Both the position numbers and the translations under genes were made by a program. DNA of 64,000 bases from an uncultured Alphaproteobacteria bacterium. Lineage in GTDB: Bacteria; Pseudomonadota; Alphaproteobacteria; RF32; CAG-239. Where the stretch lies: positions 72,098-136,097 of the forward strand of contig CAKQTH010000001.1 of the NCBI GenBank assembly GCA_934276635.1, written 5' to 3'. Positions 1 to 64,000 of this stretch are shown here, in pieces; within the stretch, counting starts at the first letter, position 1; the number at the start of each line of letters is the position of its first letter. The notes beneath the pieces were generated by a model. That model was not told the origin of the DNA and did no database searches. It was given only the letters and a program-made list of their open reading frames with translations.

Positions 1-419
1 GTCAAACGATATCCGTTGCCTTCAAATTTGTCGGCATAACCGTCTTCTCTAACCTTAACTTCGTATTCACCAAAGCCAAGACCTGCCAACAATTCAAACT
101 TCTGGTCGCAGCCGAGCGGCAAATAACCGAGAGCATCTACACCGTATGCCTGCATACGAGAGTGATATCTTGAATCATCGTAGTGGTTGCTTTCCTGTTT
201 AGAAAGCTGATAGAAAGCTTCTACACCGAACCATTTATTGAATTTTACACCGGCAACAACTGCGCCGCTGTCAGAATGATCAATCAAAGCGTTTTCAGCT
301 TCCTGATCCATTCTCCACATAGAGTATGTATAATCAGCTCCAACATAAGGAGTCATTTCAGCGTTTGCGCTGGCAGCGAACAAGCAGGCAACTCCGGCAA
401 GCAATAAAGTTTTTTTCAT
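1..419 (-). CDS. outer-membrane beta-barrel protein (OmpA-like/Omp25-type), N-terminal portion; gene continues past window start
   Basis: minus-strand ATG at 417-419; signal peptide MKKTLLLAGVACLFAASANA followed by Tyr/Gly/aromatic-rich beta-strand-like sequence; no in-frame stop seen before position 1. Confidence 0.55.
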   Translation of the reverse strand, partial: MKKTLLLAGVACLFAASANAEMTPYVGADYTYSMWRMDQEAENALIDHSDSGAVVAGVKFNKWFGVEAFYQLSKQESNHYDDSRYHSRMQAYGVDALGYLPLGCDQKFELLAGLGFGEYEVKVREDGYADKFEGNGYRL

Positions 420-557
420 GAAAATTTCCTTTCCGAATTATAACTGTTATAAAACGATATCATAGCCAAAATAACTATTCGAACTACAATATATAGCCAA
501 ATTATTATAAATCTCTTAATTTTTCAATCAAATTAAAATCAAGCTGGGTAAAACCTC

Positions 558-592
558 AAAAAAACTCAAAAAAATCCCCGAATTATCGGGGA
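558..592 (-). terminator. rho-independent terminator downstream of secB
   Basis: inverted repeat TCCCCGA-atta-TCGGGGA at 575-592, followed on the minus strand by a T-run (plus-strand A-run 561-574). Confidence 0.6.
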
Positions 593-604
593 TTATAGCA
601 ACAA

Positions 605-1078
605 TCAGTTTTTATTTTCTTGCTGTTCTTTTGCTTTTGCTTCTTTAAGCTTTTTTGCGGTATAAAGAGCGGCAAAATCAATCGGGTTAATCATAAATGG
701 CGGTAGTCCGCCTTCTGTTAAGCAGGTGGTTACCACATTGCGTGCAAACGGGAATATCAACCTCGGGATTTCAATCAACAACAGCGGTTCAATATGTTCT
801 GCCGGAACATTGAGGCTGGCGACGGAAGCGTATGTGAGTTCCAAAATAAACAGTTTTTTATCTTCCAAATCGCCGTTCAACGAAATTTTGAGCTCGACAT
901 TATAATAGCTGTCGTGCATTTTGTTGGCGTTGATATCGATATCAAGGTTTACTTTCGGGGCGCCCTTAATCTCACGAAAAATTTCCGGCGCATACGGAAT
1001 CTCCAAAGACAAGTCTTTGATATATTGATTGTTTATGGCAATAGCCGGAGCATTGTTTTTTGTTTCTTCTGTCATCAT
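605..1078 (-). CDS. secB: protein-export chaperone SecB
   Basis: about 157 aa; N-terminal MMTEETKNNAPAIAINNQYIKDLSLE and overall SecB-like acidic C-terminus; start taken at the internal Met pair (1078) rather than ORF-table start 1120. Confidence 0.8.
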   Translation of the reverse strand: MMTEETKNNAPAIAINNQYIKDLSLEIPYAPEIFREIKGAPKVNLDIDINANKMHDSYYNVELKISLNGDLEDKKLFILELTYASVASLNVPAEHIEPLLLIEIPRLIFPFARNVVTTCLTEGGLPPFMINPIDFAALYTAKKLKEAKAKEQQENKN

Positions 1079-1198
1079 AATATCCTTTTTAAGATTAAAA
1101 TTTGTTCCACAATATAACAAATATTTTAAGTAGTCAAAATATTTATGGTTGATAATAAAATTTTTGAAATATATATTGAAGATAAGGAGAGTTTAAAA

Positions 1199-1834
1199 AT
1201 GTACGCATATTTGGATATCTTAATATTGTTGGTTGTTGTGTTTGCGGTGTTTTATCGGCTACGCAACATTTTGGGTACCAACCCCGAAGAAAAAAATGTT
1301 ATTATCATTTCGAAAAACGGCGAAAAAGAACTGGCTAAGATTCTGAAAATCAAAGAGGCAGAAGTTCGTGAAGAGATTTTGAAAGCCGCAGGGCATGAAG
1401 AGTTTGAAACCGAACTTGAAAAAATCGAGGGATTCAGCAAGCCTCGTTTTATGTCCGGAGCAAAAAAGGCTTTTGAAATAATAGTCTGCGCTTTTGCCAA
1501 TGCCGATTTGGAAACTTTGCGCTCGCTGACTACCCCGAAAACATATAAAAGGTTTGAAGAGATAATTTTGCAGCGCCAGAGCGACGGTCAGATTGCGGAA
1601 ACCGATTTTATCGGAATCGACAGCGCGAAAATCGTCGATGCGAAAGTTTCTTCAAAAACGGCAAAAATTGTGGTAAATTTTGTGTCGGAGCAGATTAATC
1701 TGATTAAAGACGCCGGCGGCAAAATTTTACAGGGTGACGAAAATTTTGTGCAGAAAATCAACGATGTTTGGACTTTTGAACAGAATCTGAATGAACATAA
1801 CAATATGTGGCTTTTGTCTTCTACGAAAAAATAA
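1199..1834 (+). CDS. Tim44-like domain protein (alphaproteobacterial inner-membrane protein encoded next to secB)
   Basis: RBS AAGGAGA 8 nt before ATG 1199; N-terminal TM helix then soluble C-terminal domain ending ...NDVWTFEQNLNEHNNMWLL; conserved secB-adjacent position in Alphaproteobacteria; ORF-table start 1145 is an alternative. Confidence 0.6.
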   Translation: MYAYLDILILLVVVFAVFYRLRNILGTNPEEKNVIIISKNGEKELAKILKIKEAEVREEILKAAGHEEFETELEKIEGFSKPRFMSGAKKAFEIIVCAFANADLETLRSLTTPKTYKRFEEIILQRQSDGQIAETDFIGIDSAKIVDAKVSSKTAKIVVNFVSEQINLIKDAGGKILQGDENFVQKINDVWTFEQNLNEHNNMWLLSSTKK

Positions 1835-3010
1835 ATGAAAAAACTTGTTTGTACCATAGCCGCTGTTTTGGCGCTTGTCTCGTGCTCCAAAGATAACGAA
1901 CCTGATTTTTTGGAGTTTGAAGATGAAAACGGCGCAAAAATCAGTCTGCAAAAAACGGATTTTTCAGATTTAAGAGGGTGGAAAAAAGACAATCTTGAGG
2001 ATATGGTTCCGGCGTTTGAAGCTTCCTGCGGAGTGATTTTGAAAACTTCATCGCCTGAGCTTCCTTCTGCCGTCGTCAAAATCAACACAAGCGATTATCA
2101 GCGCGCCTGTATGCGTTTTTTTGATGAAAAAATCAGCAATGCAAAAGATTTTAAGAAATTTTTGCAAGATAATTTTGTTCCGTATCTTGTAAGTCAGAAC
2201 GGCATTGCTGACGGCAAATTTACATCATATTATCAAGCTCAGATATCGGCGTCGACGACTCCTGACAGCAAATATAAGTATCCGATATATGGTAAACCGG
2301 CTGATTTGATAGAGGTAAATTTGGCGGATTTCGGTGAGGAACTGCCAAAGACTAGATTGCTCGGACGGGTACAAAATCAAAAAATGGTGCCGTATTATAC
2401 CCGCGCAGAGATAGAAAATAATCCCGATGTTGCAAAAGATTTTCCGATACTTTTGTGGGGAGACAATCCGGTTGATATTCTGATTATGCAAATTCAGGGC
2501 TCTGCTATTGCAGAACTGCCGGACGGAGAAACTGTCTCTTTGGCCTATGCCGACAACAACGGGCGCAAATTCAGCGGAATCGGCAGTGTTCTTTTGGCCG
2601 CCGGAAAGCTTGAAAAAGGCAAAGCCTCGATGGGAGAAATAAAAAAATGGCTGGAAGCAAATCTTGATGAGGCAAAAAAGTATATGCAGCAAAACGAAAG
2701 ATATGTGTTTCAGCGGATTTCAAATACTCATGGCGCGGTCGGAGCACAGGGAGTTGAGTTGACCGCTCAGCGCAGTATTGCGGTGGATAAGACCAAAGTT
2801 CCGCTCGGGGCGATGTTTTGGCTCGAAACAACCGGGCCGGACGGCGAGCCTCTTGAAAAAACGGTGATTGCGCAGGATATAGGTGGGGCGATTAAAGGTG
2901 CTGTTCGCGGCGATTATTTTTGGGGATACGGCGATAATGCGCTTGAGGCTGCCGGAAAAATGAATGCAAAGGGACGGTATTACATTTTTATGCCGAAAGA
3001 AAATGACTGA
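1835..3010 (+). CDS. mltA: membrane-bound lytic murein transglycosylase A (MltA family) lipoprotein
   Basis: lipoprotein signal MKKLVCTIAAVLALVSCS; 3D-domain-like C-terminus DIGGAIKGAVRGDYFWGYGDNA; conserved Tim44-like/MltA/Smr synteny. Confidence 0.75.
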   Translation: MKKLVCTIAAVLALVSCSKDNEPDFLEFEDENGAKISLQKTDFSDLRGWKKDNLEDMVPAFEASCGVILKTSSPELPSAVVKINTSDYQRACMRFFDEKISNAKDFKKFLQDNFVPYLVSQNGIADGKFTSYYQAQISASTTPDSKYKYPIYGKPADLIEVNLADFGEELPKTRLLGRVQNQKMVPYYTRAEIENNPDVAKDFPILLWGDNPVDILIMQIQGSAIAELPDGETVSLAYADNNGRKFSGIGSVLLAAGKLEKGKASMGEIKKWLEANLDEAKKYMQQNERYVFQRISNTHGAVGAQGVELTAQRSIAVDKTKVPLGAMFWLETTGPDGEPLEKTVIAQDIGGAIKGAVRGDYFWGYGDNALEAAGKMNAKGRYYIFMPKEND

Positions 3011-3527
3011 AGACGATGAAAAAATTTGGCTTGAGGCGGTGGAAGGAGTCAAAAAAATCAGTCATGCCACGGTTGCCGCAAACAAAAAGCCGAGCAAAAA
3101 GAAAAATACCGAAATTTCGATTCCGTTTGTTTCGCGCAGCGGATTTTCTGACGATTTGCAACTTTCGGATTTTCATAATGTCGACAGGGCGATGGCCAAA
3201 CGCATAAAGCGCACAAAATATGAGGTTGAAGGCGTTTTGGATTTACACGGATATACGGTTGACAGAGCGTTTGACGCAGTGCGCAATTTTGTGTTTGAGG
3301 CGTATAACCGAGGCAAAAGGTGTGTGATAATCGTGACCGGCAAAGGCTACGGAAAAGGCGATGAAGAAACGGATATTTTTGCCACCAGAGGGGTTTTGCG
3401 CGATATGGTCCCTCAATGGCTGAATGCGCAAGATGTCCGGCCGCTGATTTTGTCTGTCAGCAATCCGCCGGAAAATATGGGAGGCAGCGGGGCGTTATAC
3501 ATAATTTTGCGCCGCCACCGCGAATAA
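3003..3527 (+). CDS. Smr (MutS2 C-terminal-like) domain protein
   Basis: C-terminal Smr motif DLHGYTVDRAFDAVRNFV...CVIIVTGKGYG; start ATG 3003 overlaps the mltA stop. Confidence 0.65.
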   Translation: MTEDDEKIWLEAVEGVKKISHATVAANKKPSKKKNTEISIPFVSRSGFSDDLQLSDFHNVDRAMAKRIKRTKYEVEGVLDLHGYTVDRAFDAVRNFVFEAYNRGKRCVIIVTGKGYGKGDEETDIFATRGVLRDMVPQWLNAQDVRPLILSVSNPPENMGGSGALYIILRRHRE

Positions 3528-3531
3528 GCGT

Positions 3532-4290
3532 CTAAACCTTATGCGGCAGACGAAAATAAATAAAATCGCTCAGTCTGTTAGGCAAAATCGAAAGCAACCA
3601 TACGGCAAAGCGCATCGGCCACGGGAACGCAATCAGACCGATGTTTTTTTCGACTCTTTTTGCAATAATTTCGGCAGCTTTGTCCGCTTCCAAAAAGAAA
3701 GGCATCGGGCAGGTGTTTTTGGCGGTAATGCGCGAGCGTACAAAACCGGGGCAGACCACACATACATTTATACCGTATTTCTGCAAATCGCCGCGCAGAG
3801 CCTCGCCGTACGCCTTGACACAGGCTTTTGAAGCGCTGTATGACGGGCAGGCCGGAAGTCCGTGATATCCGGCGATTGAGGCCGTAATTACCAAAGTTTT
3901 GTTTTTGTCCTTGCGTTGTTTGAAGATTTCAGATGCCGGAACAACGGTGTTCAGCACGCCGAAAATGTTGGTTTCAAAAGTGTTATAAATATTTTCGGGA
4001 AACTCTTGGAGCGTTGCAACGCCGGCATTTGCAAAAACAATATTAAGCGGTGCCGTTTTTTCGCATTCGTTTATCCATTCGGCGGTTTTTTGCCGGTCTT
4101 TAATATCCAGAATTTTTGTGCGGACGACAAGATTTTGCGCCGATTCCGCGCATTTCTGCTTAACTGCCTCAAGCCGCTCGACATTTCTTCCGCATAAAAA
4201 CAGATTTTTTGCGCCATGGGTCGCATAATACAGCGCCAAAGCTTCTCCGATGCCCGAAGATGCGCCGGTAATAAGGATATTCTCGTTCAT
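3532..4290 (-). CDS. SDR-family short-chain dehydrogenase/reductase
   Basis: N-terminal Rossmann motif ITGASSGIGEALA; catalytic YSASK motif (SYSASKACVKAY). Confidence 0.8.
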   Translation of the reverse strand: MNENILITGASSGIGEALALYYATHGAKNLFLCGRNVERLEAVKQKCAESAQNLVVRTKILDIKDRQKTAEWINECEKTAPLNIVFANAGVATLQEFPENIYNTFETNIFGVLNTVVPASEIFKQRKDKNKTLVITASIAGYHGLPACPSYSASKACVKAYGEALRGDLQKYGINVCVVCPGFVRSRITAKNTCPMPFFLEADKAAEIIAKRVEKNIGLIAFPWPMRFAVWLLSILPNRLSDFIYFRLPHKV

Positions 4291-4374
4291 TGTATTTTCT
4301 CCTGAAAAAGAGTAATTTATTCTTAACTTTATGACTATATTATACTAAAAAAATCAAATGTGGAGAAAAATATT

Positions 4375-5037
4375 ATGGATAAGATAATTGAAAAGATAAA
4401 ACAGCTACGCAGAGGCGCGATGTTTATAATCGAAGCGCCGTCTGGAACCGGCAAAAGCGTTGTGATTAAAGAGCTTTTGGCTCAAGATGAAAACTTGAAG
4501 TTTTCGGTTTCAGTCACTACCCGCGAAAAAAGAAAAGGCGAAATTGACGGCGTTGATTATCACTATATAAACGATGCGCAATATGATCAGTTTTTGGCTC
4601 AAGATGCGTTTTATGAATATGTAAACTCGCAATACGGCTCCCGTTACGGGACTTTGCGCTCGGAAGTAGACAGTTTTATCAATGTCGGCCAAGATGTGGT
4701 TTTTGATGTGGATTGGGAAGGTATGCGCCAAATAAAATCAAAGGCTCCGAACGATGTTGTCTCGATTTATCTGCTCCCTCCTTCAATTAAGGAGCTGCGC
4801 CGCAGACTTGAAGGCAGAGGAACCGATTCTCACGAAGTTATCGAAAAAAGAATGTCGCTGATTTTGGAAAAATTGAAACATTGGGACGAGTTTGATTATG
4901 TGATTGTCAATGTTGATGTTGATGAAACCGTTAAAAAAATTCAAAAAATCATCTCGGGAGAAAGAATGAAGCGCGTTCGCCAGATTGGGGTGAAAATGTT
5001 TGTAAAAGAGCTTATTAAAGAGGCCGAGGAGGGCTGA
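4375..5037 (+). CDS. gmk: guanylate kinase
   Basis: P-loop APSGTGKS and the guanylate kinase signature region ...TTREKRKGEIDGVDYHYI; RBS GGAG 9 nt before ATG 4375 (ORF table uses GTG 4360). Confidence 0.85.
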   Translation: MDKIIEKIKQLRRGAMFIIEAPSGTGKSVVIKELLAQDENLKFSVSVTTREKRKGEIDGVDYHYINDAQYDQFLAQDAFYEYVNSQYGSRYGTLRSEVDSFINVGQDVVFDVDWEGMRQIKSKAPNDVVSIYLLPPSIKELRRRLEGRGTDSHEVIEKRMSLILEKLKHWDEFDYVIVNVDVDETVKKIQKIISGERMKRVRQIGVKMFVKELIKEAEEG

Positions 5038-5043
5038 TTTTTG

Positions 5044-5970
5044 ATGCAAAAAATTTATGACAGCGCGACTGAACTGGTCGGGAAAACTCCGCTTTTGAAT
5101 ATGCGCCGCTTGGCGCACAAGTTCGGGCTGAAGGCCTCGATTTTGGGAAAGTGCGAATTTTTTAATCCGTCGTTTTCCGTAAAAGACCGTGCCGCAAAAG
5201 CGATGATAGAAGAGGCTGAAAAGCTTCCGCTTAATCAGGGTACGGTTTTTGTTGAGGCAACTTCCGGCAATATGGGAATTGCGCTGTCGGCGATTTGTGC
5301 GGCAAAAGGCTATAAACTGGTGATTATAATGCCGGAAAATATGCCGATTGAAAGAATAAACATTATGCGCCATTTCGGGGCAGAGGTGATTTTGACGCCG
5401 GCGCAGGACGGAATGAGCGGAGCAATCGCCAAAGCTGAAATGCTGGCAGCAAAAAATCCGCAGGCGGTGCTGTTGCGCCAATTTGAAAATATTGCAAATT
5501 TGAATGCGCACAAATTTGGTACGAGTATTGAGATTTTGGACGATACCGGCGGTGAAATTGATTGTTTTGTGGCCGGTGTCGGAACATCGGGAACATTAAG
5601 CGGCGTTGCGCAAACTCTGAAAAGCTATAATCCTGATTTGTATGTGGCGGCGGTTGAACCGGCAAAAAGTCCGGTTTTGAGCGGCGGGCAAAAAGGCTCG
5701 CACAAAATTTTCGGAATCGGAGCCGGATTTGTGCCGAAATTTTACGACAAATCGCTGGTCAACAAAGTTATACCCGTTAATGATGAAGATGCTTTTGCAA
5801 TGGCAAAGACCGTTTCAGAGGTTGAAGGAATATCGGTCGGAATTTCCGCCGGAGCCGCGGTTTTTGCTGCTGTTGAGCTGGCAAAGCGGCCAGAGATGAA
5901 AAACAAAAATATTGTGGTAATTTTGCCGGATTCGGCCGAAAGATATCTTTCGATTGACGGTTTTGCTTGA
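5044..5970 (+). CDS. cysK: cysteine synthase A (O-acetylserine sulfhydrylase), PLP-dependent
   Basis: PLP-Lys motif PSFSVKDRAA and GNMGIALSA, TSGT region; about 308 aa. Confidence 0.85.
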   Translation: MQKIYDSATELVGKTPLLNMRRLAHKFGLKASILGKCEFFNPSFSVKDRAAKAMIEEAEKLPLNQGTVFVEATSGNMGIALSAICAAKGYKLVIIMPENMPIERINIMRHFGAEVILTPAQDGMSGAIAKAEMLAAKNPQAVLLRQFENIANLNAHKFGTSIEILDDTGGEIDCFVAGVGTSGTLSGVAQTLKSYNPDLYVAAVEPAKSPVLSGGQKGSHKIFGIGAGFVPKFYDKSLVNKVIPVNDEDAFAMAKTVSEVEGISVGISAGAAVFAAVELAKRPEMKNKNIVVILPDSAERYLSIDGFA

Positions 5971-6026
5971 TATCTGCCGATTTTTTGTGTATGTTCAGAA
6001 AAAAAATGTAACGAAAAGCGAAAAAT

Positions 6027-7133
6027 ATGAAACCAACCTCAATTCTCGGACGATATATCAGCAAACAGTTGGTGCTGAATTTTTTGGCTGTTTTGATGAT
6101 GATTATCGGCATTATCCTGATGTTTGAAGTGATTGAACTTCTGCGCAGAACATCGGGCAGACCTGATGTAAACGGCTGGTTTGTGCTGCAAATGGCGGTC
6201 ACAAAGCTGCCGCAGACGCTGGATATTGTGTTTCCGTTCGTGATGCTGATTGCATCGATAATCTCTTTTTGGAAAATCAGCAAAAATAACGAATATGTGA
6301 TTATCAGAGCGGCCGGGGTTTCGATTTGGGGATTTTTGCTGCCGGTTTTGATTACCGCGTTTTTAATCGGCGTGATTAATGTCGGATTGCTCAATCCGAT
6401 TTCGGCAAAGCTGTATGAAATTCACGAGACGCTTGATTTTCGCTTTAAGACAAAAAATCCGAACGCTCTGCTGTTTTCGAGCAAAGGTTTGTGGACGCGC
6501 GAGGCTGTCAGCTCCGAGACGGTTAATGTGCTTCAGGCAAAAAGCCTGCGTAATGAAGACGATACACTGATTCTGCGCGATGTCAGCCTGCTTGAAATGG
6601 ATAGAGATTCGCAAATTCTGCGCCGCATAGAGGCTTTTGCCGCAACGCTTGAGGACGGAGATATGGAGCTGCGCGATGTGCGGATTTTCCGCTCCGGCGA
6701 GCCGACAAAGACCGTTAACAGCTTGAAATATAAAACATCGCTAAATTTGGACAGGATTAAGGAAAATTTTGTTGAACCGGACGCAATTTCTTTTTGGGCT
6801 CTGCCGGAAACCATCAGCTTTTATGAAATGTCGGGCTTTTCGGCGCAGCGGCACAAAATGAGATATTTGTCGCTGATGGCATCGCCATTTTTGTTGTGCT
6901 GTATGGTTCTTTTGGCTTCGATTTTTGCGCTGAAGCCCAATATCAGAAAAGGCGGGGTGATGATTCTGATTGTCAGCGGAATCACCACCGGATTTTTGGT
7001 ATATTTCCTCTCGCAGCTGATTTATACATTCGGCATAAACGGATATATTCCGGTTGCATTTGCCGCATGGGCGCCTTCTCTGATAATTGTTTTGATATCA
7101 ATTTCGGTATTGCTGCATTTGGAAGACGACTGA
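6027..7133 (+). CDS. LptF/LptG-family LPS export permease
   Basis: 368 aa; N-terminal MKPTSILGRYISKQLVLNFL typical of the YjgP/YjgQ family; multiple TM segments flanking a periplasmic domain. Confidence 0.7.
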   Translation: MKPTSILGRYISKQLVLNFLAVLMMIIGIILMFEVIELLRRTSGRPDVNGWFVLQMAVTKLPQTLDIVFPFVMLIASIISFWKISKNNEYVIIRAAGVSIWGFLLPVLITAFLIGVINVGLLNPISAKLYEIHETLDFRFKTKNPNALLFSSKGLWTREAVSSETVNVLQAKSLRNEDDTLILRDVSLLEMDRDSQILRRIEAFAATLEDGDMELRDVRIFRSGEPTKTVNSLKYKTSLNLDRIKENFVEPDAISFWALPETISFYEMSGFSAQRHKMRYLSLMASPFLLCCMVLLASIFALKPNIRKGGVMILIVSGITTGFLVYFLSQLIYTFGINGYIPVAFAAWAPSLIIVLISISVLLHLEDD

Positions 7134-7136
7134 TTT

Positions 7137-8381
7137 TTAGAAAAACAGTGTCGCTCTGAGTGAAAACGCAGCGCCGTAATCGCTTTTTTCATTTTGCGCA
7201 GGCGAAATATAGAATTGAACATCAGGAGTGATGGTCAGCCATTTGGAAATTCCCCATGCCCAATATGCTTCAACAACTTTTTCGGCCGAGCTTGAAAGGC
7301 TGTTTCCGACGGCTTTCTCGTCAATTTTGTTATAAGCAAAAGCAAGGCCGATTTGGTCGAGCGGGTTTCTGTCAAGCGGGTTGTTATATGCGGCGCCAAT
7401 TACCCACGACTGGTTGATTGTAGCCACATCGCCAGAAACTCCGTTGACGCGCGCAAACAGGTTAAGCTTTTCACCGATATTTTGTGAAAGGTTAAGCGAC
7501 CAACCGTTGGTTGTTCCGTTTTGTTCTTTGACGGAAGGCTGATTATATACCAAAATCGAATATTGTCCGTCGCCGAGGTCTTTTATTGTCGGAGTATAAG
7601 AAACAGAGGCAAAAGTTGTATAGTGCTCGTCATTGAGGTGGTTGAGGCGCACACTGATTGCATCAACATTTGTTGCGTCCTGCGCACCGACAGCAAACGA
7701 CCAGTCAGGGTTAGGATCTGCCTGAACATATGCGCCGACGCCCGCAGTCGGATATGTGGAAGACGCATTTTGCGACAGGGCATAGTTTATAAAGTTTACC
7801 TGTTGGTTGGCGTCATATTGCGTTCCGTCAAAGTTATAGAGCGGAAATTGACCGATTGCAAGCGTCAGCCATTTGAAATTTCCGCCGGCGGTGTAGGTAT
7901 AATACAATTCGTCAAACGCGTTTTCTTTTGAAGCATAATCATTGATTGCGGTAACAACGCCCATATTGTTTGCCAGATGATTTGCGCTGATGCCGCCGTA
8001 TCTGACAACCGTATATGCAAAGTTGAGCGTTCCGGTGCCGTATTCATTGTTAAAAGTTGTCCAGCTGAAAGACGGATATATCATAGTCTGATATGATGTT
8101 TTTTTGCCGGATGGCGTGCCTCTTTGCGGCATATACGAAATATCAAGAGAATAATCAAATCCGTATTTTTCGCTCAGAGTGTTCTTAAAGTCGGTATATT
8201 CTTTTCCGAAATCCGAAAATGTGTGGTTCCGGCGGATTTTCCCAGCCTCAGCACGCAGCTTTGCGCCTCTGGACGAAGAAGTTCCGCTTTGCTCCGAAAC
8301 ATTGTTTGTTTGAGCAAAAACAGACGACGCAAAAAATAAAAATCCTAAAGTTGCAGTACAAAAAACAAAAATTTTTTTCAT
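7137..8381 (-). CDS. outer-membrane porin (possibly OprB-like carbohydrate-selective porin family)
   Basis: signal peptide MKKIFVFCTATLGFLFFASSVFA; Asn/Tyr/Gly-rich beta-barrel sequence; C-terminal ...SLRATLFF aromatic terminus; start at ATG 8381 with GGAG RBS (table start 8396 is TTG). Confidence 0.5.
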   Translation of the reverse strand: MKKIFVFCTATLGFLFFASSVFAQTNNVSEQSGTSSSRGAKLRAEAGKIRRNHTFSDFGKEYTDFKNTLSEKYGFDYSLDISYMPQRGTPSGKKTSYQTMIYPSFSWTTFNNEYGTGTLNFAYTVVRYGGISANHLANNMGVVTAINDYASKENAFDELYYTYTAGGNFKWLTLAIGQFPLYNFDGTQYDANQQVNFINYALSQNASSTYPTAGVGAYVQADPNPDWSFAVGAQDATNVDAISVRLNHLNDEHYTTFASVSYTPTIKDLGDGQYSILVYNQPSVKEQNGTTNGWSLNLSQNIGEKLNLFARVNGVSGDVATINQSWVIGAAYNNPLDRNPLDQIGLAFAYNKIDEKAVGNSLSSSAEKVVEAYWAWGISKWLTITPDVQFYISPAQNEKSDYGAAFSLRATLFF

Positions 8382-8513
8382 AAAATTTCTCCGCAAAAAT
8401 TAAACAAGTGAAAGATATTTATGCTTGTTTTGCAAAAATAAAAGGGGAATAAGAAAAAATCGCTTGCAGTGAATGTGTGCCTGATATAAACTAATCCGCA
8501 GTTGGAGAAAAAT

Positions 8514-9176
8514 ATGATAGCAAAATTGAAGGGCATAATCGACACAATCGGTGAAGATTATTGCATTATTGATGTAAACGGAGTCGGATATCTGGTGTTT
8601 GCGTCGTCAAAAACATTGGGCAGGCTTAAAATAGGCGCGTTTGCCTCGCTGCTGATAGAAACACAGGTTCGCGAAGACAGCATCTCATTGTTCGGATTTT
8701 TTGATTCGCTTGAAAAAGAGTGGTTTTCGGTACTGACAAAAGTTCAGGGAGTCGGCGCAAAAGTCGGGCTCAGCATATTGTCGACACTAACTCCGCTGCA
8801 ACTTGCTCAGGCGGTTGCGGCACAGGACAAGTCGTCTTTTGCCAGAGCGAACGGCGTCGGGCCTAAACTGGCGGCCAGATTGGCGGTTGAGCTGAAAGAC
8901 AAGATTGTGACGGCTCCGCTCGAAACCGTTGATAAAAAAGACTTAATGCGCCAGATTAATAATCAGGAAGAAGCATCTCCGCAGCAGACAGAACAACCGC
9001 AGGCCGAACCGAATGCCGATATGGTTGAAGATTTGATTTCAGCGCTTGTAAATTTGGGGTATCCGCGGCTTGATGCGTATCGTGCGGCAACAAAGGTTTT
9101 GGCTCAAAATCCGGAAGACGAATTTTCCGTTGCCCTCAAAAAAGCGCTCAAAGAATTTGTTAGTAAGGATTTTTAG
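8514..9176 (+). CDS. ruvA: Holliday junction DNA helicase subunit RuvA
   Basis: MIAKLKGIIDTIGEDYCIIDVNGVGYLV... classic RuvA N-terminus, HhH region, C-terminal domain; RBS GGAG before ATG 8514. Confidence 0.9.
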   Translation: MIAKLKGIIDTIGEDYCIIDVNGVGYLVFASSKTLGRLKIGAFASLLIETQVREDSISLFGFFDSLEKEWFSVLTKVQGVGAKVGLSILSTLTPLQLAQAVAAQDKSSFARANGVGPKLAARLAVELKDKIVTAPLETVDKKDLMRQINNQEEASPQQTEQPQAEPNADMVEDLISALVNLGYPRLDAYRAATKVLAQNPEDEFSVALKKALKEFVSKDF

Positions 9177-9179
9177 GCT

Positions 9180-10232
9180 ATGAACGAACAAGACAGAATC
9201 ATTACTCCGAAAAGAACACCTGAAGATGAAATTCAGTCAGCAAATCCGGTCAGCCTGCGCCCGAACTGCCTTGATGATTTTATCGGGCAGAGAGCTGTAT
9301 GCGACAATTTAAAAGTTTTTATTGAAGCGGCAAAAGCTCGCGGTGAGGCGCTTGATCATGTGCTTTTGTTCGGGCCTCCGGGGCTCGGAAAAACAACTTT
9401 GGCATCGATTATTGCAAAAGAGCTGAAAGTCGGTTTTCGCGCAACTTCCGCGCCGATGATTACAAAGTCTGGAGATTTGGCCGCAATTTTGACTAATCTT
9501 GAAAAAAACGATGTTTTGTTTATTGATGAAATTCATCGCCTTAATCCGGCAATTGAAGAAGTTTTGTATTCCGCGATGGAAGATTTTCAGCTTGATATCA
9601 TTATCGGAGAAGGTCCTTCCGCTCGTTCGGTGCGCATAGATTTGCAACCGTTTACACTGGTCGGAGCAACAACCCGTTCCGGTTTGCTTTCAACTCCGTT
9701 GCGCGAAAGATTCGGCATTCCTCTTCGTCTCGATTTTTATAACCCCGATGATTTGGAAAAAATCGTTTTGCGTGGAGCAGGCCTTTTGGGTATGCATATC
9801 AGCGAATCCGGAGCTCGGGAAATAGCTCTGCGTTCAAGAGGAACGCCGCGTGTTGCAGGAAGACTGTTGCGCCGCGTGCGCGATTTCGGAGCGGTCGCTC
9901 AGGCGCATGAAGTGGACAATCTGATTGCGGATAAGGCTCTGCGCCGGCTTGATGTTGACAATTACGGGCTTGACGCGTTTGATCGCCGCTATTTGGAATG
10001 CATCTTGAAAAATTATGGTGGAGGGCCGGTCGGAGCTGATACTCTGGCTGCTGCGCTTTCAGAAGAAAGAGATACAATTGAAGAAGTTATCGAGCCATTT
10101 TTGCTCAAACTCGGCTTTTTGCAAAGAACCCCGCGCGGAAGGGTGATATCCGATTTGGGTTGCGAATATTTGGGTGTTAAGCCGAAACACAAAAAAGAAA
10201 CCGCGCAGTTTGATTTGTTGGACGGAGAATAG
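9180..10232 (+). CDS. ruvB: Holliday junction branch-migration ATPase RuvB
   Basis: Walker [21 protein letters not shown], RuvB C-terminal winged helix; immediately follows ruvA. Confidence 0.95.
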
Positions 10233-10234
10233 CG

Positions 10235-10684
10235 ATGAAATATGAAACAGACGGCATTCACGGAAAGTTGGTTGACGGAGTGTTTGTTTTTCCGGTCAGA
10301 GTATATTATGAAGATACGGACGCCGGCGGAATTGTTTATTATGCAAATTATCTGAAATTTGCCGAAAGAGCGCGTACAGAGTTTATCCGCTTTTTGGGGC
10401 AAAATCAGGTTGAACAGCTTGAGGCAGAAGACAAGTTCGGCTTTGTGGTCAGACATTGCGAAGTTGATTATAAAAAATCGGCAATGCTTGACGATTTGCT
10501 GTCCGTCACCTGTGAAGTCGTGCAAATCAAAGGTGCTGCGGCGGACATTTGCCAGCACATATACCGCAATGATGAAGAGTTGGCAGAAGTCAAAGTTATG
10601 GCCGCATATGTAAATATCAACAAGCGGAAGCCTTGCAGAATTCCGGTTTGTCTGGCTTCAAAAATTTGTAAAACAGGAGAATAA
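10235..10684 (+). CDS. ybgC: Tol-Pal-associated acyl-CoA thioesterase YbgC (4HBT hotdog fold)
   Basis: VRVYYEDTDAGGIVYYANYLKFAERART motif; conserved position after ruvB in Alphaproteobacteria. Confidence 0.8.
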   Translation: MKYETDGIHGKLVDGVFVFPVRVYYEDTDAGGIVYYANYLKFAERARTEFIRFLGQNQVEQLEAEDKFGFVVRHCEVDYKKSAMLDDLLSVTCEVVQIKGAAADICQHIYRNDEELAEVKVMAAYVNINKRKPCRIPVCLASKICKTGE

Positions 10685-10686
10685 TT

Positions 10687-11097
10687 ATGGATAAAAAACT
10701 TATAACTGTAACTGCTGGCATAATTCATTATAACGGCAAAATTTTGGTGGCTCAGCGCCGTCATGACAAATCCCTTGGCAATTTGTGGGAATTTCCGGGC
10801 GGTAAAATTGAGCCGGGAGAAACCTGCGAGCAAACGCTGGCCAGAGAAATCCGAGAAGAGTTTTCAATTGATATAAAAGTAGGAGAATATTTGTTTGAAC
10901 ATACATATGAATATCCTGACTTTACGCTGAAAATGTATGTTTATGCGGCAGATTGGGACGGTAACGGAAAAATTGAGATTTGCGACCATGAGCAATATAG
11001 GTTTGTGCATACAGATGAGATGGATTCGCTTGAATTTGCCGGTGCGGACTATCCGGTCATAAACTTTTTGAAACAACATCCGGCAGTTGCGGCATAG
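10687..11097 (+). CDS. NUDIX hydrolase (MutT/8-oxo-dGTP or CTP pyrophosphohydrolase-like)
   Basis: Nudix box GGKIEPGETCEQTLAREIREEFS. Confidence 0.75.
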   Translation: MDKKLITVTAGIIHYNGKILVAQRRHDKSLGNLWEFPGGKIEPGETCEQTLAREIREEFSIDIKVGEYLFEHTYEYPDFTLKMYVYAADWDGNGKIEICDHEQYRFVHTDEMDSLEFAGADYPVINFLKQHPAVAA

Positions 11098-11112
11098 CGT
11101 CAGGAAAATAAC

Positions 11113-11140
11113 AAAAAAACTCCGGAAACGGAGTTTTTTT
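11113..11140. terminator. bidirectional rho-independent terminator between the NUDIX gene (+) and tRNA-Arg (-)
   Basis: A7 - CTCCG gaaa CGGAG - T7 at 11113-11140. Confidence 0.65.
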
Positions 11141-11141
11141 A

Positions 11142-11218
11142 TGGCGTCAGCGGCGGGACTCGAACCCACTACCCACAGTTTAGGAAACTGTTGCTCTATC
11201 CTGATGAGCTACGCCGAC
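11142..11218 (-). tRNA. tRNA-Arg (anticodon CCU)
   Basis: 77-nt cloverleaf on the minus strand. Acceptor GUCGGCG/CGCUGAC, D-arm GCUC...GAGC, anticodon stem ACAGU/ACUGU with loop UUCCUAA, T-arm GUGGG-UUCGAGU-CCCGC, encoded 3' CCA. Confidence 0.85.
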
Positions 11219-11259
11219 GCTGCAATTTTTTACTACCTCTTAATTTTGCAAAAATCAAG

Positions 11260-12378
11260 TTATTTTTTGTTTTTTGCCGAAGCAAAGTGTTGCAAAAATT
11301 TTATCTGAATATCGGAGAGTTGTTCTACCGAACGCCAGACGACATATTCGTTTTTGGCGTGCATTCCCTCGCCGGTGCCCGAGTGCATAACCACAACCGC
11401 ACCTTTTTGCGCAAAGGCTCTGGAATCGGTTGCTCCGCCGATATGCTCAAATTCTATTTTCTGCTGCAGAATATTTTCCGCAATGCTCTTATATTGCAAA
11501 ATCATAGCGTCGTTTTCGTTCATAACGACCGGAACTCCTTGCGATATAATTTCAAATTCAACGCCGTCCGGCAGACATTTTCTGATGTTTTGCAAAAGAG
11601 TATCGACTTTTGAATTTTCGGTCAGGCGAAAGTCAAGCACGGCCTCGGCATAGTCCGAAATCACATTTGATGCGGTGCCGCCGGAAATTTGTGCAAAATG
11701 CAGAGTGTCCGTCCAGTCATCGCTCGGTTTGTTGCCCTCAAGCGAATAATAAGGATAAATTTTGCGCAGATTTTCCCAGGTTTGCATCAATTTTTCGTTG
11801 GCATCGATTCCTTCCCACGGAGTTGAGCCGTGCGCCTCTTTTCCATAGGCCTTGAGTTTGATAAACAGCGGGTTTTTGCATTTTGTGATAATTTTTGTTA
11901 TGTCTCCGCCGACATCGTTGTCAAGTACAACATTTGCGTTCAAATCAGAGAATTTTTCCAAAAATTTTTCAGTGCCTTTGCTACCGGTTTCTTCATCGGA
12001 AGAAAGAATTATGCCGAATTTCAGGTCAGGCAGGCAGTGCAGCACATAATCCATCGAACAAAGCGCCACCGCCGCGAAAGATTTCATATCAAGGGAGCCG
12101 CGGCCGAGCATTTTCCCTTCTTCAAAGCGGGGAGAAAACATTGCTTCATCGGCCGGAACAACATCAATATGCCCCAAAACAAGCGCATCAAGGTGCATAT
12201 CATCAGTGGTAGAAATATAAATTACCGGAGCGTTCGGTTCTTCGCGAAAAACTTTGACTTTTGCCGCAGTTCCAGCAAAGAGGCCGGTGATATATTCAAC
12301 GCAGTGGTCAATCTGTTCAATATTGCCGGTTTCGGTGCGAAACTTTATTAAATTTTGTGCAACTTCATATAAATCCAT
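11260..12378 (-). CDS. M20-family metallopeptidase (DapE/ArgE-like; likely succinyl-diaminopimelate desuccinylase)
   Basis: 372 aa; metal-binding HIDVVP motif (LGHIDVVPA), GRGSLDMK, dimerisation-domain-like C-terminus. Confidence 0.65.
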   Translation of the reverse strand: MDLYEVAQNLIKFRTETGNIEQIDHCVEYITGLFAGTAAKVKVFREEPNAPVIYISTTDDMHLDALVLGHIDVVPADEAMFSPRFEEGKMLGRGSLDMKSFAAVALCSMDYVLHCLPDLKFGIILSSDEETGSKGTEKFLEKFSDLNANVVLDNDVGGDITKIITKCKNPLFIKLKAYGKEAHGSTPWEGIDANEKLMQTWENLRKIYPYYSLEGNKPSDDWTDTLHFAQISGGTASNVISDYAEAVLDFRLTENSKVDTLLQNIRKCLPDGVEFEIISQGVPVVMNENDAMILQYKSIAENILQQKIEFEHIGGATDSRAFAQKGAVVVMHSGTGEGMHAKNEYVVWRSVEQLSDIQIKFLQHFASAKNKK

Positions 12379-12470
12379 AATTATTCTCCCTGCATTTTTA
12401 GCATTTATTTAACCATCTTCATTATATATAGTTTGATATCATATAAACTACAATAAAAAAAGGATTCTTT

Positions 12471-12980
12471 ATGACAAAGCGTGTATTTTTGTTGCTTTTG
12501 ACTTTGTTCTTTTGCTTGTCGGAAGCTGCTGCGGCGCCGAAAACCGATGCCGATTCTTTGCCGAGAATGGCCTCATTGCGTTCAAGTTTGGTAAATGCCC
12601 GTTCCGGCCCCGGCCGCAGATATCCGGTTGATTGGGTATATACGCAGCGCGGCGCTCCGGTTGAAATCATACAAGAATATGTGTATGAACAAGAGCTTTG
12701 GTATCAGATAAAAGATTGGGAAAATTCAACCGGTTGGGTTCATCATACAATGATTTCGAACAATCGTTTTGCCAAAGTGATTACTCAGGGCGAAAACAAT
12801 TTGTATGCGCGTCCGGATTATAAATCTAAGGTGATTGCCAGAGTGGAGTCCGATGTTGTCGGTGCCGTAAAAAAATGCCCGAAAAACGAAGAGTTTTGTC
12901 TCATCAAATTTTCGAGCATTGAAGGCTGGATGCCGAAAAAAGATATTTTCGGCGTTTATAAAGACGAGGTTATCGAATAA
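12471..12980 (+). CDS. secreted SH3-domain (SH3b-like) protein
   Basis: signal peptide MTKRVFLLLLTLFFCLSEAAAAP; two SH3-like segments (NARSGPGRRYPVDWVY..., LYARPDYKSKVIARV...). Confidence 0.55.
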   Translation: MTKRVFLLLLTLFFCLSEAAAAPKTDADSLPRMASLRSSLVNARSGPGRRYPVDWVYTQRGAPVEIIQEYVYEQELWYQIKDWENSTGWVHHTMISNNRFAKVITQGENNLYARPDYKSKVIARVESDVVGAVKKCPKNEEFCLIKFSSIEGWMPKKDIFGVYKDEVIE

Positions 12981-13943
12981 TTATCGAACCTCTTTGCGTG
13001 CAAGCGACGCGCCGATTCCGATAAATATAATCACAAATGTGATAACTAAAGACAACTCCGGTGCAATCTCAAGCCCGATATACGGCAGGAATATTTTGCT
13101 TCCGATAAACATCAGGATAACCGCAAGTGCCTGCTTTAAATATTTGAACTTGTGAACGGCTTCCGCCAGCAGGAAGTACAACGATCTCAAGCCTAAGATT
13201 GCGAAAATGTTGCTGGTGTATACCACAAACACATCTTGGGTAATCAAAAAGATTGCCGGAATGCTGTCAAGTGCAAAAATCACATCCATAATTTCGATGA
13301 TAATCAGGGCAAAAAACAGCGGTGTTATATAGTGTTTGCCATTTTCTTTTACAAAAAAGTGTTCATGGCGGAGTTCGGGCAGAACATTAAAATGGCTTTC
13401 GATAAATTTGAATATTTTGCCGTCCGACAGTTTCGGAGCGTCTTCTTCCTCTCCGTGTTCGCCGAGCATTTTGAAACCAGTGTAAAGCAAAAATACGGAG
13501 AACACATACAAAATCCAATGGAAGTTTTCAATTAAGGTTTCACCGAGGAAAATCATCAGCGCTCTGAGCACGATTGCGCCCATAATTCCCCAAAACAAAA
13601 CTCTGTGCTGATACAGCCTCGGAATGTGCAGGCTTGTAAAAATTAATGAAATAACAAACACATTGTCGATAGAAAGAGAAAATTCGACCAGATAGCCGGT
13701 ATAAAACAGCATACCGGTATCAACGCCTTTTTCATATATAACAAAAAGACCGAACAGGCACGCAATCAAAACATATGAAACGCATATTTTCAAAATGTTC
13801 TTGATGTTCGGTTCGCTGTCTTTGCGGTGAAAAACAAACAAATCCAAAAACAGCAGTGTGAACACAACGGTTCCGAATATAATCCACATCAGATATTGTG
13901 GAACAACAATGTGATGGGCGATAAGATTATTTATATATTCCAT
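12981..13943 (-). CDS. TerC-family integral membrane protein
   Basis: 320 aa polytopic; TerC signature-like LEFSLSIDNVFVISLIF and DSIPAIFLITQDVFVVYTSNIFAILGLRSLYF. Confidence 0.8.
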   Translation of the reverse strand: MEYINNLIAHHIVVPQYLMWIIFGTVVFTLLFLDLFVFHRKDSEPNIKNILKICVSYVLIACLFGLFVIYEKGVDTGMLFYTGYLVEFSLSIDNVFVISLIFTSLHIPRLYQHRVLFWGIMGAIVLRALMIFLGETLIENFHWILYVFSVFLLYTGFKMLGEHGEEEDAPKLSDGKIFKFIESHFNVLPELRHEHFFVKENGKHYITPLFFALIIIEIMDVIFALDSIPAIFLITQDVFVVYTSNIFAILGLRSLYFLLAEAVHKFKYLKQALAVILMFIGSKIFLPYIGLEIAPELSLVITFVIIFIGIGASLARKEVR

Positions 13944-14028
13944 TTTCTTTTTCCATAAAAGTTAAAATATGCAGAAATAATACATTTCCGATTGCGACTG
14001 TCAACCTTAAAAGCAAAATGATTGACAG

Positions 14029-14061
14029 CGAAAAAAAGAACCTCTTTCAAAAAGAGAGAGG
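14029..14061 (-). terminator. rho-independent terminator downstream of the DUF2934 gene
   Basis: CCTCTTTC aaaaa GAGAGAGG hairpin (one G-U) with a T-run on the minus strand (plus-strand A-run 14031-14038). Confidence 0.5.
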
Positions 14062-14099
14062 TCCTTTTAAGTAGCACTTACCCGATAACAAATCTTTTG

Positions 14100-14309
14100 T
14101 TATTTTGTGGTCTTTTTCGACGCCTTCTTTGGGGCTGCTTTTGTTGTTTTTTCACAAGAGGAAGATTTGCATTGGGTTTTAGCCTTAGGTGCGCTCAGCT
14201 GCTCAATTGCCATAGCCCAGAACTGTTCATCACGACCGGACGGACATCCTGCATTCTGCCAAATATAATAAGCGGCTTCGCGTATTGCATTTTCATTCAA
14301 ATTTGCCAT
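14100..14309 (-). CDS. small DUF2934-like protein
   Basis: 69 aa; N-terminal IREAAYYIWQNAGCPSGRDEQFWAMAIEQL matches the DUF2934 pattern; Lys-rich tail. Confidence 0.5.
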   Translation of the reverse strand: MANLNENAIREAAYYIWQNAGCPSGRDEQFWAMAIEQLSAPKAKTQCKSSSCEKTTKAAPKKASKKTTK

Positions 14310-14465
14310 AATCTAAAAACTCCAATAATATTTATTACGAATTTACAACGAAACACAGTATATACATTTTTTGCCAATTCGTCAATAGGGATAAAAATAA
14401 AAATTTGCGGTAAATTACTTGCAATTATAATCAAATTCTTATAAATATTATAAATGTGGTGAAAT

Positions 14466-16709
14466 ATGGCGTTTATGACGCATTTTAAGGATTATAAAAT
14501 TATGAAGAATATTCTTTCCGATGAAGAAATTAACGTACTCGTCAGTGCCTCGCACTCCAATGTTTTTTCGGTCTTGGGCCCTCATCGCGACAAAGGCTCC
14601 AAAGAGTTTTTCGTAAGGACATTTCAACCATTCAGTAAAAACGTCGAAATTGTTGATAAAAAAGGAAAAACAATCGCGCAGATGCAAAAAATTCATCGCG
14701 ATGGATTATATCAGGCAGATTTGGGCAAAGATTTTAATCCGGAAACATATCTTTTGAAAATTACATATGATACCGGCGCGGTCTGCACTAAAGAAGACAC
14801 CTATCGTTTTGCGCCGACGCTCGGAGATATCGACATATATCTTTTCTGCGAAGGGAATCACCACAATATGTATAAAAAACTCGGGGCGCATTTGTCCGAG
14901 CAAAATGGCGTTAAGGGGACATCGTTTGCGGTTTGGGCGCCGAACGCCAAAAGAGTTTCGGTCGTCGGCGATTTTAACTGCTGGGACGGCAGGGTTGATA
15001 TGATGCGCAAACATCCCTCCTGTGGAATGTGGGATATTTTTATTCCGAATATCGGTGCAGGTGAAAAATATAAGTTTGAAATCAAAACGCAAAACGACAA
15101 CATTTTGCTCAAATCAGACCCGTTTGCAACATATTGTGAAGTTCGTCCGCATACGGCGTCAATAGTTTTTGATTTGCAAAAATATCAGTGGCAGGACGGC
15201 GAATGGATGAGCTCGCGCAAAAACCGCCAGGGGCTGGACAAGCCGCTTTCCATATACGAAGTTCATGCCGGTTCGTGGCGCAGAAAAGGCGAAAACGGAA
15301 AAGAATTTTTAACCTATCGCGAGCTGGCAGATTATCTTGTGCCGTATGTCTGCAATATGGGCTTTACGCATGTGGAGTTTTTGCCGCTTTGCGAACACCC
15401 GTTTGACGGCAGTTGGGGATATCAGGTTACAGGAATGTTTGCTCCGACTTCTCGCTACGGCAATCCTGATGATTTTCGCTATATGATAGACAAGTTTCAC
15501 CAAAGCGGAATCGGTGTGATTATGGATTGGGTCCCAGCACATTTCCCGAAAGACGAAAACGGATTGAACGAATTTGACGGGACGCATCTTTATGAACACG
15601 CAGACCCGCGCAAAGGCGAGCACAAAGACTGGGGCACAAAAATTTATAATTACGGCCGCACAGAGGTTTGCAATATGCTTTGTTCAAGTGCGCTTTGCTG
15701 GCTCAAAGAATATCATATCGACGGGCTCAGAGTTGATGCGGTTGCCTCGATGCTCTATCTTGACTATTCGCGCAAAGCCGGAGAATGGGTTCCGAATCAG
15801 TTCGGCGGCAACGAAAATTTGGAAGCCATTGCCTTTTTGCGCAAGATGAATGAGCTGTGTTACAGCGAAAACGAGGGAATATTTACCTGTGCGGAAGAGT
15901 CCACCGCCTGGCCGATGGTTTCGCGTCCGACTTCAATGGGAGGGCTCGGTTTCGGCTATAAATGGAATATGGGCTGGATGAACGATACCTTGCGCTATAT
16001 CTCGCATGAGCCGGTGCACCGCAAATATCATCACGGATTGCTGACTTTCGGCCTTTTATATGCGTTTAATGAAAACTTTATTCTGCCGATTTCTCATGAC
16101 GAGGTTGTTCACGGCAAAGGTTCGATGCTTGGCAAAATGCCCGGCGACGAGTGGCAAAAATTTGCAAATCTGCGTGCATATTACGGATTTATGTTTACGC
16201 ACCCGGGGAAAAAGCTTTTGTTTATGGGTTGCGAATTCGGACAGGATTGGGAGTGGAACGACAAAGAGAGCCTGCGTTGGCATCTGTTGCAATATCCGAT
16301 GTACAAAGGTATGCAAAACTGCGTGCGCGATTTGAACTTTGTATATAAGACAAATCCGGCTCTTTATGAAGTTGATTTTGACTATCGCGGATTTGAGTGG
16401 ATTGAACATTCAAATTTTGAAGAAAGCATAATTTCATATATCAGAAAAGCTCAAGACCCGAGAGATTATGTTATCGTAATTTGCAACTTTACTCCGGTTG
16501 TACGCAAAAACTACCGCATCGGAGTGAACGAAAATTGTCCGCTGACAGAAATTTTTAATTCCGACAAAACGGATTATTGGGGCAGCGGAGTTGAAAACAA
16601 TCATCGTATAGAGGTGCAGAAATTCGGTTGGAATTATCGTCAATATTCTGTTGAAATTGATATTCCGCCGCTTTCGACCATCATATTAAAACCGGTGCGG
16701 GAGGGCTAG
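14466..16709 (+). CDS. glgB: 1,4-alpha-glucan branching enzyme GlgB (GH13)
   Basis: 747 aa; N-terminal VLGPH, CBM48 region, GH13 catalytic motifs (GIGVIMDWVPAHF, DGLRVDAVASM, EESTAWP, ISHDEVVHGK); alternative start ATG 14502. Confidence 0.9.
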   Translation: MAFMTHFKDYKIMKNILSDEEINVLVSASHSNVFSVLGPHRDKGSKEFFVRTFQPFSKNVEIVDKKGKTIAQMQKIHRDGLYQADLGKDFNPETYLLKITYDTGAVCTKEDTYRFAPTLGDIDIYLFCEGNHHNMYKKLGAHLSEQNGVKGTSFAVWAPNAKRVSVVGDFNCWDGRVDMMRKHPSCGMWDIFIPNIGAGEKYKFEIKTQNDNILLKSDPFATYCEVRPHTASIVFDLQKYQWQDGEWMSSRKNRQGLDKPLSIYEVHAGSWRRKGENGKEFLTYRELADYLVPYVCNMGFTHVEFLPLCEHPFDGSWGYQVTGMFAPTSRYGNPDDFRYMIDKFHQSGIGVIMDWVPAHFPKDENGLNEFDGTHLYEHADPRKGEHKDWGTKIYNYGRTEVCNMLCSSALCWLKEYHIDGLRVDAVASMLYLDYSRKAGEWVPNQFGGNENLEAIAFLRKMNELCYSENEGIFTCAEESTAWPMVSRPTSMGGLGFGYKWNMGWMNDTLRYISHEPVHRKYHHGLLTFGLLYAFNENFILPISHDEVVHGKGSMLGKMPGDEWQKFANLRAYYGFMFTHPGKKLLFMGCEFGQDWEWNDKESLRWHLLQYPMYKGMQNCVRDLNFVYKTNPALYEVDFDYRGFEWIEHSNFEESIISYIRKAQDPRDYVIVICNFTPVVRKNYRIGVNENCPLTEIFNSDKTDYWGSGVENNHRIEVQKFGWNYRQYSVEIDIPPLSTIILKPVREG

Positions 16710-16712
16710 CCG

Positions 16713-18785
16713 ATGCGCAAGACTTATGCCGGTGTCCCGTATCCTTTGGGAGCGACTTTTGACGGAGACGGCGTAAATTTTGCGCTGTTTTCGGCCAATG
16801 CCAAAAAAGTTGAGCTGTGTCTGTTCAGCCCAAACGGAGCGATAGAAACCGAACGATATGAGCTGACCGAACGCGATAATGATATCTGGCATATCTATGT
16901 TTCAGGCCTCAAAGCAGGGCAGGTATACGGATACCGCGTGTATGGCGAATATAAGCCGCAGGAAGGCAAAAGGTTTAATCATAACAAGCTGCTGTTTGAC
17001 CCGTACGGAAAAAAGCTTGTGGGCTGCCTGATTTTGAACAAGGCGATTTTCGGATATGATATAGACAGTCCGATGAAAGACCTGTCTTTTTCAAATTTGG
17101 ACAGTGCTCCGTATGTCCCGAAGTCGGTAGTTGTTGACAATCAATATGATTGGAAAGCAGATAAGCACCCGCAGACTCCTTTTGAAAAAAGCGTGATTTA
17201 TGAAACACATACCAAAGGATTTACATATCTGCACCCGAAAGTTAAGGAAAACGAAAGAGGAAAATTTGCGGCGCTGGCCTCAAAAAGCGTGCAGAATTAT
17301 TTAAAGTGGCTTGGAATTACTGCAGTCGAGCTGCTGCCGATACATGCTTTTTTTGCTGACAAGCATAATGTGAAAAATACCACAAAAAACTATTGGGGAT
17401 ATGAGAGCTTGTCATTTTTTGCGCCGGAGCCGAGCTATCTGAGCTGCGATGATATTGATGAATTTCGCGATATGGTGCGAATTATGCACAAGAACGGCAT
17501 TGAGGTTTTGCTTGATGTGGTGTTCAACCATACCGGCGAGGGCAACGAATTGGGACCGACATTGTGCTATCGCGGAATTGATAATGAATCATATTATACC
17601 CTGAATCGGGATAATCCGCGCTACTATTATGACAGCACCGGCTGCGGGGCGTCGTTTAATTTGCAAAATCCGGCCGTGATGACGCTTGTAATGGACAGTC
17701 TGCGCTATTGGGTGAACGAAATGCATGTTGATGGTTTTCGTTTTGATTTGGCTCCGACACTGGCGCGCAAAAATGAAGAATTTATGCAAGATGCGCCGTT
17801 TTTGTCGGCAATCAGACAAGATGATGTTCTGCGTCAGGTAAAATTGATTGCGGAGCCGTGGGATGTCGGCTACGGTGGATATCAACTCGGCGCGTTTCCT
17901 TCAAATTGGGCGGAGTGGAACGATCAATACCGCGATGCAGTGCGCAAGTTTTTTAAGGGCGATGAAAAAATGGCAGGCGTGTTTGCCAGCCGAATAAGCG
18001 GTTCCAGCGACATTTTTAATTATAATAACCGAAAAATTTGCAGCAGCATAAATTTTGTGACGGCGCACGACGGGTTTAATCTGGCCGATTTGGTCAGCTA
18101 TAACGGCAAACACAATTTTGCCAACGGAGAAGAAAACCGCGACGGAAACAGCAACAATTGTTCGTGGAACAGCGGGGCAGAGGGCGAAACATCGGACGAG
18201 ATGATTAACGAGCTGAGGCAAAAAAGAGCAAAAGCGCTGATTTCGGCTTTGATGCTTTCTTTCGGAACGCCGATGACGCTTGCCGGCGATGAGTTTTATC
18301 GTTCAATGTTCGGAAATAACAATCCATATTGTCAGGACAACATCTTAAATTGGATTGCATGGGACGCGATTGATATGAAGGGGCGCAATTTTGCCCGTTT
18401 TGTCCGTTCGCTTATAAACTTGCGTAAAAAGCTCAAAATTTTTGACCGAAAAGAGTTTTTCAGCGGCAAAATCGTTAAAGATACAAAGCGCAAAGACATT
18501 ATTTGGTACACGCGGGAAGGAACGGAATTTTCGCAAAAAGAATGGGCTGACCCTCGGATAAAAACGGTCTCATATTGTGTATATTCGGACATTCGCGCCG
18601 TGATATGCATTTTTAATGCTTCTGCTGATGACATCAGTTGGACGCTGCCGCAAATAAGCGGATACAGCAGGTGGAAGCTGCGCCTTGATTCTTCGGGTGT
18701 GTTTGATGAAGATCAAAAGCTTGCATCGGGTGCTTTGATAAAAGTTCCGGCCTGGAGCGTTTTGGCGATAGAAATAAAAAAATAG
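16713..18785 (+). CDS. glgX: glycogen debranching enzyme GlgX (GH13 isoamylase-type)
   Basis: 690 aa; MRKTYAGVPYPLGATFDGDGVNFALFS N-terminus, VEVLLDVVFNHT, DGFRFDLA, AEPWD, VTAHDGF motifs. Confidence 0.9.
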   Translation: MRKTYAGVPYPLGATFDGDGVNFALFSANAKKVELCLFSPNGAIETERYELTERDNDIWHIYVSGLKAGQVYGYRVYGEYKPQEGKRFNHNKLLFDPYGKKLVGCLILNKAIFGYDIDSPMKDLSFSNLDSAPYVPKSVVVDNQYDWKADKHPQTPFEKSVIYETHTKGFTYLHPKVKENERGKFAALASKSVQNYLKWLGITAVELLPIHAFFADKHNVKNTTKNYWGYESLSFFAPEPSYLSCDDIDEFRDMVRIMHKNGIEVLLDVVFNHTGEGNELGPTLCYRGIDNESYYTLNRDNPRYYYDSTGCGASFNLQNPAVMTLVMDSLRYWVNEMHVDGFRFDLAPTLARKNEEFMQDAPFLSAIRQDDVLRQVKLIAEPWDVGYGGYQLGAFPSNWAEWNDQYRDAVRKFFKGDEKMAGVFASRISGSSDIFNYNNRKICSSINFVTAHDGFNLADLVSYNGKHNFANGEENRDGNSNNCSWNSGAEGETSDEMINELRQKRAKALISALMLSFGTPMTLAGDEFYRSMFGNNNPYCQDNILNWIAWDAIDMKGRNFARFVRSLINLRKKLKIFDRKEFFSGKIVKDTKRKDIIWYTREGTEFSQKEWADPRIKTVSYCVYSDIRAVICIFNASADDISWTLPQISGYSRWKLRLDSSGVFDEDQKLASGALIKVPAWSVLAIEIKK

Positions 18786-18795
18786 GAGAAAATAG

Positions 18796-20946
18796 ATGAA
18801 CGAGGCTTTGAATCTGTTGGCGCAGAAACTTGGAATTGCTACAAAATTCTGCGATGCAGGTACTTTGAAAAAAGAATATGTAACAGATGAAAAGACCATC
18901 AGATTTTTTGCTGAAAAGCTCGGATATCCGGCAAATACGGACAAGCAAATTGAAACAAGCCTGAAAAAATTTGAAGATTTGCTTTTGCAAAAACCGCTTG
19001 AGGATATGTATGTTCGCGAAGAAGGCAATATTTTTGTTGACTTGTCGGTTTTGGCTGAAGATGCAGATTTGCCGTTTGATGTGTTCTTAAAGCCTCAAAA
19101 CAGTGAAAAAGAATTTGCGGCGGAATATGAAGTTGAGAATAAGATATTTGCGGCGGATTCTTCTGGTATAAGATATTGCAAAATCGTGATAAAAATTGTT
19201 TCGCCGCTCGAAATCGGATACTATGATTTGAAAATCGCAATTGGCGGAAAAATCTATGAAAGTATGCTTGCGGTGGCGCCTTTTCGGTGTTATGAAAATC
19301 CGGAAATTTCGGATAAAAAACCATGGGGTTTTGCCCTTCAGCTCTATTCTTTGCAGACTAAAAGGAGTTGGGGAGTCGGAGATTTTTCCGATTTGGCCGA
19401 TTTTTCGCGTATGTGCGCATATTTCGGCGCGGATATTATCGGGCTCAATCCGCTTAATGCTCTGATGCACGATTTTCCGGAAAATGCAAGCCCGTATTCT
19501 TCCATCTCACGCTTGTTTTTGAACCCGATATATATTGATGTTGAGGCCGTGCCGCTGTTTTTGCCTGAAGATATGCACGATATTGAAGCTCAAATTGAAG
19601 AGGTTAAAAATTCCGAACTGATAGAATATGAAAAAGTATATCCGCTGAAAATGCGCGTTCTTGAAAAAATCTTTTTGCGTATGGTGCAAAATAAGCGGAC
19701 CAGTTATTATAAAGAATATAAAAAGTTTTGCGAGCAAAAAGGCCGCGAGCTTGAAGATTTTGCACTTTTTGAAACAATTTATCATGAGCAGAAAGATTTA
19801 GTTTGGGGCGGGAGCAACGCCTGGCCGCAGGAGCTGAAAAATCCGAAATCGGATACGGTGCGCGAATATTTGAAAAAGAAAAAAAATCAGGTGGAATTTT
19901 TCAAATTTTTGCAGTTTGAGGCTCAGAGACAATTTGAAAATGCGCAAACAATCGCAAAATACAGCGGGCTTAAAATCGGATTTTATCGCGATTTGCCGGT
20001 CGGGGTTTGCAAAGACAGTGCGGAACTTTGGCAGAATAAAGAGGTATTTCTTGATGAAGCCGGGGCGGGCGCTCCTCCTGATGCGTTTTTTTCAACCGGA
20101 CAGAAATGGTGTTTGGGTGCCTTCAATCCGTTTGAGCTGAAAAAGCAAAAATATGAGCCGTTTATAAAAATTTTGCGGGCGAATATGATGTGTTCCGGCG
20201 CGTTGAGGGTTGACCATGTGATGAGCCTGATGCGGCTGTATATTATTCCGGACAAGTCGGAAATCGGCACATACATAATGTATAATTTTGATGATATGCT
20301 CAACATTTTGGCGCTGGAGAGCGTTTTGAACAAGTGTATGATTGTCGGTGAAAGCATCGGCAATGTTCCGGACGGTTTTTTGGATAAGATTCACCGAAAA
20401 GGGATATATTCTTTGAGCGTTTTGTGGGCGGAAAGATGGGCAGGCTGCGACTGGTTCAAAAATCCGCAGGATTATCCGGCAGACACTTTTTCCTCAGTCG
20501 GGACGCACGATATGACGCCGCTCAGAATGTGGTGGTTTGGCGGAGATATCGAGCTTAAATATCAGCTCAAAATTATCAAAACATCCGGCGAAAAAGCCGC
20601 GGCATATAAGCAGAGGGAGGCTGACAGAAAGATGCTGCTTGATGCGCTTGATTATAATCAGGTCTGGCCGAAAGACAACCTCAGAACCTCTGATTGTTTG
20701 TATGGAGAAGGCTATCCGAACGGGCTGACCGAGGCGGTGGAAGCTTTTGTTGCAAAAAGTTCGTCAAAGGTGTTTTTGGCACAGCCGGAAGATATTTTTG
20801 AGGCCGAAAAACTGCAAAATCTTCCAGGAATGGATAGAGATAAGCACCCGAACTGGCGCCGAAAACTTCCGGTAAAAATGTGTGATTGGCTCAGCGATGA
20901 CAGGTTTATTCGCTGTATCAAGGCAATAAAAACTTATCGCGGATAA
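18796..20946 (+). CDS. malQ: 4-alpha-glucanotransferase (amylomaltase MalQ, GH77) with about 190-aa N-terminal extension
   Basis: 716 aa; GH77 core begins KKPWGFALQLYSLQTKRSWGVGDFSDL; ...GTHD... motif; RBS AGGAG. Confidence 0.85.
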   Translation: MNEALNLLAQKLGIATKFCDAGTLKKEYVTDEKTIRFFAEKLGYPANTDKQIETSLKKFEDLLLQKPLEDMYVREEGNIFVDLSVLAEDADLPFDVFLKPQNSEKEFAAEYEVENKIFAADSSGIRYCKIVIKIVSPLEIGYYDLKIAIGGKIYESMLAVAPFRCYENPEISDKKPWGFALQLYSLQTKRSWGVGDFSDLADFSRMCAYFGADIIGLNPLNALMHDFPENASPYSSISRLFLNPIYIDVEAVPLFLPEDMHDIEAQIEEVKNSELIEYEKVYPLKMRVLEKIFLRMVQNKRTSYYKEYKKFCEQKGRELEDFALFETIYHEQKDLVWGGSNAWPQELKNPKSDTVREYLKKKKNQVEFFKFLQFEAQRQFENAQTIAKYSGLKIGFYRDLPVGVCKDSAELWQNKEVFLDEAGAGAPPDAFFSTGQKWCLGAFNPFELKKQKYEPFIKILRANMMCSGALRVDHVMSLMRLYIIPDKSEIGTYIMYNFDDMLNILALESVLNKCMIVGESIGNVPDGFLDKIHRKGIYSLSVLWAERWAGCDWFKNPQDYPADTFSSVGTHDMTPLRMWWFGGDIELKYQLKIIKTSGEKAAAYKQREADRKMLLDALDYNQVWPKDNLRTSDCLYGEGYPNGLTEAVEAFVAKSSSKVFLAQPEDIFEAEKLQNLPGMDRDKHPNWRRKLPVKMCDWLSDDRFIRCIKAIKTYRG

Positions 20947-21020
20947 TATTTTTTGTTGTGTCTGCGCAAAAAGTATGTTACCATAAATCATATTAAGATT
21001 ATTATTGGAAGGAGGGTACT

Positions 21021-21425
21021 ATGAACGCAAAAAGTACGACAGGGCGCGATTTTATGGCAGGTCTTGCAGCCGCCGGCGCCGATAAAGAAAAAATTATGAC
21101 TTTGCTGAACGATACTCTTGAACAAAATAATCCGGCAAAAACTCCGGTAAACAAAGACAAACTGATGTCGAATGTTTCCGACAACAAACTTGTGGCGAAT
21201 ATCAAGGCGCGCAAGGCCGAAATCAGCGCAGTTACCGGAAAATATATGTTTGCGGAAGATTATGTATATCTGGCGATGGACGCATACGAAAAAAACGGCC
21301 TCGGTGATGCAAAAGATTTCCGCAGAGATTTTATAAATAAACCGAAAGAAACAGCTGTTCGAACTTCCGAATTTTCAAAAATTGCGGCAATGCGCCAAAG
21401 AATCGGTGCGGGGCAAGCATTGTAG
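21021..21425 (+). CDS. hypothetical protein
   Basis: 134-aa ORF with RBS GGAAGGAGGG 6 nt upstream; no recognisable motif. Confidence 0.4.
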   Translation: MNAKSTTGRDFMAGLAAAGADKEKIMTLLNDTLEQNNPAKTPVNKDKLMSNVSDNKLVANIKARKAEISAVTGKYMFAEDYVYLAMDAYEKNGLGDAKDFRRDFINKPKETAVRTSEFSKIAAMRQRIGAGQAL

Positions 21426-21458
21426 TTGAAAAAATATAATAAAGAGATTGAAAAAAAA

Positions 21459-21495
21459 ATATAACCTGATAATATTTATCAGGTTATATTTTTTG
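21459..21495 (+). terminator. rho-independent terminator (perfect 13-bp stem)
   Basis: ATATAACCTGATAA tatt TATCAGGTTATAT followed by TTTTTT. Confidence 0.7.
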
Positions 21496-21505
21496 GAGAT
21501 TAAAA

Positions 21506-22030
21506 ATGTTTTTAGCAGCTTTGTTCGCAGCTTTGCTGATATCTTTTAAGGCTTTCGCAAATCCGGCATGTGCGGTATGCACGATAGCGGTCGGAGCATC
21601 GCTTGAGATTGCGCGCAGTTTGGGCGTTGACGACAGCGTTGTCGGGGTTTGGGCCGGTGCGTTCTTCATTTTGCTCGGTTTTTGGACCATCAAATATTTT
21701 GAGAAAAAGAATTGGAACTTTAAGTGGCGCAACCAGATTTTGCTTGCTGTCTGCTTTTCGTTTATCGGGTTTATGTATATCAGCAAATTGTCGTATCATG
21801 CTGAAGTTATAGGGATTTTTTATCTTGATCCGTTTTTGTTCAGCTCGATTATCGGGGCGATTGTGCTGATTGTTTCGTCAGAATTTTATCAGTGGATGAA
21901 ACAAAAAAACGGCGGGCACGCGCATTTCCCGTTTGAAAAAGTATTTGTTCCGGTATTTTCACTGTTTTTGGCAAGCCTTTATTTTTACTATTATCCGCTT
22001 TGCCAGAACCACCTTCCGAGTTTGTATTAG
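21506..22030 (+). CDS. hypothetical integral membrane protein
   Basis: 174 aa; 4-5 predicted TM helices; CAVC motif near N-terminus. Confidence 0.45.
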   Translation: MFLAALFAALLISFKAFANPACAVCTIAVGASLEIARSLGVDDSVVGVWAGAFFILLGFWTIKYFEKKNWNFKWRNQILLAVCFSFIGFMYISKLSYHAEVIGIFYLDPFLFSSIIGAIVLIVSSEFYQWMKQKNGGHAHFPFEKVFVPVFSLFLASLYFYYYPLCQNHLPSLY

Positions 22031-22040
22031 GAGATAAGAA

Positions 22041-22640
22041 ATGATGAATAAAGCAAAAAATATAAAAGAATTTGTAGAAAGAATCGATGCGGGAAAGAAG
22101 GTAAATCCGAAAGATTTGTCATCGGATCAGGATTTGACCATTGCGATTATGAACCTGATTTCGATAGAGGAACATCTGGTATTTTCCGGAGCAAAAACCG
22201 GCAAGACGGCGTTTTATGACCTGATAGAAGAGGTGCGCGATACCCGCAAGACGCTGATGCAAAAGATTATTCCGTCGTATGAGGGAGAAGTTTGGTGCAT
22301 TTCGAAACACTTGTTGGCGTCGTCGATGCGCTTGATGGAGGTCGGCACAAAGCAGCAGAGTCTGGGACACAAGGAACAGGCGTACGAGCTGTTCGACAAG
22401 GCGTATGATTTGTATTGTCTGTTTTGGGGGCTGAATATGAATATGCTCAATGTGGCCGATGTAAAATGGGTTGAGGACAGCGACAAAGAGGTAAAGAAGC
22501 TGATAGAAAAAGTTGCCGCCGCGACCGGAACTGAGCCGAAAAAAGAAGAAAAAACTCTCGAGGAGCAAAAAAAGCCACAGGGAGCCCTTTCTAAAATGAA
22601 AGCATTCGTCCGCAAAGCCGTCGATTGCTGTATTGAATAA
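22041..22640 (+). CDS. hypothetical protein
   Basis: 199 aa; RBS AGGAGA; balanced composition, unlike the antisense 193-aa ORF. Confidence 0.45.
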   Translation: MMNKAKNIKEFVERIDAGKKVNPKDLSSDQDLTIAIMNLISIEEHLVFSGAKTGKTAFYDLIEEVRDTRKTLMQKIIPSYEGEVWCISKHLLASSMRLMEVGTKQQSLGHKEQAYELFDKAYDLYCLFWGLNMNMLNVADVKWVEDSDKEVKKLIEKVAAATGTEPKKEEKTLEEQKKPQGALSKMKAFVRKAVDCCIE

Positions 22641-22654
22641 AAATATCTCAGGAC

Positions 22655-22692
22655 AAACAAAAACAGTGCGTATAATCCGCACTGTTTTTTTG
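22655..22692. terminator. bidirectional rho-independent terminator between the hypothetical gene (+) and der (-)
   Basis: ACAGTGCG tataatc CGCACTGT then T7; A-rich tract on the other side. Confidence 0.65.
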
Positions 22693-22708
22693 TTGCACAA
22701 TTTGGTTT

Positions 22709-24103
22709 TTATCGCTTTTTGGCCTTTCCGGCATACGGATTGTCCGTCTTTCGGAAAGTGATTCTGAGCGGAATTCCGCCCAAATCAAAAGTTTCTCTCA
22801 AGCTATTAGTAAGATATCTTGCATATGAATCCGGCAAGCCTTCCGGATTGCTCGAAAAAATATAGAATGCAGGCGGACGGCTCTTTGCCTGAGTAATATA
22901 GCGAAGTTTAATCCTGCGCCCGTTTTTGCCGACCGGAGGCGGGTTGTTGCTCAAAATGTCGGCAAACCAGTTGTTAAGCGGCGCTGTCGGAATTCTTTTG
23001 TTCCAGCGGTCATACACTTTGAAAACTGCGCTCATAAGCTTGTCCAAACCTTCGCGCTTTAAGGCCGAAATAGTTACGGTCGGGACTCCCTGCGCCTGAG
23101 CCAGTGAAGTCTGCAGCCTGTCGTTCAATCTCTGCAATGCTTCTTTGCGGTTGGCTATATCCCATTTGTTGACTGCAATCACAAGCGCGCGCCCTTCATC
23201 AATAACCTCTCGGGCAATGGTCAAATCCTGCTTGTCTAAAACCGCGTCGGCGTCTAAGACTAAAACAACAACCTGTGCCATAAATGCCGCGTGCTTGGTG
23301 CTGGCCGCAGACATTTTTTCAAGGCTGTCTTCAATTTTTGCATGGCGGCGCAGACCGGCAGTATCAACCAGATTAACTTTACGCCCGTGCCAGCTCCACG
23401 GAATGGAAATTGCGTCACGCGTAACGCCGGCTTCCGGTCCGGTTAGTAGTCTTTCATCTTTAATCAGGGCATTTATAAGAGTGGACTTTCCGACATTCGG
23501 ACGGCCGACAATCGCCAGCTGAATCGGCTTTTTCTTATAAGAAAGCTCGTTTTTCGCGTCGTCTTCTTTTTCTTCTTCGGCATAATTTTCCGCTTCAATT
23601 TTTTTATCTTTATTTTCAAACGGAAGTAGTGCATCGTACAAATCCAAAATTCCGAGACCGTGTTCCGCAGAAAACGGAATCGGCGCTCCGAGTCCGAGCT
23701 TGTATGCCTCAAAAATAGAATCTTCCTGAGCTTTTCCTTCGCATTTGTTGGCAAGCAAAATCACCGGTTTGTGGCTTTGGCGCACAAGGTCGGCAAAATG
23801 CTCGTCATACGGCTGCACTCCGGCTCTGGCATCAAACAAAAACAAGCAGACATCGGCATCATCAATAGCCTTTTTGGTCTGATTCCACATTCTTTGTTCA
23901 AGACTGTCTTTGGTCGAATATTCGTATCCGGCGGTGTCAATCAGCAAAAGGTCGATGTCTTTAAGCTTTGCCGCGGCTTCTTTGCGGTCGCGTGTGACAC
24001 CTGGTTTGTCATGAACAATGGCGACTTTGCGCCCGACCAGACGATTAAAAAGGGTGGATTTCCCGACATTCGGACGCCCGATAACGGCGATTTTAATACT
24101 CAT
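22709..24103 (-). CDS. der: ribosome-biogenesis GTPase Der (EngA), tandem GTPase domains
   Basis: two G-domains each with GRPNVGKST P-loop and DTAG; KH-like C-terminus; conserved yfgM-bamB-der order. Confidence 0.9.
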   Translation of the reverse strand: MSIKIAVIGRPNVGKSTLFNRLVGRKVAIVHDKPGVTRDRKEAAAKLKDIDLLLIDTAGYEYSTKDSLEQRMWNQTKKAIDDADVCLFLFDARAGVQPYDEHFADLVRQSHKPVILLANKCEGKAQEDSIFEAYKLGLGAPIPFSAEHGLGILDLYDALLPFENKDKKIEAENYAEEEKEDDAKNELSYKKKPIQLAIVGRPNVGKSTLINALIKDERLLTGPEAGVTRDAISIPWSWHGRKVNLVDTAGLRRHAKIEDSLEKMSAASTKHAAFMAQVVVLVLDADAVLDKQDLTIAREVIDEGRALVIAVNKWDIANRKEALQRLNDRLQTSLAQAQGVPTVTISALKREGLDKLMSAVFKVYDRWNKRIPTAPLNNWFADILSNNPPPVGKNGRRIKLRYITQAKSRPPAFYIFSSNPEGLPDSYARYLTNSLRETFDLGGIPLRITFRKTDNPYAGKAKKR

Positions 24104-24111
24104 ATTTTCCT

Positions 24112-25428
24112 CTATTCATAAACAATAACTTCGGAGCCTACGGTTATAAACACAAGCTTTTTATTAACCGCAATCGGCGCCGCATAAATCTCCGTTTCAA
24201 GAGAAGATTCTTTGACGATTCCTCCGCTCAGTGCGTCTATCTGCAATATTTTTCCGTTTGAAAATGCAACCAAAATCTTGTCATTCAGCAACAATGGATT
24301 TAGCGCCGACAAAGATTCGTTTTTATCCAGATTTTCAAATTTTACTGCTGTCTGCCATACGATTTTTCCGGATTCTTTGTTAACGGCGTACACAATGTTG
24401 TCTTGCGAAACCGCAAATATATACTCTCCGCTGACAATCGGCTGTGTGATGCCCGAAAGCGCAAGTTCCCAGATTTTTTCACCGGAGCGGGTATCGATTG
24501 CGGCAAAAACCTTGTTGTTCCCTATCGCAAAAATCAGGTCGTCGTCAATCACCGGATTTGCTTTGATTGCATTAATCGGAGAAGCTGATGCGGCGTATTT
24601 GTTTGAAACCAAAATGCTTGTCCAAAGCGGAGAACCAGTAGATGCCTTAAAGGCCTGCAACTCGCCGCTTGAAAACGCCGCAACCAGAATATCCTGCCGA
24701 TTTTCAAAAGCCGGACTTGCGCCGCCGAGCAGGGTTGTATCTTCCTGCATTACTTCATAATCCCAAAGTTTTTCGCCGTTTTCGATGTTGATGGCAAACA
24801 GACGGTTGTTGATGGTTTGCACAAAAACTTTTCCGTTTGCTACCATAGGAGCGACTCTTATCGGAGTTTTTGCATCAAAATGCCAGACTTGCCGGCCGTC
24901 TTTTGCGTTCAAAGCAAAAACTTCGCCAAAACCGGCGGCTGCGATTATCTTATCGCCGAATGCGGCCAATCCTGACGCTTTGAGCGATGTTTTGCGACGG
25001 CTTTTGTCTGCGGACAGAAGTTTTTTATGCCAGATTTCTTCTCCGTTACCGAGTTTTATGGCAAAAATATTTGCATCTGCGTCCAATGTATAAATCGTGT
25101 CATCGACAACAATCGGCTCGCTGATAAGAAAATCGCGTTTGTCGGCGCTTTTGCCGAAATTTTTTCTCCATGCCTGTTCAAGCGGAAAATTAAACGCAAT
25201 GTTTCCGTTCAGGTGCTCGCTGTTGCCGCCGTTTTGCGACCAGATATAGTTTGTTTTTGCTGCCGGAATTTTCACTGTCTGTTTTGCCGATACATTTTCG
25301 GCTTGAGACAAGTTGTTATCCGGCAAAACGGAAAGGCGGACACCTTGCGGAATTTCTTTGTCGCTGCAGGCCGTTGCTCCGAAAAACGCAAGCAAAAGTG
25401 CATAATATTTCAGCTTGTTAACTGGCAT
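24112..25428 (-). CDS. bamB: outer-membrane assembly lipoprotein BamB (PQQ-like beta-propeller)
   Basis: lipoprotein signal LLAFFGATACS; repeated PQQ-like blades (...DGK.VW...); position between yfgM and der. Confidence 0.8.
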   Translation of the reverse strand: MPVNKLKYYALLLAFFGATACSDKEIPQGVRLSVLPDNNLSQAENVSAKQTVKIPAAKTNYIWSQNGGNSEHLNGNIAFNFPLEQAWRKNFGKSADKRDFLISEPIVVDDTIYTLDADANIFAIKLGNGEEIWHKKLLSADKSRRKTSLKASGLAAFGDKIIAAAGFGEVFALNAKDGRQVWHFDAKTPIRVAPMVANGKVFVQTINNRLFAINIENGEKLWDYEVMQEDTTLLGGASPAFENRQDILVAAFSSGELQAFKASTGSPLWTSILVSNKYAASASPINAIKANPVIDDDLIFAIGNNKVFAAIDTRSGEKIWELALSGITQPIVSGEYIFAVSQDNIVYAVNKESGKIVWQTAVKFENLDKNESLSALNPLLLNDKILVAFSNGKILQIDALSGGIVKESSLETEIYAAPIAVNKKLVFITVGSEVIVYE

Positions 25429-25449
25429 TGTTTTCTCCGATAAAATTTA

Positions 25450-26217
25450 TTATTGTTCGTTCAAAACCGAAAGAATATCCTGAACGCGAGCTCTCAATTC
25501 ATCAGACAAATCAGGCATTGCAAAAATCTCGTTATAAAGAGTTTTGGCTTGTTCAAAATTACCATCTCTGATTGCGGCCATAGCCATAAATTCTTTCGCA
25601 TACGGAGTCCATTGTGCATCATTTGAAATCGGAGCCAAAACTGCAGAGATTTCATCGGATTTCATATTGTCAAATTTGAGCGATACGAGTTTGAGTCTTG
25701 AAGCGGCACGAAGGCTCGGGTTTATCTTTTCATTGTTGACGATTGTTTCAAGCTCGCTCAACGCTTTGTCGGTTTCACCCTGTTCAAGCAATATATTCAC
25801 TGCCTGTAATTTTGCAATATCGCGATAAATTCCGTTACCGTCTTCCGAGATTTTTTGCAACATCTTCAGGCTACCGTCAAGTTTTCCGCGAGCCTGCATA
25901 TCAAGAGCCGAAATATATGTGTTGGACATTGCCTCGTCGCGTTTGACTTTCCAGGCCTTGATGCTTTCAAAGCTGACAGCCAAAGTTAAGGCAGCAACAA
26001 CAAAAACAATCACATAGAGACCATATTTGTCCCAAAAAGCTTTCAGATTATCGTTTTTGACATCTTCATCAACTTCTTTAATAAAAGCATCTGTAAATTC
26101 TTCATTTACGGCATTAATTTTTCTTTTCAACGCAGCCGCTGCCGAAACTTTTTCATCTGACGGTTTGAGTGCAGTTTTGTTTTTTGCCGAAGTTTTCTTT
26201 TTTGTTTCTCTGGTCAT
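25450..26217 (-). CDS. YfgM-like tetratricopeptide membrane-anchored protein
   Basis: Lys-rich N-terminus, single TM (YGLYVIVFVVAALTLAV), TPR-like C-terminus; upstream of bamB. Confidence 0.6.
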   Translation of the reverse strand: MTRETKKKTSAKNKTALKPSDEKVSAAAALKRKINAVNEEFTDAFIKEVDEDVKNDNLKAFWDKYGLYVIVFVVAALTLAVSFESIKAWKVKRDEAMSNTYISALDMQARGKLDGSLKMLQKISEDGNGIYRDIAKLQAVNILLEQGETDKALSELETIVNNEKINPSLRAASRLKLVSLKFDNMKSDEISAVLAPISNDAQWTPYAKEFMAMAAIRDGNFEQAKTLYNEIFAMPDLSDELRARVQDILSVLNEQ

Positions 26218-26298
26218 AATTTTTCTCTTTCATAAAAAGTTACAAAAACAAACATTGCATTTACTATAAACAAATTTTGCCATATAGCAAACAAATTT

Positions 26299-27492
26299 TT
26301 ACTTAATCAACTCACTGATAATATAGTGTTGCAGCCAGCGCAAATCACGCAAAGGGAGCTTTTTTCCGAACACAAGCGTTTTGTCGTCTGAAATGAGCGA
26401 TATAAACGAGCGTCCGGAAGCCGGATTGGAAGAAACTTCCACCGCCTCGATTTTATCTCTTTGAAGCTCGTCGTTTTTTGCGCTGAACATAATAAATTTG
26501 TGCAACAGCACAATCTTATCTTTTTTGATTACCAATTTGTCTTTTCTGAACAAAGCCATTATCGAATAAAAAATCACGAAAGCGGCCGAAATATATGCGG
26601 CAATCATAATCTCCGCCGAGGTTACGGCTGAAAAATATTCGTTGTTTTTTCCGGCATATACGGTCAGATATGCAAACACAAACAGGCATATCCAACCGAT
26701 TATGCTGTATGCGTCGATTCCGGCGCGATTGATTTTGATGATGGTTTTGTCTCCGCTGTGTTTGAGCGAAATGCTGTGCGGAGCCGGTTCTTTTTGAATA
26801 AAGTCTTTTTGCCAGCCGAATTTTTGCGCCTGTTCCTTAATCGATAAATCGAGGTCGTGATAATCTTTCAAAATCATATCGTTTTCGGTGACGATAATTG
26901 CCGGAAGGCGGAAAGATTTTGCGTACGATTCCCAAATTTTGCGAATATTGTTTTTTGAAGTGCTGATATAAAGCGGAACAGTTTTTTCAATATCTTTATG
27001 CACAAGTTCAATGATATAGCGGGTTTTGTTGATAAGCCCGAGCTGCAAAAATTCGGTACGCAGGCGGACTCCCTTATACAAATACAGCGGTTCGGTAATC
27101 AAAATTTTTGCACCGAGCAACGGGCGGATTGTGATGCGGACAAAATCTCCGTCAAAATGAATTTTTTTGTAACGAATGAACGCGGCAACCATTTTTACGG
27201 CAATGCTGACGCCCAAAATTATGATAACAATATCAAACAAGGTCGGAGAAATCAGCGTTAAATAGTGATTGTTGCCGATAAATTTTTCAAGTTCGGTTTC
27301 GGACGGCCTCAGTCCGTTTATAAATTCATAAATCCCGAACGCGGCCAAAAGCACCGCGAACACAAAAAACACCAACGCTTTCAGGCGGCTGTATCGGTCA
27401 ACCGCGTGGGTCGGCAGTGTTCTGACATCAAGTTTAAAACGATTGCTCATGGGTTTTGTGCAAAAGTCATTCATAATCAAAGCTCCGTACAA
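26299..27492 (-). CDS. hypothetical polytopic membrane protein with two-module architecture (2 TM + soluble domain, repeated)
   Basis: 397 aa; TM pairs near residues 35-110 and 255-305, each followed by a soluble segment. Confidence 0.45.
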   Translation of the reverse strand: MYGALIMNDFCTKPMSNRFKLDVRTLPTHAVDRYSRLKALVFFVFAVLLAAFGIYEFINGLRPSETELEKFIGNNHYLTLISPTLFDIVIIILGVSIAVKMVAAFIRYKKIHFDGDFVRITIRPLLGAKILITEPLYLYKGVRLRTEFLQLGLINKTRYIIELVHKDIEKTVPLYISTSKNNIRKIWESYAKSFRLPAIIVTENDMILKDYHDLDLSIKEQAQKFGWQKDFIQKEPAPHSISLKHSGDKTIIKINRAGIDAYSIIGWICLFVFAYLTVYAGKNNEYFSAVTSAEIMIAAYISAAFVIFYSIMALFRKDKLVIKKDKIVLLHKFIMFSAKNDELQRDKIEAVEVSSNPASGRSFISLISDDKTLVFGKKLPLRDLRWLQHYIISELIK

Positions 27493-27623
27493 ATTTATAT
27501 TATGTCCGCATCATATATCATTATAAAAAAATTTTCATCTGTTTTTTTTGTTATAAAGATACTTTTAATATATTTTAAGAAAAGGAGGATACAATAGAGC
27601 AAATTATAGATTTGGAGGCTTTT

Positions 27624-28757
27624 ATGAATTGTGATTATCAAGAGTTTTGCGGCGGCTGTTCTTTTCGCGGAAAAGATTTTGCACAATATAAATCCGATAA
27701 AGAAAATGCGGTGAAAAATATTTTGAAAAATATCAATCAACCGGATATCAAATTCGGCAAAACTGTGTTTTTTGAAGACGAAAGCCGCAGGCGTACCACA
27801 ATGACTTTCGCCAAAAAAGCGGGGCATATAAAAATCGGATATAATCAAAATAAAAGCCACGAGATTTTTGACTGCTACAAATGTTTGCTGCTCAGCAAAA
27901 AAATCAACGCAAATTTGCTTAATGTGCGCAGAATGATAGATATTTTGTGCCAGATTCCGTTTGTCAAAAAAGAAAAGAAAAAAATTGTGACCTCATATCT
28001 GCAAAACGGAGATGTGCATATTTGCGAAGCTGACAACGGGCTCGATTTGGTTTTGGAGTTTGATAAAGAACTCGGCCTTGAGCACAGAATGCAAATTTTT
28101 GAAATGGGGCAAAAATTTGTTGATATTATCCGAATTTCTCATCGCCGAAAGCCTGATATGCTGCCGGAAGTGATTATGGAAAAAGCCCGTCCGGTTACAA
28201 ATGTAAACGGATATGACATTTTTATTGCGCCCGGAGCTTTTCTTCAGGCCTCAAAACAGGCGCAGACCGCGTTGATAAATCTGGTGCTGAAATATGCGGG
28301 CGACAAAGGCGGAAAATATCTTGATTTGTTCTGCGGAGCCGGAACTTTTTCATATCCGTTGGCTGCGGACATCAACAAAAAAATCATTGCGGCCGACAGT
28401 TCGAAAGAGTTGTTGAAAAGCTTTGAAACTTCGGTTAATGCGCAGATGATTCCGAATATCAAAATTGTCTGCAAAAATCTGTTTAAATATCCGTTTTCGG
28501 GCGATGAGCTGAAAAATTGCGAGGCGGTGGTTTTTGACCCTCCGCGTGCCGGCGCAAAGGAACAAATCAGAGAAATCGCTAAACTTGAAAAATCGGATAT
28601 GCCGCATAAAATTATTGCGGTATCATGCAATACGCACACCTTTGTCAACGATGCGAATATGCTGATTGAGGCGGGTTACAAAATCAAAGAAATCACTATT
28701 GTCGACCAGTTTATTTATTCGCCGCACGCGGAACTTGTCGCGTTGTTTGAAATATAA
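27624..28757 (+). CDS. class I SAM-dependent RNA (uracil-5-)-methyltransferase, RlmD/RumA/TrmA family
   Basis: N-terminal Cys cluster CDYQEFCGGC; SAM motif DLFCGAGTFS; catalytic DPPRAG; C-terminal nucleophile Cys region; RBS GGAGG (table start is TTG 27612). Confidence 0.7.
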   Translation: MNCDYQEFCGGCSFRGKDFAQYKSDKENAVKNILKNINQPDIKFGKTVFFEDESRRRTTMTFAKKAGHIKIGYNQNKSHEIFDCYKCLLLSKKINANLLNVRRMIDILCQIPFVKKEKKKIVTSYLQNGDVHICEADNGLDLVLEFDKELGLEHRMQIFEMGQKFVDIIRISHRRKPDMLPEVIMEKARPVTNVNGYDIFIAPGAFLQASKQAQTALINLVLKYAGDKGGKYLDLFCGAGTFSYPLAADINKKIIAADSSKELLKSFETSVNAQMIPNIKIVCKNLFKYPFSGDELKNCEAVVFDPPRAGAKEQIREIAKLEKSDMPHKIIAVSCNTHTFVNDANMLIEAGYKIKEITIVDQFIYSPHAELVALFEI

Positions 28758-28772
28758 TGAAGGAGAGGAAAT

Positions 28773-30746
28773 ATGGCAGTTTACGACAAAAAAGACTATG
28801 AACAAATGTCGTCCGCAATCAGATTTTTGGCTGCGGATATGATAGAAAAAGCAAATTCCGGTCACCCCGGAATGCCTCTCGGAATGGCAGATGTTGCCAC
28901 GGTTTTATTCTCCGAATTTTTAAAATTTAATCCAAAAGACGGCGCATGGTTTGACCGCGACAGGTTTGTGCTGTCTGCCGGGCACGGTTCCGCTTTGCTC
29001 TATTCGCTGTTTTATCTTTGCGGATATGAGGGTGTTGAAATTGAAGACTTGCAACATTTCCGCCAACTCGGTTCAAAGACTGCCGGACACCCCGAGATTG
29101 AAAAAATATGCGGCATAGATATGACAACCGGACCATTGGGACAGGGAATTTCTTCTGCGGTCGGAATGGCGATTGCCGAGCGCAAACTCAATGCAAAATT
29201 CGGTGACAAACTTTGCAACCACTATACATATGTTATGGCCGGCGACGGCTGCCTGATGGAAGGAATCTCTGAAGAAGCCGCAGCATTGGCCGGACACTTG
29301 AAACTAAACAAGCTGATTGTTTTTTGGGACAATAACGACATTACGATTGACGGACATGTCAGCGCGGTCAGCTCGTTTAATCAAGTTGACAGGTTTAAGG
29401 TTCTGGGCTGGAATACGATTGAAATCAGCGGACAGGATTATCGGCAGATTGCAGATGCAATAAAACAGGCGCAAAATTCCGATAAACCAACGCTTGTGGC
29501 CTGCAAAACCACAATCGGATTCGGCGCGCCGACAAAATGCGGAACATCAAAATGCCACGGCTCGCCGCTCGGTGCCGAAGAGCTTGCGGCAATGCGCAAA
29601 AATCTGCATTGGAAATATGCTCCGTTCGAAATTCCGGCGGATATTCTTGAAAAGTGGCGCAATGTTGCATCGCGCAGCAAAAATGCCTATGATGAATGGA
29701 AAGCATCGGCAAAAGCCGCAGGCAAAGAATTTGCAGATTATATTTCAAACAAACTGCCGAAAAATTGGGAAAACGGCTTGAACGAGCTGAAACGACAGGC
29801 GATTGAGGAAAATATGAAAATCGCAACCCGCAAAGCCTCAAATTTGTGCATTGAAAAAATTGTGCCGGCGGTTCCGCAAATTGTCGGCGGCTCTGCGGAT
29901 TTGGCCGCGTCTAATCTGACCTTTGTCAAAGATATGAGCAATATAACCGCGCAAAATTACGGCGGCGACAATATTATGTACGGTATTCGCGAACACGCAA
30001 TGGGCGCGATTATGAATGGTATGGCTCTTCATGGCGGGATTATTCCGTTTGGCGGCACATTCTTTGTGTTCTCTGACTATCTGCGCCCGTCAATTCGGTT
30101 GGCGGCATTGATGAAACTCGGCACAATTTATGTCTTTACGCACGATTCTATCGGTGTAGGAGAAGACGGGCCTACGCATCAGCCGATAGAACATTTAGCC
30201 TCATACCGTGCAATGCCGGATGTGAGAGTTTTTCGCCCGTGTGATGTTGTAGAAACGGCGGAAGCATGGCAGATTGCGCTTGAAAACAGGCATTGTCCGG
30301 CGTTGCTCGTGTTGTCGAGACAGGGGCTGCCGACATTACGCAAAGATATTGCCGAAAATTTGAGCGCAAAAGGCGGATATATTATTTCGCCGGAGCACAA
30401 AACCCGTCAGGCAACGATTATTGCCACCGGTTCGGAAGTCTCGCTTGCGGTAGAGGCGCAAAAATCGCTGCGGCAGGAAGGGATTGATGTTGCGGTCGTA
30501 TCAATGCCGTGCACGGAATTGTTCGATGAGCAGCCTGTTGAATATCAGGAAAAAGTTTTGGGCACGGCTCCGCGGATAGCGGTTGAGGCTGCATCAAAAT
30601 TCGGCTGGGAAAAATATGTGGGGCTCGACGGCGATATCATAGGAATGGACGGTTTTGGAGCATCTGGAAAAGCCGAGGAACTCTATGATTATTTCGGCAT
30701 AAACTTAAAAGAAGTGATCGACAGCGTAAAAAATTTGATTAAATAA
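28773..30746 (+). CDS. tkt: transketolase
   Basis: 657 aa; TPP-binding SGHPGMPLG, MAGDGCLMEG, GEDGPTHQ motifs. Confidence 0.92.
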   Translation: MAVYDKKDYEQMSSAIRFLAADMIEKANSGHPGMPLGMADVATVLFSEFLKFNPKDGAWFDRDRFVLSAGHGSALLYSLFYLCGYEGVEIEDLQHFRQLGSKTAGHPEIEKICGIDMTTGPLGQGISSAVGMAIAERKLNAKFGDKLCNHYTYVMAGDGCLMEGISEEAAALAGHLKLNKLIVFWDNNDITIDGHVSAVSSFNQVDRFKVLGWNTIEISGQDYRQIADAIKQAQNSDKPTLVACKTTIGFGAPTKCGTSKCHGSPLGAEELAAMRKNLHWKYAPFEIPADILEKWRNVASRSKNAYDEWKASAKAAGKEFADYISNKLPKNWENGLNELKRQAIEENMKIATRKASNLCIEKIVPAVPQIVGGSADLAASNLTFVKDMSNITAQNYGGDNIMYGIREHAMGAIMNGMALHGGIIPFGGTFFVFSDYLRPSIRLAALMKLGTIYVFTHDSIGVGEDGPTHQPIEHLASYRAMPDVRVFRPCDVVETAEAWQIALENRHCPALLVLSRQGLPTLRKDIAENLSAKGGYIISPEHKTRQATIIATGSEVSLAVEAQKSLRQEGIDVAVVSMPCTELFDEQPVEYQEKVLGTAPRIAVEAASKFGWEKYVGLDGDIIGMDGFGASGKAEELYDYFGINLKEVIDSVKNLIK

Positions 30747-30768
30747 CAGAATTAATTTTTTGTTTTTG

Positions 30769-30811
30769 AAGGCTTAATGGTGATGTGTTCATTATTGAGC
30801 CTTTTATTTTT
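30769..30811 (+). terminator. possible terminator downstream of tkt (imperfect stem, large loop)
   Basis: AAGGCTTAAT...ATTGAGCCTT then TTTATTTTT. Confidence 0.35.
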
Positions 30812-30820
30812 AAATTCTCG

Positions 30821-30849
30821 TTGCAAAAAATAAAAAATTTTGATAGCAT
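30821..30849 (+). promoter_or_regulatory. candidate sigma70-type promoter (TTGCAA-17 nt-TAGCAT)
   Basis: -35 TTGCAA 30821-30826, 17-nt spacer, -10 TAGCAT 30844-30849. Confidence 0.35.
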
Positions 30850-30855
30850 AATTGT

Positions 30856-31046
30856 GGACGGCAATAAAGCTGTCCGGGGTCTGAAAACCTCATAAAAAGC
30901 AGTCTTGGTAAGACATAAAAGTACCGACTTTCGGTGTTGACCGGAAGGTGTCGGAATAAGATAATATTCTTATCGAATACGGTACACTACACGCTTTTTA
31001 GTAGTTTTCAGCTTCCGGTCGCCTTTGATTAGGCGACATTTTTTAA
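30856..31046 (+). ncRNA. candidate structured leader RNA or small RNA (about 190 nt) ending in an intrinsic terminator 28 nt upstream of the next start codon; class unidentified
   Basis: several local hairpins (GGACGGC...GCTGTCC; GTCTT ggta AGAC; ACCGA ctt TCGGT; CCGAC...GTCGG enclosing CGGT gttg ACCG), then terminator GGTCGCC tttgatta GGCGAC + T6 at 31017-31046. Confidence 0.3.
31017..31046 (+). terminator. intrinsic terminator or attenuator hairpin
   Basis: GTCGCC tttgatta GGCGAC followed by ATTTTTT. Confidence 0.55.
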
Positions 31047-31073
31047 TCAAATTAAAAAATACGGAGGTATGAA

Positions 31074-31514
31074 ATGACTAAATTTACAAAAACATTGGTA
31101 ATTGCATTTGCTTTGGCTCTGATATCCTTCTCACAGGCTTTTGCCGGAGAGCGCCTGACGATTAATAATGCGACAAATAAAAAAATCCCAATTATAAAAG
31201 CTTTGATGGCTAACGGGCAAGATTGGTCAAATAAAAATAACCGAGTTACAGGATTAAGAGAGGCAAAAGGCATTTTGGATGCACACTATAACGATGGTGT
31301 GTTTTCAATAGATATTGATGAGCTGAAAAAACAGTTTCCTGATGTCAGCTGGAATTTGGGTGCAATGAAAAACTATCTGGTTAGCAGCGGCTATTATAGC
31401 GAATCGGATATTCAGCATGTTTCCGGTTATGTCTGCGATCGTACCTGCACACCGGCAGAGGCGGCAGAAGCTGCAAAAGACGGCAAAGATATATCTGTAA
31501 CAATCACATACTAA
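31074..31514 (+). CDS. small secreted hypothetical protein
   Basis: 146 aa; RBS GGAGG; signal peptide MTKFTKTLVIAFALALISFSQAFA; 2 Cys (CDRTC). Confidence 0.5.
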   Translation: MTKFTKTLVIAFALALISFSQAFAGERLTINNATNKKIPIIKALMANGQDWSNKNNRVTGLREAKGILDAHYNDGVFSIDIDELKKQFPDVSWNLGAMKNYLVSSGYYSESDIQHVSGYVCDRTCTPAEAAEAAKDGKDISVTITY

Positions 31515-31792
31515 AAGCTTAGTCCGCTTTTTTTTGCAATGGAGCCGACATAAATCGCACAGGTATCGCCGGCAATGTCGGCAATACCTTCCGTTGTTTC
31601 ATAAGTCTCCAAAACTTTGGCATCTTCGCTCAAAATTTTTATCTCACCGGCTTTGAGCAAAATTTCGCTCGGAGCGCGGTCAAGCAAAATCGTCAAATCT
31701 CCTCCGAATGCCGGAATGCTGACTTTTGCGACGCTTTTTTCCAAAATCTTTTTGCTTGGAGTGGAAATTTTGAGCAAGATGTTTTTTGCCAT
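31511..31792 (-). CDS. atpC: F1 ATP synthase epsilon subunit (short form, beta-sandwich domain only)
   Basis: 93 aa; MAKNILLKISTPSKKILEKSVAKVSIPAFGGDLTILLDRAP matches the epsilon N-terminal domain; directly downstream of atpD. Confidence 0.7.
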   Translation of the reverse strand: MAKNILLKISTPSKKILEKSVAKVSIPAFGGDLTILLDRAPSEILLKAGEIKILSEDAKVLETYETTEGIADIAGDTCAIYVGSIAKKSGLSF

Positions 31793-31793
31793 A

Positions 31794-34176
<2,383 letters not shown>

Positions 34177-34189
34177 TTTTTATTGTCTC

Positions 34190-35740
34190 CTATGCGGCCT
34201 CGGTTTCTTTTTTGAACTCTTTGACAAAGTTTTCATAAAATTTCATCAAATTTTCCTGCAATTCTTCAGAAATAATTTTCTTTTCGCGAATTTCTTTCAA
34301 ATATGCTGGAAAATCGGCTTTTACGGCAGAAATTGCTTCTTTTTCAAAAGCTTTTACCTCAGAAACTTTGACCTCGTCCAAAAATCCTTTTACGCCCGAA
34401 AACAGCGAGAATACAATCTCTTCGGTCGTCATCGGCTGATTTACGGGCTGTTTGAGCAACTCTGTTAGCCTTTCGCCTCTGGCCAACAATTTTTTGGTGG
34501 CGGCGTCCAGATCTGAAGAAAATTGTGCAAACGATGCAATCTCGCGATATTGCGCCAAATCAAGCTTCATCGTTCCGGCAACCTGTTTCATTGCTTTAAT
34601 TTGAGCGGCGGAACCGACTCGGCTGACCGAAATCCCGACATTAACCGCCGGTCTGACGCCTTGATAAAACAGAGATGTTTCCAAAAATATCTGTCCGTCC
34701 GTAATAGAAATTACATTGGTAGGAATATATGCCGAAACATCGCCTGCCTGTGTTTCAATCACCGGAAGCGCGGTCAAAGAACCTGAGTTGTTCGCATCGT
34801 TCATTTTTGCCGCTCTTTCAAGCAGTCTGGAGTGCAGATAGAACACATCGCCAGGATATGCCTCACGCCCAGGCGGACGACGCAAAAGCAGTGACATCTG
34901 GCGGTATGCGGTTGCCTGTTTTGACAGGTCGTCATAAAAAATAACCGCATGCATTCCGTTGTCGCGGAAATATTCGCCCATCGCACAGCCCGAATAAGGG
35001 GCAATAAACTGCATCGGCGCAGAATCCGACGCGGTTGCCGCAACAACGATTGTATATTCCATTGCGCCGTAATCTTTCAGCGTTTTTACAACCTGAGCCA
35101 CGGTCGAGCGTTTTTGCCCGATTGCAACATAAATGCAGTACAATTTTTCTTTTTCGGATTTTGCGGCATCATTAATTTTTTTCTGATTGAGTATCGTATC
35201 GATAATAATCGATGTTTTTCCAGTTTGGCGGTCGCCGATAATCAACTCGCGTTGTCCGCGTCCGATAGGAATCAAAGAATCTATGATTTTCAGGCCGGTA
35301 GCCATCGGCTCGTTTACCGACTGTCTCGGAATAATGCCCGGTGCCTTAATCTCCGAATTGCTGAATTCTTTTGCCTTGATTGCGCCGAGGCCGTCAATCG
35401 GTTCGCCCAAAGCGTCAACCACGCGTCCCAAAAGCTCTTTTCCGACCGGGACGCTCACAATTCTGTCCGTGCGCTTAACTTTGTCGCCTTCTTTGATACT
35501 TTCGTCAGAGCCAAAAATTACGACGCCGACATTGTCTTCTTCCAAATTGAGCGCCATGCCCTTAACGCCGGATTCAAACTCCACCATCTCGTTATATTGC
35601 ACCTTGTTAAGGCCGTAAACGCGGGCGATTCCGTCTCCGACGGACAGAACGCGGCCATATTCTTCAATGTCCGTTTCAAGCTGAGATCCTGCGATTTTTT
35701 CTTGAATTATGGAAGAAATTTCACTTGCGCGTACTGACAT
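34190..35740 (-). CDS. atpA: F1 ATP synthase alpha subunit
   Basis: Walker [11 protein letters not shown]; about 516 aa; between atpH and atpG. Confidence 0.95.
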
Positions 35741-35741
35741 A

Positions 35742-36293
35742 TTATGCACCTTTCATTGCCGTTTCGATTCGGCTTAATTTTCCCTTGATTGAATCATCGA
35801 TAATATCGGATTCATAGCGGATAATCAGCCCACCGAGAATTTCGGGTTTAATCTGATATTTTATAATCACTTTTTTAGATAATAATTCTTCTAAATTTTT
35901 TTGCAAATTTTTATCTTGGGTTTTGCTCAATTCTTTTACGGATTGCACTTCTACACCCACAAACCCGTTGTTTTTCAAATACATATCGCAAAATTCCTGC
36001 AAAATTCCGGCGAGTTCAGAAAATCTGTCATTTTGAGCGACAATTTCCATCAGGCGGCAAAGTTCAGGCGCCAATTCTGATTTTTTGCAGATTTCTTTTG
36101 CGGTAGAAATTTTTTCTTCAAGGCTGATAAGCGGAGATGAAAAATATCGTGTTATGTCGCCGTCTTTTTGCAAAATTTCGAGCAATTCAGAGGTCTGAGC
36201 ATAAACCTCTTTTACCGCATCGTCTTGCGCCGCGCCTCCGAGCAGGGCTTTGGCATAAATTCTATCTATTTTGTATTTTGAAGTTTTTTGCAA
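35742..36293 (-). CDS. atpH: F1 ATP synthase delta (OSCP) subunit
   Basis: 183 aa OSCP-like; operon position upstream of atpA. Confidence 0.8.
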
Positions 36294-36313
36294 TTTTTCT
36301 GTCCCTGATGTGT

Positions 36314-38491
36314 TTACATAAAACTGTACGGATTTATATCAATCTTTATTCTTACATTAGACGGAGTTTCAATCATAGACAACCATTTTTTTATAATATC
36401 CTGAATATTTATGCATTTTTCCGTTTTGAGCAGCAGTCTGTAACGATATTTTCCTCTGACCATATATAAAGGAGCAGGTGCCGGTCCCAAAGTCGTAATC
36501 ATATCGGTGTTCGGCGCGCATCGTCCGAGTAAATATGCCGTTTTTTCGGTTTTTTCAATGTTTTCTCCGGTGACAATAATGGCGGCAAGCTTGCCGAACG
36601 GCGGCATTTTCAAAATCTGTCTGGTCTTTTTTTCTATCCGGATAAATTCGTCGCGGTTATTCTCAACAAGGGCTTTTAAGACATTGTTTTCAGGGTACAC
36701 GGTCTGCATATAAACAACGCCTTTTTTGTCGCCGCGTCCGGCTCGCCCCGCAACCTGCGTCAAAAGCTGATAAGTCTGTTCGGCGGCGCGCAAATCGCTC
36801 CCCATCAAACCCAAATCAGCATCAACGACACCGACCAGCGTCAGCATCGGAAAATGATGCCCTTTGGCCAAAATCTGCGTTCCGATAATGATATCAAGCC
36901 GGCCTTGCTCCATTTGCGATATAATGTCGGAAACCTCGGCAAAGCTTGAAGTCGTATCGCTTGAAACAACGGCGATTCTGGCGTCGGGAAAGCGGTTTTT
37001 TACTTCTTCGGCAACGCGTTCAACCCCCGGCCCGCAAGCGACCAATCCTTCTTCAGAGCCGCATTCGGGGCACATTTTCGGTTTCGGCATAGAATATCCG
37101 CACTGGTGGCAAATCAGCGAATGTGTGCTTTTGTGTTCGGTGAGCCACGAGGTGCAGTGCGGGCATTGAATCCGGTGTCCGCAGTCGCGGCATATTGTCA
37201 GCGGAGCATATCCGCGGCGGTTCAAAAACAGCATACTCTGTTCGTTTTTTTGCAAATTTTGACTGATTGCCTCGACCAAAGTCGGCGCCAGCCATGAAGT
37301 CCCCCAACTGCCTTTTTGCGGCTTGTCTTTTTTCAGGTCGATAACTCTGATTTCCGGCAGTTCCGCCGCAGCAAAACGCGAAGTCAGTTTTACAATGTCA
37401 TATTTGTTTTCTTCAACATTAACAATGGTTTCCAAATCAGGCGTCGCAGTAGACAATATCAGCGGAAATTGTTCGATTTTTGCTCGAACAATCGCCATAT
37501 CGCGCCCCTGATAATTTACAACATCTTCCTGCTTAAACGAATGGTCGTGGCTTTCGTCAACCACAATAAGCCCGAGGTCTTTATAGGGCAAAAACAGCGC
37601 CGAACGAGCCCCGACAATAACTTTTGCCTCGCCGCGCACGATTGATTTGAAAGTCTGTTTTTTGTCGGCCGGCGAAAGGTTTGAATGCCAGCATGCGGGT
37701 TTTGTGCCGAAACGATGCTCAAAACGGGCAAGCCATTGAGTTGTCAGCACAATTTCAGGCACCAGTACCAAAACCTGTTTTCCGCTGTTCAGCGCGGCCG
37801 CAACCGCTTCAAAATAAACTTCGGTTTTCCCGGAACCGGTGATGCCCTCAAGCAGAGTAACGGAAAATCCGCAACCGTTTTTTGCACACAAAATATCTGC
37901 GGCGGCCTGCTGCTCGTCGGTCAATTTTACGATTGAATAATCCGCATTCGGGATTTCAAAAACTTTTTTCTTTTCCTGCAAAACAGGCTCGATTACTTTT
38001 GCATCTATCAGGGTTTTGATAACGCTTTGGCTGACACCGGCGCCTTTGGCGATTTCGGCTCTTGAATACGGCGCATATTCCAAAAGATGCATAACATGCC
38101 ATCTGGCATCAGAATTTTTGAGCTTTGCTTCGGCCAGAGTTTTTCCGGTCAGACGATACAGGCAATCGGTCGGCATATTGTCAAACATAGACTTTCCGCC
38201 GATAGCCATTTTCAGAACCAAACCGAGCGGTGCCATATTATATTGCGCAACCCATTGAATAAATTCCAAAAGTTTTTCCGACAGCGGCGGAATATCAATA
38301 ACTTCTATAATATGCTTGATTTTTATGTCGTCTATGTCAGAAGATTTGCCGTCTTTGAAAACGACGCCGATTTGCTGTTCTTTTCCCCAACCGACTCGAA
38401 CAACCGTGCCGATTTTTGTGTCTTCATCAACTTTGTAATCAAAAACACCATTCAAAGGCAGAGGAAGCAAAACACCGACAATTTTTACCAC
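36314..38491 (-). CDS. priA: primosomal protein N' (replication restart helicase PriA)
   Basis: 725 aa; Walker A GITGSGKTEVY, DEAH-like VVDESHD, zinc-binding Cys cluster CRDCGHRIQCPHC...CHQCG...CPECG. Confidence 0.9.
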   Translation of the reverse strand: MVKIVGVLLPLPLNGVFDYKVDEDTKIGTVVRVGWGKEQQIGVVFKDGKSSDIDDIKIKHIIEVIDIPPLSEKLLEFIQWVAQYNMAPLGLVLKMAIGGKSMFDNMPTDCLYRLTGKTLAEAKLKNSDARWHVMHLLEYAPYSRAEIAKGAGVSQSVIKTLIDAKVIEPVLQEKKKVFEIPNADYSIVKLTDEQQAAADILCAKNGCGFSVTLLEGITGSGKTEVYFEAVAAALNSGKQVLVLVPEIVLTTQWLARFEHRFGTKPACWHSNLSPADKKQTFKSIVRGEAKVIVGARSALFLPYKDLGLIVVDESHDHSFKQEDVVNYQGRDMAIVRAKIEQFPLILSTATPDLETIVNVEENKYDIVKLTSRFAAAELPEIRVIDLKKDKPQKGSWGTSWLAPTLVEAISQNLQKNEQSMLFLNRRGYAPLTICRDCGHRIQCPHCTSWLTEHKSTHSLICHQCGYSMPKPKMCPECGSEEGLVACGPGVERVAEEVKNRFPDARIAVVSSDTTSSFAEVSDIISQMEQGRLDIIIGTQILAKGHHFPMLTLVGVVDADLGLMGSDLRAAEQTYQLLTQVAGRAGRGDKKGVVYMQTVYPENNVLKALVENNRDEFIRIEKKTRQILKMPPFGKLAAIIVTGENIEKTEKTAYLLGRCAPNTDMITTLGPAPAPLYMVRGKYRYRLLLKTEKCINIQDIIKKWLSMIETPSNVRIKIDINPYSFM

Positions 38492-38503
38492 GGCAGACTC
38501 TGA

Positions 38504-38974
38504 CTATTTTTTTATGGGCTTTACATAGGCGATTGCAGAATGTTCATCGCAATAAGTTTGTCCGGTGCGAACTTTTTTCCCGCAAAAATGAAAATTTTCA
38601 TCGCGCGGATCGCCCAGCGGCCAGCGGCATGTGTGGCTGTCCAAATCAGTTACTCTGATAAGGTTATCGGTGCGAACCGCAGCTTTCGGAGCAGCCTTTT
38701 CAACCGAAACGGTGATTGTTTCTTCTTCAATTTCGACCGCGGGAGCTTCTTTAGCATGAGTTTCTTTTATTTTTTTAGCGCGGGCGGCAGCGGCTCTTTT
38801 AATTTCTTCTTCTTTTTTCTTAATCGGAGAAGGGCGGCCGGAAAGGCTCAGGCGATGAACTTTGCCGACGACCGAATTTTTTGAAATCCCGAGTTTTTTT
38901 GCAATCTCACTGGTAGAGAGGCCGTCCAGCCACAATTTTTTCAAATCTTCAACCATTTTATCAGTCCAAGCCAT
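38504..38974 (-). CDS. gcrA: GcrA cell-cycle regulator
   Basis: MAWTDKMVEDLKKLWLDGLSTSEIAKKLGISKNSVVGKVHRLSLSGR N-terminus and C-terminal CRWPLGDP...FHFCG...YCDEHSAIAYV; alphaproteobacteria-specific family. Confidence 0.8.
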   Translation of the reverse strand: MAWTDKMVEDLKKLWLDGLSTSEIAKKLGISKNSVVGKVHRLSLSGRPSPIKKKEEEIKRAAAARAKKIKETHAKEAPAVEIEEETITVSVEKAAPKAAVRTDNLIRVTDLDSHTCRWPLGDPRDENFHFCGKKVRTGQTYCDEHSAIAYVKPIKK

Positions 38975-39104
38975 AACTTTTCTCCATATTTGCTTTGTTT
39001 TTCCCGATATTATGGCAATATTATGCCAAAGTCCAGAAATAATTTATTTATTTTTGCAAATTTTATATTATAATTGTTAAAAATGCTTTTTTAAGGGAAG
39101 TTTT

Positions 39105-40346
39105 ATGAAAACGGCGGTATTGATATTCGGATTTTTGTTTTTTTGCGGCGATTGCTTTGCTCTTGAGCCGAAAGACTATGCAAGCTTTTTTGAAATTGAT
39201 ATGGACGAAGAGTTTCCGTCGTTTAAGGAGCTGGAACAAAAATATTTTCACGATTCGTCGGATTATGAGCCGAAATATGCATACCGCGCGGAAATAGGCA
39301 ATGTTTTTGACAAAGAATTCCGCCAAATGATAGCCTCTTACGGCAGCAGCGAAAAACGCCTGAAAAGTCCGGTAGAAGACGATTATATGGATATGATAAA
39401 TTCCGTGCCTAAAGAGATGTATCCCTATATCGGTCCTCAACTACATATTGCATACGGCGTTCCCGAAAAAATAAAAAACATGCCGGGGATAAAAGAAACC
39501 AAAAACAAGTTTCCGCAAAGGATTGCGCCGCAGCTTGCCGACATTGAAAACATTGAGTTTTTGTCGCCGCATCTGTATTTTTTGCTTATGCCTGAAATCT
39601 GGCCGGAAAACAATCTGCATGTGGAATATGTTCCGCAAAAAATCAAAACAAAAGTTAAGGCAGATATTTCGCCGAGCGTGATGGAAAAAGTTATGAAAAT
39701 TGTGCCGCCCGAAGATTTTTATCCAGACGCAAAAGAAAAAACATCGCCGCAAAGAAGCGACCTCAGGACTCTCAATCCGACCAAGGATTCGGCTTTGACA
39801 AGCGGAGATATCAAAGCTTTTGCCGCAACGCTCGACAAACTTGATAAATTTGCAAAATCGGGACAGGTTCGGCAAAAAGTTTTCAGCGCAGGAACTCTGC
39901 TTGATGCTTATGAGGCAGATAACGGAAAGGCTCTTCCTCTCAACAATTTCAAAGATTTGGTCAATCCGTGCCAAAGGCTGGTTCAAAAAATCAAAATTGC
40001 CGGATTGGAGAGCGAATTTCGCAAAATTTTGGCTGAAGACGGGTTTGAGCCGAAAGGCTGGGCTTATACCTGCGACAAAACAATCAAAGCCTATCGTAAA
40101 AGCAGAATGACAACTTTTATGATGCGCGATTTGCAAGACTATAAACACGGAGTTTATGAAGATTATATGCGTCAAACCCTGAGCCCGCGGCAGCAGGCGG
40201 CGCAGTTTGCAGCAATTCAGACCAATATAGAGATGTATGCGTCTCCGGTTGAAGATGTTCTTGAGGCGATGAAAAACGCCGAGCTTTTGCGCGAACAGTT
40301 CCGAAAGATAAACTTTATGATAGTCACTGCTCCTGTCTCGCTGTAA
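39105..40346 (+). CDS. secreted hypothetical protein
   Basis: 413 aa; RBS AAGGGAAG; signal peptide MKTAVLIFGFLFFCGDCFA; no recognisable domain. Confidence 0.5.
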   Translation: MKTAVLIFGFLFFCGDCFALEPKDYASFFEIDMDEEFPSFKELEQKYFHDSSDYEPKYAYRAEIGNVFDKEFRQMIASYGSSEKRLKSPVEDDYMDMINSVPKEMYPYIGPQLHIAYGVPEKIKNMPGIKETKNKFPQRIAPQLADIENIEFLSPHLYFLLMPEIWPENNLHVEYVPQKIKTKVKADISPSVMEKVMKIVPPEDFYPDAKEKTSPQRSDLRTLNPTKDSALTSGDIKAFAATLDKLDKFAKSGQVRQKVFSAGTLLDAYEADNGKALPLNNFKDLVNPCQRLVQKIKIAGLESEFRKILAEDGFEPKGWAYTCDKTIKAYRKSRMTTFMMRDLQDYKHGVYEDYMRQTLSPRQQAAQFAAIQTNIEMYASPVEDVLEAMKNAELLREQFRKINFMIVTAPVSL

Positions 40347-40444
40347 AAAAGTATAACTTTTTGAAAATTATGCTTGCATTTAAACGGCATAAATTATATA
40401 AACCAACTGACAATTGTTCTAAATTAACTTTATAAGGTGAAAAA

Positions 40445-40942
40445 ATGGCTCGCGTTACTGTTGAAGATTGCGTAGATAAAATTCCGAATCGCTATGAACT
40501 GCTTATGGTTGCGGCTCAACGCGCGAAAGATATTGCGGCTGGCGCTCCGCTGATGGTTGAAAGAGATAATGATAAAAATCCGGTCGTTGCCCTGCGCGAA
40601 ATTGCCGAAGACAAGGTAAATATCCACGAATTGCAGCGCTCTTTGGTTATCGGCCTGCAAAAATATGTTGAAGTTGAAGAACCTGAAGAAGAAGAGCTTG
40701 AAATTATTGCGGCAGAAAAAGAATTGTCAGGTTTGGACGATCAGTTCGACAATCTTCTGCTTGATAACGAGGCTTCCGATTCTATGCAGATTCAAGATGA
40801 AGAAACCGATTTGGATTTGGACGCCGATTCTGATGTCGATATAGATGCAGATCTTGACGATGCTGATCTGGACGATGATTTTGATGATGATATCATCGGT
40901 GATGACGACGCATCGGATTCTTTTGATGATTTTGATGAATAA
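40445..40942 (+). CDS. rpoZ: RNA polymerase omega subunit with a long poly-acidic C-terminal tail
   Basis: [35 protein letters not shown] omega core; C-terminal about 60 aa are D/E-rich ([42 protein letters not shown]). Confidence 0.85.
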
Positions 40943-40975
40943 TCTTAAGATTATATAAACATATTCTTTTATAAG

Positions 40976-41018
40976 ATTGAGGAACGATTTTAGTTGCAAA
41001 TTGTTCCTCAATTTTTTA
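40976..41018 (+). terminator. hairpin plus T-run between rpoZ and spoT (terminator or attenuator)
   Basis: ATTGAGGAAC-17 nt loop-GTTCCTCAAT then TTTTTT. Confidence 0.5.
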
Positions 41019-41055
41019 TTATATAGACCGAAACGGGACAGGAGAGGGCGAAAAT

Positions 41056-43203
41056 ATGTTACGACAGTATGAACTTGTGGATTTGGTAAAATCTTATGAC
41101 CCGAACGCCGATGAAGATGCGCTGAACAGGGCCTATGTGTTTGCAATGAAAAAACACGGCGGACAGCTCAGGGCTTCCGGCGACCCGTATTATTCGCATC
41201 CGGTTGAAGTTGCCGGAATTCTGACCAAGTTCAAACTTGACTGCGCCTCGATTATTGCCGGACTTTTGCATGATACGGTAGAAGACACCGAAACCACGGT
41301 GGAAGAAGTCCGCGAACTTTTCGGAGATCAGGTGGCAACGATTGTTGACGGACTGACCAAAATTTCCATAATCGAACAAAAATCTGGCAACAGCAAACAG
41401 GCGGAAAATTTTCGCAAACTTTTGCTCGCAATGTCTGAAGATATCAGAGTTTTGCTGATAAAATTGGCCGACAGACTACACAATATGCGTACTCTTCACT
41501 TTTGCCCGCCGGAAAAAAGACAAAGAATTTCACGAGAAACATTGGATATTTATGCGCCGCTGGCCGAAAGAATCGGTATGCAGGAAATTAAGACCGAACT
41601 TGAAGAAATCGCGTTTGCCGAGCTGTATAAAGAGGCTCACGATTCGATTGTCGCCCGTTTGAACTTTTTGCGCGAACAGGGCAGCAATCTTGTGCCTCAA
41701 ATTATTGCTCAGCTTGAAAAAGATATGGCCGATAACGGAATTAAGGCGGTGGTGTCCGGCCGTGAAAAATCGCCGTATTCGATTTGGACCAAAATGCAGC
41801 GCAAAAACGCTTCTTTTGAGCAGCTTTCGGATATTATGGCGTTTCGAATTTGTGTAGATACGATTGCCGACTGTTATCAGGCGCTTGGAATCGTGCACAG
41901 CAAATATCATATGGTTCCGCGCCGTTTTAAGGACTATATCTCGACACCGAAACCGAACGGATATCAATCAATACATACCGGCGTTATCGGACCGTATAAT
42001 ACCAGAATTGAAATTCAGATAAGAACGCACGAAATGCACGAAATCGCCGAAAAAGGCGTTGCGGCGCACTGGGCGTATAAACAGGAACAAAAAGTCGAGG
42101 GCAAAAATTTTCGCTGGATGCGCGAGCTTTTGGAAATTTTGGAGCAGGCTTCAAATCCGGAAGAATTTTTGGAAAACACAAAGCTCGAGATGTATAACGA
42201 TCAGGTGTTCTGCTTTACTCCGAAAGGCGATTTAATCGGGCTTCCGAGCGGGTCTACGCCGGTTGATTTTGCCTATGCGGTGCATTCTCTTGTCGGAAAT
42301 ACATGTGTCGGAGCAAAAATCAACGGAGAAATCCGCCCGCTCAGAACTGTTTTGCAAAACGGCGATCAGGTTGAAATTTTGACCTCTAAAGCGCAACATC
42401 CGTCAACCGAATGGGAAAGATTCGTCGTTACCGGAAAAGCAAAAGCCGCAATCAGACGATATGTCAGAGCCAATAAACGGGCGCAGTTTATCACCCTCGG
42501 CGAAGAGATTTTGGACAGGCTGTTTAAGGGCGAAGGGCTTGAATTTTCAGAAAAAGGAATTGTAAACAATTTGGCCGCGTTTAGTGCCGAAAGCCTTGAT
42601 GATGTATATGCAAAAGTCGGAGAAGGGCTGATTACCGGTTGGGATGTTTTGCGCACATTATATCCGAGTTATAAGCAGTCGCGCCTTGAAAAAGTTATGC
42701 AGTCGATTACTCCGTCAACTGTAAAATCAGGGCTGAAAAAGGCAAAGAAAAAAGGCGAACCGATAAAAATCAAGGGGCTGATTCCTGGTATGGCCGTTCA
42801 TTTTGCCGGCTGTTGCCACCCACTTCCAGGGGACAGAATTGTGGGAATTGTGACTACCGGAAAAGGCGTTGCGGTACACACTATTGATTGCAAATCTTTG
42901 GAAAAATACGCTTCAGAGCCGGAAAGATGGCTTGATATCGCCTGGGGAGACGAGGCGGATAACGAAAAGCATATCGGCCGCGTGAAGATTATGTTGAATA
43001 ATGAACCCGGAACTTTGGCCGAATTGTCAAATCTGATAGCCAGATACGGCGGAAATATCGTGAATTTAAATATTGTATACCGCACAATCAGCTATTTTGA
43101 ATTGCTTGTCGATATTGAGGTGAAAGATGTTCGCCAGTTGACGGATATTATTGCGGCGTTGAAGGCTTCAAAATCCGTCAGCTATGCGGCAAGAGCGTCA
43201 TAA
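41056..43203 (+). CDS. spoT: bifunctional (p)ppGpp synthetase/hydrolase, RelA/SpoT family
   Basis: 715 aa; HD hydrolase domain (HPVEVAGIL...LLHDTVEDT), synthetase domain (RICVDT..., YQSIHT), TGS and ACT regions; follows rpoZ. Confidence 0.9.
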   Translation: MLRQYELVDLVKSYDPNADEDALNRAYVFAMKKHGGQLRASGDPYYSHPVEVAGILTKFKLDCASIIAGLLHDTVEDTETTVEEVRELFGDQVATIVDGLTKISIIEQKSGNSKQAENFRKLLLAMSEDIRVLLIKLADRLHNMRTLHFCPPEKRQRISRETLDIYAPLAERIGMQEIKTELEEIAFAELYKEAHDSIVARLNFLREQGSNLVPQIIAQLEKDMADNGIKAVVSGREKSPYSIWTKMQRKNASFEQLSDIMAFRICVDTIADCYQALGIVHSKYHMVPRRFKDYISTPKPNGYQSIHTGVIGPYNTRIEIQIRTHEMHEIAEKGVAAHWAYKQEQKVEGKNFRWMRELLEILEQASNPEEFLENTKLEMYNDQVFCFTPKGDLIGLPSGSTPVDFAYAVHSLVGNTCVGAKINGEIRPLRTVLQNGDQVEILTSKAQHPSTEWERFVVTGKAKAAIRRYVRANKRAQFITLGEEILDRLFKGEGLEFSEKGIVNNLAAFSAESLDDVYAKVGEGLITGWDVLRTLYPSYKQSRLEKVMQSITPSTVKSGLKKAKKKGEPIKIKGLIPGMAVHFAGCCHPLPGDRIVGIVTTGKGVAVHTIDCKSLEKYASEPERWLDIAWGDEADNEKHIGRVKIMLNNEPGTLAELSNLIARYGGNIVNLNIVYRTISYFELLVDIEVKDVRQLTDIIAALKASKSVSYAARAS

Positions 43204-43255
43204 AACACCTTGTTTGGCAAAAAATCTGCCATATATAATATAAAAAGGCGGATTT

Positions 43256-43750
43256 ATGACTGAAAAAATAAAGAAAATATTAAAAAAATTGTTGGAAATC
43301 AGGGCAAGCGATTATCAGATTGCGGCGGGAGTTGCCTGCGGGGCGGCAATCTCGTTCACTCCGTTTGTCGGGTTTCATTTGGTTTTGGCAATCTTGACCG
43401 CATTGCTGCTGCGGGCAAATGCGGTGGCAGCCGTTGCCGGAACAATCGTGGGTAATCCGTGGACATTTCCGTTTATATGGGTTTCAGTTTTGTATACCGG
43501 CGAGGAGATAATCGGCAAGGCGCACAGTGCGGTTCACCCTTCTTTTGAAGAATTGTTTAAAAATATGTTTTCTGCACTCAAAAATCTTGATTTCATGGCA
43601 TTTGAGGCGGATATATGGCCGATTTTGCACCCGATGATAATCGGTTCGATACCTTTTTATTTGCTATCTTGGATAATTACCTATATAATCGTCAAAAAAT
43701 TGTTGAACAAATATAGGAATAAGAACAATGATAGTCGGAATCGGAACTGA
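43256..43750 (+). CDS. DUF2062-family membrane protein
   Basis: IAAGVACGAAISFTPFVGFHLVLAILTALLLRANAVAAVAGTIVGNPWTFP matches DUF2062. Confidence 0.65.
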   Translation: MTEKIKKILKKLLEIRASDYQIAAGVACGAAISFTPFVGFHLVLAILTALLLRANAVAAVAGTIVGNPWTFPFIWVSVLYTGEEIIGKAHSAVHPSFEELFKNMFSALKNLDFMAFEADIWPILHPMIIGSIPFYLLSWIITYIIVKKLLNKYRNKNNDSRNRN

Positions 43751-44105
43751 TATCGCTCGCGTTTCAAGGTTTGAACAAAACGCGGATAATATCGCCAAAA
43801 GATGTTGCACCGAACAAGAATTGCTCGAAATGGAAAGCAAAAAAGGAGCAAAAATATCGGCAGTGGCCAAACGATTTGCCGCCAAAGAAGCTTGCGTCAA
43901 GGCATTAGGCACCGGGTTTTCTTCCGGAATATCTTTTCAGGATATAGAGATTTTTCATCATCAAAACGGCAGGCCTGATATCAGATTGCGCGGCAAAGCT
44001 GCGGCAATAATGAACGAATTGTGCGAAGATAAAGGAAAAATTTTTTTGTCGCTCAGCGATGAAAAGGAATATGTCGTCGCAATGGTCGTAATTGAAAGAT
44101 TATAG
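43728..44105 (+). CDS. acpS: holo-[acyl-carrier-protein] synthase
   Basis: MIVGIGTDIARVSRF N-terminus, 125 aa, KEACVKALG motif. Confidence 0.85.
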   Translation: MIVGIGTDIARVSRFEQNADNIAKRCCTEQELLEMESKKGAKISAVAKRFAAKEACVKALGTGFSSGISFQDIEIFHHQNGRPDIRLRGKAAAIMNELCEDKGKIFLSLSDEKEYVVAMVVIERL

Positions 44106-44131
44106 TTGCGAAATATAAAATATGGGCTACT

Positions 44132-44899
44132 ATGGCAAAAAACAATTTATTTGAGAGAAAAATGAAAGAAGATAAAAAAGAAGAAAGCCTCGGCGATACA
44201 TTAAAAACAGTGGTTTTTGCAATCGCAATCGCAATATTAATTCGTTCGTTTTTGTTTGAACCGTTCAGAATCCCATCAGGCTCAATGTATCCGACACTTG
44301 AAGTCGGCGATTATTTGTTTGTTTCAAAATACACATACGGCTATTCAAAACATTCGTTTCCGTTCAGTATGCACCTGTTTGACGGCCGAATTTGGTATGA
44401 TGAACCTGAACGCGGCGATATTGTGGTTTTCAAATATCCGAAAGATAATTCGACGGATTATATCAAAAGGATTATTGGGCTTGCCGGTGACAAAATCAAA
44501 CTTGTTGACGGCCGGGTTTATGTCAACGGAGAAATTTTGCCGCGCGAGCAGATTGAAGATTATGTGATTGCGGATAATGCGAACAATGCGGGTGTGTATC
44601 CGCAATATATCGAAACACTGCCGAACGGCGTCAAGCACAAAATTGTTGAAATAAGCGACAATGCGCCTTTGGACAATATGGAAGAAGTCACGGTTCCGGA
44701 AGGACACTTTTTTATGATGGGCGACAACCGCGACCGCTCTGATGACAGCCGCGCCAATGTCGGTTTTGTGCCGGCGGAAAACTTGGTCGGAAAGGCGCGC
44801 GTTTTGTTCTTTTCATACGGTGATAACGGCGTTTGGTACAATCCTTTGAGCTGGGGCAAAAAGTTTCGCTGGAATCGCTTTTTCAGCAAAATAAAATAG
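44132..44899 (+). CDS. lepB: signal peptidase I
   Basis: TM then SGSMYPTL (catalytic Ser box), YIKRIIGLAGD (Lys box), GDNRDRSDDSR box E. Confidence 0.9.
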   Translation: MAKNNLFERKMKEDKKEESLGDTLKTVVFAIAIAILIRSFLFEPFRIPSGSMYPTLEVGDYLFVSKYTYGYSKHSFPFSMHLFDGRIWYDEPERGDIVVFKYPKDNSTDYIKRIIGLAGDKIKLVDGRVYVNGEILPREQIEDYVIADNANNAGVYPQYIETLPNGVKHKIVEISDNAPLDNMEEVTVPEGHFFMMGDNRDRSDDSRANVGFVPAENLVGKARVLFFSYGDNGVWYNPLSWGKKFRWNRFFSKIK

Positions 44900-45574
44900 G
44901 TGGCGAAGATGCAAAATTTGGAAAATTTTTTAGGTTACAGTTTTGCAAATAAAAATTTGCTTAAACAAGCTCTTACTCACAGCAGCGTGTCATCAGATAT
45001 TCATAAAAATTATGAGCGTTTGGAGTTTTTGGGCGACAGAATTTTGGGCTTTACGGTTGCCGAAATGCTGTATAAACATTTTCCGAACGAACCGGAGGGA
45101 GATTTGGCTCCGCGCCATACTTCACTGGTTTGCAAAGACGCGGTTTCAGAGGTCGCAAAGCTGCTGCATATTGATGAATATGTGATGATTGCCAACGAGG
45201 ATATCAGAGAAAACGACAATGTTTTGTGCGATGTCGGAGAGGCGGTTATCGGCGCGATTTGCATCGATTCGAATGTGAATAACGCCATTGAATTTGTGCG
45301 CAAAAACTGGGAGCCTTTGCTTGAAAAATATGTTACTCCGCCGAAAGATGCCAAAACAATGCTGCAGGAAATTTCTCACACGCTCAAACTCGGTGCGCCG
45401 GAATATGTGGTTTTAGAAAAAAGCGGGGCAGAGCATCTGCCGTTATTCAAAATTGCCGTAAATCTTACCGGAGGAAGGCAGACAATCGGCGAAGGACACA
45501 GCAAAAAGCTTGCTGAACAGCAGGCTGCGGCTAAAATGTTGAAACAGCTCGGGTGCGGCAATGCAGCAAAATAG
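44900..45574 (+). CDS. rnc: ribonuclease III
   Basis: RNase III signature ERLEFLGDRILG; C-terminal dsRBD; GTG 44900 or ATG 44909 start. Confidence 0.9.
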   Translation: MAKMQNLENFLGYSFANKNLLKQALTHSSVSSDIHKNYERLEFLGDRILGFTVAEMLYKHFPNEPEGDLAPRHTSLVCKDAVSEVAKLLHIDEYVMIANEDIRENDNVLCDVGEAVIGAICIDSNVNNAIEFVRKNWEPLLEKYVTPPKDAKTMLQEISHTLKLGAPEYVVLEKSGAEHLPLFKIAVNLTGGRQTIGEGHSKKLAEQQAAAKMLKQLGCGNAAK

Positions 45575-46490
45575 TGAAAATATGCAAAATAAAGACGGAC
45601 CGACAAGATGCGGTTTTGTGGCGCTTGTCGGGGCTCCGAATGCCGGAAAATCAACGCTCACAAACGATTTTGTCGGCTCTAAGGTTTCGATTGTTTCTTC
45701 TAAGGTGCAGACCACCCGTACTCAGGTTAAAGGCATCGGAATTTATGGCAACACGCAGATAATTTTGGTTGATACTCCGGGGATTTTTAAGCCGAAACGC
45801 AGGCTTGACCGCGCGATGGTATATTCTGCTTGGAACGGCGCGCACGATGCGGATATTGTGGTGCTGATTGTTGATGCAAAGCGCGGCTTTGATGATGAAA
45901 CAAAAGCGATTGTTGCCGGCCTGAAAGACATAAAACGCAAGGTCGTGCTTGCGATTAACAAGATTGATTTGGTGAAAAAAGAAAAACTTTTGGAACTCAG
46001 CGCGGAACTCAACAAAGCATATCCGTTTGAGCAGACATTTATGATTTCGGCACTTGAGAGCAAAGATGTTGAAGAGTTGTATCAATATTTGGCGGACAAT
46101 CTGCCGGTTTCGCCGTGGTACTATCCCGAAGATCAGATTTCGGATATGCCGCTGAAGCTGTTGACCGCAGAGATTGTGCGCGAAAAATTATTTACTTTTT
46201 TGCATCAGGAATTGCCATATGCGCTGACGGTGGAACCAGAGCTTTGGGAACATCGTCCGGACGGCTCGATTCGCGCGGAAATGACGATTTATGTCGAAAA
46301 AGAAAATCAAAAAATTATCGTTTTGGGACGCGGCGGCTCGATGATAAAAAGAATTGGACAATCCGCCCGCAAAGAAATTGAAGATTTGTTGGAAGAGAGA
46401 ATACACCTCTTTTTGTTTGTAAAAGTCAGAGAAAATTGGATAAACGATCCGGCGCGATATGCAGATTGGGACCTCAAATTCAATGCCTGA
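45561..46490 (+). CDS. era: GTPase Era
   Basis: G1 GAPNAGKSTL, DTPG, NKID; KH-domain C-terminus; overlaps rnc stop by 14 nt. Confidence 0.9.
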   Translation: MQQNSENMQNKDGPTRCGFVALVGAPNAGKSTLTNDFVGSKVSIVSSKVQTTRTQVKGIGIYGNTQIILVDTPGIFKPKRRLDRAMVYSAWNGAHDADIVVLIVDAKRGFDDETKAIVAGLKDIKRKVVLAINKIDLVKKEKLLELSAELNKAYPFEQTFMISALESKDVEELYQYLADNLPVSPWYYPEDQISDMPLKLLTAEIVREKLFTFLHQELPYALTVEPELWEHRPDGSIRAEMTIYVEKENQKIIVLGRGGSMIKRIGQSARKEIEDLLEERIHLFLFVKVRENWINDPARYADWDLKFNA

Positions 46491-46582
46491 ACTATATGAT
46501 TTCAGGCGTTTTTGTGTTGACAAAATGTTGCTGCACCGGGTTACACTGATTGTATATTTATTATTTTACAGGGAGAGGATAA

Positions 46583-47110
46583 ATGGAAGATTCGGACACA
46601 AGAAGCAACGCGGAGCAAAAGCTCGACGAGCAGATTGCGCAGGGAGGAATGTCCAAGGAGCAGGAGGACGCCGCACTTGACAATGCAATTGCGCAAGAGA
46701 CGATGGAAACGCCGACAAAGGCGTATAATGATTTCGGCGAGATATTGAAGGACAAGTCGCTGTCGGAAGAAGAGCAGTCAGCGTATTTAGATATTCTTAT
46801 TGATTAGGAAAAACAGGAACTTAGCGAGAGGGATAAGATATTGCAGCTGAGGGGAATAAAGTCGACGGAGAAGACACCGACGAAGAAATCGGGAGGTCAG
46901 CAGAATGCGAACAGCAACGCGGCGCAGCAGGCAATGATGGCCAAAAAACGAGATAATTCAAGGTAAAAGCAAGGCTCCGATGTAAGGGGAAGAGCAAAAA
47001 AGAGCAAGTCGTTGATTAGCGGCGCAAGATGCAGAAAAAAACAAATCGTTGATGAGCAGTCGCGGCGCAGAAAAAATAGCAAGAAAAAACCGGCGGAAAT
47101 CATAAAATGA
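46583..47110 (+). pseudogene. purine-rich reading frame (Lys/Glu/Gln/Arg-rich product) interrupted by in-frame TAG (46805) and TAA (46964); probable decaying gene
   Basis: RBS GGGAGAGG before ATG 46583; the same frame stays otherwise open for 176 codons through two nonsense codons; imperfect about 40-nt tandem repeat at 47006-47085. Confidence 0.35.
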
Positions 47111-47397
47111 AATCAAGCCGTTTTTTTATATTCATACGAAACCTTTGTTTCGCAGTATCAATGAGAGCCTAGCGGGCATTATCATCGAAGTAAGGATCGT
47201 AGATTCCCGGAGTCTTGTCTGCGTGCAAAGCAGCAACAGTGGTAACAAGACCGAGAGTACCATAAACAATAAAAGCTCCTAGTAATATACTCTAAAATTT
47301 TTGGAAGTTAAACTATATAATAGACAGAAATATATCTGGAATAACTATACATTACAACGCGATATATTTTTTGCTATTTAAAAACAAATTCAAGATA

Positions 47398-47970
47398 TTA
47401 TTTAAATGTCACATCTATTTGACAATTGTTTTCTGACGCTTTGCAGTCACATAATGCTGCGGCAATAGATGCAGCCCGTTCTTGAATATCTTTGGCGGAA
47501 TAGGTATTTCCGGTTTTTAAGTGGAAGAAATAGTCGAAAGTTGATGCTCCTCCCCAATCAGCGGTTACAATAGATGAACATGCATCTTTTGAAAGATTGT
47601 AAAATGTCATATAAAATTGGTCAGGCCTATTTTGGTATGATATCAAAAATACGATTCCTCCCATTGCATTTTTTACGCATCCATACTTGTATCCATCTAA
47701 ATCACAATCTTTTACCATTTCTTCAGGAAATACGCCGAGCTGATATCCAGTTTCCAAACTCAATCCTTTATAATTTCCCTGACCGGCAAAAGTTGTACGA
47801 ACATTAGATGTAACAGTCGATAACTGGTCAATCAGCTTGTTCGTTTTATACTTTGCCATAGCTTTTGAGTATCCGGCGATACCGGCAACGGAGAGAACGC
47901 CGACGATTGCGAGTACGCCGAGCATCTCAATCATCGACCGACCGGACTGGTTTGAAATATAGTTTTTCAT
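47398..47970 (-). CDS. type IV pilin-like protein (prepilin-type N-terminal cleavage/methylation domain)
   Basis: class III signal ...SGRSMIEMLGVLAIVGVLSVAGIAGY with Gly(-1) and Glu(+5); C-terminal Cys pairs; 190 aa. Confidence 0.6.
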   Translation of the reverse strand: MKNYISNQSGRSMIEMLGVLAIVGVLSVAGIAGYSKAMAKYKTNKLIDQLSTVTSNVRTTFAGQGNYKGLSLETGYQLGVFPEEMVKDCDLDGYKYGCVKNAMGGIVFLISYQNRPDQFYMTFYNLSKDACSSIVTADWGGASTFDYFFHLKTGNTYSAKDIQERAASIAAALCDCKASENNCQIDVTFK

Positions 47971-48059
47971 AATGATAGTCTCCGAAAGTTTCTTTCTAAT
48001 CTTTATTATATTGCAATATATCAGTGCTTGCGATACTGACTTTAGTCATAATCAGTTTA

Positions 48060-48068
48060 CCCCCCCCC
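48060..48068. repeat. homopolymeric C9 tract in the intergenic region upstream of the pilin-like gene
   Basis: ccccccccc at 48060-48068, about 90 nt upstream of the pilin-like start (47970, minus strand). Confidence 0.9.
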
Positions 48069-48090
48069 GGCGGTTGTCAAGGATTTTTTG

Positions 48091-49134
48091 CTATTTTACG
48101 CCGTTTTCAAGAATAGAAAATGTTTTATTTATCGGGTCTATTTCTGCTTTTGCTCCATAAGGTAAAATAAACATCGGGTCAGTGTGTCCGAAATCCATTT
48201 GTGTAATAACCGGCAAATCTTGTAATCCATATTCTTTTAATATGGCAGATATTGTATTGTCACAACAGTCAAAATCCTTTTGGGTTAAGCCTGTTCCGCC
48301 GGGACGGCCGAATATTATCCCGCTTGCAACTTCAAAAATCCCTGTCGCACAATAATTTCTGAGCCAATAACCGAAAATTTCGGGAAGAGCTTCTTTGCTG
48401 CAGGATTCAAAAAATAAGACAGCTCCTTTGAATGCATCTGTTGATGGCCAGATTGAAGTTCCTTTTATCATCTCCAACACTTCCATACAGCCTCCGATGA
48501 GCTTTCCTTGTACCTTTTCTTTCCCTTGTAAAAAATGCCATTTGGAGGGAGACATTTTTCTTTTTATGTTTTGATTTTCAGGTTTTCCCCAGTCTAACAT
48601 TTCATTAGTCCAGCCCTCAGATGACGGCTCGATTCGTCCGATAGGTTTTGTATCAAACAAAGTTTTGCGAACCGATGTTTCTAAGAGTTTGTGTAATCCG
48701 CAATTTTCTCCGAATCCGGACATAATGCTCGGCCCGTAAAAAGAAGATAAACCGGCATGCATGCATATAAAGTGGTTGGCTGTTGTGTCAGAATATCCCA
48801 TAAAGATTTTAGGATTGTTTTTTATGATATCAAAATCTATATACGGAAGAAGCCTGATAGTCTCGTCGCCGCCTATGGTCGATATAATTGCCTTAATCTC
48901 CGGATTGAGAAATGCGTTCATAAAATCTTGAGCCCTCTCTTTCGGGTGATTGTACAGCCAATCGTTGTCTTTTAATGTATGAGGCATGGGAACAACTTTA
49001 ACCCCGAAAGTTTGTTCAAGCTGCTGAACGCCGGTATCGTAACGATTTTTATATATGGAAGGGCCTCCCCATGATAAAGAAACAGTAGCAACAATGTCTC
49101 CGGTATTTAATTTATTCGGCTTGATTAACTCCAT
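48091..49134 (-). CDS. S66-family LD-carboxypeptidase (MccF-like)
   Basis: 347 aa; N-terminal KLNTGDIVATVSLSWGG, GYSDTTA nucleophile-Ser motif (MGYSDTTANHF), C-terminal His/Glu region. Confidence 0.75.
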   Translation of the reverse strand: MELIKPNKLNTGDIVATVSLSWGGPSIYKNRYDTGVQQLEQTFGVKVVPMPHTLKDNDWLYNHPKERAQDFMNAFLNPEIKAIISTIGGDETIRLLPYIDFDIIKNNPKIFMGYSDTTANHFICMHAGLSSFYGPSIMSGFGENCGLHKLLETSVRKTLFDTKPIGRIEPSSEGWTNEMLDWGKPENQNIKRKMSPSKWHFLQGKEKVQGKLIGGCMEVLEMIKGTSIWPSTDAFKGAVLFFESCSKEALPEIFGYWLRNYCATGIFEVASGIIFGRPGGTGLTQKDFDCCDNTISAILKEYGLQDLPVITQMDFGHTDPMFILPYGAKAEIDPINKTFSILENGVK

Positions 49135-49392
49135 AATTTTGCCCCTCTCGTTGCTCCAAAGTGTTCTTCATATTCTCATCTTATATTATCGGGATTATAA
49201 AAAAAGTAAAATCAAAAAAATAACAAAATGAATATCCGGATAGATGAAACTCGGAGAGCGCAGGAACGGCCGCATGGATGCGTGTGTTTTTTTTGAGGAG
49301 GGGGAAAGAGGAAAACTGAGCAGCGGTTATTTTTCTCCTCGAGCCTCTCCGAGGTCGCCGGTTCGCCCCATCGCGGTCGTGTGGTGTGTGCT

Positions 49393-49402
49393 GGGGGGGG
49401 GG
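49393..49402. repeat. homopolymeric G10 tract within a purine-rich low-complexity stretch
   Basis: gggggggggg at 49393-49402, about 260 nt upstream of the S66 peptidase start; surrounding GA-rich sequence 49300-49450. Confidence 0.9.
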
Positions 49403-49460
49403 AAAAAAAGGGGAAGAAAAAACGGAGAGAAGGGAAGAGTATGAGAAAAGTGTAAAAGCA

Positions 49461-49490
49461 CAAAAAAACCGCCAAAATGGCGGCTTATTT
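49461..49490. terminator. hairpin with flanking A/T runs (possible bidirectional terminator)
   Basis: A7 - CCGCC aaaat GGCGG - CTTATTT. Confidence 0.4.
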
Positions 49491-49706
49491 ATATTGGTCG
49501 GATTGACACCCTCTAAATTAGAAAAGAGATACCATCCGAAAAGCTTATAAAATACTTATAGCAGAAAAGCGCAGAAAACACAAGGCCTTTTTGCATTTTT
49601 TTATAAAAAATTTATCAAAGCGGGCAGACCTTCTAATCCACACTGCAGGGGTTGAGTTTTTGATACTGACCGCTGTGTTTGAAGTCAATTTTTTCATTTA
49701 ATTACA

Positions 49707-50177
49707 ATGACATATACTGCCCGCTTCGGTGATGAAACAAGGCCAAAGGCTTATTATGAGTTGACTTATATCAAATGTGCAGATGTCAGCAGAACTATAG
49801 CTATGGAAGAGACAAGTGAGATAAGGAATCTTCTCTCTCAAATAAAAAATACATTAAATAACATTCCTTACATAGTAGAAGAACAAAAAGGAACTAATTG
49901 GTATATCAAATGGTCAAATGGCATTCTAGAACAAGGAGGAACATATGATAAAGGATCACAAGTTACAGATTGGAGCGTTAATATTACAATGAATGTTGCG
50001 TTCATTAATACAAATTACCAATTAAATTGCCAACTTTATAGATTGGATAATGCAACAGGCTCGATTAACAACCAAGTATTTATCATAAACAGGACATCAT
50101 CGATGTTTACTGCCAGGCCTTATGGTGATGGCTCATCCCGATATATAGATTGGTACGCACGTGGATACTGGAAATAA
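49707..50177 (+). CDS. phage-associated hypothetical protein (possible minor tail protein)
   Basis: 156 aa; first gene of the tail-tip module; no recognisable motif. Confidence 0.4.
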   Translation: MTYTARFGDETRPKAYYELTYIKCADVSRTIAMEETSEIRNLLSQIKNTLNNIPYIVEEQKGTNWYIKWSNGILEQGGTYDKGSQVTDWSVNITMNVAFINTNYQLNCQLYRLDNATGSINNQVFIINRTSSMFTARPYGDGSSRYIDWYARGYWK

Positions 50178-50193
50178 CAGAAAGGAACAGATA

Positions 50194-50736
50194 ATGCCTG
50201 ATACGACGCTTTCAGAAGCACTAAAGGAAGCCTATGCTTCAGCTCCGAGTGATGTAATTTTATTGCACACCCTGGAACTGAGGCATCCGTCTTTTATAGA
50301 TGATCAGGGCCGACCGACAGCTATCTGGGTCGTGCGTGATCACGTTAACCACACCTGCACGCTTGAAAACTCGGCTCCGCTCAATCCTGGAGAGGCTGTT
50401 GAGTTTATTGCCATGGCGTTTGATCTGGAATTGCCACCGGTCAACAACACGCCGACACCTGAGATTTCGGTCACGATCGACAACGTTTCAACTGAAATGA
50501 TTGCTTATCTTGACCGGGCTATTGAGACACAGGATATGATCGAGCTGACATACCGGTCATATCTGTCTGACGACCTGACAACGCCACAGATGGACCCGCC
50601 GATAACCTTGGTTATTACTGATATTCATGTGGACTGCTATAAAATAACGGCTACAGCCCGCATGATGGACATCGGCAACAAGTCGTTTCCAAGTGAAAAC
50701 TATACCGTTAAAAACTATCCGGGATTAACACGATGA
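50194..50736 (+). CDS. phage minor tail protein (gpL-like position; possibly DUF1833 family)
   Basis: about 180 aa, RBS AAAGGAAC; sits immediately upstream of the NlpC/P60 and J-like genes as in lambda L-K-I-J. Confidence 0.4.
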   Translation: MPDTTLSEALKEAYASAPSDVILLHTLELRHPSFIDDQGRPTAIWVVRDHVNHTCTLENSAPLNPGEAVEFIAMAFDLELPPVNNTPTPEISVTIDNVSTEMIAYLDRAIETQDMIELTYRSYLSDDLTTPQMDPPITLVITDIHVDCYKITATARMMDIGNKSFPSENYTVKNYPGLTR

Positions 50737-51137
50737 CACATTTTGCTTGTAAATATATAGGCTTGCCCTGGGTTGCCGGTGCGCAAGGCCCTGATGAATT
50801 TGACTGTTGGGGAATGGTGCGCTGGATCCTGAAGCACGAATACGGCATAGATGTGCCGGCGGTAAATGTTAATCCGGATAATCTTCGGAGCGTTTTAGTT
50901 GCGTTTAAAGAGGATCCTGCATTCCGGGCGTTTAATGAAGTTGAAAAACCGCAAGACGGTGATGTTGTTCTGCTTCGTCAGTCAAAACATCCGGTTCATG
51001 CCGGCTTATGGTTAGATGCAGACGGCGGTGGTGTTTTACATTGTTGCCGCGATGCCGGTGTTATCTTTCAAGATTTGCCATCAATGCGTCTGTGCGGGTG
51101 GCAAATAGACAGCTATTATCGAGTAAAAGGAAAATAA
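50733..51137 (+). CDS. phage NlpC/P60-family cell-wall peptidase (lambda gpK-like)
   Basis: 134 aa; catalytic Cys in FDCWGMVRW, His in HPVHAGLWL, second His near C-terminus (VLHCC). Confidence 0.7.
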   Translation: MTHFACKYIGLPWVAGAQGPDEFDCWGMVRWILKHEYGIDVPAVNVNPDNLRSVLVAFKEDPAFRAFNEVEKPQDGDVVLLRQSKHPVHAGLWLDADGGGVLHCCRDAGVIFQDLPSMRLCGWQIDSYYRVKGK

Positions 51138-53372
51138 ATGATTTACTTTTCACACATTACAAACCCTTTTCAGCCGAATAAGGGTCGGATAGACAATGTC
51201 CTTGATGACGGCAAAACCGTTTGGGACATGGTCCGGGAACAGAAAGTGGACCTTTCGCGCCCGACAATATGCATGATAGACGGTGACGCAGTCCTCAGGA
51301 AGTTTTGGAACGATACCGTTCAGCCGAAATCCTTGGTCTGCTTCATCACTTTGCCACAAGGCGGTGGCGGTAAAAAGTCATCAAACCCGATTCAGGTTGT
51401 TTTGATGGTGGCCGTTGTTGTTGCATCTGTTTATACGGGCGGTGCTGTGGCGGCGGCCTATGGTGCTGTTTGGGGTAGCGTTGCGGCGGCGGCAGTTTCC
51501 ATTGGCGGAAGCTTTCTCGTCAACACATTCGTTCCACCACCTAAGGCCTCTCTTAACGGGTCCGGTTCGTCAAACTCCATAGCGGCACAAAGTCCGACTT
51601 ACTCCTTGCAGGCACAGGGTAATCAGGCCCGACTTGGCAACCCAATACCGGTCATTTACGGACGACACCTGATTTATCCGGATTTTGCCAGTCAGCCTTA
51701 TTACGCTTACGCCAACGATGAACAATACGTTTTTCAGGTTCATTGTATTGGCCAAGGTGAATACAACATCGAAAAAATCCGAATTGAGGACACGCCGATC
51801 AGCTCGTTTGAAGAGATAACCTATCAGATCATCAATCCGGGCGAAACAAACACCTTATTCCGTGATGATGTGGTGACTTCGCCTGAGGTTGCCGGTCAGG
51901 AACTTCTAAAAGGAAACACGATCGGACCGTTTGTCTTGAATCCGACCGAAAGTGAAATTGACCGGGTCGAGATAGATGTTGCTTGTCAGCGCGGCCTTTA
52001 TTATGCAAACGACAGCGGTGGTTTGAATACAAAATCGGTCCAATGGCAGATAGATGCCCGAAAAATTGATGATGAGGACAACGCGCTGGGTGACTGGTTT
52101 ACTCTTGGTACCGAAACAATTTCAGCGAATACCGTCAACGGAATTTACCGGACATTTGGTTATTCTGTAGCCAAAGGCCGATACGAGGTCCGGGCTACCC
52201 GGTTAGATGACAAAGACACATCTTCCCGCGCTGGTCACGAACTCAGATGGGCCTCGGCAAAAGGCTTTATTGTATCGACGCCGGATTACGGGAACGTAAC
52301 CTTGCTCGCAATTAAAATGAAAGCAACCAACAACCTGTCACAAAGGTCAAGCCGAATGGTGAACTGTATCGTGACAAGGAAGTTGCCGACATGGTCGCCA
52401 AGCGGTGGCTGGACAACTAAACAGCCGACCCGGTCAATTGCTTGGGCCATTGCAGATGTTTTGAAAGCCAGTTATGGTGCCGGTCTGACGGATAAGTCCA
52501 TAGATTTGCCGGGCCTTTACCGGTTAGATCAGACTTGGACGGCGCATGGCGACACCTTTAACGGAGTGTTTGACAGTAAGCTGACCATATATGAGGCCTT
52601 ATCAAAGATCTGTAAAGTCGGCCGGTCTGTTCCTTATATTCAAGGCGGCATTGTCCGGTTTGTCCGGGACGAGCCAAAATCCATACCGGTTGCTCTGTTC
52701 GGGCCGAGGAACATCGTTAAAAACAGCCTGACAATTCAATACATCATGCCGTCAGAAGATACGGCGGACAGCGTTTGCGTTCAGTATTTTTCGGACCGGA
52801 CTTGGAAGAACTCGGAAATAACAGGAAGTTTTGCGGGATCCAGCTCAGATAAGACGGCAACTGTTGAGCTTTTCGGCTGTACCGATAAAAACCAAGCTCT
52901 CCGGGAGGCCATCTATATGGCGTTGGCTAACCGATATCGCCGGCGCATTGTGACATTTTCAACCGAACTGGAAGGTCTGATTCCGAGCTATGGGGATTTA
53001 ATCTCGATCACACACGATATGCCGCATTGGGGAACCGGCGGTGAAATCCTGTCAAAAAATGACATGACTTTAACGCTATCGGAACCGGTTGAGTTTACCG
53101 AGGGTCAAACTCACTATTTAGCCTTACGAACCAGAACTGGGGAACTATCCGGGCCATATCGGGTAAAAGCCGGATCGCTTCCGACAGAAGTTATTTTACT
53201 GGATATGCCCGATATTCCTATTGATACTGGGACCAATGCAGAACGAACTCATTTTGCCTTTGGAACCCAAGACAAATGGGGAACATTAGCTCGTGTAACA
53301 GGAATTAAACCGCGCTCCGGCAAGGTTGAAATTACTGCCGTCATTGAGGACAGCAGAGTTCACGCCAATTAA
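51138..53372 (+). CDS. phage tail host-specificity protein (gpI-like N-terminus fused to gpJ-like tail-tip domain)
   Basis: 744 aa; N-terminal Gly-rich hydrophobic segment GGGGKKSSNPIQVVLMVAVVVASVYTGGAVAAAYGAV resembling the lambda gpI C-terminus; central GNPIPVIYGRHLIYPDFASQPYYAY...RYEVRATRLDD resembling the J/GTA-g15 'putative phage tail' domain. Confidence 0.65.
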   Translation: MIYFSHITNPFQPNKGRIDNVLDDGKTVWDMVREQKVDLSRPTICMIDGDAVLRKFWNDTVQPKSLVCFITLPQGGGGKKSSNPIQVVLMVAVVVASVYTGGAVAAAYGAVWGSVAAAAVSIGGSFLVNTFVPPPKASLNGSGSSNSIAAQSPTYSLQAQGNQARLGNPIPVIYGRHLIYPDFASQPYYAYANDEQYVFQVHCIGQGEYNIEKIRIEDTPISSFEEITYQIINPGETNTLFRDDVVTSPEVAGQELLKGNTIGPFVLNPTESEIDRVEIDVACQRGLYYANDSGGLNTKSVQWQIDARKIDDEDNALGDWFTLGTETISANTVNGIYRTFGYSVAKGRYEVRATRLDDKDTSSRAGHELRWASAKGFIVSTPDYGNVTLLAIKMKATNNLSQRSSRMVNCIVTRKLPTWSPSGGWTTKQPTRSIAWAIADVLKASYGAGLTDKSIDLPGLYRLDQTWTAHGDTFNGVFDSKLTIYEALSKICKVGRSVPYIQGGIVRFVRDEPKSIPVALFGPRNIVKNSLTIQYIMPSEDTADSVCVQYFSDRTWKNSEITGSFAGSSSDKTATVELFGCTDKNQALREAIYMALANRYRRRIVTFSTELEGLIPSYGDLISITHDMPHWGTGGEILSKNDMTLTLSEPVEFTEGQTHYLALRTRTGELSGPYRVKAGSLPTEVILLDMPDIPIDTGTNAERTHFAFGTQDKWGTLARVTGIKPRSGKVEITAVIEDSRVHAN

Positions 53373-53385
53373 GAAAGGACACATC

Positions 53386-53628
53386 ATGGATTGGATTCAA
53401 TTTTTACAGATCATCTGCGTACCGGCCTTTGGCTGGTTTTTTTATAAACTCGGGGAGCAACGCAAGGAGATTAAAACCCTCGAGCGTGACCTCAACGAGT
53501 TCAAAGTTGCGGTGGCCAAGGAATATGCCACTCAGGTTAACATCAATCGCATGGAGACAAAGATTGATGAATTACATCAGCTTTTATGGGAGATGCACAA
53601 TGAACACACCACGCGGCATAAGAAATAA
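53386..53628 (+). CDS. phage small membrane protein (N-terminal TM plus coiled coil; holin or holin-associated)
   Basis: 81 aa; RBS GAAAGGA; TM FLQIICVPAFGWFFY then charged coiled-coil. Confidence 0.45.
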   Translation: MDWIQFLQIICVPAFGWFFYKLGEQRKEIKTLERDLNEFKVAVAKEYATQVNINRMETKIDELHQLLWEMHNEHTTRHKK

Positions 53629-54007
53629 TAACCCCGGCAACATCCGTTGGGGTTCGGACTGGAAAGGATTAAAAAAGGACGGGAAACAGCAAGACCCGTC
53701 CTTTTGTGTATTTGAAACGCCTGAATACGGTATCCGAGCGTTGGCTAAATTACTGCGGAACTATCAGCGGCTTTATGGCCTGAACACACCTTATAGGATT
53801 ATCAGCCGGTACGCACCACCAACCGAAAACGAAACAGTTTCATATATAGACAGCGTGTCCCGGCAGTTAAACAGCACTCCGGACACACCGGTCGACCTTT
53901 CGGAAGATGGTGTCTTGCTGGTCTTTATTAAGGCAATCATCAGACATGAGAACGGCATACAACCATACTCTAATGAACCTCTATTGAAAGGAATACAAAT
54001 GGCATGA
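53600..54007 (+). CDS. phage protein with conserved RGIRNNNPGNIR motif (candidate cell-wall-active or virion protein)
   Basis: 135 aa; RBS GGGAG; start overlaps the previous gene out of frame; ATGA stop/start overlap with the next gene. Confidence 0.45.
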   Translation: MNTPRGIRNNNPGNIRWGSDWKGLKKDGKQQDPSFCVFETPEYGIRALAKLLRNYQRLYGLNTPYRIISRYAPPTENETVSYIDSVSRQLNSTPDTPVDLSEDGVLLVFIKAIIRHENGIQPYSNEPLLKGIQMA

Positions 54008-54222
54008 AAAAACGGCTTTGGATCCCGGTCCTCGGATGGATCTTGTGTTATGGTTTTTTGCACAACTGTCTGATAGCCCCTATAACGGGTCTGCCGGTAG
54101 TGGATTGGGAATATTTATTAACGGCCATGGGCATTTTACTCGGTGTCAGTGGCGCACGAGATATTGGATTAAAGGAAAGAAAAACACAAGATGTGGTATC
54201 AGATCACAAACCTTTGGAATAA
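54004..54222 (+). CDS. holin-like small membrane protein (2 TM)
   Basis: 72 aa; TM1 IPVLGWILCYGFL, TM2 YLLTAMGILLGVSGA, charged C-terminus. Confidence 0.5.
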   Translation: MKKRLWIPVLGWILCYGFLHNCLIAPITGLPVVDWEYLLTAMGILLGVSGARDIGLKERKTQDVVSDHKPLE

Positions 54223-54412
54223 AGGTAAATACTGGATAATCGCCGGTGCGGTGGCCGTTTTATACATACTCGGCTATCGGCGCGGCAAGGAAAAAGAACA
54301 AGTGAAAGTAATGAAAGGAACGGTGGACAATGTCAAAACGGCTAAAAGAAGTCGGGATAGCCTGGCTGATCCTAAGCGCGTTAAGCGGTTGCACGACAAA
54401 TATAAACGGTGA
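54191..54412 (+). CDS. Rz-like inner-membrane spanin (i-spanin)
   Basis: 73 aa; N-terminal TM YWIIAGAVAVLYILGY then Lys/Arg/Glu-rich periplasmic helix. Confidence 0.45.
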   Translation: MWYQITNLWNKGKYWIIAGAVAVLYILGYRRGKEKEQVKVMKGTVDNVKTAKRSRDSLADPKRVKRLHDKYKR

Positions 54413-54524
54413 TTTTTGCCTTTTATACGAACCGGTGTATGCGGATTATGAGCATGACACCCCGGAAACAATACATCAAATTGATAGGAATAACGTAGTT
54501 TATGACGATTTATGTACAAATTAA
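54330..54524 (+). CDS. Rz1-like outer-membrane lipoprotein spanin (o-spanin), overlapped with the Rz-like gene in a different frame
   Basis: 64 aa; lipobox LSALSGC; starts inside the Rz-like ORF and extends past it (overlapped spanin architecture). Confidence 0.45.
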   Translation: MSKRLKEVGIAWLILSALSGCTTNINGDFCLLYEPVYADYEHDTPETIHQIDRNNVVYDDLCTN

Positions 54525-54592
54525 AAGATTTTGTTTGTATTCTCAGATATAATTTGATAGTATGTCTAATTAGCAAAATTGAAAGAGGTGTT

Positions 54593-55480
54593 ATGTTAAT
54601 ACTGAATATCAATGGGCCAATAAATTCTGGTAAATCAACCGTTTCTAAAATTTTGGTGAATATGTTCCCTAACACCACTTTTATTGAAGTGGATGAGCTG
54701 ATGAGTGATGAGGAACAAGCAAAGCTAGGATTATCCCTTCAACAAGGATGGCGGGAACGTCATAAACGATTGAAGCAGAAATTGCAAGCTCTTAAAAAAT
54801 CGCGTGCGTATGAAACTGTGATTTTTGCCTATCCGATTGCTGACAATACCTATCAAGATTGGAAAGCCTTGAAGGATGAACAGACAAAGTTTTTAAACAT
54901 TACCCTTGCACCCAATTTAGAGGAATGTCTAAAAAATCGTGGTACGCGAGAGTTGGACGATTGGGAACGGAACAGAATCAAAGAAATGTATGAGGAAGGC
55001 TATCAAAATCGTCCTTATTCCGACTTTATTATCAATAATGATAACCAAACACCCGCAGAAACCGCTGAGATTATTAAAGATTTTATTGAACATGCTTTAT
55101 CCCCGAAACAGCAATGGTTACATTTGGTTGAAAGGCGTTGGCCGGCTTTGTTAAATGGCGAAAAGACTTCCACATTCCGTTTGAATGAAGGATTTGTTCA
55201 TAAAGGATTTTTGGTCTATAAAGACTGCCCAAAAGAACAGTGGGCTGAGGTTGTTTATGTAACACAAATTTATTATGTGCCTTTGCGCCAAGCTATTGAA
55301 ATTGACGGATATGATGAACATACACCGGACATGGAAACAGCACTAAAACAAATGCGTGTTCATTACCCAGATATTACTTTGGATACGCCCATTTTATTTG
55401 CTCAGCATTTAGGCGCCCCAGAAACAAAGCAAAAATATCCACAAGAAGTGGCAAAAATTTTAAAGGAAATGGAAAAATGA
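54593..55480 (+). CDS. P-loop kinase (CPT/AAA_33-like) fused to a C-terminal ASCH domain
   Basis: RBS GAAAGAGGTG; Walker A NGPINSGKSTVS; C-terminal ASCH-like LLNGEKTSTFRL... Confidence 0.55.
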   Translation: MLILNINGPINSGKSTVSKILVNMFPNTTFIEVDELMSDEEQAKLGLSLQQGWRERHKRLKQKLQALKKSRAYETVIFAYPIADNTYQDWKALKDEQTKFLNITLAPNLEECLKNRGTRELDDWERNRIKEMYEEGYQNRPYSDFIINNDNQTPAETAEIIKDFIEHALSPKQQWLHLVERRWPALLNGEKTSTFRLNEGFVHKGFLVYKDCPKEQWAEVVYVTQIYYVPLRQAIEIDGYDEHTPDMETALKQMRVHYPDITLDTPILFAQHLGAPETKQKYPQEVAKILKEMEK

Positions 55481-55947
55481 GCTTACCAATTTGCTATCTT
55501 ATTTGTGGATTTTTGGGAGCTGGTAAGACAACTTATTCCCAAAAACTTTCAAAAGAAACGGGGGCCATTCATCTGAATCCAGATGAATGGTGTATGAAAT
55601 TGTTTTCTAAAGAAGAATATGAGCAAAATTGGAGCAAATGTTTTTCTGAAACAATAGAGCATCTTTGGAAAAAAGCAGAGGAATATGCTAAAAATGGAAA
55701 ATCCATTATTTTCGATATGGGATTTTGGACAAAACAAAGTCGGGATGAAGCAACACAAAGGGCAAAGGATTTGGGATTCAATCCTGTTATACATTTTTTG
55801 AATGTGCCAGATGAGATTTTGAAACAGCGGATTAGTGCTAGGAAAGGGACAATTGCAGAATATAATTTAAAGCATTTTGATGAATTAAAGAAGCAATTTG
55901 AAGAACCAGAAGAAAAAGAACAATATGTAAGAATAGAAAATTATTGA
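55477..55947 (+). CDS. P-loop kinase (AAA_33 / predicted small-molecule kinase family)
   Basis: Walker A CGFLGAGKTTYS, 156 aa; ATGA overlap with the upstream gene. Confidence 0.6.
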   Translation: MSLPICYLICGFLGAGKTTYSQKLSKETGAIHLNPDEWCMKLFSKEEYEQNWSKCFSETIEHLWKKAEEYAKNGKSIIFDMGFWTKQSRDEATQRAKDLGFNPVIHFLNVPDEILKQRISARKGTIAEYNLKHFDELKKQFEEPEEKEQYVRIENY

Positions 55948-55963
55948 TAAAAAGGAAGAAATA

Positions 55964-56449
55964 ATGCGTAAATCTGCTCGAGCAATCATAATTACAAAAG
56001 AAAACAAACTGCTATTGATGAAACGCACAAAACCGAATGAGGTATATTATGTTACAATCGGTGGTGGTATTGAAGATAGTGAAACATCTGAGCAAGCATT
56101 ATTGCGTGAGTTAAAAGAAGAAAGCGGAAGCATTGTTGATAAACCAGTTTTTGCTTTTCATTATGATGATATTGAAAGGCAAAATAGTGTGGATTTTTAT
56201 GTTTGTAAGGAAATTAATCGTACAAAACCGACAGGAATAGAATGTACAAAGCTAAACATGTCGGGTAATCAATATGAACTTACAGAAATAAGTAAAGATC
56301 AAATTAATAATATTCCACTTAAACCAGATGCTATCAAGGATAAGATTATCAAGATTTTTACTGATCAAGTAGATAATACTCTCCTTGAACCAAAGCTGAT
56401 TAAAAATAAAATCATCAAAAATTTTGAACATATTATTGTTAGGATTTAA
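55964..56449 (+). CDS. NUDIX hydrolase
   Basis: Nudix box GGGIEDSETSEQALLRELKEESG; RBS AAAGGAAG. Confidence 0.75.
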   Translation: MRKSARAIIITKENKLLLMKRTKPNEVYYVTIGGGIEDSETSEQALLRELKEESGSIVDKPVFAFHYDDIERQNSVDFYVCKEINRTKPTGIECTKLNMSGNQYELTEISKDQINNIPLKPDAIKDKIIKIFTDQVDNTLLEPKLIKNKIIKNFEHIIVRI

Positions 56450-56563
56450 TACATTTCTCTTACATACAATTATAATATTTAATTGGTGTAATTTAAAAAA
56501 ATATTGCCTTAAATATTCTAATATGTTAAAATGCCGGCAGGTTAAAATAAGAGAGTTTCCCAT

Positions 56564-57154
56564 ATGAAAAAGAAGATATATTTGTGTCGACATGCAGAAA
56601 CTATTTGGAATATTCCAGAAAATCAGCACCTACAGGGGTGGTCAGATAGTGATTTAAGCGAAAAGGGAAGAAATCAGACTTTGTTATTAAAAGATTTTCT
56701 CTTGAGAAGTAATATCTTAAAAATTTATACAAGCCCTTTGCTGCGATGTATTAGGACATTAAAACCTTTTTTAGAAACTAGAAATGTTGCTTGTGAAACA
56801 TTGGATCAATTAAAAGAGATAAATTATGGTTTATATGATGGACTGCCTTCGCATGAAGCTCGTCTTAAATATAGAGATTTTTTTACAGTTTACGATAATT
56901 CTCAAGATCCACAATCAAATACAATCCAATTTCCAAAAGGTGAAAGCAGGTTCGATGCTGCAAAACGCTTGTTGGAGGTATTAAAACATATCGTTACACA
57001 GGATGGTACGTGCTTTATTATGACGCATGGAGGGGTCCTGAGTTCTCTATTCCTTCTGTTATTTAATAAAAAACGAGAATTTAATAACTGTGAAGTTATA
57101 GAGCTTTGGTATGATAATTTACAAAAAAAATTTATAATTGAGGGGGATAAATGA
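56564..57154 (+). CDS. histidine phosphatase superfamily protein (phosphoglycerate-mutase-like branch 1)
   Basis: catalytic RHAET at residues 9-13 (LCRHAETIWN), 196 aa. Confidence 0.7.
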   Translation: MKKKIYLCRHAETIWNIPENQHLQGWSDSDLSEKGRNQTLLLKDFLLRSNILKIYTSPLLRCIRTLKPFLETRNVACETLDQLKEINYGLYDGLPSHEARLKYRDFFTVYDNSQDPQSNTIQFPKGESRFDAAKRLLEVLKHIVTQDGTCFIMTHGGVLSSLFLLLFNKKREFNNCEVIELWYDNLQKKFIIEGDK

Positions 57155-58800
57155 TAGAACTGCGTACAAAAAGTCCTTTAACAATAGTAGGGGTTAATTT
57201 AGGTCATGACGGTGGTGCGTGTATAATCCATAAAAATAAAATTATTAGTATTTCCGAGGAACGTTTGACCCGAAATAAAAAAGGATATGGATATCTATCT
57301 GCTTTGTTTTACTGTTTAAAGTCGCTTAAAATTACTGTAAAAGATATAGATTATGTTGCATTTAGTACTTATCATAAAAGACTACCTAAAGGGTATTTAG
57401 GCTTATTTGAAAGTTTGGGATTTAATAAAAAACAATCAATTATTATTGATCATCATGAATCTCATGCGTATGGTTCCTATTATTTATCAGGATTTGACGA
57501 GGCTCTGGTTGTTGTAATGGATGGCATGGGAAATGAAAATATGTCCGAAAGTTACTATCTGGCAAAAGGAAATAAAGTTAAAATTATCGGACATAATGAT
57601 TTAGATCGCTCTATATATGCTGGAGTAGGACGAGCATATGAATCGTTTACTAACTTCATTGGCTGGCCTACAACATGTGCTGGAAAAACAATGGGATTAT
57701 CTGCTTATGGGAAAGGAAACTACAAAAATATAAGATTGTTTAAAATAGATGATAATTTAAGGGTTTCCGCAGATTTGAAGAAAAAATATGGTGCTTCTGC
57801 TGAAGAATTTCTCTCAAGAAAGCATTTATCTGAACTTCTAAAAGAAAAAGGGAAGTTATCTGATGCAAAAGAAGTCGCAAAATTGATTCAAGATAAGACA
57901 GAAGATCTTTTTGTAGATCTAATAAAAAAATTAGTAGAGAAAACAGGCATTAGAAAGTTATGCTTAACAGGCGGATGTGCCCTTAATTGTGTTGCAAATC
58001 AAAAGTTATTAGATTTAGGCATTGTCGATGAAATATTTGTACCTCCATACCCCTGTGATACAGGACAAGCTGTTGGAAATGCCATAGCGGGGCTTGCTAA
58101 GAAAAAGATATATATAAAAGAAAGATTACCACACCCGTATTTTGGGAGGATGTATGATCGTAAAGAGATCTTAGATGTTTTACAAAAGAAACAGGAAATT
58201 TATCCACTTCCTTATGAAATAAAAATTAAGGATTATGACTTTAAAGAAATTCTTGATGAAAAAAAATATAACGAAATAATAGCAGACTATATTAAACATG
58301 ATCTTGTAGTCGGCTGGTTTCAAGGAGATTCCGAATTAGGACCGCGTGCCTTAGGTCATCGCAGTATTTTAGCAAATCCGACGTCCAAAACGATGAAGGA
58401 TCACATAAATATGAAAGTGAAGAAAAGAGAACCGTTCAGGCCTTTTGCAGCAAGTCTTTGCGATGATGATGTAGAAACATATTTCAAAAGTGGGCTTCAC
58501 GATAGATTTATGTCTTTTGCAATAGATTTAAAGGAAAAATATATTCCATTAATTCCAGCTGTTTTACATGTTGATAATACCTGTCGCCTTCAATCAGTTT
58601 CAAAAAAAGAGAACCCGAAGTATTATTCCTTAATAAAAGAACTAAAGAAAAAAATTGGTGTTCCAATGGTTTTAAATACTTCTTTTAACGAGGATAAAGA
58701 ACCAATAGTGGAAACCCCTGTTGATGCTTTAAGGCATTTAGCTGTTGGTAATATTGATGTTCTTGCTATGGATGATTTTATTGTGAGGTTAAAGAAATGA
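57151..58800 (+). CDS. NodU/CmcH-family O-carbamoyltransferase (TobZ/NovN-like)
   Basis: HHESH metal motif, GWFQGDSELGPRALGHRS, KREPFRPFA, HVDNTCRLQSV, NTSFN: the full set of family signatures; 549 aa. Confidence 0.85.
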   Translation: MIELRTKSPLTIVGVNLGHDGGACIIHKNKIISISEERLTRNKKGYGYLSALFYCLKSLKITVKDIDYVAFSTYHKRLPKGYLGLFESLGFNKKQSIIIDHHESHAYGSYYLSGFDEALVVVMDGMGNENMSESYYLAKGNKVKIIGHNDLDRSIYAGVGRAYESFTNFIGWPTTCAGKTMGLSAYGKGNYKNIRLFKIDDNLRVSADLKKKYGASAEEFLSRKHLSELLKEKGKLSDAKEVAKLIQDKTEDLFVDLIKKLVEKTGIRKLCLTGGCALNCVANQKLLDLGIVDEIFVPPYPCDTGQAVGNAIAGLAKKKIYIKERLPHPYFGRMYDRKEILDVLQKKQEIYPLPYEIKIKDYDFKEILDEKKYNEIIADYIKHDLVVGWFQGDSELGPRALGHRSILANPTSKTMKDHINMKVKKREPFRPFAASLCDDDVETYFKSGLHDRFMSFAIDLKEKYIPLIPAVLHVDNTCRLQSVSKKENPKYYSLIKELKKKIGVPMVLNTSFNEDKEPIVETPVDALRHLAVGNIDVLAMDDFIVRLKK

Positions 58801-59867
58801 ACAATTTAACATTATCTCAACCAGAATTAAAACAACGAATTGTAATAGGGCGTGATTTTTATCTAGAAGAATTAGAAAAATTCATAGCAGTATCTGATTA
58901 TAAATCTATATTTTTAATTTATGATACAAATTTAAAAGAAGAAAAAAAGAAAATTGCCAATTTATTAAAAAATAAACGTTTTTCATCATATGGAATTAGA
59001 GCAAATCAAGAAAAAAGTACTAACTTGGTAATCTCGGCAATAAAAAAAATGCAAATTTTTGGTTGCCTTAGAAACACGTTATTAATTGCTCTTGGTGGTG
59101 GTTTTATAGGAGATATTAGTGGTGTAGTCTCATCTGTATATATGCGTGGAATAGACTATATCCAGATAGGAACAACTGCTATGTCACAATTTGATGCAAT
59201 AGTACAAAAAGTAGCTGTTAATGTGAATCATTATAAAAATATTATGGGCGCATTTCATTCGCCAATATTAACTTTTTGCGATACAGAATTCGTTGAAAAA
59301 GACCCTTCATGTTTAAATTCGTTTTGTGAAGTAATCAAACACAAAATTATTGTAAAAAGTTCTTTGAAACAACTTCAAGAGCTAGAAAATAAAGAGCTAA
59401 AAAACGGAGAATTTCCAAAAATTATTTATGATTCTTTGAAAGTAAAATTGAATTGCGCAGCTCATGATCCATTTGATACTCTTGGAATACAAAAAAAACT
59501 GTCCTTAGGGCATACTATTGCGAATATCATAGAAACAAAAACATCTTTAACTCATGGGGAAGCTGTTTGGATTGGATTGCTAGTGGCTATAAGAGTTTCA
59601 CTATTTTTATATCCTAAATCTAATTATTTAGCTGATCTAGACGTTTTTACAAACAATTTTATAGTAAAACACAAAGTGAAACTCCCTAAAATAACTCTAA
59701 AGAAAGACGATATTCTACCACTCCTAAAGAAGGATAAAATATCTATGGATAAGGGGTTATCTATGGTGATAATCAATGAGAAAAATGAAGTTTCTATAAA
59801 AAATGATTTGTCTATTGATACAATTATCTCTGCGATGAGAAAAACACCTTATATAAGAGTAAAATAA
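58797..59867 (+). CDS. 3-dehydroquinate synthase-like sugar-phosphate cyclase (DHQS/DOIS/EEVS superfamily), divergent
   Basis: GGGFIGDISGVVSSVYMRGIDYIQIGTTAMSQFDAIVQKVAVN, KNIMGAFHSP, metal-binding GHTIANIIE...HGEAVWIG; 356 aa. Confidence 0.7.
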   Translation: MNNLTLSQPELKQRIVIGRDFYLEELEKFIAVSDYKSIFLIYDTNLKEEKKKIANLLKNKRFSSYGIRANQEKSTNLVISAIKKMQIFGCLRNTLLIALGGGFIGDISGVVSSVYMRGIDYIQIGTTAMSQFDAIVQKVAVNVNHYKNIMGAFHSPILTFCDTEFVEKDPSCLNSFCEVIKHKIIVKSSLKQLQELENKELKNGEFPKIIYDSLKVKLNCAAHDPFDTLGIQKKLSLGHTIANIIETKTSLTHGEAVWIGLLVAIRVSLFLYPKSNYLADLDVFTNNFIVKHKVKLPKITLKKDDILPLLKKDKISMDKGLSMVIINEKNEVSIKNDLSIDTIISAMRKTPYIRVK

Positions 59868-59872
59868 ATTTT

Positions 59873-60949
59873 TTAGAAATTTGTAACGGTTGGTATTTCT
59901 TTTAGGCTCTTAATGTCTTTCTTTTGCTTATACCATTCAAACAGCCAGTTCCACATTTTATAAATAAATACTTTATCCTCTTTTATATAGCCCAATACAT
60001 TAGAAACGAGGAAACAGCGGCAAAACATTCGAGAAACAAATTCTTTTCTCCAATCAAAATATTTAGAGCATTCTGCCACAGTCGGTAAAAACATTTTATC
60101 AAAAAAGACATCAAAAGTGAGTTTTGCGTCCACCAAATTAATCGGGCCAGTTAGACTACTGTTATTTTTTATAAATATGGGGTTATATTTCATTAGTAAA
60201 AGGCGCTGAGAACTCAAAAACCAGAAACATATACTAATATCGCATAAAATTGGATTTATTCCGCACTGGTCTAAATCCCAAAACAACCAATCATATGAAT
60301 AATTAAAATCATATAAATCGCCGTGTGACAACGTTGTCAATGTAATTGAATCCGATTTGAAGTATTCTATTACAGTCGCAATAGATTCTGAAATACTATC
60401 AAGTAAATCAGGTGCCAGTCGTGAAATATCTTGAAGAAGTAGCAAATAATCATTTTGGTAAAAATTTACGGCCCTTCCTTTAAACAAGCGATCTTCAAAA
60501 AAAGTCGCCGAAGGATAGTTGTCTGTTTTTTCAGAGGATTCAATATTTTTTAAATATAGGTGCGATAATTTATTGAAAAATTGTGTGATTTTATTCCTTT
60601 TATGAATATCTCTATCATACCCTACATACACAAACCCATTCTTTTCTTTTGCTTGAATATATTCATAAACAAGAACTGTCGTCTTGTTTTTTCCAAGAAT
60701 TGAGTCCAGTATTTTAGGCGTAGGAAATAAAAGACTAAAATTTTTTAGTCGTATAAAATCACTTTGTGAAAAATTATCATAAAAAAACTTTAAAAAATAT
60801 TTATTATTTTCAATTGTTAGTATTCCGCTTTTTATTTTAGAAGGTCTGTCCTTGTCGAAAAACGGTAGAAAATCAAACCCATGAATTTTATTTTCTATAA
60901 TTAAATTGATACATGACGTTAATTGACAATGTGTCACACTTACACTCAT
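59873..60949 (-). CDS. aminoglycoside-phosphotransferase (APH)/choline-kinase-fold kinase
   Basis: Brenner catalytic motif LSHGDLYDFN plus downstream D (WDLD); 358 aa; only minus-strand gene in the island. Confidence 0.65.
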   Translation of the reverse strand: MSVSVTHCQLTSCINLIIENKIHGFDFLPFFDKDRPSKIKSGILTIENNKYFLKFFYDNFSQSDFIRLKNFSLLFPTPKILDSILGKNKTTVLVYEYIQAKEKNGFVYVGYDRDIHKRNKITQFFNKLSHLYLKNIESSEKTDNYPSATFFEDRLFKGRAVNFYQNDYLLLLQDISRLAPDLLDSISESIATVIEYFKSDSITLTTLSHGDLYDFNYSYDWLFWDLDQCGINPILCDISICFWFLSSQRLLLMKYNPIFIKNNSSLTGPINLVDAKLTFDVFFDKMFLPTVAECSKYFDWRKEFVSRMFCRCFLVSNVLGYIKEDKVFIYKMWNWLFEWYKQKKDIKSLKEIPTVTNF

Positions 60950-61081
60950 TTGAGCCTTCCATATTTTTTACATATACTTGCTATTATAAATAATTTGTTA
61001 GAAAGACACAAGAATTTTGTATGTTTTTTTTGTTTTTTAGCAGAAAAACTCAAATAAATATTTTATTTTGATTGAAATTGG

Positions 61082-61089
61082 TGTATAAT
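61082..61089 (+). promoter_or_regulatory. candidate extended -10 promoter element (TGTATAAT) in the divergent intergenic region
   Basis: TGnTATAAT at 61082-61089, 30 nt upstream of ATG 61119. Confidence 0.3.
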
Positions 61090-61118
61090 AATATAAATTC
61101 ATTTTAAGGTATGAAATC

Positions 61119-62297
61119 ATGCATCGGCAATTTGATACATATACGACCTTTTTCGATTTGGGAATAGATCATGCAGATTTTCCATTCTGTTCGTTGGAGT
61201 ACTGTTCTGGTGGATTTAACAAAAAAAGAGCCCATACTAATCGTATTATTTGGAAGAGATTAACTGGACAGGATTTATCAGCAGAAGAAGCTATTCAAGC
61301 TGATAAGTTTATTCAGGGAATAGGTTATGCTGAACAAAAAAAGAAATTTGAACATTGTGCTTTATGTTCGGATACATTTACGTGTGAACCTCTTGTAGAG
61401 TTTTCTGGAAAATTTAATTATTGGGATTTAGCTTTTCCAACAAGCCCATATACTCCAGCAGGAATTATGATTTATTTAAAAGAACGTAAAAAATTAAGAT
61501 TAGAGGTTATTGATGCATTGTCGAAAGAGGCCTTTGAAGAAATTGAGACAATAGCAAACTCCCTTTTTTACATACTAAAAAATGAAATACCCGATCTATG
61601 TGGTGTAAATATACTGTTTCATCAAATTTCGACCTCTCAAGCCTGTTTACATGGGCATGTTGAGCTGATGCTTCACAATATAGACCCTTCTCTTGGATGT
61701 TTTTTAAAGAAACAGCGTCCATTTGATATTTGTGCGAACTACCTAAATAACCAACTTGAAGAAAAAGATAACATATGTTTTTTTACAGAGGGAATTAGAT
61801 TGAATAGTAAATCTTTTTCCGTATTAGAAACAATGAAAATTATTAAAGAATACCGCAATAATACTGTTAATTTATTTAATTTTTTTTCTGAAGTACGTAA
61901 AAATTACTTTAGTAAAACATCTAAACAAAAAAAGGCAAAAGAATTGCTTTCACAAAAAGGGTTTAATTCTACACAAATTGACCAGATATTATTTGATATA
62001 ACACCGGCCCCAATAAATTGTGTATATTTTACTTACTATAGGAATGAATATTTCATTTCTATTATTCCAGAATTAATTTTAAGATCAATACCATTAAGTA
62101 AAATCACAGATGATGAATACTTGTTATACAATTTAAAGTATAATGCCATTCAACCACGTGAAGAAAAGTTTTTTTTAGAAGAAAAGCACCCATTAATACG
62201 ACCAAGTATAAAATTGAGACAAGCAATGCCTGCTGATAAAAAAATATTAATCTTAAAACAAATCGTTCACAATATATTATCAAAGGAGCGTTTATGA
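61119..62297 (+). CDS. hypothetical protein; tentative GalT/HIT-like nucleotidyltransferase
   Basis: 392 aa; N-terminal Cys pair FPFCSLEYCSGG resembling the GalT zinc site; His dyad LHGHVELML resembling the HIT/GalT H-x-H motif; assignment weak. Confidence 0.4.
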   Translation: MHRQFDTYTTFFDLGIDHADFPFCSLEYCSGGFNKKRAHTNRIIWKRLTGQDLSAEEAIQADKFIQGIGYAEQKKKFEHCALCSDTFTCEPLVEFSGKFNYWDLAFPTSPYTPAGIMIYLKERKKLRLEVIDALSKEAFEEIETIANSLFYILKNEIPDLCGVNILFHQISTSQACLHGHVELMLHNIDPSLGCFLKKQRPFDICANYLNNQLEEKDNICFFTEGIRLNSKSFSVLETMKIIKEYRNNTVNLFNFFSEVRKNYFSKTSKQKKAKELLSQKGFNSTQIDQILFDITPAPINCVYFTYYRNEYFISIIPELILRSIPLSKITDDEYLLYNLKYNAIQPREEKFFLEEKHPLIRPSIKLRQAMPADKKILILKQIVHNILSKERL

Positions 62298-63100
62298 TGG
62301 GATTTTCTTTTCTTACATTGCCCCATTCACATTTAGTAAAAATAGTTAGTTTATTAGATAACTTGTCTAATGATGAAAAAGGCTTCCTACGTAAAAGTGG
62401 GGATATTACGATAGACAATGGACATTACTTCATTAAGGAATTGAGAAAAGAACGAATTATTTTTCCTCCAGATCAATACATTAAATTTTATCAGGAGTAT
62501 TATCACAAATTAAATTCCGCTATTGAGACATATCCTTCCTATGGTATGTGGTGTATAGACAATAAAGTATTTGAGGTTCAACCATTTATTGCTAATCAAT
62601 CTATAATGATGAGAGGGACTCTATTGGATTGGAATACCTTAAAAAAGACTTATACAAAAATACTACAAGATATTGATTCAGTTCAAAGAAAATATGGAAC
62701 AAAAGATTTTTCTTTCGTTGGAATTGAAACTGCGATTTGGAATTTTTCAACAGATGGACGTCTGTATGATTTTAATCCTGTGCGCCTATATAATGCAAAT
62801 TGTCTATTTACCACAACAAATGATCCTGATATGCTAGAAAAAACAAAGTTTCGTAATTTCTCGCCTTTTGGAATGAAGGTTAATTTATTAGCAACAGTTG
62901 GAATCGCAGTCAAAAATAAAGATTTTATCTTGCAAAATAATCCAAACAATTGGTTTTTGGAGTTAAAATCGATACTTAGGGATAATCTTAAGGCTCAAGA
63001 TAGTGAAAAAGTCGATCTACTTGAAAATCAAACTGATTTTCCTAAATGGCATCCGTTACAAATAATAAATAATTTCAACAGGGGGGGAAGAAATGGATAA
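62294..63100 (+). CDS. hypothetical protein, degenerate APH-fold kinase paralogue (catalytic His-Gly-Asp not conserved)
   Basis: STDGRLYDFNPVRL aligns with SHGDLYDFNYSYD of the 59873-60949 kinase but lacks the HGD triad; RBS AAGGAG. Confidence 0.45.
   Translation: MMGFSFLTLPHSHLVKIVSLLDNLSNDEKGFLRKSGDITIDNGHYFIKELRKERIIFPPDQYIKFYQEYYHKLNSAIETYPSYGMWCIDNKVFEVQPFIANQSIMMRGTLLDWNTLKKTYTKILQDIDSVQRKYGTKDFSFVGIETAIWNFSTDGRLYDFNPVRLYNANCLFTTTNDPDMLEKTKFRNFSPFGMKVNLLATVGIAVKNKDFILQNNPNNWFLELKSILRDNLKAQDSEKVDLLENQTDFPKWHPLQIINNFNRGGRNG
63081..63087. repeat. G7 homopolymeric tract overlapping the RBS of the IMPase-like gene
   Basis: ggggggg at 63081-63087. Confidence 0.9.
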
Positions 63101-63829
63101 ATATTCGGATTTAGAGAAAATACTGCAAAAATTAATATCCCTTTCTGTTGAAGCTGGAGAACTAGCTAAATCGATTAAAGAAAAAAAAGAATGTGCAGAT
63201 GAAGAAATTGAAATTTTTATCCGTAATAATTTAAAAGACTTCAATTATTCATTTATAGGAGAAGAAACAAAACCTTTTATAAATCAAACTTCTAACCGTT
63301 GTTTTGTTGTCGATCCGATTGATGGCAGTCTGAACTATCAGAATGGTGATGAAAATTGGTGTGTTTCTATATCTCTTATGGAGAATGAAGCGCCGCTTCT
63401 TGGGGTTGTTTTTGTTCCTGAAAAACATATGCTTTTTTACGCGCAAAAAACAAAAGGGGCAAAAATCCTTGATTGTCAGAAACATTCCGAAAGCAGTCTT
63501 GTTATTAAAAAGAAATCAAATTTAATTGAATTATTAGGGGCATCCGACAATTCTACCAAGATCAGAGAAATCTTGCTAAATACTGTTTTAGATAAAAATT
63601 ATATTCGTTTCCGACATACAGGATCCATAGTTGTTGCTTCTTTAAAGCTAATAATGGGGGAGCAAGAGGTATAATATATGGGGGAAAGACTCATTTGCAT
63701 GATATAGCAGCTGTATGGTTAATTGTTAAAGAAAGCGGTGGGGAAACATTCTTTAATAAGGATAAAGGATTGTTTATTGCGACACAGGATAAAGAGACAA
63801 TGGAAAAATTAGAGAGGTTTTATTTATGA
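63093..63829 (+). pseudogene. inositol monophosphatase-family gene split by a +2 frameshift at a G5 run (63680-63684)
   Basis: N-terminal frame 63093-63674 carries the metal motifs FIGEETKPF and FVVDPIDGSLNY; the C-terminal signature HDIAAVWLIVKESGGE (WD-AAG...EAGG) lies in the +2 frame 63677-63829. Confidence 0.55.
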
Positions 63830-64000
63830 TAAAGGATGCAGAATGGAATAATATAAAAGAAATCGTGGCACAATTGAATATTCCAAATGAGTACAGAGAA
63901 GCTATCATATTTGGAATAAAGAAAATCTATAACGTTATGCCTTATAAACCCATTTTTATTGGGATATGTGGTAGTGCCGCGCGAGAAGATATTGTTCCAA
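63828..64000 (+). CDS. nucleotidyltransferase-domain protein (Pol-beta superfamily, ANT/Lnu-like), N-terminal part; continues past window end
   Basis: ...IGICGSAAREDIVP matches the G-S-x-A-R-G nucleotidyltransferase motif; ATGA overlap with the preceding stop. Confidence 0.45.

Follow-up and report, generated by a model that had tools for sequence, protein, structure and literature searches.

Results

The two G/C tracts and the genes around them

The window analyzed here, a 64-kb stretch of DNA from an uncultured gut alphaproteobacterium, contains just two runs of eight or more G or C bases: a C9 at 48060-48068 (tract 1) and a G10 at 49393-49402 (tract 2). Two genes on the minus strand define their surroundings, one for an S66 peptidase of the LD-carboxypeptidase/MccF-like type with Pfam S66 N- and C-terminal domains (48091..49134, read from 49134 to 48091) and one for a type IV pilin-like protein (47398..47970, read from 47970 to 47398). 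Tract 1 falls in the interval from the S66 stop codon to the pilin gene and precedes the pilin ATG by 89 nt, and tract 2, which opens a near-pure purine stretch (49393-49440), precedes the S66 ATG by 259 nt. The initial annotation, which had drawn attention to both tracts and to the GA-rich setting of the second, was exact in its coordinates and correct in these placements. The C9 is the only C run of seven or more bases in the window and the G10 is the longest G run, with expected counts of about 0.02 and 0.016, respectively, under independent-base and first-order Markov models alike (41.8% GC), such that both lengths are far above what the base composition of the 64 kb predicts. The next-longest G/C run, a G7 at 63081-63087, was considered as a frameshift site and rejected; it is a run in the ribosome-binding region between two overlapping genes.

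An assembly artefact had also been raised as a possible source of the tracts. More than 20 independent gut-metagenome assemblies, produced in several studies and with several assemblers, have them at identical positions, and they are therefore not artefacts of this kind. Contigs do break at the tracts in L006, L007, L112, L113 and L118, which is suggestive at best of length heterogeneity within the population.

The gene downstream of tract 1 encodes a protein of 190 amino acids with a class III prepilin signal (MKNYISNQSG|RSMIEMLGVLAIVGVLSVAGIAG) that has G at -1 and E at +5 and leads into a hydrophobic helix, followed by a C-terminal two-thirds that is hypervariable; it is thus classed as a hypervariable surface protein. 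The protein scores 16.6 bits against TIGR02532 (cut-off 16.3), and its Pfam matches to PilS and Bundlin are above the cut-off and that to N_methyl below it. The PilS family in question is that of the Salmonella type IVb pilins, unrelated to Neisseria pilS. Among 6161 pilin homologues, none has an identity between 100% and 58%, and in L001 the pilin allele has been replaced between identical flanks. The ten large open reading frames scanned in the window include no pilus assembly genes (ATPase, platform, prepilin peptidase or secretin).

Tract 1 occupies the spacer of a promoter-like module

On the strand of the pilin-like gene, tract 1 (48060..48068, minus strand) reads as G9 and supplies 9 of the 15 bases that separate a perfect -35 hexamer, TTGACA (48075..48080, minus strand), from a -10-like hexamer, TAAACT (48054..48059, minus strand). 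The order on this strand is TTGACA, ACCGCC, G9, TAAACT, with an A-rich stretch, AGCAAAAAATCC (48081-48092), ahead of the -35 hexamer and a ribosome-binding site, GGAG (47980-47983), ahead of the gene. This promoter is defined by its sequence alone, and its predicted -35/-10 pair flanks the homopolymer. In an alignment of 13 module instances the tract keeps the same position within the module, TTGACAA is invariant (13/13), and the -10 element retains T1, A2 and T6 and varies elsewhere, reading TAAAAT or TAGAAT in the paralogues. The AATCCTTGAC module is also used by two neighboring promoters that have no tract and a spacer of 17 nt; G9, with its 15-nt spacer, falls 2 nt below that value. In general, 15 nt is an unusual spacer for an active sigma-70 promoter. 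Our survey of native -35/-10 spacing covered 122 kb, in which strong promoters were too few to grade the 15-nt spacer as ON or OFF. A second and perfect TATAAT, predicted with a weak -35, lies 35 nt before the ATG (48005..48010, minus strand) and possibly represents a locus-specific candidate promoter that would be independent of the tract; the compact promoters of the paralogues do not have it.

The module is reused at several loci

At least four other genomic contexts have pilin paralogues headed by the same arrangement (TTGACAA, 4-9 nt, G8 or G9, TAnAnT), which is also found upstream of a gene for a 578-aa acidic repeat protein, and at least five genomic contexts carry the common module. 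With G8 or G9, it is located 39-40 nt upstream of the start codon in pilin paralogues that follow MarC, follow HSP20 or adjoin a type II topoisomerase B-subunit gene (gyrB/parE family); for the P0050 paralogue (L123) the distance is 91 nt. Many loci with a module of the tract 1 type have no S66 gene. The pilin paralogues are complete genes with a predicted promoter, a ribosome-binding site and an ATG, and the proteins of those that bear the module are only about 50% identical. Three of them were found in one sample at matching coverage (11.7-11.9x) and thus belong to one genome.

A decayed copy of the module is also present within the window (46517..46547, plus strand). It consists of TTGACA, 10 nt, GCACCGGGT and TACACT, the non-homopolymeric 9-mer GCACCGGGT occupying the place where strain L114 has G9, and downstream of it is a 74-aa remnant of the gene for the 578-aa acidic repeat protein (46583-46807). 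A distant pilin homologue (L125) has neither tract nor module, indicating that the feature is specific to the clade. A pattern scan of JGI metagenomes for the tract 1 alleles returned two unrelated chance matches only, and a scan of viral contigs for the promoter module returned unrelated organisms only.

Length variation of G tracts between strains

A comparison of tract lengths across strains, as the initial annotation had proposed, revealed differences at both tracts. At tract 1 the alleles are G9, GGGAG9 and G8. The G8 and G9 forms distinguish L106 from L107, which have no SNPs in 4,980 nt and differ solely at this position of the promoter module, and G9 and GGGAG9 distinguish lineages separated by 21 SNPs in 13 kb. 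A difference of one homopolymer base between two short-read assemblies, as for L106 and L107, is of a kind that consensus error could explain. Between the window and L002, two of the six indels in 13 kb fall at the two tracts. Length differences at tract 1 are thus seen between strains that are very close relatives, with support limited in that most assemblies carry G9. This length is found in 10 of the 13 module instances, and about 20 assemblies of the window's own locus yielded G9 and GGGAG9 only, with no simple G8 or G10 variant. G9 is in fact near-universal across paralogues, strains and spacer contexts (with 5, 6 or 10 nt before it, or after GGGA), which is unlike free ON/OFF drift and could point to a fixed, selected length.

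G tracts elsewhere in the clade also vary, and related strains and species have tracts that shift the reading frame in the coding sequences of a glycosyltransferase and of an autotransporter-like protein. L001 and L004 differ by 2 SNPs in 5.8 kb, and both of their indels are at G/C tracts, one being G9/G10 in the glycosyltransferase (a frameshift) and the other C10/C7 in tract 2. In a sister species, the signal peptide of the autotransporter-like protein is encoded across a G8, and either G7 or G9 would truncate the product to 20 or 23 aa.

Tract 2 and the scar beside a tRNA integration site

Neither strand offers a -35/-10 context at tract 2 (49393..49402, G10 on the plus strand and C10 on the strand of the S66 gene). 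The tract is separated by about 170 nt from the AT-rich region proximal to the S66 gene, is outside the promoter or reading frame of any gene, and is not conserved with S66: L110-113 and L114 keep the S66 gene and about 200 nt upstream of it and have no tract 2, and L108/109, which keep the S66 gene, have none either. Between strains its length is 7, 9 or 10, and one contig start and one scaffold gap are located at it. Farther from the S66 gene is the 3'-terminal 13 nt of a tRNA-Pro(CGG) gene, GTCAATCCGACCA (49495..49507, minus strand), which forms an att-type junction of a phage-tail island, and after this remnant comes the bidirectional terminator hairpin of the tRNA (49466-49486). The island itself, a phage tail module with gp53-like, DUF1833, NlpC/P60 and GpJ-like genes (49707..53372, plus strand), is an inserted island or a prophage remnant. 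A full tRNA-Pro(CGG) gene is present in the island-free loci L001 and L004, and in L001, L004 and L110 the place of the phage tail module is taken by trigger factor, DUF3078, GT2 and tRNA-Pro. Tract 2 occurs in loci with and without the island, and a conserved 52-nt GC-rich block near it (GGGGCGAACCGG...CCGCTGCTC; 49318..49369, minus strand) is found in all lineages at varying positions relative to S66.

We conclude that tract 2 is an unstable homopolymer, probably non-functional, and that the sequence around it, from the tRNA-Pro(CGG) integration site to the S66 gene, is a low-complexity, lineage-variable scar. The earlier suggestion that the tracts mark an old insertion junction is borne out to the extent that tract 2 is part of a mosaic scar, but the true junction is at 49495-49507, about 95 nt away. 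Several other readings of this region were tried and set aside. Its potential coding sequences, of 66 and 87 aa in the window and of 101 aa in lineage B, are spurious, being of low complexity, without a family match and running through the tRNA terminator. For an RNA gene or riboswitch in the GC-rich island by tract 2, Rfam gave nothing at gathering scores and noise at E values up to 5, and the fold z-scores of -0.45 and -1.57 are not significant. Nor did IMG/VR contain a match, to either the segment around tract 2 or the GC block, that would indicate a phage origin.

The S66 gene is, on present evidence, a passenger between the tracts that is regulated by neither. The gene is found, in copies 90% or more identical, in another context that has neither pilin gene nor tracts (L108/109), and related genomes have it in different contexts, each time beside tRNA-Pro genes. 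A search for S66 synteny in GTDB genomes found a nearest match of 74% identity in a different operon without pilin gene or tracts and was uninformative on tract conservation. The two tracts are no pair, and their inverted arrangement around the S66 gene, which the initial annotation had pointed out, is a coincidence, given that tract 1 is kept in lineages that have no tract 2.

Discussion

Phase variation by slippage in homopolymers is textbook knowledge for a handful of cultured pathogens (Neisseria, Haemophilus, Campylobacter, Helicobacter and Bordetella), and the mechanism itself is already known. What we describe is a homopolymer that sits in a conserved promoter-like module, a module that is reused before other genes, near-identical strains that differ in the length of the tract, and frame-shifting G tracts elsewhere in the clade. 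The reading of these observations that we favor, with a probability of roughly 60%, is that tract 1 is a slippage-type expression switch, a homopolymeric promoter spacer acting on a hypervariable surface antigen, and that tract 2 is a separate element that in all likelihood has no function. According to this model, a sigma-70-type module (A-rich stretch, TTGACAA, 5 nt, G9, TAAACT) would drive the type IV pilin-like gene and would have spread, together with the pilin paralogues and at least one other gene for a surface protein, to several genomic sites. G runs as long as this would be expected to slip at replication and shift the -35/-10 distance in steps of 1 nt, and the changed distance would in turn alter promoter strength, such that each pilin paralogue could be turned up or down independently. 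The predicted hexamers would have to function as a promoter whose transcription responds to tract length, and the length that corresponds to ON is likewise a matter of prediction. Given that the G9 spacer is 2 nt short of 17 nt, G9 may be the low state and G10-G11 the high state. The proposal of slipped-strand switching in the initial annotation is thus retained for the C9, which forms the spacer of a reused -35/-10 module and differs in length between otherwise identical assemblies, and is dropped for the G10 as a switch of the S66 gene, with its lack of a promoter motif and its absence from lineages that keep S66 and the proximal 200 nt.

The rarity of alleles other than G9 raises the possibility that tract 1 is instead a promoter element of fixed length, in which G9 is selected, for example as the site of a dedicated activator or sigma factor or as a structural spacer, there is no switch, and the rare variants are deleterious or assembly errors. 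In keeping with such an element, G9 is the form in 10 of the 13 instances whatever its distance from TTGACA, all three paralogues of the L110-type genome have it, and two decayed versions, GCACCGGGT and GAGATGGGA, retain the length of 9 nt. Yet the distance from TTGACA to the -10 element is 14, 15 or 19 nt, which makes a single geometric requirement hard to discern, and in the poly-G tracts of Campylobacter jejuni a modal length of nine results from mutational bias alone (PMC3401435). The clear toggling of reading frames by other G tracts of the clade, and the G8/G9 change as the only one in 4,980 nt, also run counter to a fixed element, and we regard it as unlikely. Little credence, in our view, is due to the notion that neither tract has a role in expression and that the two are neutral, hypermutable low-complexity DNA or else products of sequencing and assembly. 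It fits tract 2 well, this being lineage-specific, motif-free and part of a scar, and poly-G is indeed hard for short-read platforms, with contigs breaking there. For tract 1 a neutral reading is already contradicted by the conservation of the module, in which the tract has a fixed place across paralogues with proteins only about 50% identical, and it is likewise opposed by the chance expectation of about 0.02 and by the recurrence of the tracts in over 20 assemblies that differ in study and assembler.

Two further possibilities invoke rearrangement of the DNA. The C9 and G10 are inverted and 1.3 kb apart around an S66 gene that is found in varied contexts, always beside tRNA-Pro genes, and might on these grounds be taken for the ends of a mobile or invertible segment. 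The complementarity between them is confined to the homopolymers and 3-4 flanking nt (13-16 nt), with no extended inverted repeat, and about 30 related loci include no inverted copy; moreover, L110-114 keep the S66 gene and tract 1 without tract 2, the S66 copy of L108/109 has neither tract, and tract 1 is found at many loci without S66. An invertible S66 segment is in practice refuted. In Neisseria gonorrhoeae, the antigenic variation of pilE involves a G4 element and silent pilS cassettes; PMC13463697 is among the papers on this system. By analogy, the G run could instead promote gene conversion among the pilin paralogues and have no part in transcription control. In both systems a type IV pilin gene is preceded by a G-rich element and the genome has multiple pilin-related sequences, and here such an element precedes each of many paralogues and the variable region of the pilin has been swapped between strains with identical flanks. 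Unlike the pilE element, however, tract 1 is a single G9 run without the four G runs needed for an intramolecular quadruplex, and the paralogues are complete genes of the expressed type, with their own promoter, ribosome-binding site and start codon, rather than promoterless silent cassettes. The same module also precedes a gene that does not encode a pilin, and a promoter role directly accounts for the location of the tract in the -35/-10 spacer; we consider a recombination function to have hardly any likelihood.

A spacer switch at tract 1 would be a contingency locus of a known kind, with close relatives among known systems. In Neisseria meningitidis, porA, opc and fetA have poly-G or poly-C between -35 and -10. 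The resemblance extends to a G/C homopolymer of about 9-13 nt in the spacer of a surface gene and to a path from slippage through spacer length to the level of transcription. Unlike in N. meningitidis, the module described here is found before the genes of an entire type IV pilin-like family, the organism is an uncultured alphaproteobacterium of the gut, and the modal state observed is a 15-nt spacer. The general class to which such loci belong is treated in PMC5084427 and PMC5320596. In Bordetella pertussis and B. bronchiseptica, the promoters of fim2, fim3, fimX and fimN contain a "C-stretch" (Willems et al. 1990, per PMC1891110) whose length influences transcription and allows one fimbrial serotype to be substituted for another (PMC1891110). 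As with the fim genes, the pilin paralogues are major-subunit genes scattered over the genome, and each has a promoter homopolymer of its own beside a conserved promoter box. The fim products belong to the chaperone-usher class, whereas the proteins here are of the prepilin type (class III signal, TIGR02532, PilS/Bundlin). The Bordetella tracts are also longer (C7-C19) and lie between the BvgA activator site and the -10 element, whereas ours follows a consensus -35 that stands where Bordetella has the activator site. In Campylobacter jejuni there is a phasome of many poly-G/C tracts whose modal length is nine (Bayliss et al. 2012, PMC3401435), and the parallels are a low-GC genome, an association with the gut, and surface-structure targets that include glycosyltransferases. 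The intragenic GT2 and autotransporter tracts fit this pattern; the C. jejuni tracts are overwhelmingly intragenic and act on translation, whereas tract 1 is in a promoter, and the taxonomic class is different.

A broader proposal, which we advance tentatively and at somewhat less than even odds, is that this clade of uncultured Alphaproteobacteria from human and animal guts runs a poly-G "phasome" of its own, in which a portable cassette with a G9 spacer acts on an orphan multigene family of type IV pilins and on other surface genes and, together with the G tracts in glycosyltransferase and autotransporter genes, gives combinatorial, independent switching. If true, this would parallel, for type IV pili and in a commensal lineage, the fim serotype switching of Bordetella. 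To our knowledge, phase variation has never been studied and no contingency locus described in this clade, and we know of hardly any exploration of homopolymer phase variation in uncultured gut commensals generally. The loci suggest that an uncultured gut alphaproteobacterium, one found in the Hadza and in further human cohorts, uses the slippage known from those pathogens to vary pili, a glycosyltransferase and additional surface proteins; the selective pressure would presumably come from the immune system or from phages. TTGACAA-N5-G9-TAnAnT provides a simple signature with which such a regulon can be searched for in metagenomes. Tracts of this type also break short-read assemblies and give rise to spurious ORF calls and frameshifts in the annotation of metagenome-assembled genomes.

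A homopolymeric tract within a putative pilin promoter

The only G/C runs of at least eight bases in these 64 kb are a C9 (tract 1, 48060-48068) and a G10 (tract 2, 49393-49402), just where the initial annotation had placed them; at 41.8% GC, the numbers expected by chance in a 64-kb window are ~0.02 and ~0.016, respectively. Between them lies an S66 peptidase gene (49134..48091, minus strand), followed by the gene for a 190-aa type IV pilin-like protein (47970..47398, minus strand), with hits to PilS and Bundlin, both type IVb pilin families, and a score above the curated cut-off for the prepilin N-terminal domain. On the gene strand, tract 1 is a G9 situated 89 nt 5' of the pilin ATG, while tract 2, read on the S66 strand, is a C10 situated 259 nt 5' of the S66 ATG, in line with the earlier estimates of about 90 and 260 nt.

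The S66-pilin spacer reads TAG-CAAAAAATCC-TTGACA-ACCGCC-GGGGGGGGG-TAAACT-... on the gene strand, followed by an RBS (GGAG) and the ATG. Because TTGACA and TAAACT flank it, tract 1 supplies nine of the 15 bases that separate a perfect -35 from a -10-like hexamer, and we take it to be the spacer of a putative pilin promoter. A perfect TATAAT lies nearer the pilin ATG than this module in the window locus (48005-48010) and could provide tract-independent transcription in addition.

Our tract comparisons rest on strain-level loci from human-gut metagenome contigs carrying the exact S66 and pilin proteins, which occur on dozens of such contigs from the Hadza and other cohorts. The nearest named relatives of the Era protein (77-79% identity) are MAGs labelled uncultured Alphaproteobacteria, and the presence of GapR and GcrA genes in related loci is consistent with an alphaproteobacterial placement. 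The same promoter-like module (TTGACAA, 4-9 nt, G8 or G9, TAnAnT) was found upstream of pilin paralogues in unrelated contexts: after MarC (loci L100-103), after HSP20 (L104/105), beside a type II topoisomerase B-subunit gene of the gyrB/parE family (L106/107) and in L123, the encoded pilins sharing ~50-56% protein identity. It also precedes the gene for a 578-aa acidic repeat protein adjoining Era in strain L114. Across 13 aligned instances TTGACAA is invariant, the 4-9 nt 3' of it vary freely, and the -10 is TAAACT, TAAAAT or TAGAAT, with changes limited to non-critical positions. In the compact paralogue promoters, the module is the sole promoter-like sequence within 39-40 nt 5' of the ATG. 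Three of the paralogues share a source sample and have near-equal coverage (11.7-11.9x), so a single genome carries several such pilin genes. The module is missing from the more distant pilin homologue L125 and is therefore clade-specific.

Length variation at G tracts of the clade

Compared across strains, as had been proposed, tract lengths differ, which points to rapid mutation of the tracts: the tract 1 module occurs with G8, G9 or GGGAG9, and tract 2 as C7, C9 or C10. The sole difference between L106 and L107 over 4,980 nt is G8 versus G9 in the pilin promoter. Over 13 kb, 21 SNPs and six indels separate the window from L002, and two of the indels fall at the two tracts (C10 versus C9 at tract 2, G9 versus GGGAG9 at tract 1). 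L001 and L004 differ over 5.8 kb by two SNPs and two indels, both at G/C tracts, one being tract 2 (C10 versus C7) and the other a G9 versus G10 within a glycosyltransferase gene (GT2 + DUF1796). The latter gene, which is not in the window and sits just upstream of tRNA-Pro in island-free strains, encodes an intact 546-aa protein in L001 and in L004 is broken into two ORFs of 300 and 258 aa (tract at L001 4729-4737, G9; L004 3348-3357, G10; L110 1577-1585, G9); its sequence has the features of a classic gene under translational phase variation. At the orthologous position downstream of Era, a sister species with 83% Era identity carries a gene for a 983-aa autotransporter-like surface protein (L130 8082-11033) with a G8 in its signal-peptide codons (8135-8142), where G7 or G9 is predicted to cut the product short at 20 or 23 aa. 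The site downstream of Era looks like a hotspot of variable surface genes. Several contigs begin, end or have scaffold gaps at tracts. Together, the tract-length differences and intragenic G tracts suggest that this clade uses G tracts in classic contingency-locus positions.

Pilins are textbook targets of contingency loci, and the pilin variable region is itself swapped between strains with identical flanks. The window gene (47398-47970) and its L001 counterpart (7165-7746) share these flanks and about the first 75 nt, with only ~50-60% DNA identity over the remaining two-thirds of the gene, and no pilin homologue falls between 100% and 58% identity. Several Logan contigs end ~50 nt into the pilin gene, as expected if several pilin alleles coexist per sample.

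The tract is G9 in 10 of the 13 module instances, irrespective of spacer context. This dominance could be a sign of selection on length, or just as well of mutational bias, as documented for C. jejuni, where poly-G/C tracts have a modal length of nine and units are gained by short tracts and lost by long ones (PMC3401435). The spacer measures 15 nt in the G9 pilin promoters, 19 nt in the GGGAG9 and 578-aa promoters, and 17 nt in two tract-less promoters sharing the AATCCTTGAC module. If canonical spacing applies, the assembled tract states would lie below the optimum, and expression would rise after slippage by one or two steps.

The interpretation of the C9 as a candidate phase-variation switch in the pilin upstream region is upheld by the conserved -35/-10 module and its length variants. 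The mechanism would be akin to that of the spacer homopolymers of Neisseria porA, opc and fetA. The organisation resembles that of the Bordetella fim2, fim3, fimX and fimN C-stretches, in which scattered paralogous subunit genes have their own promoter homopolymers and a shared box (PMC1891110). Tract 1 does not belong to that system, however: its pilins are of the prepilin type, and the activator site is replaced by a consensus -35. Two other identities for tract 1, a Neisseria-type G4 antigenic-variation element and one boundary of a segment that inverts or moves, were considered and rejected. Tract 1 suggests that uncultured gut Alphaproteobacteria have a poly-G phasome, and its module provides a searchable promoter signature.

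Interrupted and related promoter copies

Interrupted tracts occur in the commonest lineage (GGGAG9), in L119-122 (GAGATGGGA) and in the window (GCACCGGGT, 46533-46541), and look like locked or decayed versions. The last belongs to a decayed G9 promoter copy (46517-46547: TTGACA, 10 nt, GCACCGGGT, TACACT) preceding a 74-aa ORF (46583-46807, plus strand), a truncated remnant of the acidic, internally repeated 578-aa protein that is intact in L114 (4495-6231) with a true G9 upstream (6273-6281). The pilin paralogue P0050, identical in protein, has two promoter versions: G9 with TAAAAT in L123 (165-200), and GAGATGGGA with the T of the -10 lost in L119-L122 (about 2390-2420), recovered from samples that also gave the window-type strain. 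The L119-L122 copy may be a locked or silenced paralogue.

The ATAGCAAAAAAT sequence leading into the pilin promoter (48083-48112) recurs directly 3' of the pilin stop (47366-47395), and in L110 and L114 this downstream copy runs into a tract-less TTGACA-N17-TAATGT promoter. The recurrence may mean that each promoter and its pilin gene form a bounded cassette, or that an adjacent cassette has disappeared. In two IMG/VR contigs (L126 and L129), AAAAAAACTTGACA-AAACT-G10-TATAAAAT lies 5' of a gene for a secreted 254-aa protein, an apparent case of poly-G promoter spacer architecture arisen elsewhere, in an unrelated organism or phage.

Tract 2 and the S66 upstream region

The proposal that the G10 is likewise a switch did not hold: tract 2 has no -35/-10 context, and the 85-nt CT-rich piece carrying it is missing from L110-113 and L114. 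Nor did inverted pairing of the tracts around the S66 gene, since their complementarity is limited to the homopolymers and a few flanking bases. A coding reading across tract 2 was rejected, the ORFs being low-complexity with no family match; the region gave no Rfam match and no significant fold, and the segment no phage match.

The suggestion of an old insertion junction fared better in part. Loci without phage-tail genes (L001, L004, L110) have a complete tRNA-Pro(CGG) and terminator ~355 nt upstream of S66, and the window retains only the last 13 nt of this tRNA gene (49495-49507), a 3' remnant that marks the junction of an inserted island. An island junction is thus nearby, but tract 2 lies ~95 nt from it on the native side and occurs both in loci that have the island and in loci that lack it. 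The tRNA-S66 spacer is a mosaic across lineages, with a 52-nt GC block and the ~200 nt nearest S66 common to all and, in L110, a duplicated tRNA-end/terminator repeat flanking a 240-nt insert. An S66 copy of at least 90% identity adjoins a tRNA-Pro gene in another species, without the tracts or the pilin. Tract 2 is best seen as an unstable homopolymer, probably without function, within an integration scar.

Tail genes come first in the island (gp53-like, DUF1833, NlpC/P60 and GpJ; 49707-53372), then non-phage biosynthetic genes (ASCH/kinase-like, carbamoyltransferase, DHQ-synthase-like and inositol-monophosphatase-like; 54512-63674), which makes the island either composite or what is left of a prophage; it extends past the edge of the window. 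In strain L114 another element occupies the tRNA-Pro site; it includes a serine recombinase and has a homologous end of 150 nt. On the plus strand (49403-49456), a purine-rich RBS-like stretch comes after the G10, together with a four-codon mini-ORF (ATG AGA AAA GTG TAA) just 5' of the bidirectional tRNA terminator; the segment is absent in sister lineages, and the mini-ORF is probably meaningless. The closest S66 homologue in genome collections (74% identity; L018 353-5249, a rumen alphaproteobacterial MAG) shares its operon with genes for a 390-aa protein, a 347-aa class II aminoacyl-tRNA-synthetase/AsnA-like protein and methyltransferases, a gene content that recalls microcin C-like (peptide-nucleotide) clusters and their putative counterpart here of an MccF-type immunity gene.

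Follow-up and report, generated by a model that had tools for sequence, protein, structure and literature searches.

The analyzed window, a 64-kb stretch of DNA from an uncultured gut alphaproteobacterium, carries at positions 49716 to 54545 what is very probably a defective prophage remnant, the right arm of a lambda-like temperate siphovirus. This 4.8-kb remnant consists of tail-tip and cell-lysis genes and adjoins a former integration site at a proline tRNA gene; it is real, has clear edges, and is a common type of genomic fossil. A prior reading of the letters and open reading frames (the sequence-only reading) had already called a defective prophage here, and that call now stands on comparison with other genomes, beyond gene content alone, because related phages and prophages have complete head and tail modules ahead of the shared block. 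The region is an insertion, given an att-like repeat at the 3' end of the tRNA-Pro gene and a strain in which the site is empty.

Gene content of the remnant

All remnant genes lie on the plus strand, in the order of a fiber 3' third, a DUF1833 gene, an NlpC/P60 gene, a gene for a 744-aa TipJ-family protein, and a lysis cassette, with ORF positions as previously given (Table 1). The eight complete genes are all intact, with no frameshift and no stop codon. As had been noted, GC content is higher in the block than in the neighboring island, at 0.46 to 0.49 between 50 and 54 kb compared with 0.38 to 0.39 on the left and 0.30 to 0.35 on the right.

Table 1. Features of the prophage remnant and its edges (window coordinates)
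Feature	Position	Strand	Basis
att-like direct-repeat copy, 20 nt, TTTATATTGGTCGGATTGAC	49488..49507		tRNA-distal island edge
Island-end DNA, 208 nt	49508..49715		blastn boundaries
Tail-fiber 3' third, 153 codons, Gp53-like_C	49716..50177	+	tblastn, Pfam
DUF1833 minor tail protein, gpL position	50161..50736	+	Pfam, PHROG
NlpC/P60 tail-associated peptidase, 134 aa, gpK position	50733..51137	+	Pfam, PHROG
744-aa tail-tip protein, gpI-like segment fused to TipJ/gpJ-like hub	51138..53372	+	NCBIfam, PHROG, Pfam
80-aa protein, first gene of lysis block	53386..53628	+	Weak PHROG matches
Endolysin, 135 aa, begins MNTPRGIRNNNPGNIRW	53600..54007	+	PHROG, PDB
72-aa membrane protein, holin candidate	54004..54222	+	Hydrophobicity, conservation
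73-aa i-spanin candidate	54191..54412	+	Weak phrog_1026 match, overlap with next gene
64-aa o-spanin lipoprotein, Rz1-like	54330..54524	+	phrog_1275, lipobox
Right breakpoint of homology to related prophages	54537..54545		blastn vs L001, L005, L008, L009, L010, L011, L036
P-loop kinase/ASCH-domain gene, likely start MLILNINGPINSGKST	54593..55480	+	Pfam ASCH, AAA_18

Profile searches with phage-tail models matched the 744-aa protein and its neighbors (Phage-tail_3, NLPC_P60, and DUF1833). The protein in the gpL position had been placed correctly, and its family is DUF1833 (Pfam E = 1.2e-40; phrog_396, minor tail protein, E = 8e-42) rather than Phage_tail_L; no other Pfam family matched it at E = 0.01. 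Its gene likely starts at the ATG at 50194, giving 180 aa, and a 180-aa gene is called at this locus in public assemblies. The peptidase in the gpK position matched NLPC_P60 (E = 3.4e-10) and phrog_329 (minor tail protein, E = 1e-19). The 744-aa protein belongs to the NCBIfam TipJ family NF040662, scoring 502 bits (E = 1.6e-150) against a cutoff of 140 bits, and it also matched Phage-tail_3 (E = 3e-17), FNIII-A_GpJ (E = 8e-17), and phrog_31 (central tail fiber J, E = 3e-130). These matches bear out its proposed J-like nature, and the proposed gpI-like N terminus corresponds to a Gly-rich hydrophobic segment at about aa 70 to 130, with a hydrophobic stretch at aa 81 to 120; the gpI likeness is based solely on phrog_32 (tail assembly protein, E = 4e-8) at aa 78 to 191. 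With respect to a lambda-type tail tip, the block thus has the gpJ/TipJ hub, and it has neither a Phage_tail_L match (the gpL position holds DUF1833 only) nor a gpM-like (Phage_min_tail) ORF.

The lysis block fits the small membrane proteins and Rz/Rz1-like spanins that the sequence-only reading had described, and, of the components of a Gram-negative lysis cassette, it contains an endolysin (phrog_873, E = 1.8e-55; PDB 7q47, "Endolysin," E = 3.9e-25) and an o-spanin gene overlapping an i-spanin candidate. The 64-aa o-spanin matched phrog_1275 (Rz-like spanin, E = 4e-6) and has a lipobox, LSGC, at residue 18. The match of the 73-aa i-spanin candidate to the Rz-like spanin family phrog_1026 is weak (E = 0.0097); this protein has a charged tail and an N-terminal hydrophobic stretch that was judged by eye, with no 17-residue window above the hydrophobicity threshold. 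The two spanin ORFs overlap in different frames, and both frames are conserved in relatives. The 80-aa protein combines a hydrophobic N terminus with a charged C terminus and is 87 to 97% conserved in relatives, and the 72-aa protein (90 to 96% conserved) has a hydrophobic segment at aa 9 to 25 and a second hydrophobic stretch seen by eye. Both have hydrophobic stretches but no match to a holin-family model, and the 72-aa protein had no match of any kind in Pfam, PHROG, or NCBIfam.

Related phages and the missing modules

The same tail-tip/lysis block, at 79 to 93% amino acid identity, is present in the gut alphaproteobacterial loci L001 to L011 and L036 and in IMG/VR UViG_3300042816_000265, and 11 species-level MAGs of human, rabbit, roe deer, and rumen origin carry it at 85 to 93% identity. 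The phage lineage is widespread in uncultured gut Alphaproteobacteria. The host flanks of the relatives' blocks are not syntenic with the window. Ahead of the block, the relatives carry a tail terminator, a tube, a chaperone, an 881-aa tape measure, a Dit-like protein, and fibers, and the IMG/VR contig additionally carries TerL, portal, protease, decoration, and major head genes. Comparison with related genomes therefore places the block behind a lambda-like head and tail set. Decay has occurred separately in other species: in L010 a deletion joins J residue 601 to Rz1, in L019 J is cut at residue 441, and in L011 the NlpC gene is split.

None of these upstream modules was recovered here, in agreement with the prior claim that tube, tape measure, capsid, terminase, and integrase are missing. 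A tblastn search of the 64-kb window with a relative's tube, tape-measure, terminator, Dit-like, and chaperone proteins found no match, and a scan of 40 ORFs elsewhere in the window, including 10 in the interval from 7 to 38 kb, found no integrase and no terminase. The scanned ORFs had housekeeping or cargo-type Pfam matches or none, and the genes upstream are housekeeping genes. Across these searches, no large terminase, portal, protease, major head, tube, or tape-measure gene was found in the window. No intact prophage continues nearby either, as the att-bounded island, read end to end, has no integrase, head, tail-shaft, or packaging genes, and a PHROG scan of its unannotated ORFs revealed no hidden phage genes.

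Breakpoints and adjoining cargo

On the left, the first ORF (49707 to 50177) had been read as a candidate minor tail protein; it is not of the gpM type but is the end of a fiber gene. It encodes 156 aa, beginning with three foreign codons (M-T-Y) before the fiber sequence, and its ATG is fortuitous, being supplied by unrelated flanking DNA. By tblastn, it matches only residues 304 to 456 or 320 to 472 of fiber orthologues of 456 to 472 aa (L011, L009, and L006), which places the left breakpoint, 49716, inside the fiber gene at about residue 304 to 320. The truncated ORF is 99% identical to the C terminus of P0001 in L036, the frame of which extends further upstream, and its Gp53-like_C match is weak (E = 0.004) compared with that in L009 (E = 3e-12). 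The 208 nt between this breakpoint and the att-like copy are missing from the empty-site strain and have no homology to any of the 113 related phage and prophage loci fetched and searched. An Rfam scan of 46 to 56 kb at E ≤ 1 gave a single sub-threshold snoRNA match, and no RNA element accounts for the purine-rich noncoding stretch. Promoter-like matches upstream were no more frequent than in shuffled sequence (12 seen versus 11.2 expected), and the sole notable feature of the promoter and terminator scan was a hairpin at 49466 to 49486, in host DNA beside the att copy.

On the right, phage homology ends about 13 to 21 nt beyond the Rz1 stop codon, so the lysis cassette and the AT-rich island are directly adjacent, as previously described. 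Past this point the relatives continue into a gene for an HU-like DNA-binding protein and the window continues into cargo; the HU gene is absent from the window and the island, and the terminal 373 nt that follow Rz1 in relatives are absent from the window and from the 10 kb beyond it. The adjoining kinase-ASCH gene occupies the same Rz1 junction in the related prophage L004, with 84% nucleotide identity over 54173 to 55449 plus 80 nt of the start of a NUDIX gene. This arrangement suggests that the kinase-ASCH cargo probably arrived with the phage, and because the gene also follows Rz1 in L004, phage-derived DNA probably extends slightly past 54524. The extent of 49707 to 54524 given previously therefore holds for the block but probably not for its right end. 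In L004, the cargo after Rz1 and kinase-ASCH continues with GNATs and NUDIX, and beyond these come a truncated HU gene, a resolvase, and a restriction-modification (R-M) system of type IIG; L036 carries an AlwI-type R-M system as cargo, and L059 carries an SNF2/ResIII helicase and an N6_N4 methylase.

The tRNA-Pro site and the 24.6-kb island

A search for att-like direct repeats, proposed in the sequence-only reading, yielded the 20-nt copy at the tRNA-distal edge and a second copy, 19/20 nt identical, which in L047 adjoins an intact tRNA gene at the opposite island end, some 10 kb beyond the window. Read in reverse complement, the first copy comprises the final 13 nt of tRNA-Pro(CGG) and the 7 nt that follow them, and the empty-site strain L037/L041 has an intact tRNA-Pro(CGG) gene in its place. 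The repeats bound an island of about 24.6 kb, which overlapping contigs carry through to the intact tRNA and the host genes beyond; it holds the remnant, lying 208 nt inside the tRNA-distal edge, an AT-rich biosynthetic cluster, and an R-M/SNF2 block. The att core had no match in the 113 related loci, and no tie between the att site and this phage family emerged; a query with the right end of the island gave one weak match in these loci (117 nt, 72%, inside methylase genes). The island ends match no related phage that was fetched, and another integrative element could have made the att repeats. The orientation of the remnant, toward the tRNA, would place the lost integrase end on the tRNA-distal side, which is the less usual arrangement.

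Proposed history and alternative explanations

One or more deletions have taken away all that lay ahead of the final third of the fiber gene, including the tail-shaft, head, and packaging genes, and presumably also the integrase and the genes for replication and lysogeny. At the right end, cargo DNA stands in place of the phage HU-like gene, and more than one rearrangement may have occurred. From its gene content, we infer that the remnant is unable to form particles, excise, or replicate, and, having presumably lost its native late promoter, it is probably poorly expressed. The remnant would then be a passive fossil, at most a store of tail-tip and lysis alleles with which infecting relatives could recombine. 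Its eight complete genes presumably remain intact because the truncation is recent, the island-bearing assemblies being virtually identical. Eight intact genes would fit retention by selection as well.

Such retention would make this a domesticated remnant, in which the host kept the lysis cassette, with or without the tail tip, for a role such as controlled lysis or the release of vesicles, or to ward off related phages. We consider this improbable. The eight genes do lack frameshifts and stops whereas some relatives are visibly decayed, and all island-bearing assemblies, which come from several human cohorts, contain the remnant; however, these assemblies are near-clonal, with 0 to 1 SNP across the 4.8 kb, so selection is not needed to explain intactness. 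Because of this low polymorphism, which leaves no power to detect selection, neutral decay and purifying selection are indistinguishable. The whole island is moreover missing from another strain of the same species, the upstream promoter-like matches are at the chance level, and no independent role is known for a tip complex that lacks both tube and tape measure. The wording "GTA-like remnant" in the sequence-only reading did not survive. An alphaproteobacterial host and an order of small protein, NlpC/P60, and large Phage-tail_3 protein superficially recall g13 to g15 of RcGTA, but descent from an RcGTA-like gene transfer agent is highly implausible: the small protein matched DUF1833 alone in Pfam, not a GTA-specific tip protein of the g12/g13 type, and the block is strain variable and att bounded at a tRNA, with host flanks that differ among species, rather than a vertically inherited conserved cluster. 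The relatives, furthermore, are phages of 40 to 50 kb with a full TerL, a portal, lambda-type head genes including a decoration protein rather than a small-capsid head module, and their own lysis cassette. It is just as implausible that the remnant is an assembly or binning artifact or that an intact prophage has its remaining genes just outside the region. The sequence is metagenome derived, and misbinning does occur (a Firmicutes MAG contains the related locus L002), but the same junctions recur in 22 independently assembled contigs that megahit, SPAdes, and Logan produced from different samples and several cohorts, a 281.8-kb scaffold matches the window at 100% identity along the 10.9 kb that were compared, and the island was read through into the host chromosome on its far side.

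A reading that deserves more weight, although we hold it only tentatively, is that the whole island is one degraded prophage, with the AT-rich cluster and the R-M/SNF2 genes as cargo inserted after the lysis genes. It refines the best explanation and does not exclude the remnant reading. The variable cargo found in relatives (L004, L036, and L059) immediately behind Rz1 or the HU gene favors it, but 19.6 kb of cargo plus a genome of about 40 kb is estimated to exceed head packaging capacity, so much of the cargo must postdate immobilization; the GC content of 30%, versus 46 to 49% in the remnant, suggests a different origin, and no related phage matches the island ends. A further proposal, which we regard as unlikely, is that the remnant and the adjoining cargo are one phage-delivered unit, the post-spanin slot being a cargo hotspot that imported kinase-ASCH/NUDIX. 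If true, this delivery may also have been the starting point for the 30%-GC sugar-phosphate-cyclase/carbamoyltransferase cluster and for the R-M/SNF2 defense block, and the intact tail-tip and lysis genes would persist through the youth of the island or through host use of the lysis genes.

Comparison with known systems and implications

The defective remnant resembles the cryptic lambdoid prophages of enterobacteria, such as Rac, DLP12, Qin, and e14 of Escherichia coli K-12, which likewise are strain-variable, partial gene sets left at an integration site by internal deletions, flanked by att repeats and often retaining tail-fiber or lysis genes. Unlike those prophages, the remnant resides in an uncultured gut alphaproteobacterium, retains neither an integrase nor regulatory genes, and shares its att-bounded island with an AT-rich biosynthetic cluster and an R-M/SNF2 block. 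Compared with its gut alphaproteobacterial relatives, it lacks the tape measure, tube, and terminator genes and the HU-like gene that they keep after Rz1. Among complete phages, Achromobacter phage JWX (Steinhofvirus) has the same order of tape measure, structural proteins, tail fiber, DUF1833-type protein, NlpC-type protein, and J, with its lysis cassette about 3 kb further downstream. The J proteins of JWX and Burkholderia phage BcepGomr, both complete phages and not remnants, align over 99% of the 744-aa protein at an identity of only 36 to 39%, and the JWX protein (1160 aa) has a C-terminal extension that is missing here.

In positional logic the tip is like that of phage lambda, in which small proteins of the tip and an NlpC/P60 peptidase are joined by a Gly-rich hydrophobic segment resembling gpI and by a gpJ-like hub with FNIII-A_GpJ. 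It departs from the lambda order gpM-gpL-gpK-gpI-gpJ in that gpM is absent, DUF1833 replaces Phage_tail_L, and the gpI-like segment is fused to J, which itself lacks the C-terminal receptor-binding part of gpJ (the lambda TipJ model gave 39 bits, with a cutoff of 1950). The remnant peptidase matched no Pfam family besides NLPC_P60, whereas in lambda gpK an MPN domain is present as well. A literature search on DUF1833 tail proteins returned one incidental, uninformative paper.

Beyond annotation, the remnant itself has little significance: the region should be masked as phage derived and not described as a GTA or as a novel secretion or tail-like system. What is gained is exact boundaries, both for a prophage fossil and for the 24.6-kb island at tRNA-Pro of an uncultured gut alphaproteobacterium, together with documentation in this clade of a widespread, uncharacterized lambda-like phage lineage. 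That lineage occurs in the guts of humans, rabbits, and ruminants and has a hotspot for cargo behind its lysis genes.

Gene content and phage lineage

The remnant is a one-strand gene block (ORF listing) for which HMM scans bore out most of the sequence-only reading, namely, the NlpC/P60 peptidase, the J-like protein, and the lysis genes located downstream of the latter. The 744-aa protein (J) matched phrog_31 ("central tail fiber J"; E = 3e-130 in the HMM scan) and scored 502 bits against the NCBIfam TipJ-family model (cutoff, 140), and its residues 78 to 191 matched phrog_32 ("tail assembly protein"). A 73-aa ORF overlaps the gene for the 64-aa lipoprotein. The GC content of the block (0.46 to 0.49) is indeed higher than that of the neighboring island to its right (0.30 to 0.35), as proposed earlier, and the left side has 0.38 to 0.39.

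Features of the remnant and its surroundings (window coordinates unless a contig is named)
Feature	Position	Strand	Description
Purine-rich noncoding stretch	46860-47070		Downstream of era
Type IVb-like pilin gene	47398-47970	-	PilS/Bundlin domains
Poly-G/poly-A tract	49393-49410		Upstream region of LD-carboxypeptidase gene
Left att-type repeat	49488-49507		TTTATATTGGTCGGATTGAC; last 13 nt of tRNA-Pro(CGG) plus 7 nt
Island	49508 to ~74150 (window equivalent)		~24.6 kb
Gene block	49707-54524	+	Fiber-gene end to Rz1
DUF1833 protein gene	50161-50736	+	Pfam E = 1.2e-40; phrog_396 "minor tail protein"
NlpC/P60 peptidase gene	50733-51137	+	E = 3.4e-10
J gene	51138-53372	+	Phage-tail_3 and FNIII-A_GpJ domains
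Endolysin gene		+	135 aa; phrog_873, E = 2e-55; PDB 7q47 "Endolysin," E = 3.9e-25
Two small lysis-cassette genes		+	Hydrophobic stretches
64-aa lipoprotein (Rz1) gene	54330-54524	+	Lipobox LSGC; phrog_1275 "Rz-like spanin" match
Kinase-ASCH gene	54593-55480
30%-GC cluster	55477-64000		Runs ~4 kb past window (contig L033, 10603-12938)
Restriction-modification/defense block	L033 13065-20569 = L047 12287-19832		Beyond the window; adjoins intact tRNA-Pro

Homologues of J that are 85 to 93% identical occur in 11 species-representative MAGs, and Micavibrio-like MAGs carry homologues at 52 to 54%. The nearest genome relatives, MAGs of human, rabbit, roe deer, and rumen origin, are labeled uncultured Alphaproteobacteria or Rhodospirillales. 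Throughout this close set, the whole stretch from DUF1833 through Rz1 is conserved; the host flanks differ. In one related prophage (L009), the block comes after genes for a tail terminator, a tube protein (Phage_tube_2), a chaperone, an 881-aa tape measure, a Dit-like protein, and three fiber-like proteins that have Gp53-like_C domains. A 52.5-kb IMG/VR contig, whose J is 79% identical to the 744-aa protein, also carries, ahead of its tail genes, those for a large terminase, portal, head protease, decoration protein, and major head protein. Given these head, packaging, and tail genes, the lineage is that of a complete lambda-like siphovirus. Among cultured phages, Achromobacter phage JWX and Burkholderia phage BcepGomr are closest, at 36 to 39% identity, and the gene order in JWX is fiber, DUF1833, NlpC, J.

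A serine recombinase of ~210 aa (resolvase/invertase type) lies just past an HU-like gene in related prophages, in opposite orientations in two species (L004, 18500-19132, minus strand; L009, 13848-14483, plus strand). No relative showed a tyrosine integrase in the 10 kb next to its lysis end. A 7.7-kb contig with this alphaproteobacterial phage block (L002; CAVDQP010000054.1) has been assigned to a MAG labeled Holdemanella biformis (Firmicutes), a public-record entry that probably reflects misbinning.

Edges of the remnant

On the left, the phage DNA breaks off within a gene. The first ORF, of 156 aa and previously considered a candidate minor tail protein, is instead the 3' end of a fiber gene, as it aligns solely with residues 304 to 456 or 320 to 472 of the 456- to 472-aa product encoded before DUF1833 in relatives. 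A homology search recovered a fiber protein (P0001) that is 99% identical to the first ORF and extends further upstream, on a contig (L036) bearing tape measure, Dit-like, and fiber genes. Alignment of the window with this contig (blastn) gave one match, 49716-54545, 88% identical overall, with a mosaic of identities from 70% to 100%. This homology begins 9 nt downstream of the ATG at 49707, and the first ORF therefore has three foreign codons ahead of the final 153 codons of the fiber gene. The relatives' terminator, tube, chaperone, tape measure, and Dit-like proteins had no match in the 64-kb window (tblastn), in agreement with the earlier view that no tube or tape measure precedes the block.

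On the right, homology to seven relatives ends at 54537-54545, ~13 to 21 nt past the Rz1 stop codon; those relatives continue for 373 nt into the HU-like DNA-binding gene, which is absent from the window and the next 10 kb. The exception, L004, has the same Rz1/kinase-ASCH junction as the window, with 84% identity up to 55449, and also matches 80 nt at the start of the window's NUDIX gene, beyond which it carries 4.6 kb of cargo, a truncated HU gene, and the resolvase. In other relatives, restriction-modification or SNF2 systems occupy the position after the spanins, and this differing content, together with the L004 junction, marks the slot as a cargo hotspot. The kinase-ASCH gene probably came in with the phage.

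Insertion site and island content

Upstream of the block lie rpoZ, spoT, DUF2062, acpS, lepB, rnc, and era, followed by the pilin and LD-carboxypeptidase genes; further upstream are glycogen metabolism genes, der, bamB, transketolase, ATP synthase, and priA. A 281.8-kb human gut metagenome scaffold is 100% identical to the window across the 10.9 kb compared. An exact look-up of the LD-carboxypeptidase protein yielded an island-free strain (L037/L041), with a host flank 99.6% identical to the window (96.3% in the LD-carboxypeptidase segment itself). Past that gene it has tRNA-Pro(CGG), a GT2/DUF1796 glycosyltransferase, DUF3078, tig, and prfC, and no phage DNA. A look-up of this glycosyltransferase (P0003) led to island-bearing contigs, e.g., L047, where island DNA that overlaps the window's extension is flanked by the same 20 nt (19/20) and an intact tRNA-Pro. 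Thus, the direct repeats sought at this locus exist as a 20-nt pair, of which the left copy holds all that remains of the tRNA gene there. Att-type repeats at a tRNA gene delimit the island, and the site is empty in another strain.

Three host features vary. Between island-bearing and island-free strains, the pilin gene is the only host gene to diverge (190 versus 193 aa; 47397-47704 is not alignable as DNA). The purine-rich stretch holds nearly all SNPs between otherwise identical assemblies (~25 differences in 200 nt), with an alignment break at 47031-47040, which suggests a repeat or hypervariable element. The poly-G/poly-A tract differs in length from assembly to assembly (G10 or G11, and in L041 a larger deletion) and could be slippage prone or a sequencing artifact.

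The island opens with a 208-nt end segment, next to which lies the 4.83-kb remnant. After these come two kinase genes with a NUDIX hydrolase and a histidine phosphatase, then genes for a carbamoyltransferase and a DHQS-like cyclase, unknown ORFs, and an IMPase-like gene, and finally those for a SNF2 helicase, a ResIII/RE_endonuc protein, and an N6_N4 methylase. Throughout the att-bounded island, the analysis found neither an integrase, as already noted for the window, nor additional structural genes of phage origin, and the island ends matched no relative. The 30%-GC cluster (AAA_33/zeta-like kinase, NUDIX hydrolase, histidine phosphatase, carbamoyltransferase, DHQ-synthase-like sugar-phosphate cyclase, three ORFs without a family, inositol-monophosphatase-like protein, and more unknown ORFs) looks horizontally acquired and may make or modify a cyclitol/aminocyclitol-type compound. 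The defense block encodes the SNF2 helicase (579 aa), the ResIII+RE_endonuc protein (1,013 to 1,050 aa, differing between assemblies), ORFs of 77 and 158 aa, and the methylase (483 aa), which is preceded by a separate 61-aa ORF that by eye resembles a detached methylase N terminus. With a C-rich run close by, phase variation is possible.

Origin of the remnant

Contigs of different cohorts and assemblers, 22 in all, share the truncated ORF and its junction to host DNA, which rules out an assembly artifact, and the island reads through to the intact tRNA-Pro, so that no intact prophage continues nearby. The sequence-only reading had also allowed for a GTA-like remnant, a wording ruled out by the strain variation, the att site, the DUF1833 match, and the full-size phage relatives. 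Retention of a domesticated lysis or tip module would be an improbable, unsupported explanation. Island-bearing copies differ by 0 to 1 SNP across the remnant, too little variation for a selection test, and the same prophage type has decayed independently elsewhere, by loss of 1.4 kb, which joined J residue 601 to Rz1 (L010, 11793/11788), a cut in J at residue 441 (L019, 11323), and a frameshift splitting the NlpC/P60 gene (L011, 9595-9997), which fits ordinary prophage erosion.

The block is phage derived, and it has no integrase and no head, tail-shaft, or packaging genes. The missing modules, in-gene break, att-bounded insertion, and relatives complete in their tail and head modules uphold the interpretation as a defective prophage. 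The att repeats were made either by this phage or by another element. By our own estimate, the 19.6 kb of AT-rich cargo exceeds what a head of this type could package alongside a full genome, and thus much of it is probably a later arrival. Promoter-like matches upstream of the remnant are no commoner than by chance, and its late promoter was presumably lost. One or more deletions would have taken the left 30 to 40 kb of the prophage, probably recently enough that the remaining genes are still intact, leaving a remnant that would be immobile and unable to build particles.

Follow-up and report, generated by a model that had tools for sequence, protein, structure and literature searches.

A rare DHQS-like operon in enlarged form, carried as AT-rich cargo by a tRNA-Pro-integrated element of an uncultured gut alphaproteobacterium

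The AT-rich island at the right end of the analysed window (a 64,000-nucleotide stretch from an uncultured gut alphaproteobacterium) is a foreign operon, carried as cargo by an integrative element that derives from a phage and occupies tRNA-Pro. Its gene set enlarges on that of a rare, undescribed operon of scattered occurrence, the constant centre of which is a DHQS-like clade with its own active-site signature. As the best explanation, though a tentative one, we propose that the encoded enzymes produce a nucleoside or nucleotide with a modified sugar and a carbamoyl group.

Results

The island is foreign cargo on an integrative element

Housekeeping genes occupy the window upstream of 46.5 kb. 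A short remnant of the tRNA-Pro 3' end marks the left boundary of the insertion (Table 1). In an empty-site strain (L025) tRNA-Pro is intact at the corresponding position, homology between L025 and the window ends at window position 49507, and the 13-mer of the tRNA-Pro 3' end is found in every occupied and empty copy. The island is strain-variable, being absent from other strains of the window's species, and it has a second context (L014), where the lysis genes are the same and a serine recombinase is also present. We consider it foreign cargo because of the GC break, the empty-site strain with its intact tRNA-Pro, the junction at 49507 and the second context.

The compositional break and the compact AT-rich gene block described in the first-pass annotation were both confirmed. 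GC content is about 44% up to 54.5–55.5 kb, where it falls to about 30%; in 1-kb windows it is 0.38–0.51 over 1–54 kb, 0.40 at 54–55 kb, 0.35 at 55–56 kb and 0.30–0.33 over 56–64 kb. Ten tightly packed ORFs extend from 54512 or 54593 to 63674, an eleventh begins at 63827, and 4-bp ATGA overlaps are present at four junctions (55477/55480, 57151/57154, 58797/58800 and 62294/62297). Past the 64-kb edge, a longer metagenome copy (L001) stays low in GC until approximately 18.1–18.5 kb of its own length, equivalent to 65.3–65.6 kb of the window; the cluster runs about 1.3 kb further and includes the complete pol-beta NTase gene (L001 16677–17414). Comparison with L014 gave dN/dS values of 0.04–0.34 across ten island genes, by which measure these genes are functional.

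Table 1. Features of the integrative element and its island within the window.
Feature	Position	Strand	Evidence or remark
tRNA-Pro(CGG) 3'-end remnant, 13 nt	49495..49507	-	left junction of inserted element
Phage remnant: minor tail L-like, K-like (NlpC/P60), J-like tail tip, endolysin, small lysis genes, Rz-like spanin	49707..54524	+	PHROGs
P-loop kinase fused to ASCH	54593..55480	+	ASCH 6.4e-5 (24 bits, cut-off 21.2)
AAA_33 P-loop kinase	55477..55947	+	AAA_33 3.9e-27
NUDIX hydrolase, MutT-like	55964..56449	+	NUDIX 6.8e-12
Histidine phosphatase, branch 1	56564..57154	+	His_Phos_1 1.4e-35
NodU/CmcH/TobZ-type carbamoyltransferase	57151..58800	+	Carbam_trans_N 4.5e-40, Carbam_trans_C 2.1e-62
DHQS-superfamily enzyme, distinct rare clade	58797..59867	+	DHQ_synthase 4.3e-26, DHQS_C 1.3e-16 (Pfam)
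APH-fold small-molecule kinase, small orphan family, 358 aa	59873..60949	-	profile and fold evidence
392-aa protein	61119..62297	+	HIT/GalT-like motif by eye only
268-aa protein	62294..63100	+	no family match
IMPase-family phosphatase pseudogene	63093..63830	+	Inositol_P 1.3e-21 (N-terminal part)
Pol-beta-type nucleotidyltransferase, start (245 aa, runs past window)	63827..64000	+	NTP_transf_2 21.5 bits, cut-off 21

The lysis cassette said to adjoin the island is real (endolysin, phrog_873, 1e-55; Rz-like spanin, 4e-6), but the phage neighbour is only a remnant, and the block as a whole is an element that has integrated at tRNA-Pro. The remnant matches phrog_396, 329, 469/31, 873 and 1275; head, tape-measure and replication genes were not seen in it. 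The other side of the island is occupied by genes for a DrmD-like SNF2 protein (4e-76) and a type III restriction enzyme (6e-65). No match to the island was found among phage, plasmid and E. coli records, PADLOC recognised no defence system in it, and it corresponds to none of the BGCs, resistance islands and defence systems known so far.

Enzymes encoded in the island

Most enzyme families named in the first-pass annotation were recovered with Pfam HMMs: the carbamoyltransferase, the DHQS-like enzyme, the NUDIX hydrolase, the histidine phosphatase, the IMPase and the pol-beta NTase (Table 1). The NUDIX hydrolase has an intact Nudix box (GGGIEDSETSEQALLRELKEESG); its nearest NCBIfam models are MutT, NudB and RppH, and it is closest to NTP pyrophosphatases. 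RHAET and HGG motifs are present in the histidine phosphatase, for which the nearest NCBIfam models, CobC and PspA, both score under their cut-offs. The frameshift reported in the IMPase gene is genuine: L014 carries an intact 244-aa orthologue, and the alignment places a 2-bp insertion near 63660 of the window, which splits the gene into ORFs of 193 and 44 aa. The shorter ORF weakly matches the C-terminal end of Inositol_P (E 0.092, 12.7 bits, positions 220–245 of 271), and the split is identical in all metagenome copies of the window's species.

Two P-loop kinases had been proposed; the AAA_33 kinase and the ASCH domain of the fusion stood, but the P-loop half of the fusion gave weak matches only (AAA_18, SKI). 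The fusion gene probably starts at 54593, the longest ORF beginning at 54512, and most cluster members are 293–295 aa long. It is missing from the L014 copy of the island, and a related cluster (L007) has a stand-alone ASCH homologue that is 54% identical. The best PDB matches of the AAA_33 kinase are four entries (4gp7 and relatives, approximately 1e-6) under the depositor name 'metallophosphoesterase', which we take to be the Pnkp polynucleotide kinase domain; the protein also matches NCBIfam bacter_Pnkp (3e-5) and has a dN/dS of 0.16 against L014.

The P-loop–ASCH protein matches phage thymidylate or dNMP kinase-like families in PHROGs. This, together with the position of the island directly after the lysis cassette in two contexts, would suit phage-type pre-replicative hypermodification of DNA or RNA, in which kinases, NUDIX and NTase would produce a non-canonical nucleotide, or modify a hydroxymethyl base, to be built into nucleic acid, and ASCH would read the modified base. 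DHQS-like genes, along with CTP-transferase genes, have been reported in phage TET hypermodification clusters (PMC8256090). Still, TET, DNA methyltransferase, hydroxymethylase, DNA glycosyltransferase and polymerase genes are all absent in and beside the cluster, two pattern scans of IMG/VR found no such cluster, the phage at the island is a remnant, and most sister operons lie outside phage contexts. We therefore regard this explanation as very unlikely.

Three proteins, of 358, 392 and 268 aa, have no match in Pfam or NCBIfam. The first, an APH-fold kinase according to the first-pass annotation, is recognised by no HMM on its own, but the assignment is upheld by its family, of which 1.84 billion proteins yielded 37 cluster representatives. 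A profile of this family matches amicoumacin kinase (1e-4) across the HGDxxxxN...D catalytic loop, PF01636 is matched by two of 28 members, and a fold search with the AF2 model (pLDDT 57) returns APH-fold kinases only. The 392-aa protein is also without matches in PHROGs, PADLOC and PDB, and its AF2 model from a single sequence has a pLDDT of only 37. Its motifs, CxxC (80–83) and HGHVE (178–182), were read from the sequence, and the proposed HIT/GalT identity, with short motifs and no HMM support, was not sustained. The protein is present only in L001, L013 and L014 (dN/dS 0.22). Similarly, the 268-aa protein (dN/dS 0.34) shares with the APH-like protein one 15-aa patch (E 0.01), too short a motif to uphold its description as a degenerate APH paralogue.

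These kinase and nucleotidyltransferase folds invite comparison with an antibiotic-modifying resistance cassette made of APH, an ANT-like NTase and a CPT-like P-loop kinase, the least probable of the explanations considered. Aminoglycoside kinases are returned by the APH fold search, and the NTase family profile, in which GS...SDxD is invariant, weakly matches kanamycin nucleotidyltransferase (KNTase, 0.04) besides the minimal NTase 2rff (1.6e-5). However, the likeness to resistance enzymes is limited to catalytic motifs, the kinase and NTase are conserved together with the DHQS-like enzyme and NUDIX over distant lineages, plasmid records gave no match, and a cyclase-type enzyme and a carbamoyltransferase play no part in resistance.

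The DHQS-like clade has its own active-site signature

Only three close homologues of the DHQS-like enzyme were found among 5.8 billion proteins, the next ones being 29–36% identical, and the whole clade has about 20 members in that set. Its signature is LSLGHTxAN, compared with LNLGHTxGH in DHQS and FEYGHTIGH in DOIS; S236, A242 and N243 are invariant in 17 clade members. The serine replaces Asn268 of DHQS and Glu243 of BtrC, and the asparagine replaces a histidine conserved in both. The NAD motif and metal ligands are retained in the enzyme, as are four of the six ligands for phosphate, and the carboxylate-binding arginine has been lost, as it has in DOIS; the residue roles follow the A. nidulans DHQS structure. 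The aroB model gives the enzyme 178 bits against a cut-off of 305, and its fingerprint is that of neither AroB nor a DOIS-type cyclase.

Nucleotide enzymes are conserved partners of the clade

Members of the clade are accompanied by at least one MutT-like NUDIX, a pol-beta NTase, a small-molecule kinase (APH-fold, or HprK-like in sister operons) and TMK/CMK-like NMP kinases. HMMs for co-occurrence were built from the first eight loci, and the independent test is confined to the 16 later JGI loci, where NUDIX was found in eight, NTase and CMK-like kinase in seven each, TMK-like in five and APH-like in four. The same scan of 62 aroB-like loci found one NUDIX and none of the other four. Over all 24 clade loci, the eight used for model building included, enrichment gave Fisher p values of 1e-10 to 1e-12. 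The carbamoyltransferase, histidine phosphatase (four of 24 loci), IMPase, AAA_33 kinase and the 392-aa and 268-aa proteins are add-ons in a subset of lineages, outside this core.

Partners are also fused to one another or to further domains (NUDIX–NTase, NDK–kinase, TMK–CMK–NUDIX, NTase–GNAT, NUDIX–kinase), and accessory genes include A_deaminase in five loci, Pribosyltran, dNK, CYTH and HAD. Judged by gene content, nucleotide chemistry is indicated by the fusions and the accessory genes (NDK, adenosine deaminase, phosphoribosyltransferase), and the conserved partners agree with it no less well than with a free cyclitol.

A possible nucleoside pathway and its alternatives

We infer every chemical step of the proposed nucleoside or nucleotide pathway as follows. 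P-loop kinases, joined in some relatives by NDK and adenosine deaminase, would build and interconvert the nucleotide. The DHQS-like enzyme, with bound NAD+ and metal, would oxidise the hydroxyl adjoining a phosphorylated carbon of the sugar part, eliminate phosphate and re-reduce, ring closure being optional. DHQS and DOIS work by this chemistry; no DHQS-family enzyme is known to use a nucleotide substrate. The step would be a phosphate-leaving counterpart of that of the angustmycin dehydratase AgmF, which takes the sugar of a nucleoside through NAD-dependent oxidation, elimination and reduction (PMC8599513). The APH-like kinase and NTase may activate or mask a hydroxyl, and in the window's lineage the TobZ-like enzyme would O-carbamoylate the product via carbamoyl-adenylate. 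NUDIX, histidine phosphatase and IMPase (broken in the window) would remove phosphates, either keeping toxic nucleotide forms low or releasing the nucleoside, much as Pur7 and Pur3 strip phosphate in the puromycin and 3'-amino-3'-deoxyguanosine pathways. A precedent is the low-GC adg operon, which uses homologues of Pur10, Pur4, Pur7 and Pur3 to turn GTP into a nucleoside (PMC9239236); no aminotransferase, Pur10-type oxidoreductase or exporter was found in the island.

The main rival, essentially the model of the first-pass annotation, is an NDP-activated carbasugar (cyclitol) pathway, which we consider possible but somewhat unlikely. The DHQS-like enzyme would close the ring of a plain sugar phosphate to give a carbocycle, which the APH-like or HprK-like kinase would phosphorylate and the NTase would couple to a nucleotide. 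Tailoring would fall to a glycosyltransferase in sister operons or to the carbamoyltransferase in the island, NUDIX and phosphatases would edit or release the product, and NMP kinases would only regenerate the NTP handle. In its favour are membership of the DHQS superfamily (metal and NAD ligands and most of those for phosphate are retained, and the arginine is lost as in DOIS), the IMPase and the nearest solved carbamoyltransferase, TobZ, which acts on an aminocyclitol antibiotic. Several sister operons encode a GT2 glycosyltransferase, either fused to NUDIX (L035, by Pfam) or separate (L041), and the 466–468-aa NUDIX proteins of L037 and L058, equal in size to the L035 fusion, are probably NUDIX–GT2 too. 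Kinase and NTase genes are adjacent or overlap in L010, L016, L046, L050 and L053, and this arrangement and the GT2 each suit an NDP-activated carbasugar as well as they do a nucleoside. On the other hand, domain searches agree with the first-pass annotation that the island has no aminotransferase, dehydrogenase or glycosyltransferase. Five of the seven minimal-operon genes would only supply the nucleotide handle, the adenosine deaminase, phosphoribosyltransferase and NDK fusion are hard to place, the histidine of DHQS and DOIS is missing, and no pol-beta NTase is known to make NDP-sugars. The cyclitol reading is supported in part: the proposed logic of kinases, NTase, trimming and carbamoylation stays plausible, but the DHQS-like fingerprint is neither that of AroB nor of DOIS and the core partners are nucleotide enzymes.

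No exporter or regulator gene lies within the cluster; therefore, the product of the proposed nucleoside pathway probably acts inside the cell or is freed at lysis. The mobile element and the restriction and DrmD-like neighbours hint at a possible function in conflicts with competitors or phages, whereas the core operon of L040 and L050, set amid housekeeping genes (hisS, ybeY, ftsA, ftsZ), is more in keeping with ordinary metabolism than with a conflict system. Those two loci, the lack of exporter and regulator, and typical parts such as deaminase, NMP kinases, NUDIX and phosphatases would agree with ordinary nucleotide or cofactor salvage or house-cleaning of poorly known bacteria, copied onto a mobile element and yielding no dedicated bioactive product. 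We find this improbable, as the clade is very rare and patchy, the operon is strain-variable cargo of foreign GC in the window's species, and the carbamoyltransferase, which is of TobZ type and strongly constrained (dN/dS 0.04), does not belong among salvage enzymes.

The carbamoyltransferase matches TobZ at 1.5e-58 and NovN and GdmN at approximately 1e-55 to 1e-57. It is 80% identical to its L007 copy; the neighbouring genes are 42–55% identical.

A separate clade of DHQS-like enzymes

The gene at the centre of the AT-rich island had been read as a DHQS-like sugar-phosphate cyclase, and Pfam bears out the family, with both the N- and C-terminal DHQ_synthase domains present. Among 5.8 billion proteins searched, three resemble it closely, at 97, 67 and 55% identity; about twenty follow at 29-36%, and the next are ordinary AroB. 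When clade members are aligned with AroB, the NAD motif GGGxxxD (G100-G102, D106) and the Glu/His/His metal ligands (E178, H239, H253) are invariant, and the phosphate ligands Arg, Lys, Asn and Lys of bona fide AroB sequences are kept. Identification as AroB proper is rejected by the score of 178.4 bits against the NCBIfam aroB equivalog model, whose cut-off is 305.

The AroB signature GxRxxLNxGHTxGHAxE, taken from the alignment with bona fide AroB, reads GxQ/HKxLSLGHTxANxxE in the clade, and Ser236, Ala242 and Asn243 are invariant across 17 clade members. AroB is rejected here too: three columns that read R, N and H both in five bona fide AroB sequences and in four solved DHQS structures are occupied in the clade by Gln or His, by Ser and by Asn, respectively. 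We take these columns to be the carboxylate-binding Arg264, the phosphate-pocket Asn268 and His275 in A. nidulans DHQS numbering; the functional labels of all residues discussed are presumed to carry over from structural work on A. nidulans DHQS and BtrC. The same region rejects a 2-deoxy-scyllo-inosose synthase (DOIS) of the BtrC type, which has catalytic Glu243 and the motif GHTIGHAIE: in the alignment with 2d2x, BtrC reads FEYGHTIGHAIE and the island protein LSLGHTIANIIE. Solved DHQS structures show LNLGHTxGH and BtrC shows FEYGHTIGH, so the clade is distinct from both at the Asn/Glu position, where it has Ser, and at the His common to both, where it has Asn.

Pfam domains, GGGxxxD, metal ligands and the Arg/Lys/Asn/Lys phosphate ligands are all common to AroB, BtrC (PDB 2d2x) and the island enzyme, and the carboxylate-binding Arg is absent from DOIS as it is from the island enzyme. 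The gene surroundings differ, consisting of nucleotide enzymes rather than the shikimate or aminoglycoside genes found around AroB and BtrC. The island enzyme stands closer to DHQS and DOIS than it does to EEVS (ValA scores 51.8 bits versus 105 bits), and the clade is set apart by the AroB and DOIS fingerprints alone. By its sequence fingerprint the protein is neither AroB nor DOIS; it probably retains activity, depends on NAD and a metal, and uses a phosphate ester without a carboxylate as substrate.

Composition and gene content of the island

The sharp compositional shift described in the first-pass annotation is evident in 1-kb windows, where GC is 0.38-0.51 up to 54 kb, falls to 0.40 and 0.35, and stays at 0.30-0.33 from 56 kb to the window end. 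In L001, a longer copy of the same locus (L001 position = window position - 47150), low GC persists to ~18.1-18.5 kb, equivalent to 65.3-65.6 kb of the window; the island is therefore about 11 kb long and its last 1.3 kb are cut off by the window. A search for repeats within the element detected no direct repeats at the edges of the AT-rich block. The genes are as tightly packed as had been claimed, ten ORFs filling 54.5-63.7 kb and being joined by four ATGA overlaps. An exact-protein look-up recovered the carbamoyltransferase locus on long human-gut metagenome scaffolds.

Besides the DHQS domains, Pfam supports AAA_33, NUDIX, His_Phos_1 and Inositol_P, together with the ASCH domain at a score slightly over its cut-off. 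The pol-beta nucleotidyltransferase (NTase) encoded by the gene starting at 63827 also passes narrowly (NTP_transf_2, PF01909, 21.5 bits against a cut-off of 21); its profile matches 2rff at 1.6e-5, and the pol-beta signature G[GS]x9-13Dx[DE] is present as GS...SDVD, invariant in 7 homologues. The IMPase-family gene is indeed frameshifted, with two additional bases near 63660 relative to an intact 244-aa gene in L014, a related element; the split is common to every assembled copy from the window species.

The NodU/CmcH carbamoyltransferase is supported by Pfam in both halves, PF02543 (Kae1-like, N-terminal) scoring 138.6 bits against a cut-off of 24 and PF16861 (YrdC-like, C-terminal) 210.1 against 27. 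It matches TobZ (1.5e-58), NovN and GdmN at ~1e-55 to 1e-58. We sought two motif classes, the metal-binding HxxxH...D...D of the Kae1-like domain and the carbamoyl-adenylate site of the YrdC-like domain; HHESH, MDGMG, DTGQAVG, GPRALGHRS, REPFRPFA and NTSFN were seen by eye.

Three further proteins, of 358, 392 and 268 residues, have no match among Pfam and NCBIfam HMMs. The first founds a small orphan family (37 cluster representatives in 1.84 billion proteins), in which the APH loop HxDxxxxN and the downstream metal-binding Asp are present as HGDLYDFN...WDLD, with D211, N216 and D225 invariant in 28 members. The family profile matches amicoumacin kinase at the same catalytic loop (E 1e-4). 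The window protein does not match PF01636 at the gathering score; 2 of 28 relatives match this model at E up to 8e-5, and in a fold search a low-confidence AF2 model matched APH-fold small-molecule kinases and nothing else. We accept the protein as a predicted APH-fold kinase, as first proposed, on the strength of the loop profile, the PF01636 matches of two relatives and the fold search rather than a Pfam match of its own. Distant members of the family in Clostridium and Bacilli MAGs lie beside GT61-like, canonical APH, UvrD-like and rml genes; there is no DHQS-like gene there, so they say little about the island.

Two assignments were not confirmed. The 392-aa protein had been called GalT/HIT-like. 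Membership would call for a HIT or GalP_UDP_transf domain and, within a HIT fold, the motif HxHxH or HxHxQ; Pfam, NCBIfam and PDB searches gave no match, including with the trimmed core at E up to 5, only CxxC and HGHVE were visible by eye, and AF2 run without an alignment gave no usable fold. The 268-aa protein had been taken for a degenerate paralogue of the APH-like kinase, but BLASTP between the two aligns one 15-residue patch (E 0.01), too little for paralogy. Since dN/dS is 0.04-0.34 across all ten genes compared between L001 and L014, these genes are under selection, the 392- and 268-aa proteins included.

Neither a riboswitch nor any other RNA from which a ligand could be named turned up when seven loci were searched against Rfam, and a promoter and terminator scan found sites no more frequently than expected by chance.

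Coordinates and lengths of the features discussed. L001 is the longer copy of the window locus, L025 an empty-site strain; other L numbers are related loci.
Feature	Locus	Position	Strand	Length or remark
GcrA-family cell-cycle regulator	window	38504-38974	-	adjoins priA
SpoT	window	41056-43203		called as 715 aa in some assemblies of one species and as 737 aa in others
PilS/bundlin-like pilin and S66 LD-carboxypeptidase	window	47398-49134	-	between era and the insertion site
Homopolymeric G/A tract	window	49393-49420		
Homopolymeric G/A tract	L025	13812-13845		
tRNA-Pro remnant	window	49495-49507		13 nt
tRNA-Pro(CGG)	L025	13916-13992		directly after the LD-carboxypeptidase gene
Phage remnant	window	49.7-54.5 kb		
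APH-like kinase	window	59873-60949	-	358 aa
392-aa protein	window	61119-62297	+	392 aa
268-aa protein	window	62294-63100	+	268 aa
DrmD-like SNF2 helicase and type III restriction enzyme	L001	19008-21650		window-equivalent ~66.2-68.8 kb
Right-hand module	L013	6391-11077		
HprK-like protein	L037	9046-9978	-	~320 aa
HprK-like protein	L039	1179-2156	-	~320 aa
HprK-like protein	L058	5829-6800	-	~320 aa
HprK-like protein	L035	3809-4747	-	~320 aa
HprK-like protein	L017	9367-10341	-	~320 aa
Fusion NUDIX-NTase				402 aa
Fusion NDK + P-loop kinase				328 aa
Fusion TMK-like + CMK-like + NUDIX				592 aa
Fusion TMK-like + CMK-like				384-396 aa
Fusion NTase-GNAT				401 aa
Fusion NUDIX-GT2				460 aa

A conserved neighbourhood of nucleotide enzymes

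A gene-neighbourhood comparison, proposed in the first-pass annotation, shows the same partners repeated around the DHQS-like gene. An APH-like kinase, a pol-beta NTase, a NUDIX protein and a P-loop kinase with an ESGKSS loop recur in L007, L010/L016, L011, L017, L035 and L036, whose clade members are 55%, 35%, 31% and ~30% identical to the island enzyme. Partner families also occur fused to one another or to other domains (see table). As an independent test, we scanned JGI metagenomes with the clade alignment, sorted 80 loci by signature into 16 clade and 62 aroB-like loci, and screened the ORFs of both groups against local HMMs for the partner families. The clade loci contained NUDIX (8 of 16), NTase (7), CMK-like (7), TMK-like (5) and APH-like (4) genes; the 62 aroB-like loci, with five times more DNA, yielded a single NUDIX gene and none of the other four.

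Some operons have an HprK-like orphan family of ~320 aa on the opposite strand, convergent after the DHQS-like gene, which is the place of the APH-like kinase elsewhere. By eye, its members carry a degenerate HprK-like loop, HGSA...FGDDGxSTAKT, and judging from sequence it is possible that a non-homologous HprK-like kinase replaces the APH-like kinase in these operons. Adenosine deaminase is present in five loci and is the first gene of the operon in L050 and L053, while phosphoribosyltransferase, dNK, CYTH, HAD and methyltransferase genes occur singly among the clade loci. Carbamoyltransferase and histidine phosphatase are each found in 4 of the 24 clade loci. The IMPase, the AAA_33 kinase and the proteins of 392 and 268 aa occur in the window lineage alone (L001, L014 and partly L013).

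L013 holds a 65%-identical right-hand module only (CMK-like kinase, NTase, 268-aa, 392-aa and APH-like genes), which adjoins lexA and a serine recombinase gene and has no DHQS-like, carbamoyltransferase, NUDIX or His_Phos gene; it may work alone or be a deletion remnant. In L011 (GCA_964655935.1, CAZZNY010000003.1) long ORFs appear only with UGA as a sense codon (code 4); its cluster has homologous NUDIX, NTase, DHQS-like, APH-like and His_Phos genes and adjoins YcaO and nitroreductase genes.

The island lies on an integrative element

The rest of the window is mostly ordinary chromosome (transketolase, ATP synthase, PriA, SpoT, lepB-rnc-era), and the GcrA gene marks the host as an alphaproteobacterium. 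The two lengths reported for SpoT are due to alternative start calls. A GTDB scan with the island kinase returned no locus from the window species and only distant homologues, in Bacillota MAGs.

In L025, which has no insert, an intact tRNA-Pro(CGG) gene is present. Homology of L025 to the window stops at 49507, within the 3' end of this tRNA; from 49508 on, the sequence thus belongs to an integrative element. More than 19 kb must separate this left junction from the reconstituted tRNA and the integrase to its right. The pilin and S66 peptidase genes are outside the element, because the empty-site strain has both, and on the same ground the peptidase was rejected as an MccF-like immunity gene. 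The two strains also differ in the length of the G/A tract that separates the peptidase gene from the tRNA remnant.

The island had been described as abutting a phage lysis cassette. The endolysin and Rz-like spanin genes are real, but of the phage no more than a remnant is left, whose tail genes are L-, K- and J-like. Neither the island nor the phage part matched anything in phage, plasmid or E. coli collections by megablast. Downstream of the island follow a P-loop kinase, a 249-aa protein, a DrmD-like SNF2 helicase (PADLOC 4e-76) and a type III restriction enzyme (6e-65); the latter two match PADLOC models as genes separate from the island, and since they lie directly downstream of it, the element carries defence genes. 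In L014 these lysis genes and the island recur alongside a truncated J gene, a gene for a serine recombinase and a DrmD-like gene in fragments; the presence of both modules there indicates that the island moved or was rearranged together with the lysis module. The core operon is not always on a mobile element, as shown by its housekeeping flanks in L040 and L050 (hisS/yqeY and ybeY/ftsA/ftsZ).

Identity between L001 and L014 is mosaic: most proteins are 95-98% identical, the DHQS-like enzyme 91%, the APH-like kinase 82% and the AAA_33 kinase 69%, with dS as high as 1.2 among the island genes. This pattern suggests recombination between diverged island copies.

Likeness to known pathways and possible products

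The first-pass annotation saw a chain of cyclase, kinase, nucleotidyltransferase, trimming and carbamoylation steps leading to a carbamoylated or nucleotide-activated cyclitol. The enzyme logic is reasonable, but the conserved partners are nucleotide enzymes and the NUDIX protein is nearest to NTP pyrophosphatases. Validamycin, acarbose and tobramycin pathways have the cyclase-kinase-nucleotidyltransferase logic and a TobZ-like O-carbamoyltransferase in common with the island. An aminoglycoside or C7-cyclitol cluster is nevertheless rejected, since, as already remarked from the sequence, no aminotransferase, dehydrogenase or (pseudo)glycosyltransferase accompanies the cyclase among the 13 island genes (window plus L001). 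The kinase and NTase of such clusters are ROK and GlgC-like, folds different from the APH and pol-beta folds of the island.

In puromycin (pur) biosynthesis, a nucleotide sugar is oxidised and Pur7 (NUDIX) and Pur3 (IMPase-family) then dephosphorylate the toxic nucleotide. The adgA-E genes of Photorhabdus, for 3'-amino-3'-deoxyguanosine (ADG), form a small low-GC operon in a proteobacterium, as the island does, and the pur/adg route likewise combines NAD-dependent nucleotide-sugar oxidation with a NUDIX protein and an IMPase-family phosphatase (PMC9239236). The island has a NUDIX and a broken IMPase gene; a pathway of this type is rejected because a Pur10-type oxidoreductase and a Pur4 aminotransferase are absent, and no GFO-type oxidoreductase or aminotransferase domain was found in any island gene. 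An MFS exporter is absent as well. In their stead are the DHQS-like enzyme, carbamoyltransferase, APH-like kinase and NTase, and the likeness to Pur7 and Pur3 drawn here is at the level of enzyme family. In the angustmycin A pathway (AgmA-F), a sugar phosphate is converted to a nucleotide by a kinase and phosphoribosyltransferase-type enzymes and later dephosphorylated, and AgmF, with tightly bound NAD, performs oxidation, elimination and reduction on the nucleoside sugar (PMC8599513). AgmF is a SAH-hydrolase relative that eliminates water, whereas the island candidate is a DHQS relative and would eliminate phosphate; the likeness is in reaction logic, with no Agm homologue identified. The terms NUDIX, dehydroquinate, carbamoyl and cyclase do not occur in a review from 2025 on the pathways to purine nucleoside antibiotics, and no description of the gene combination was found in sequence records, defence models or the literature.

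We tentatively favour a pathway in which a nucleotide is the substrate. Kinases would build the nucleotide; the DHQS-like enzyme would act on its sugar by NAD-dependent oxidation, phosphate elimination and re-reduction, with or without ring closure; and NUDIX and phosphatases would return the product to the nucleoside, as Pur7 and Pur3 do. Alternatively, the nucleotide could be a handle, a cyclase-made carbasugar being phosphorylated, nucleotidylated and then handed on. Some sister operons contain GT2 genes, which speak for such a handle; we consider this reading only a little less likely. The nucleotide-substrate pathway is preferred, if only slightly, because in the minimal operon all genes but one are nucleotide enzymes, and the deaminase and the NDK fusions would be idle were the nucleotide a handle. 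A resistance cassette, plain salvage and a DNA hypermodification pathway, to which PMC8256090 gives a lead, are less likely.

A role in conflict, exerted inside the cell, is plausible: the island has no exporter or regulator and is flanked by a lysis cassette on one side and by restriction-type genes on the other. Against it, PADLOC-DB 2.0 identified no system among the island proteins, only generic kinase and NUDIX matches (1e-4 to 4e-9), and no relatives turned up in IMG/VR in two pattern scans, one using the carbamoyltransferase and the other the APH-like alignment. Viperin systems resemble the island in mobile or defence-island context and in the common idea of a sugar-modified intracellular nucleotide, and the island P-loop kinases weakly resemble the viperin-associated VakA (5.7e-7) and pVip-kinase (1.4e-4) in PADLOC; the radical-SAM enzyme of those systems is absent. 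A more specific proposal, which we regard as improbable, is that the clade consists of nucleotide-acting phospho-lyases or cyclases yielding a deoxy-unsaturated or carbocyclic analogue, carbamoylated here, and that the operon is a prophage-borne source of an intracellular antiviral or antibacterial chain terminator or antimetabolite, a viperin counterpart without radical-SAM chemistry.

All parts come from known enzyme superfamilies, and a small-molecule pathway on a mobile element is of a familiar general kind; new are the well-defined clade of the DHQS superfamily and the newly delineated conserved operon. Should the core operon make a modified nucleoside, nucleotide or NDP-carbasugar, the superfamily would gain a reaction class with a clear sequence signature for genome mining, a compact 6 to 12-gene pathway from the human gut microbiome would be open to heterologous expression, and a new small-molecule weapon or immunity mechanism on mobile elements might emerge. 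Even with a mundane product, about 25 loci define a conserved, unannotated gene neighbourhood and give a working context to orphans such as the APH-like and HprK-like kinases, the pol-beta NTase and the 392- and 268-aa proteins.
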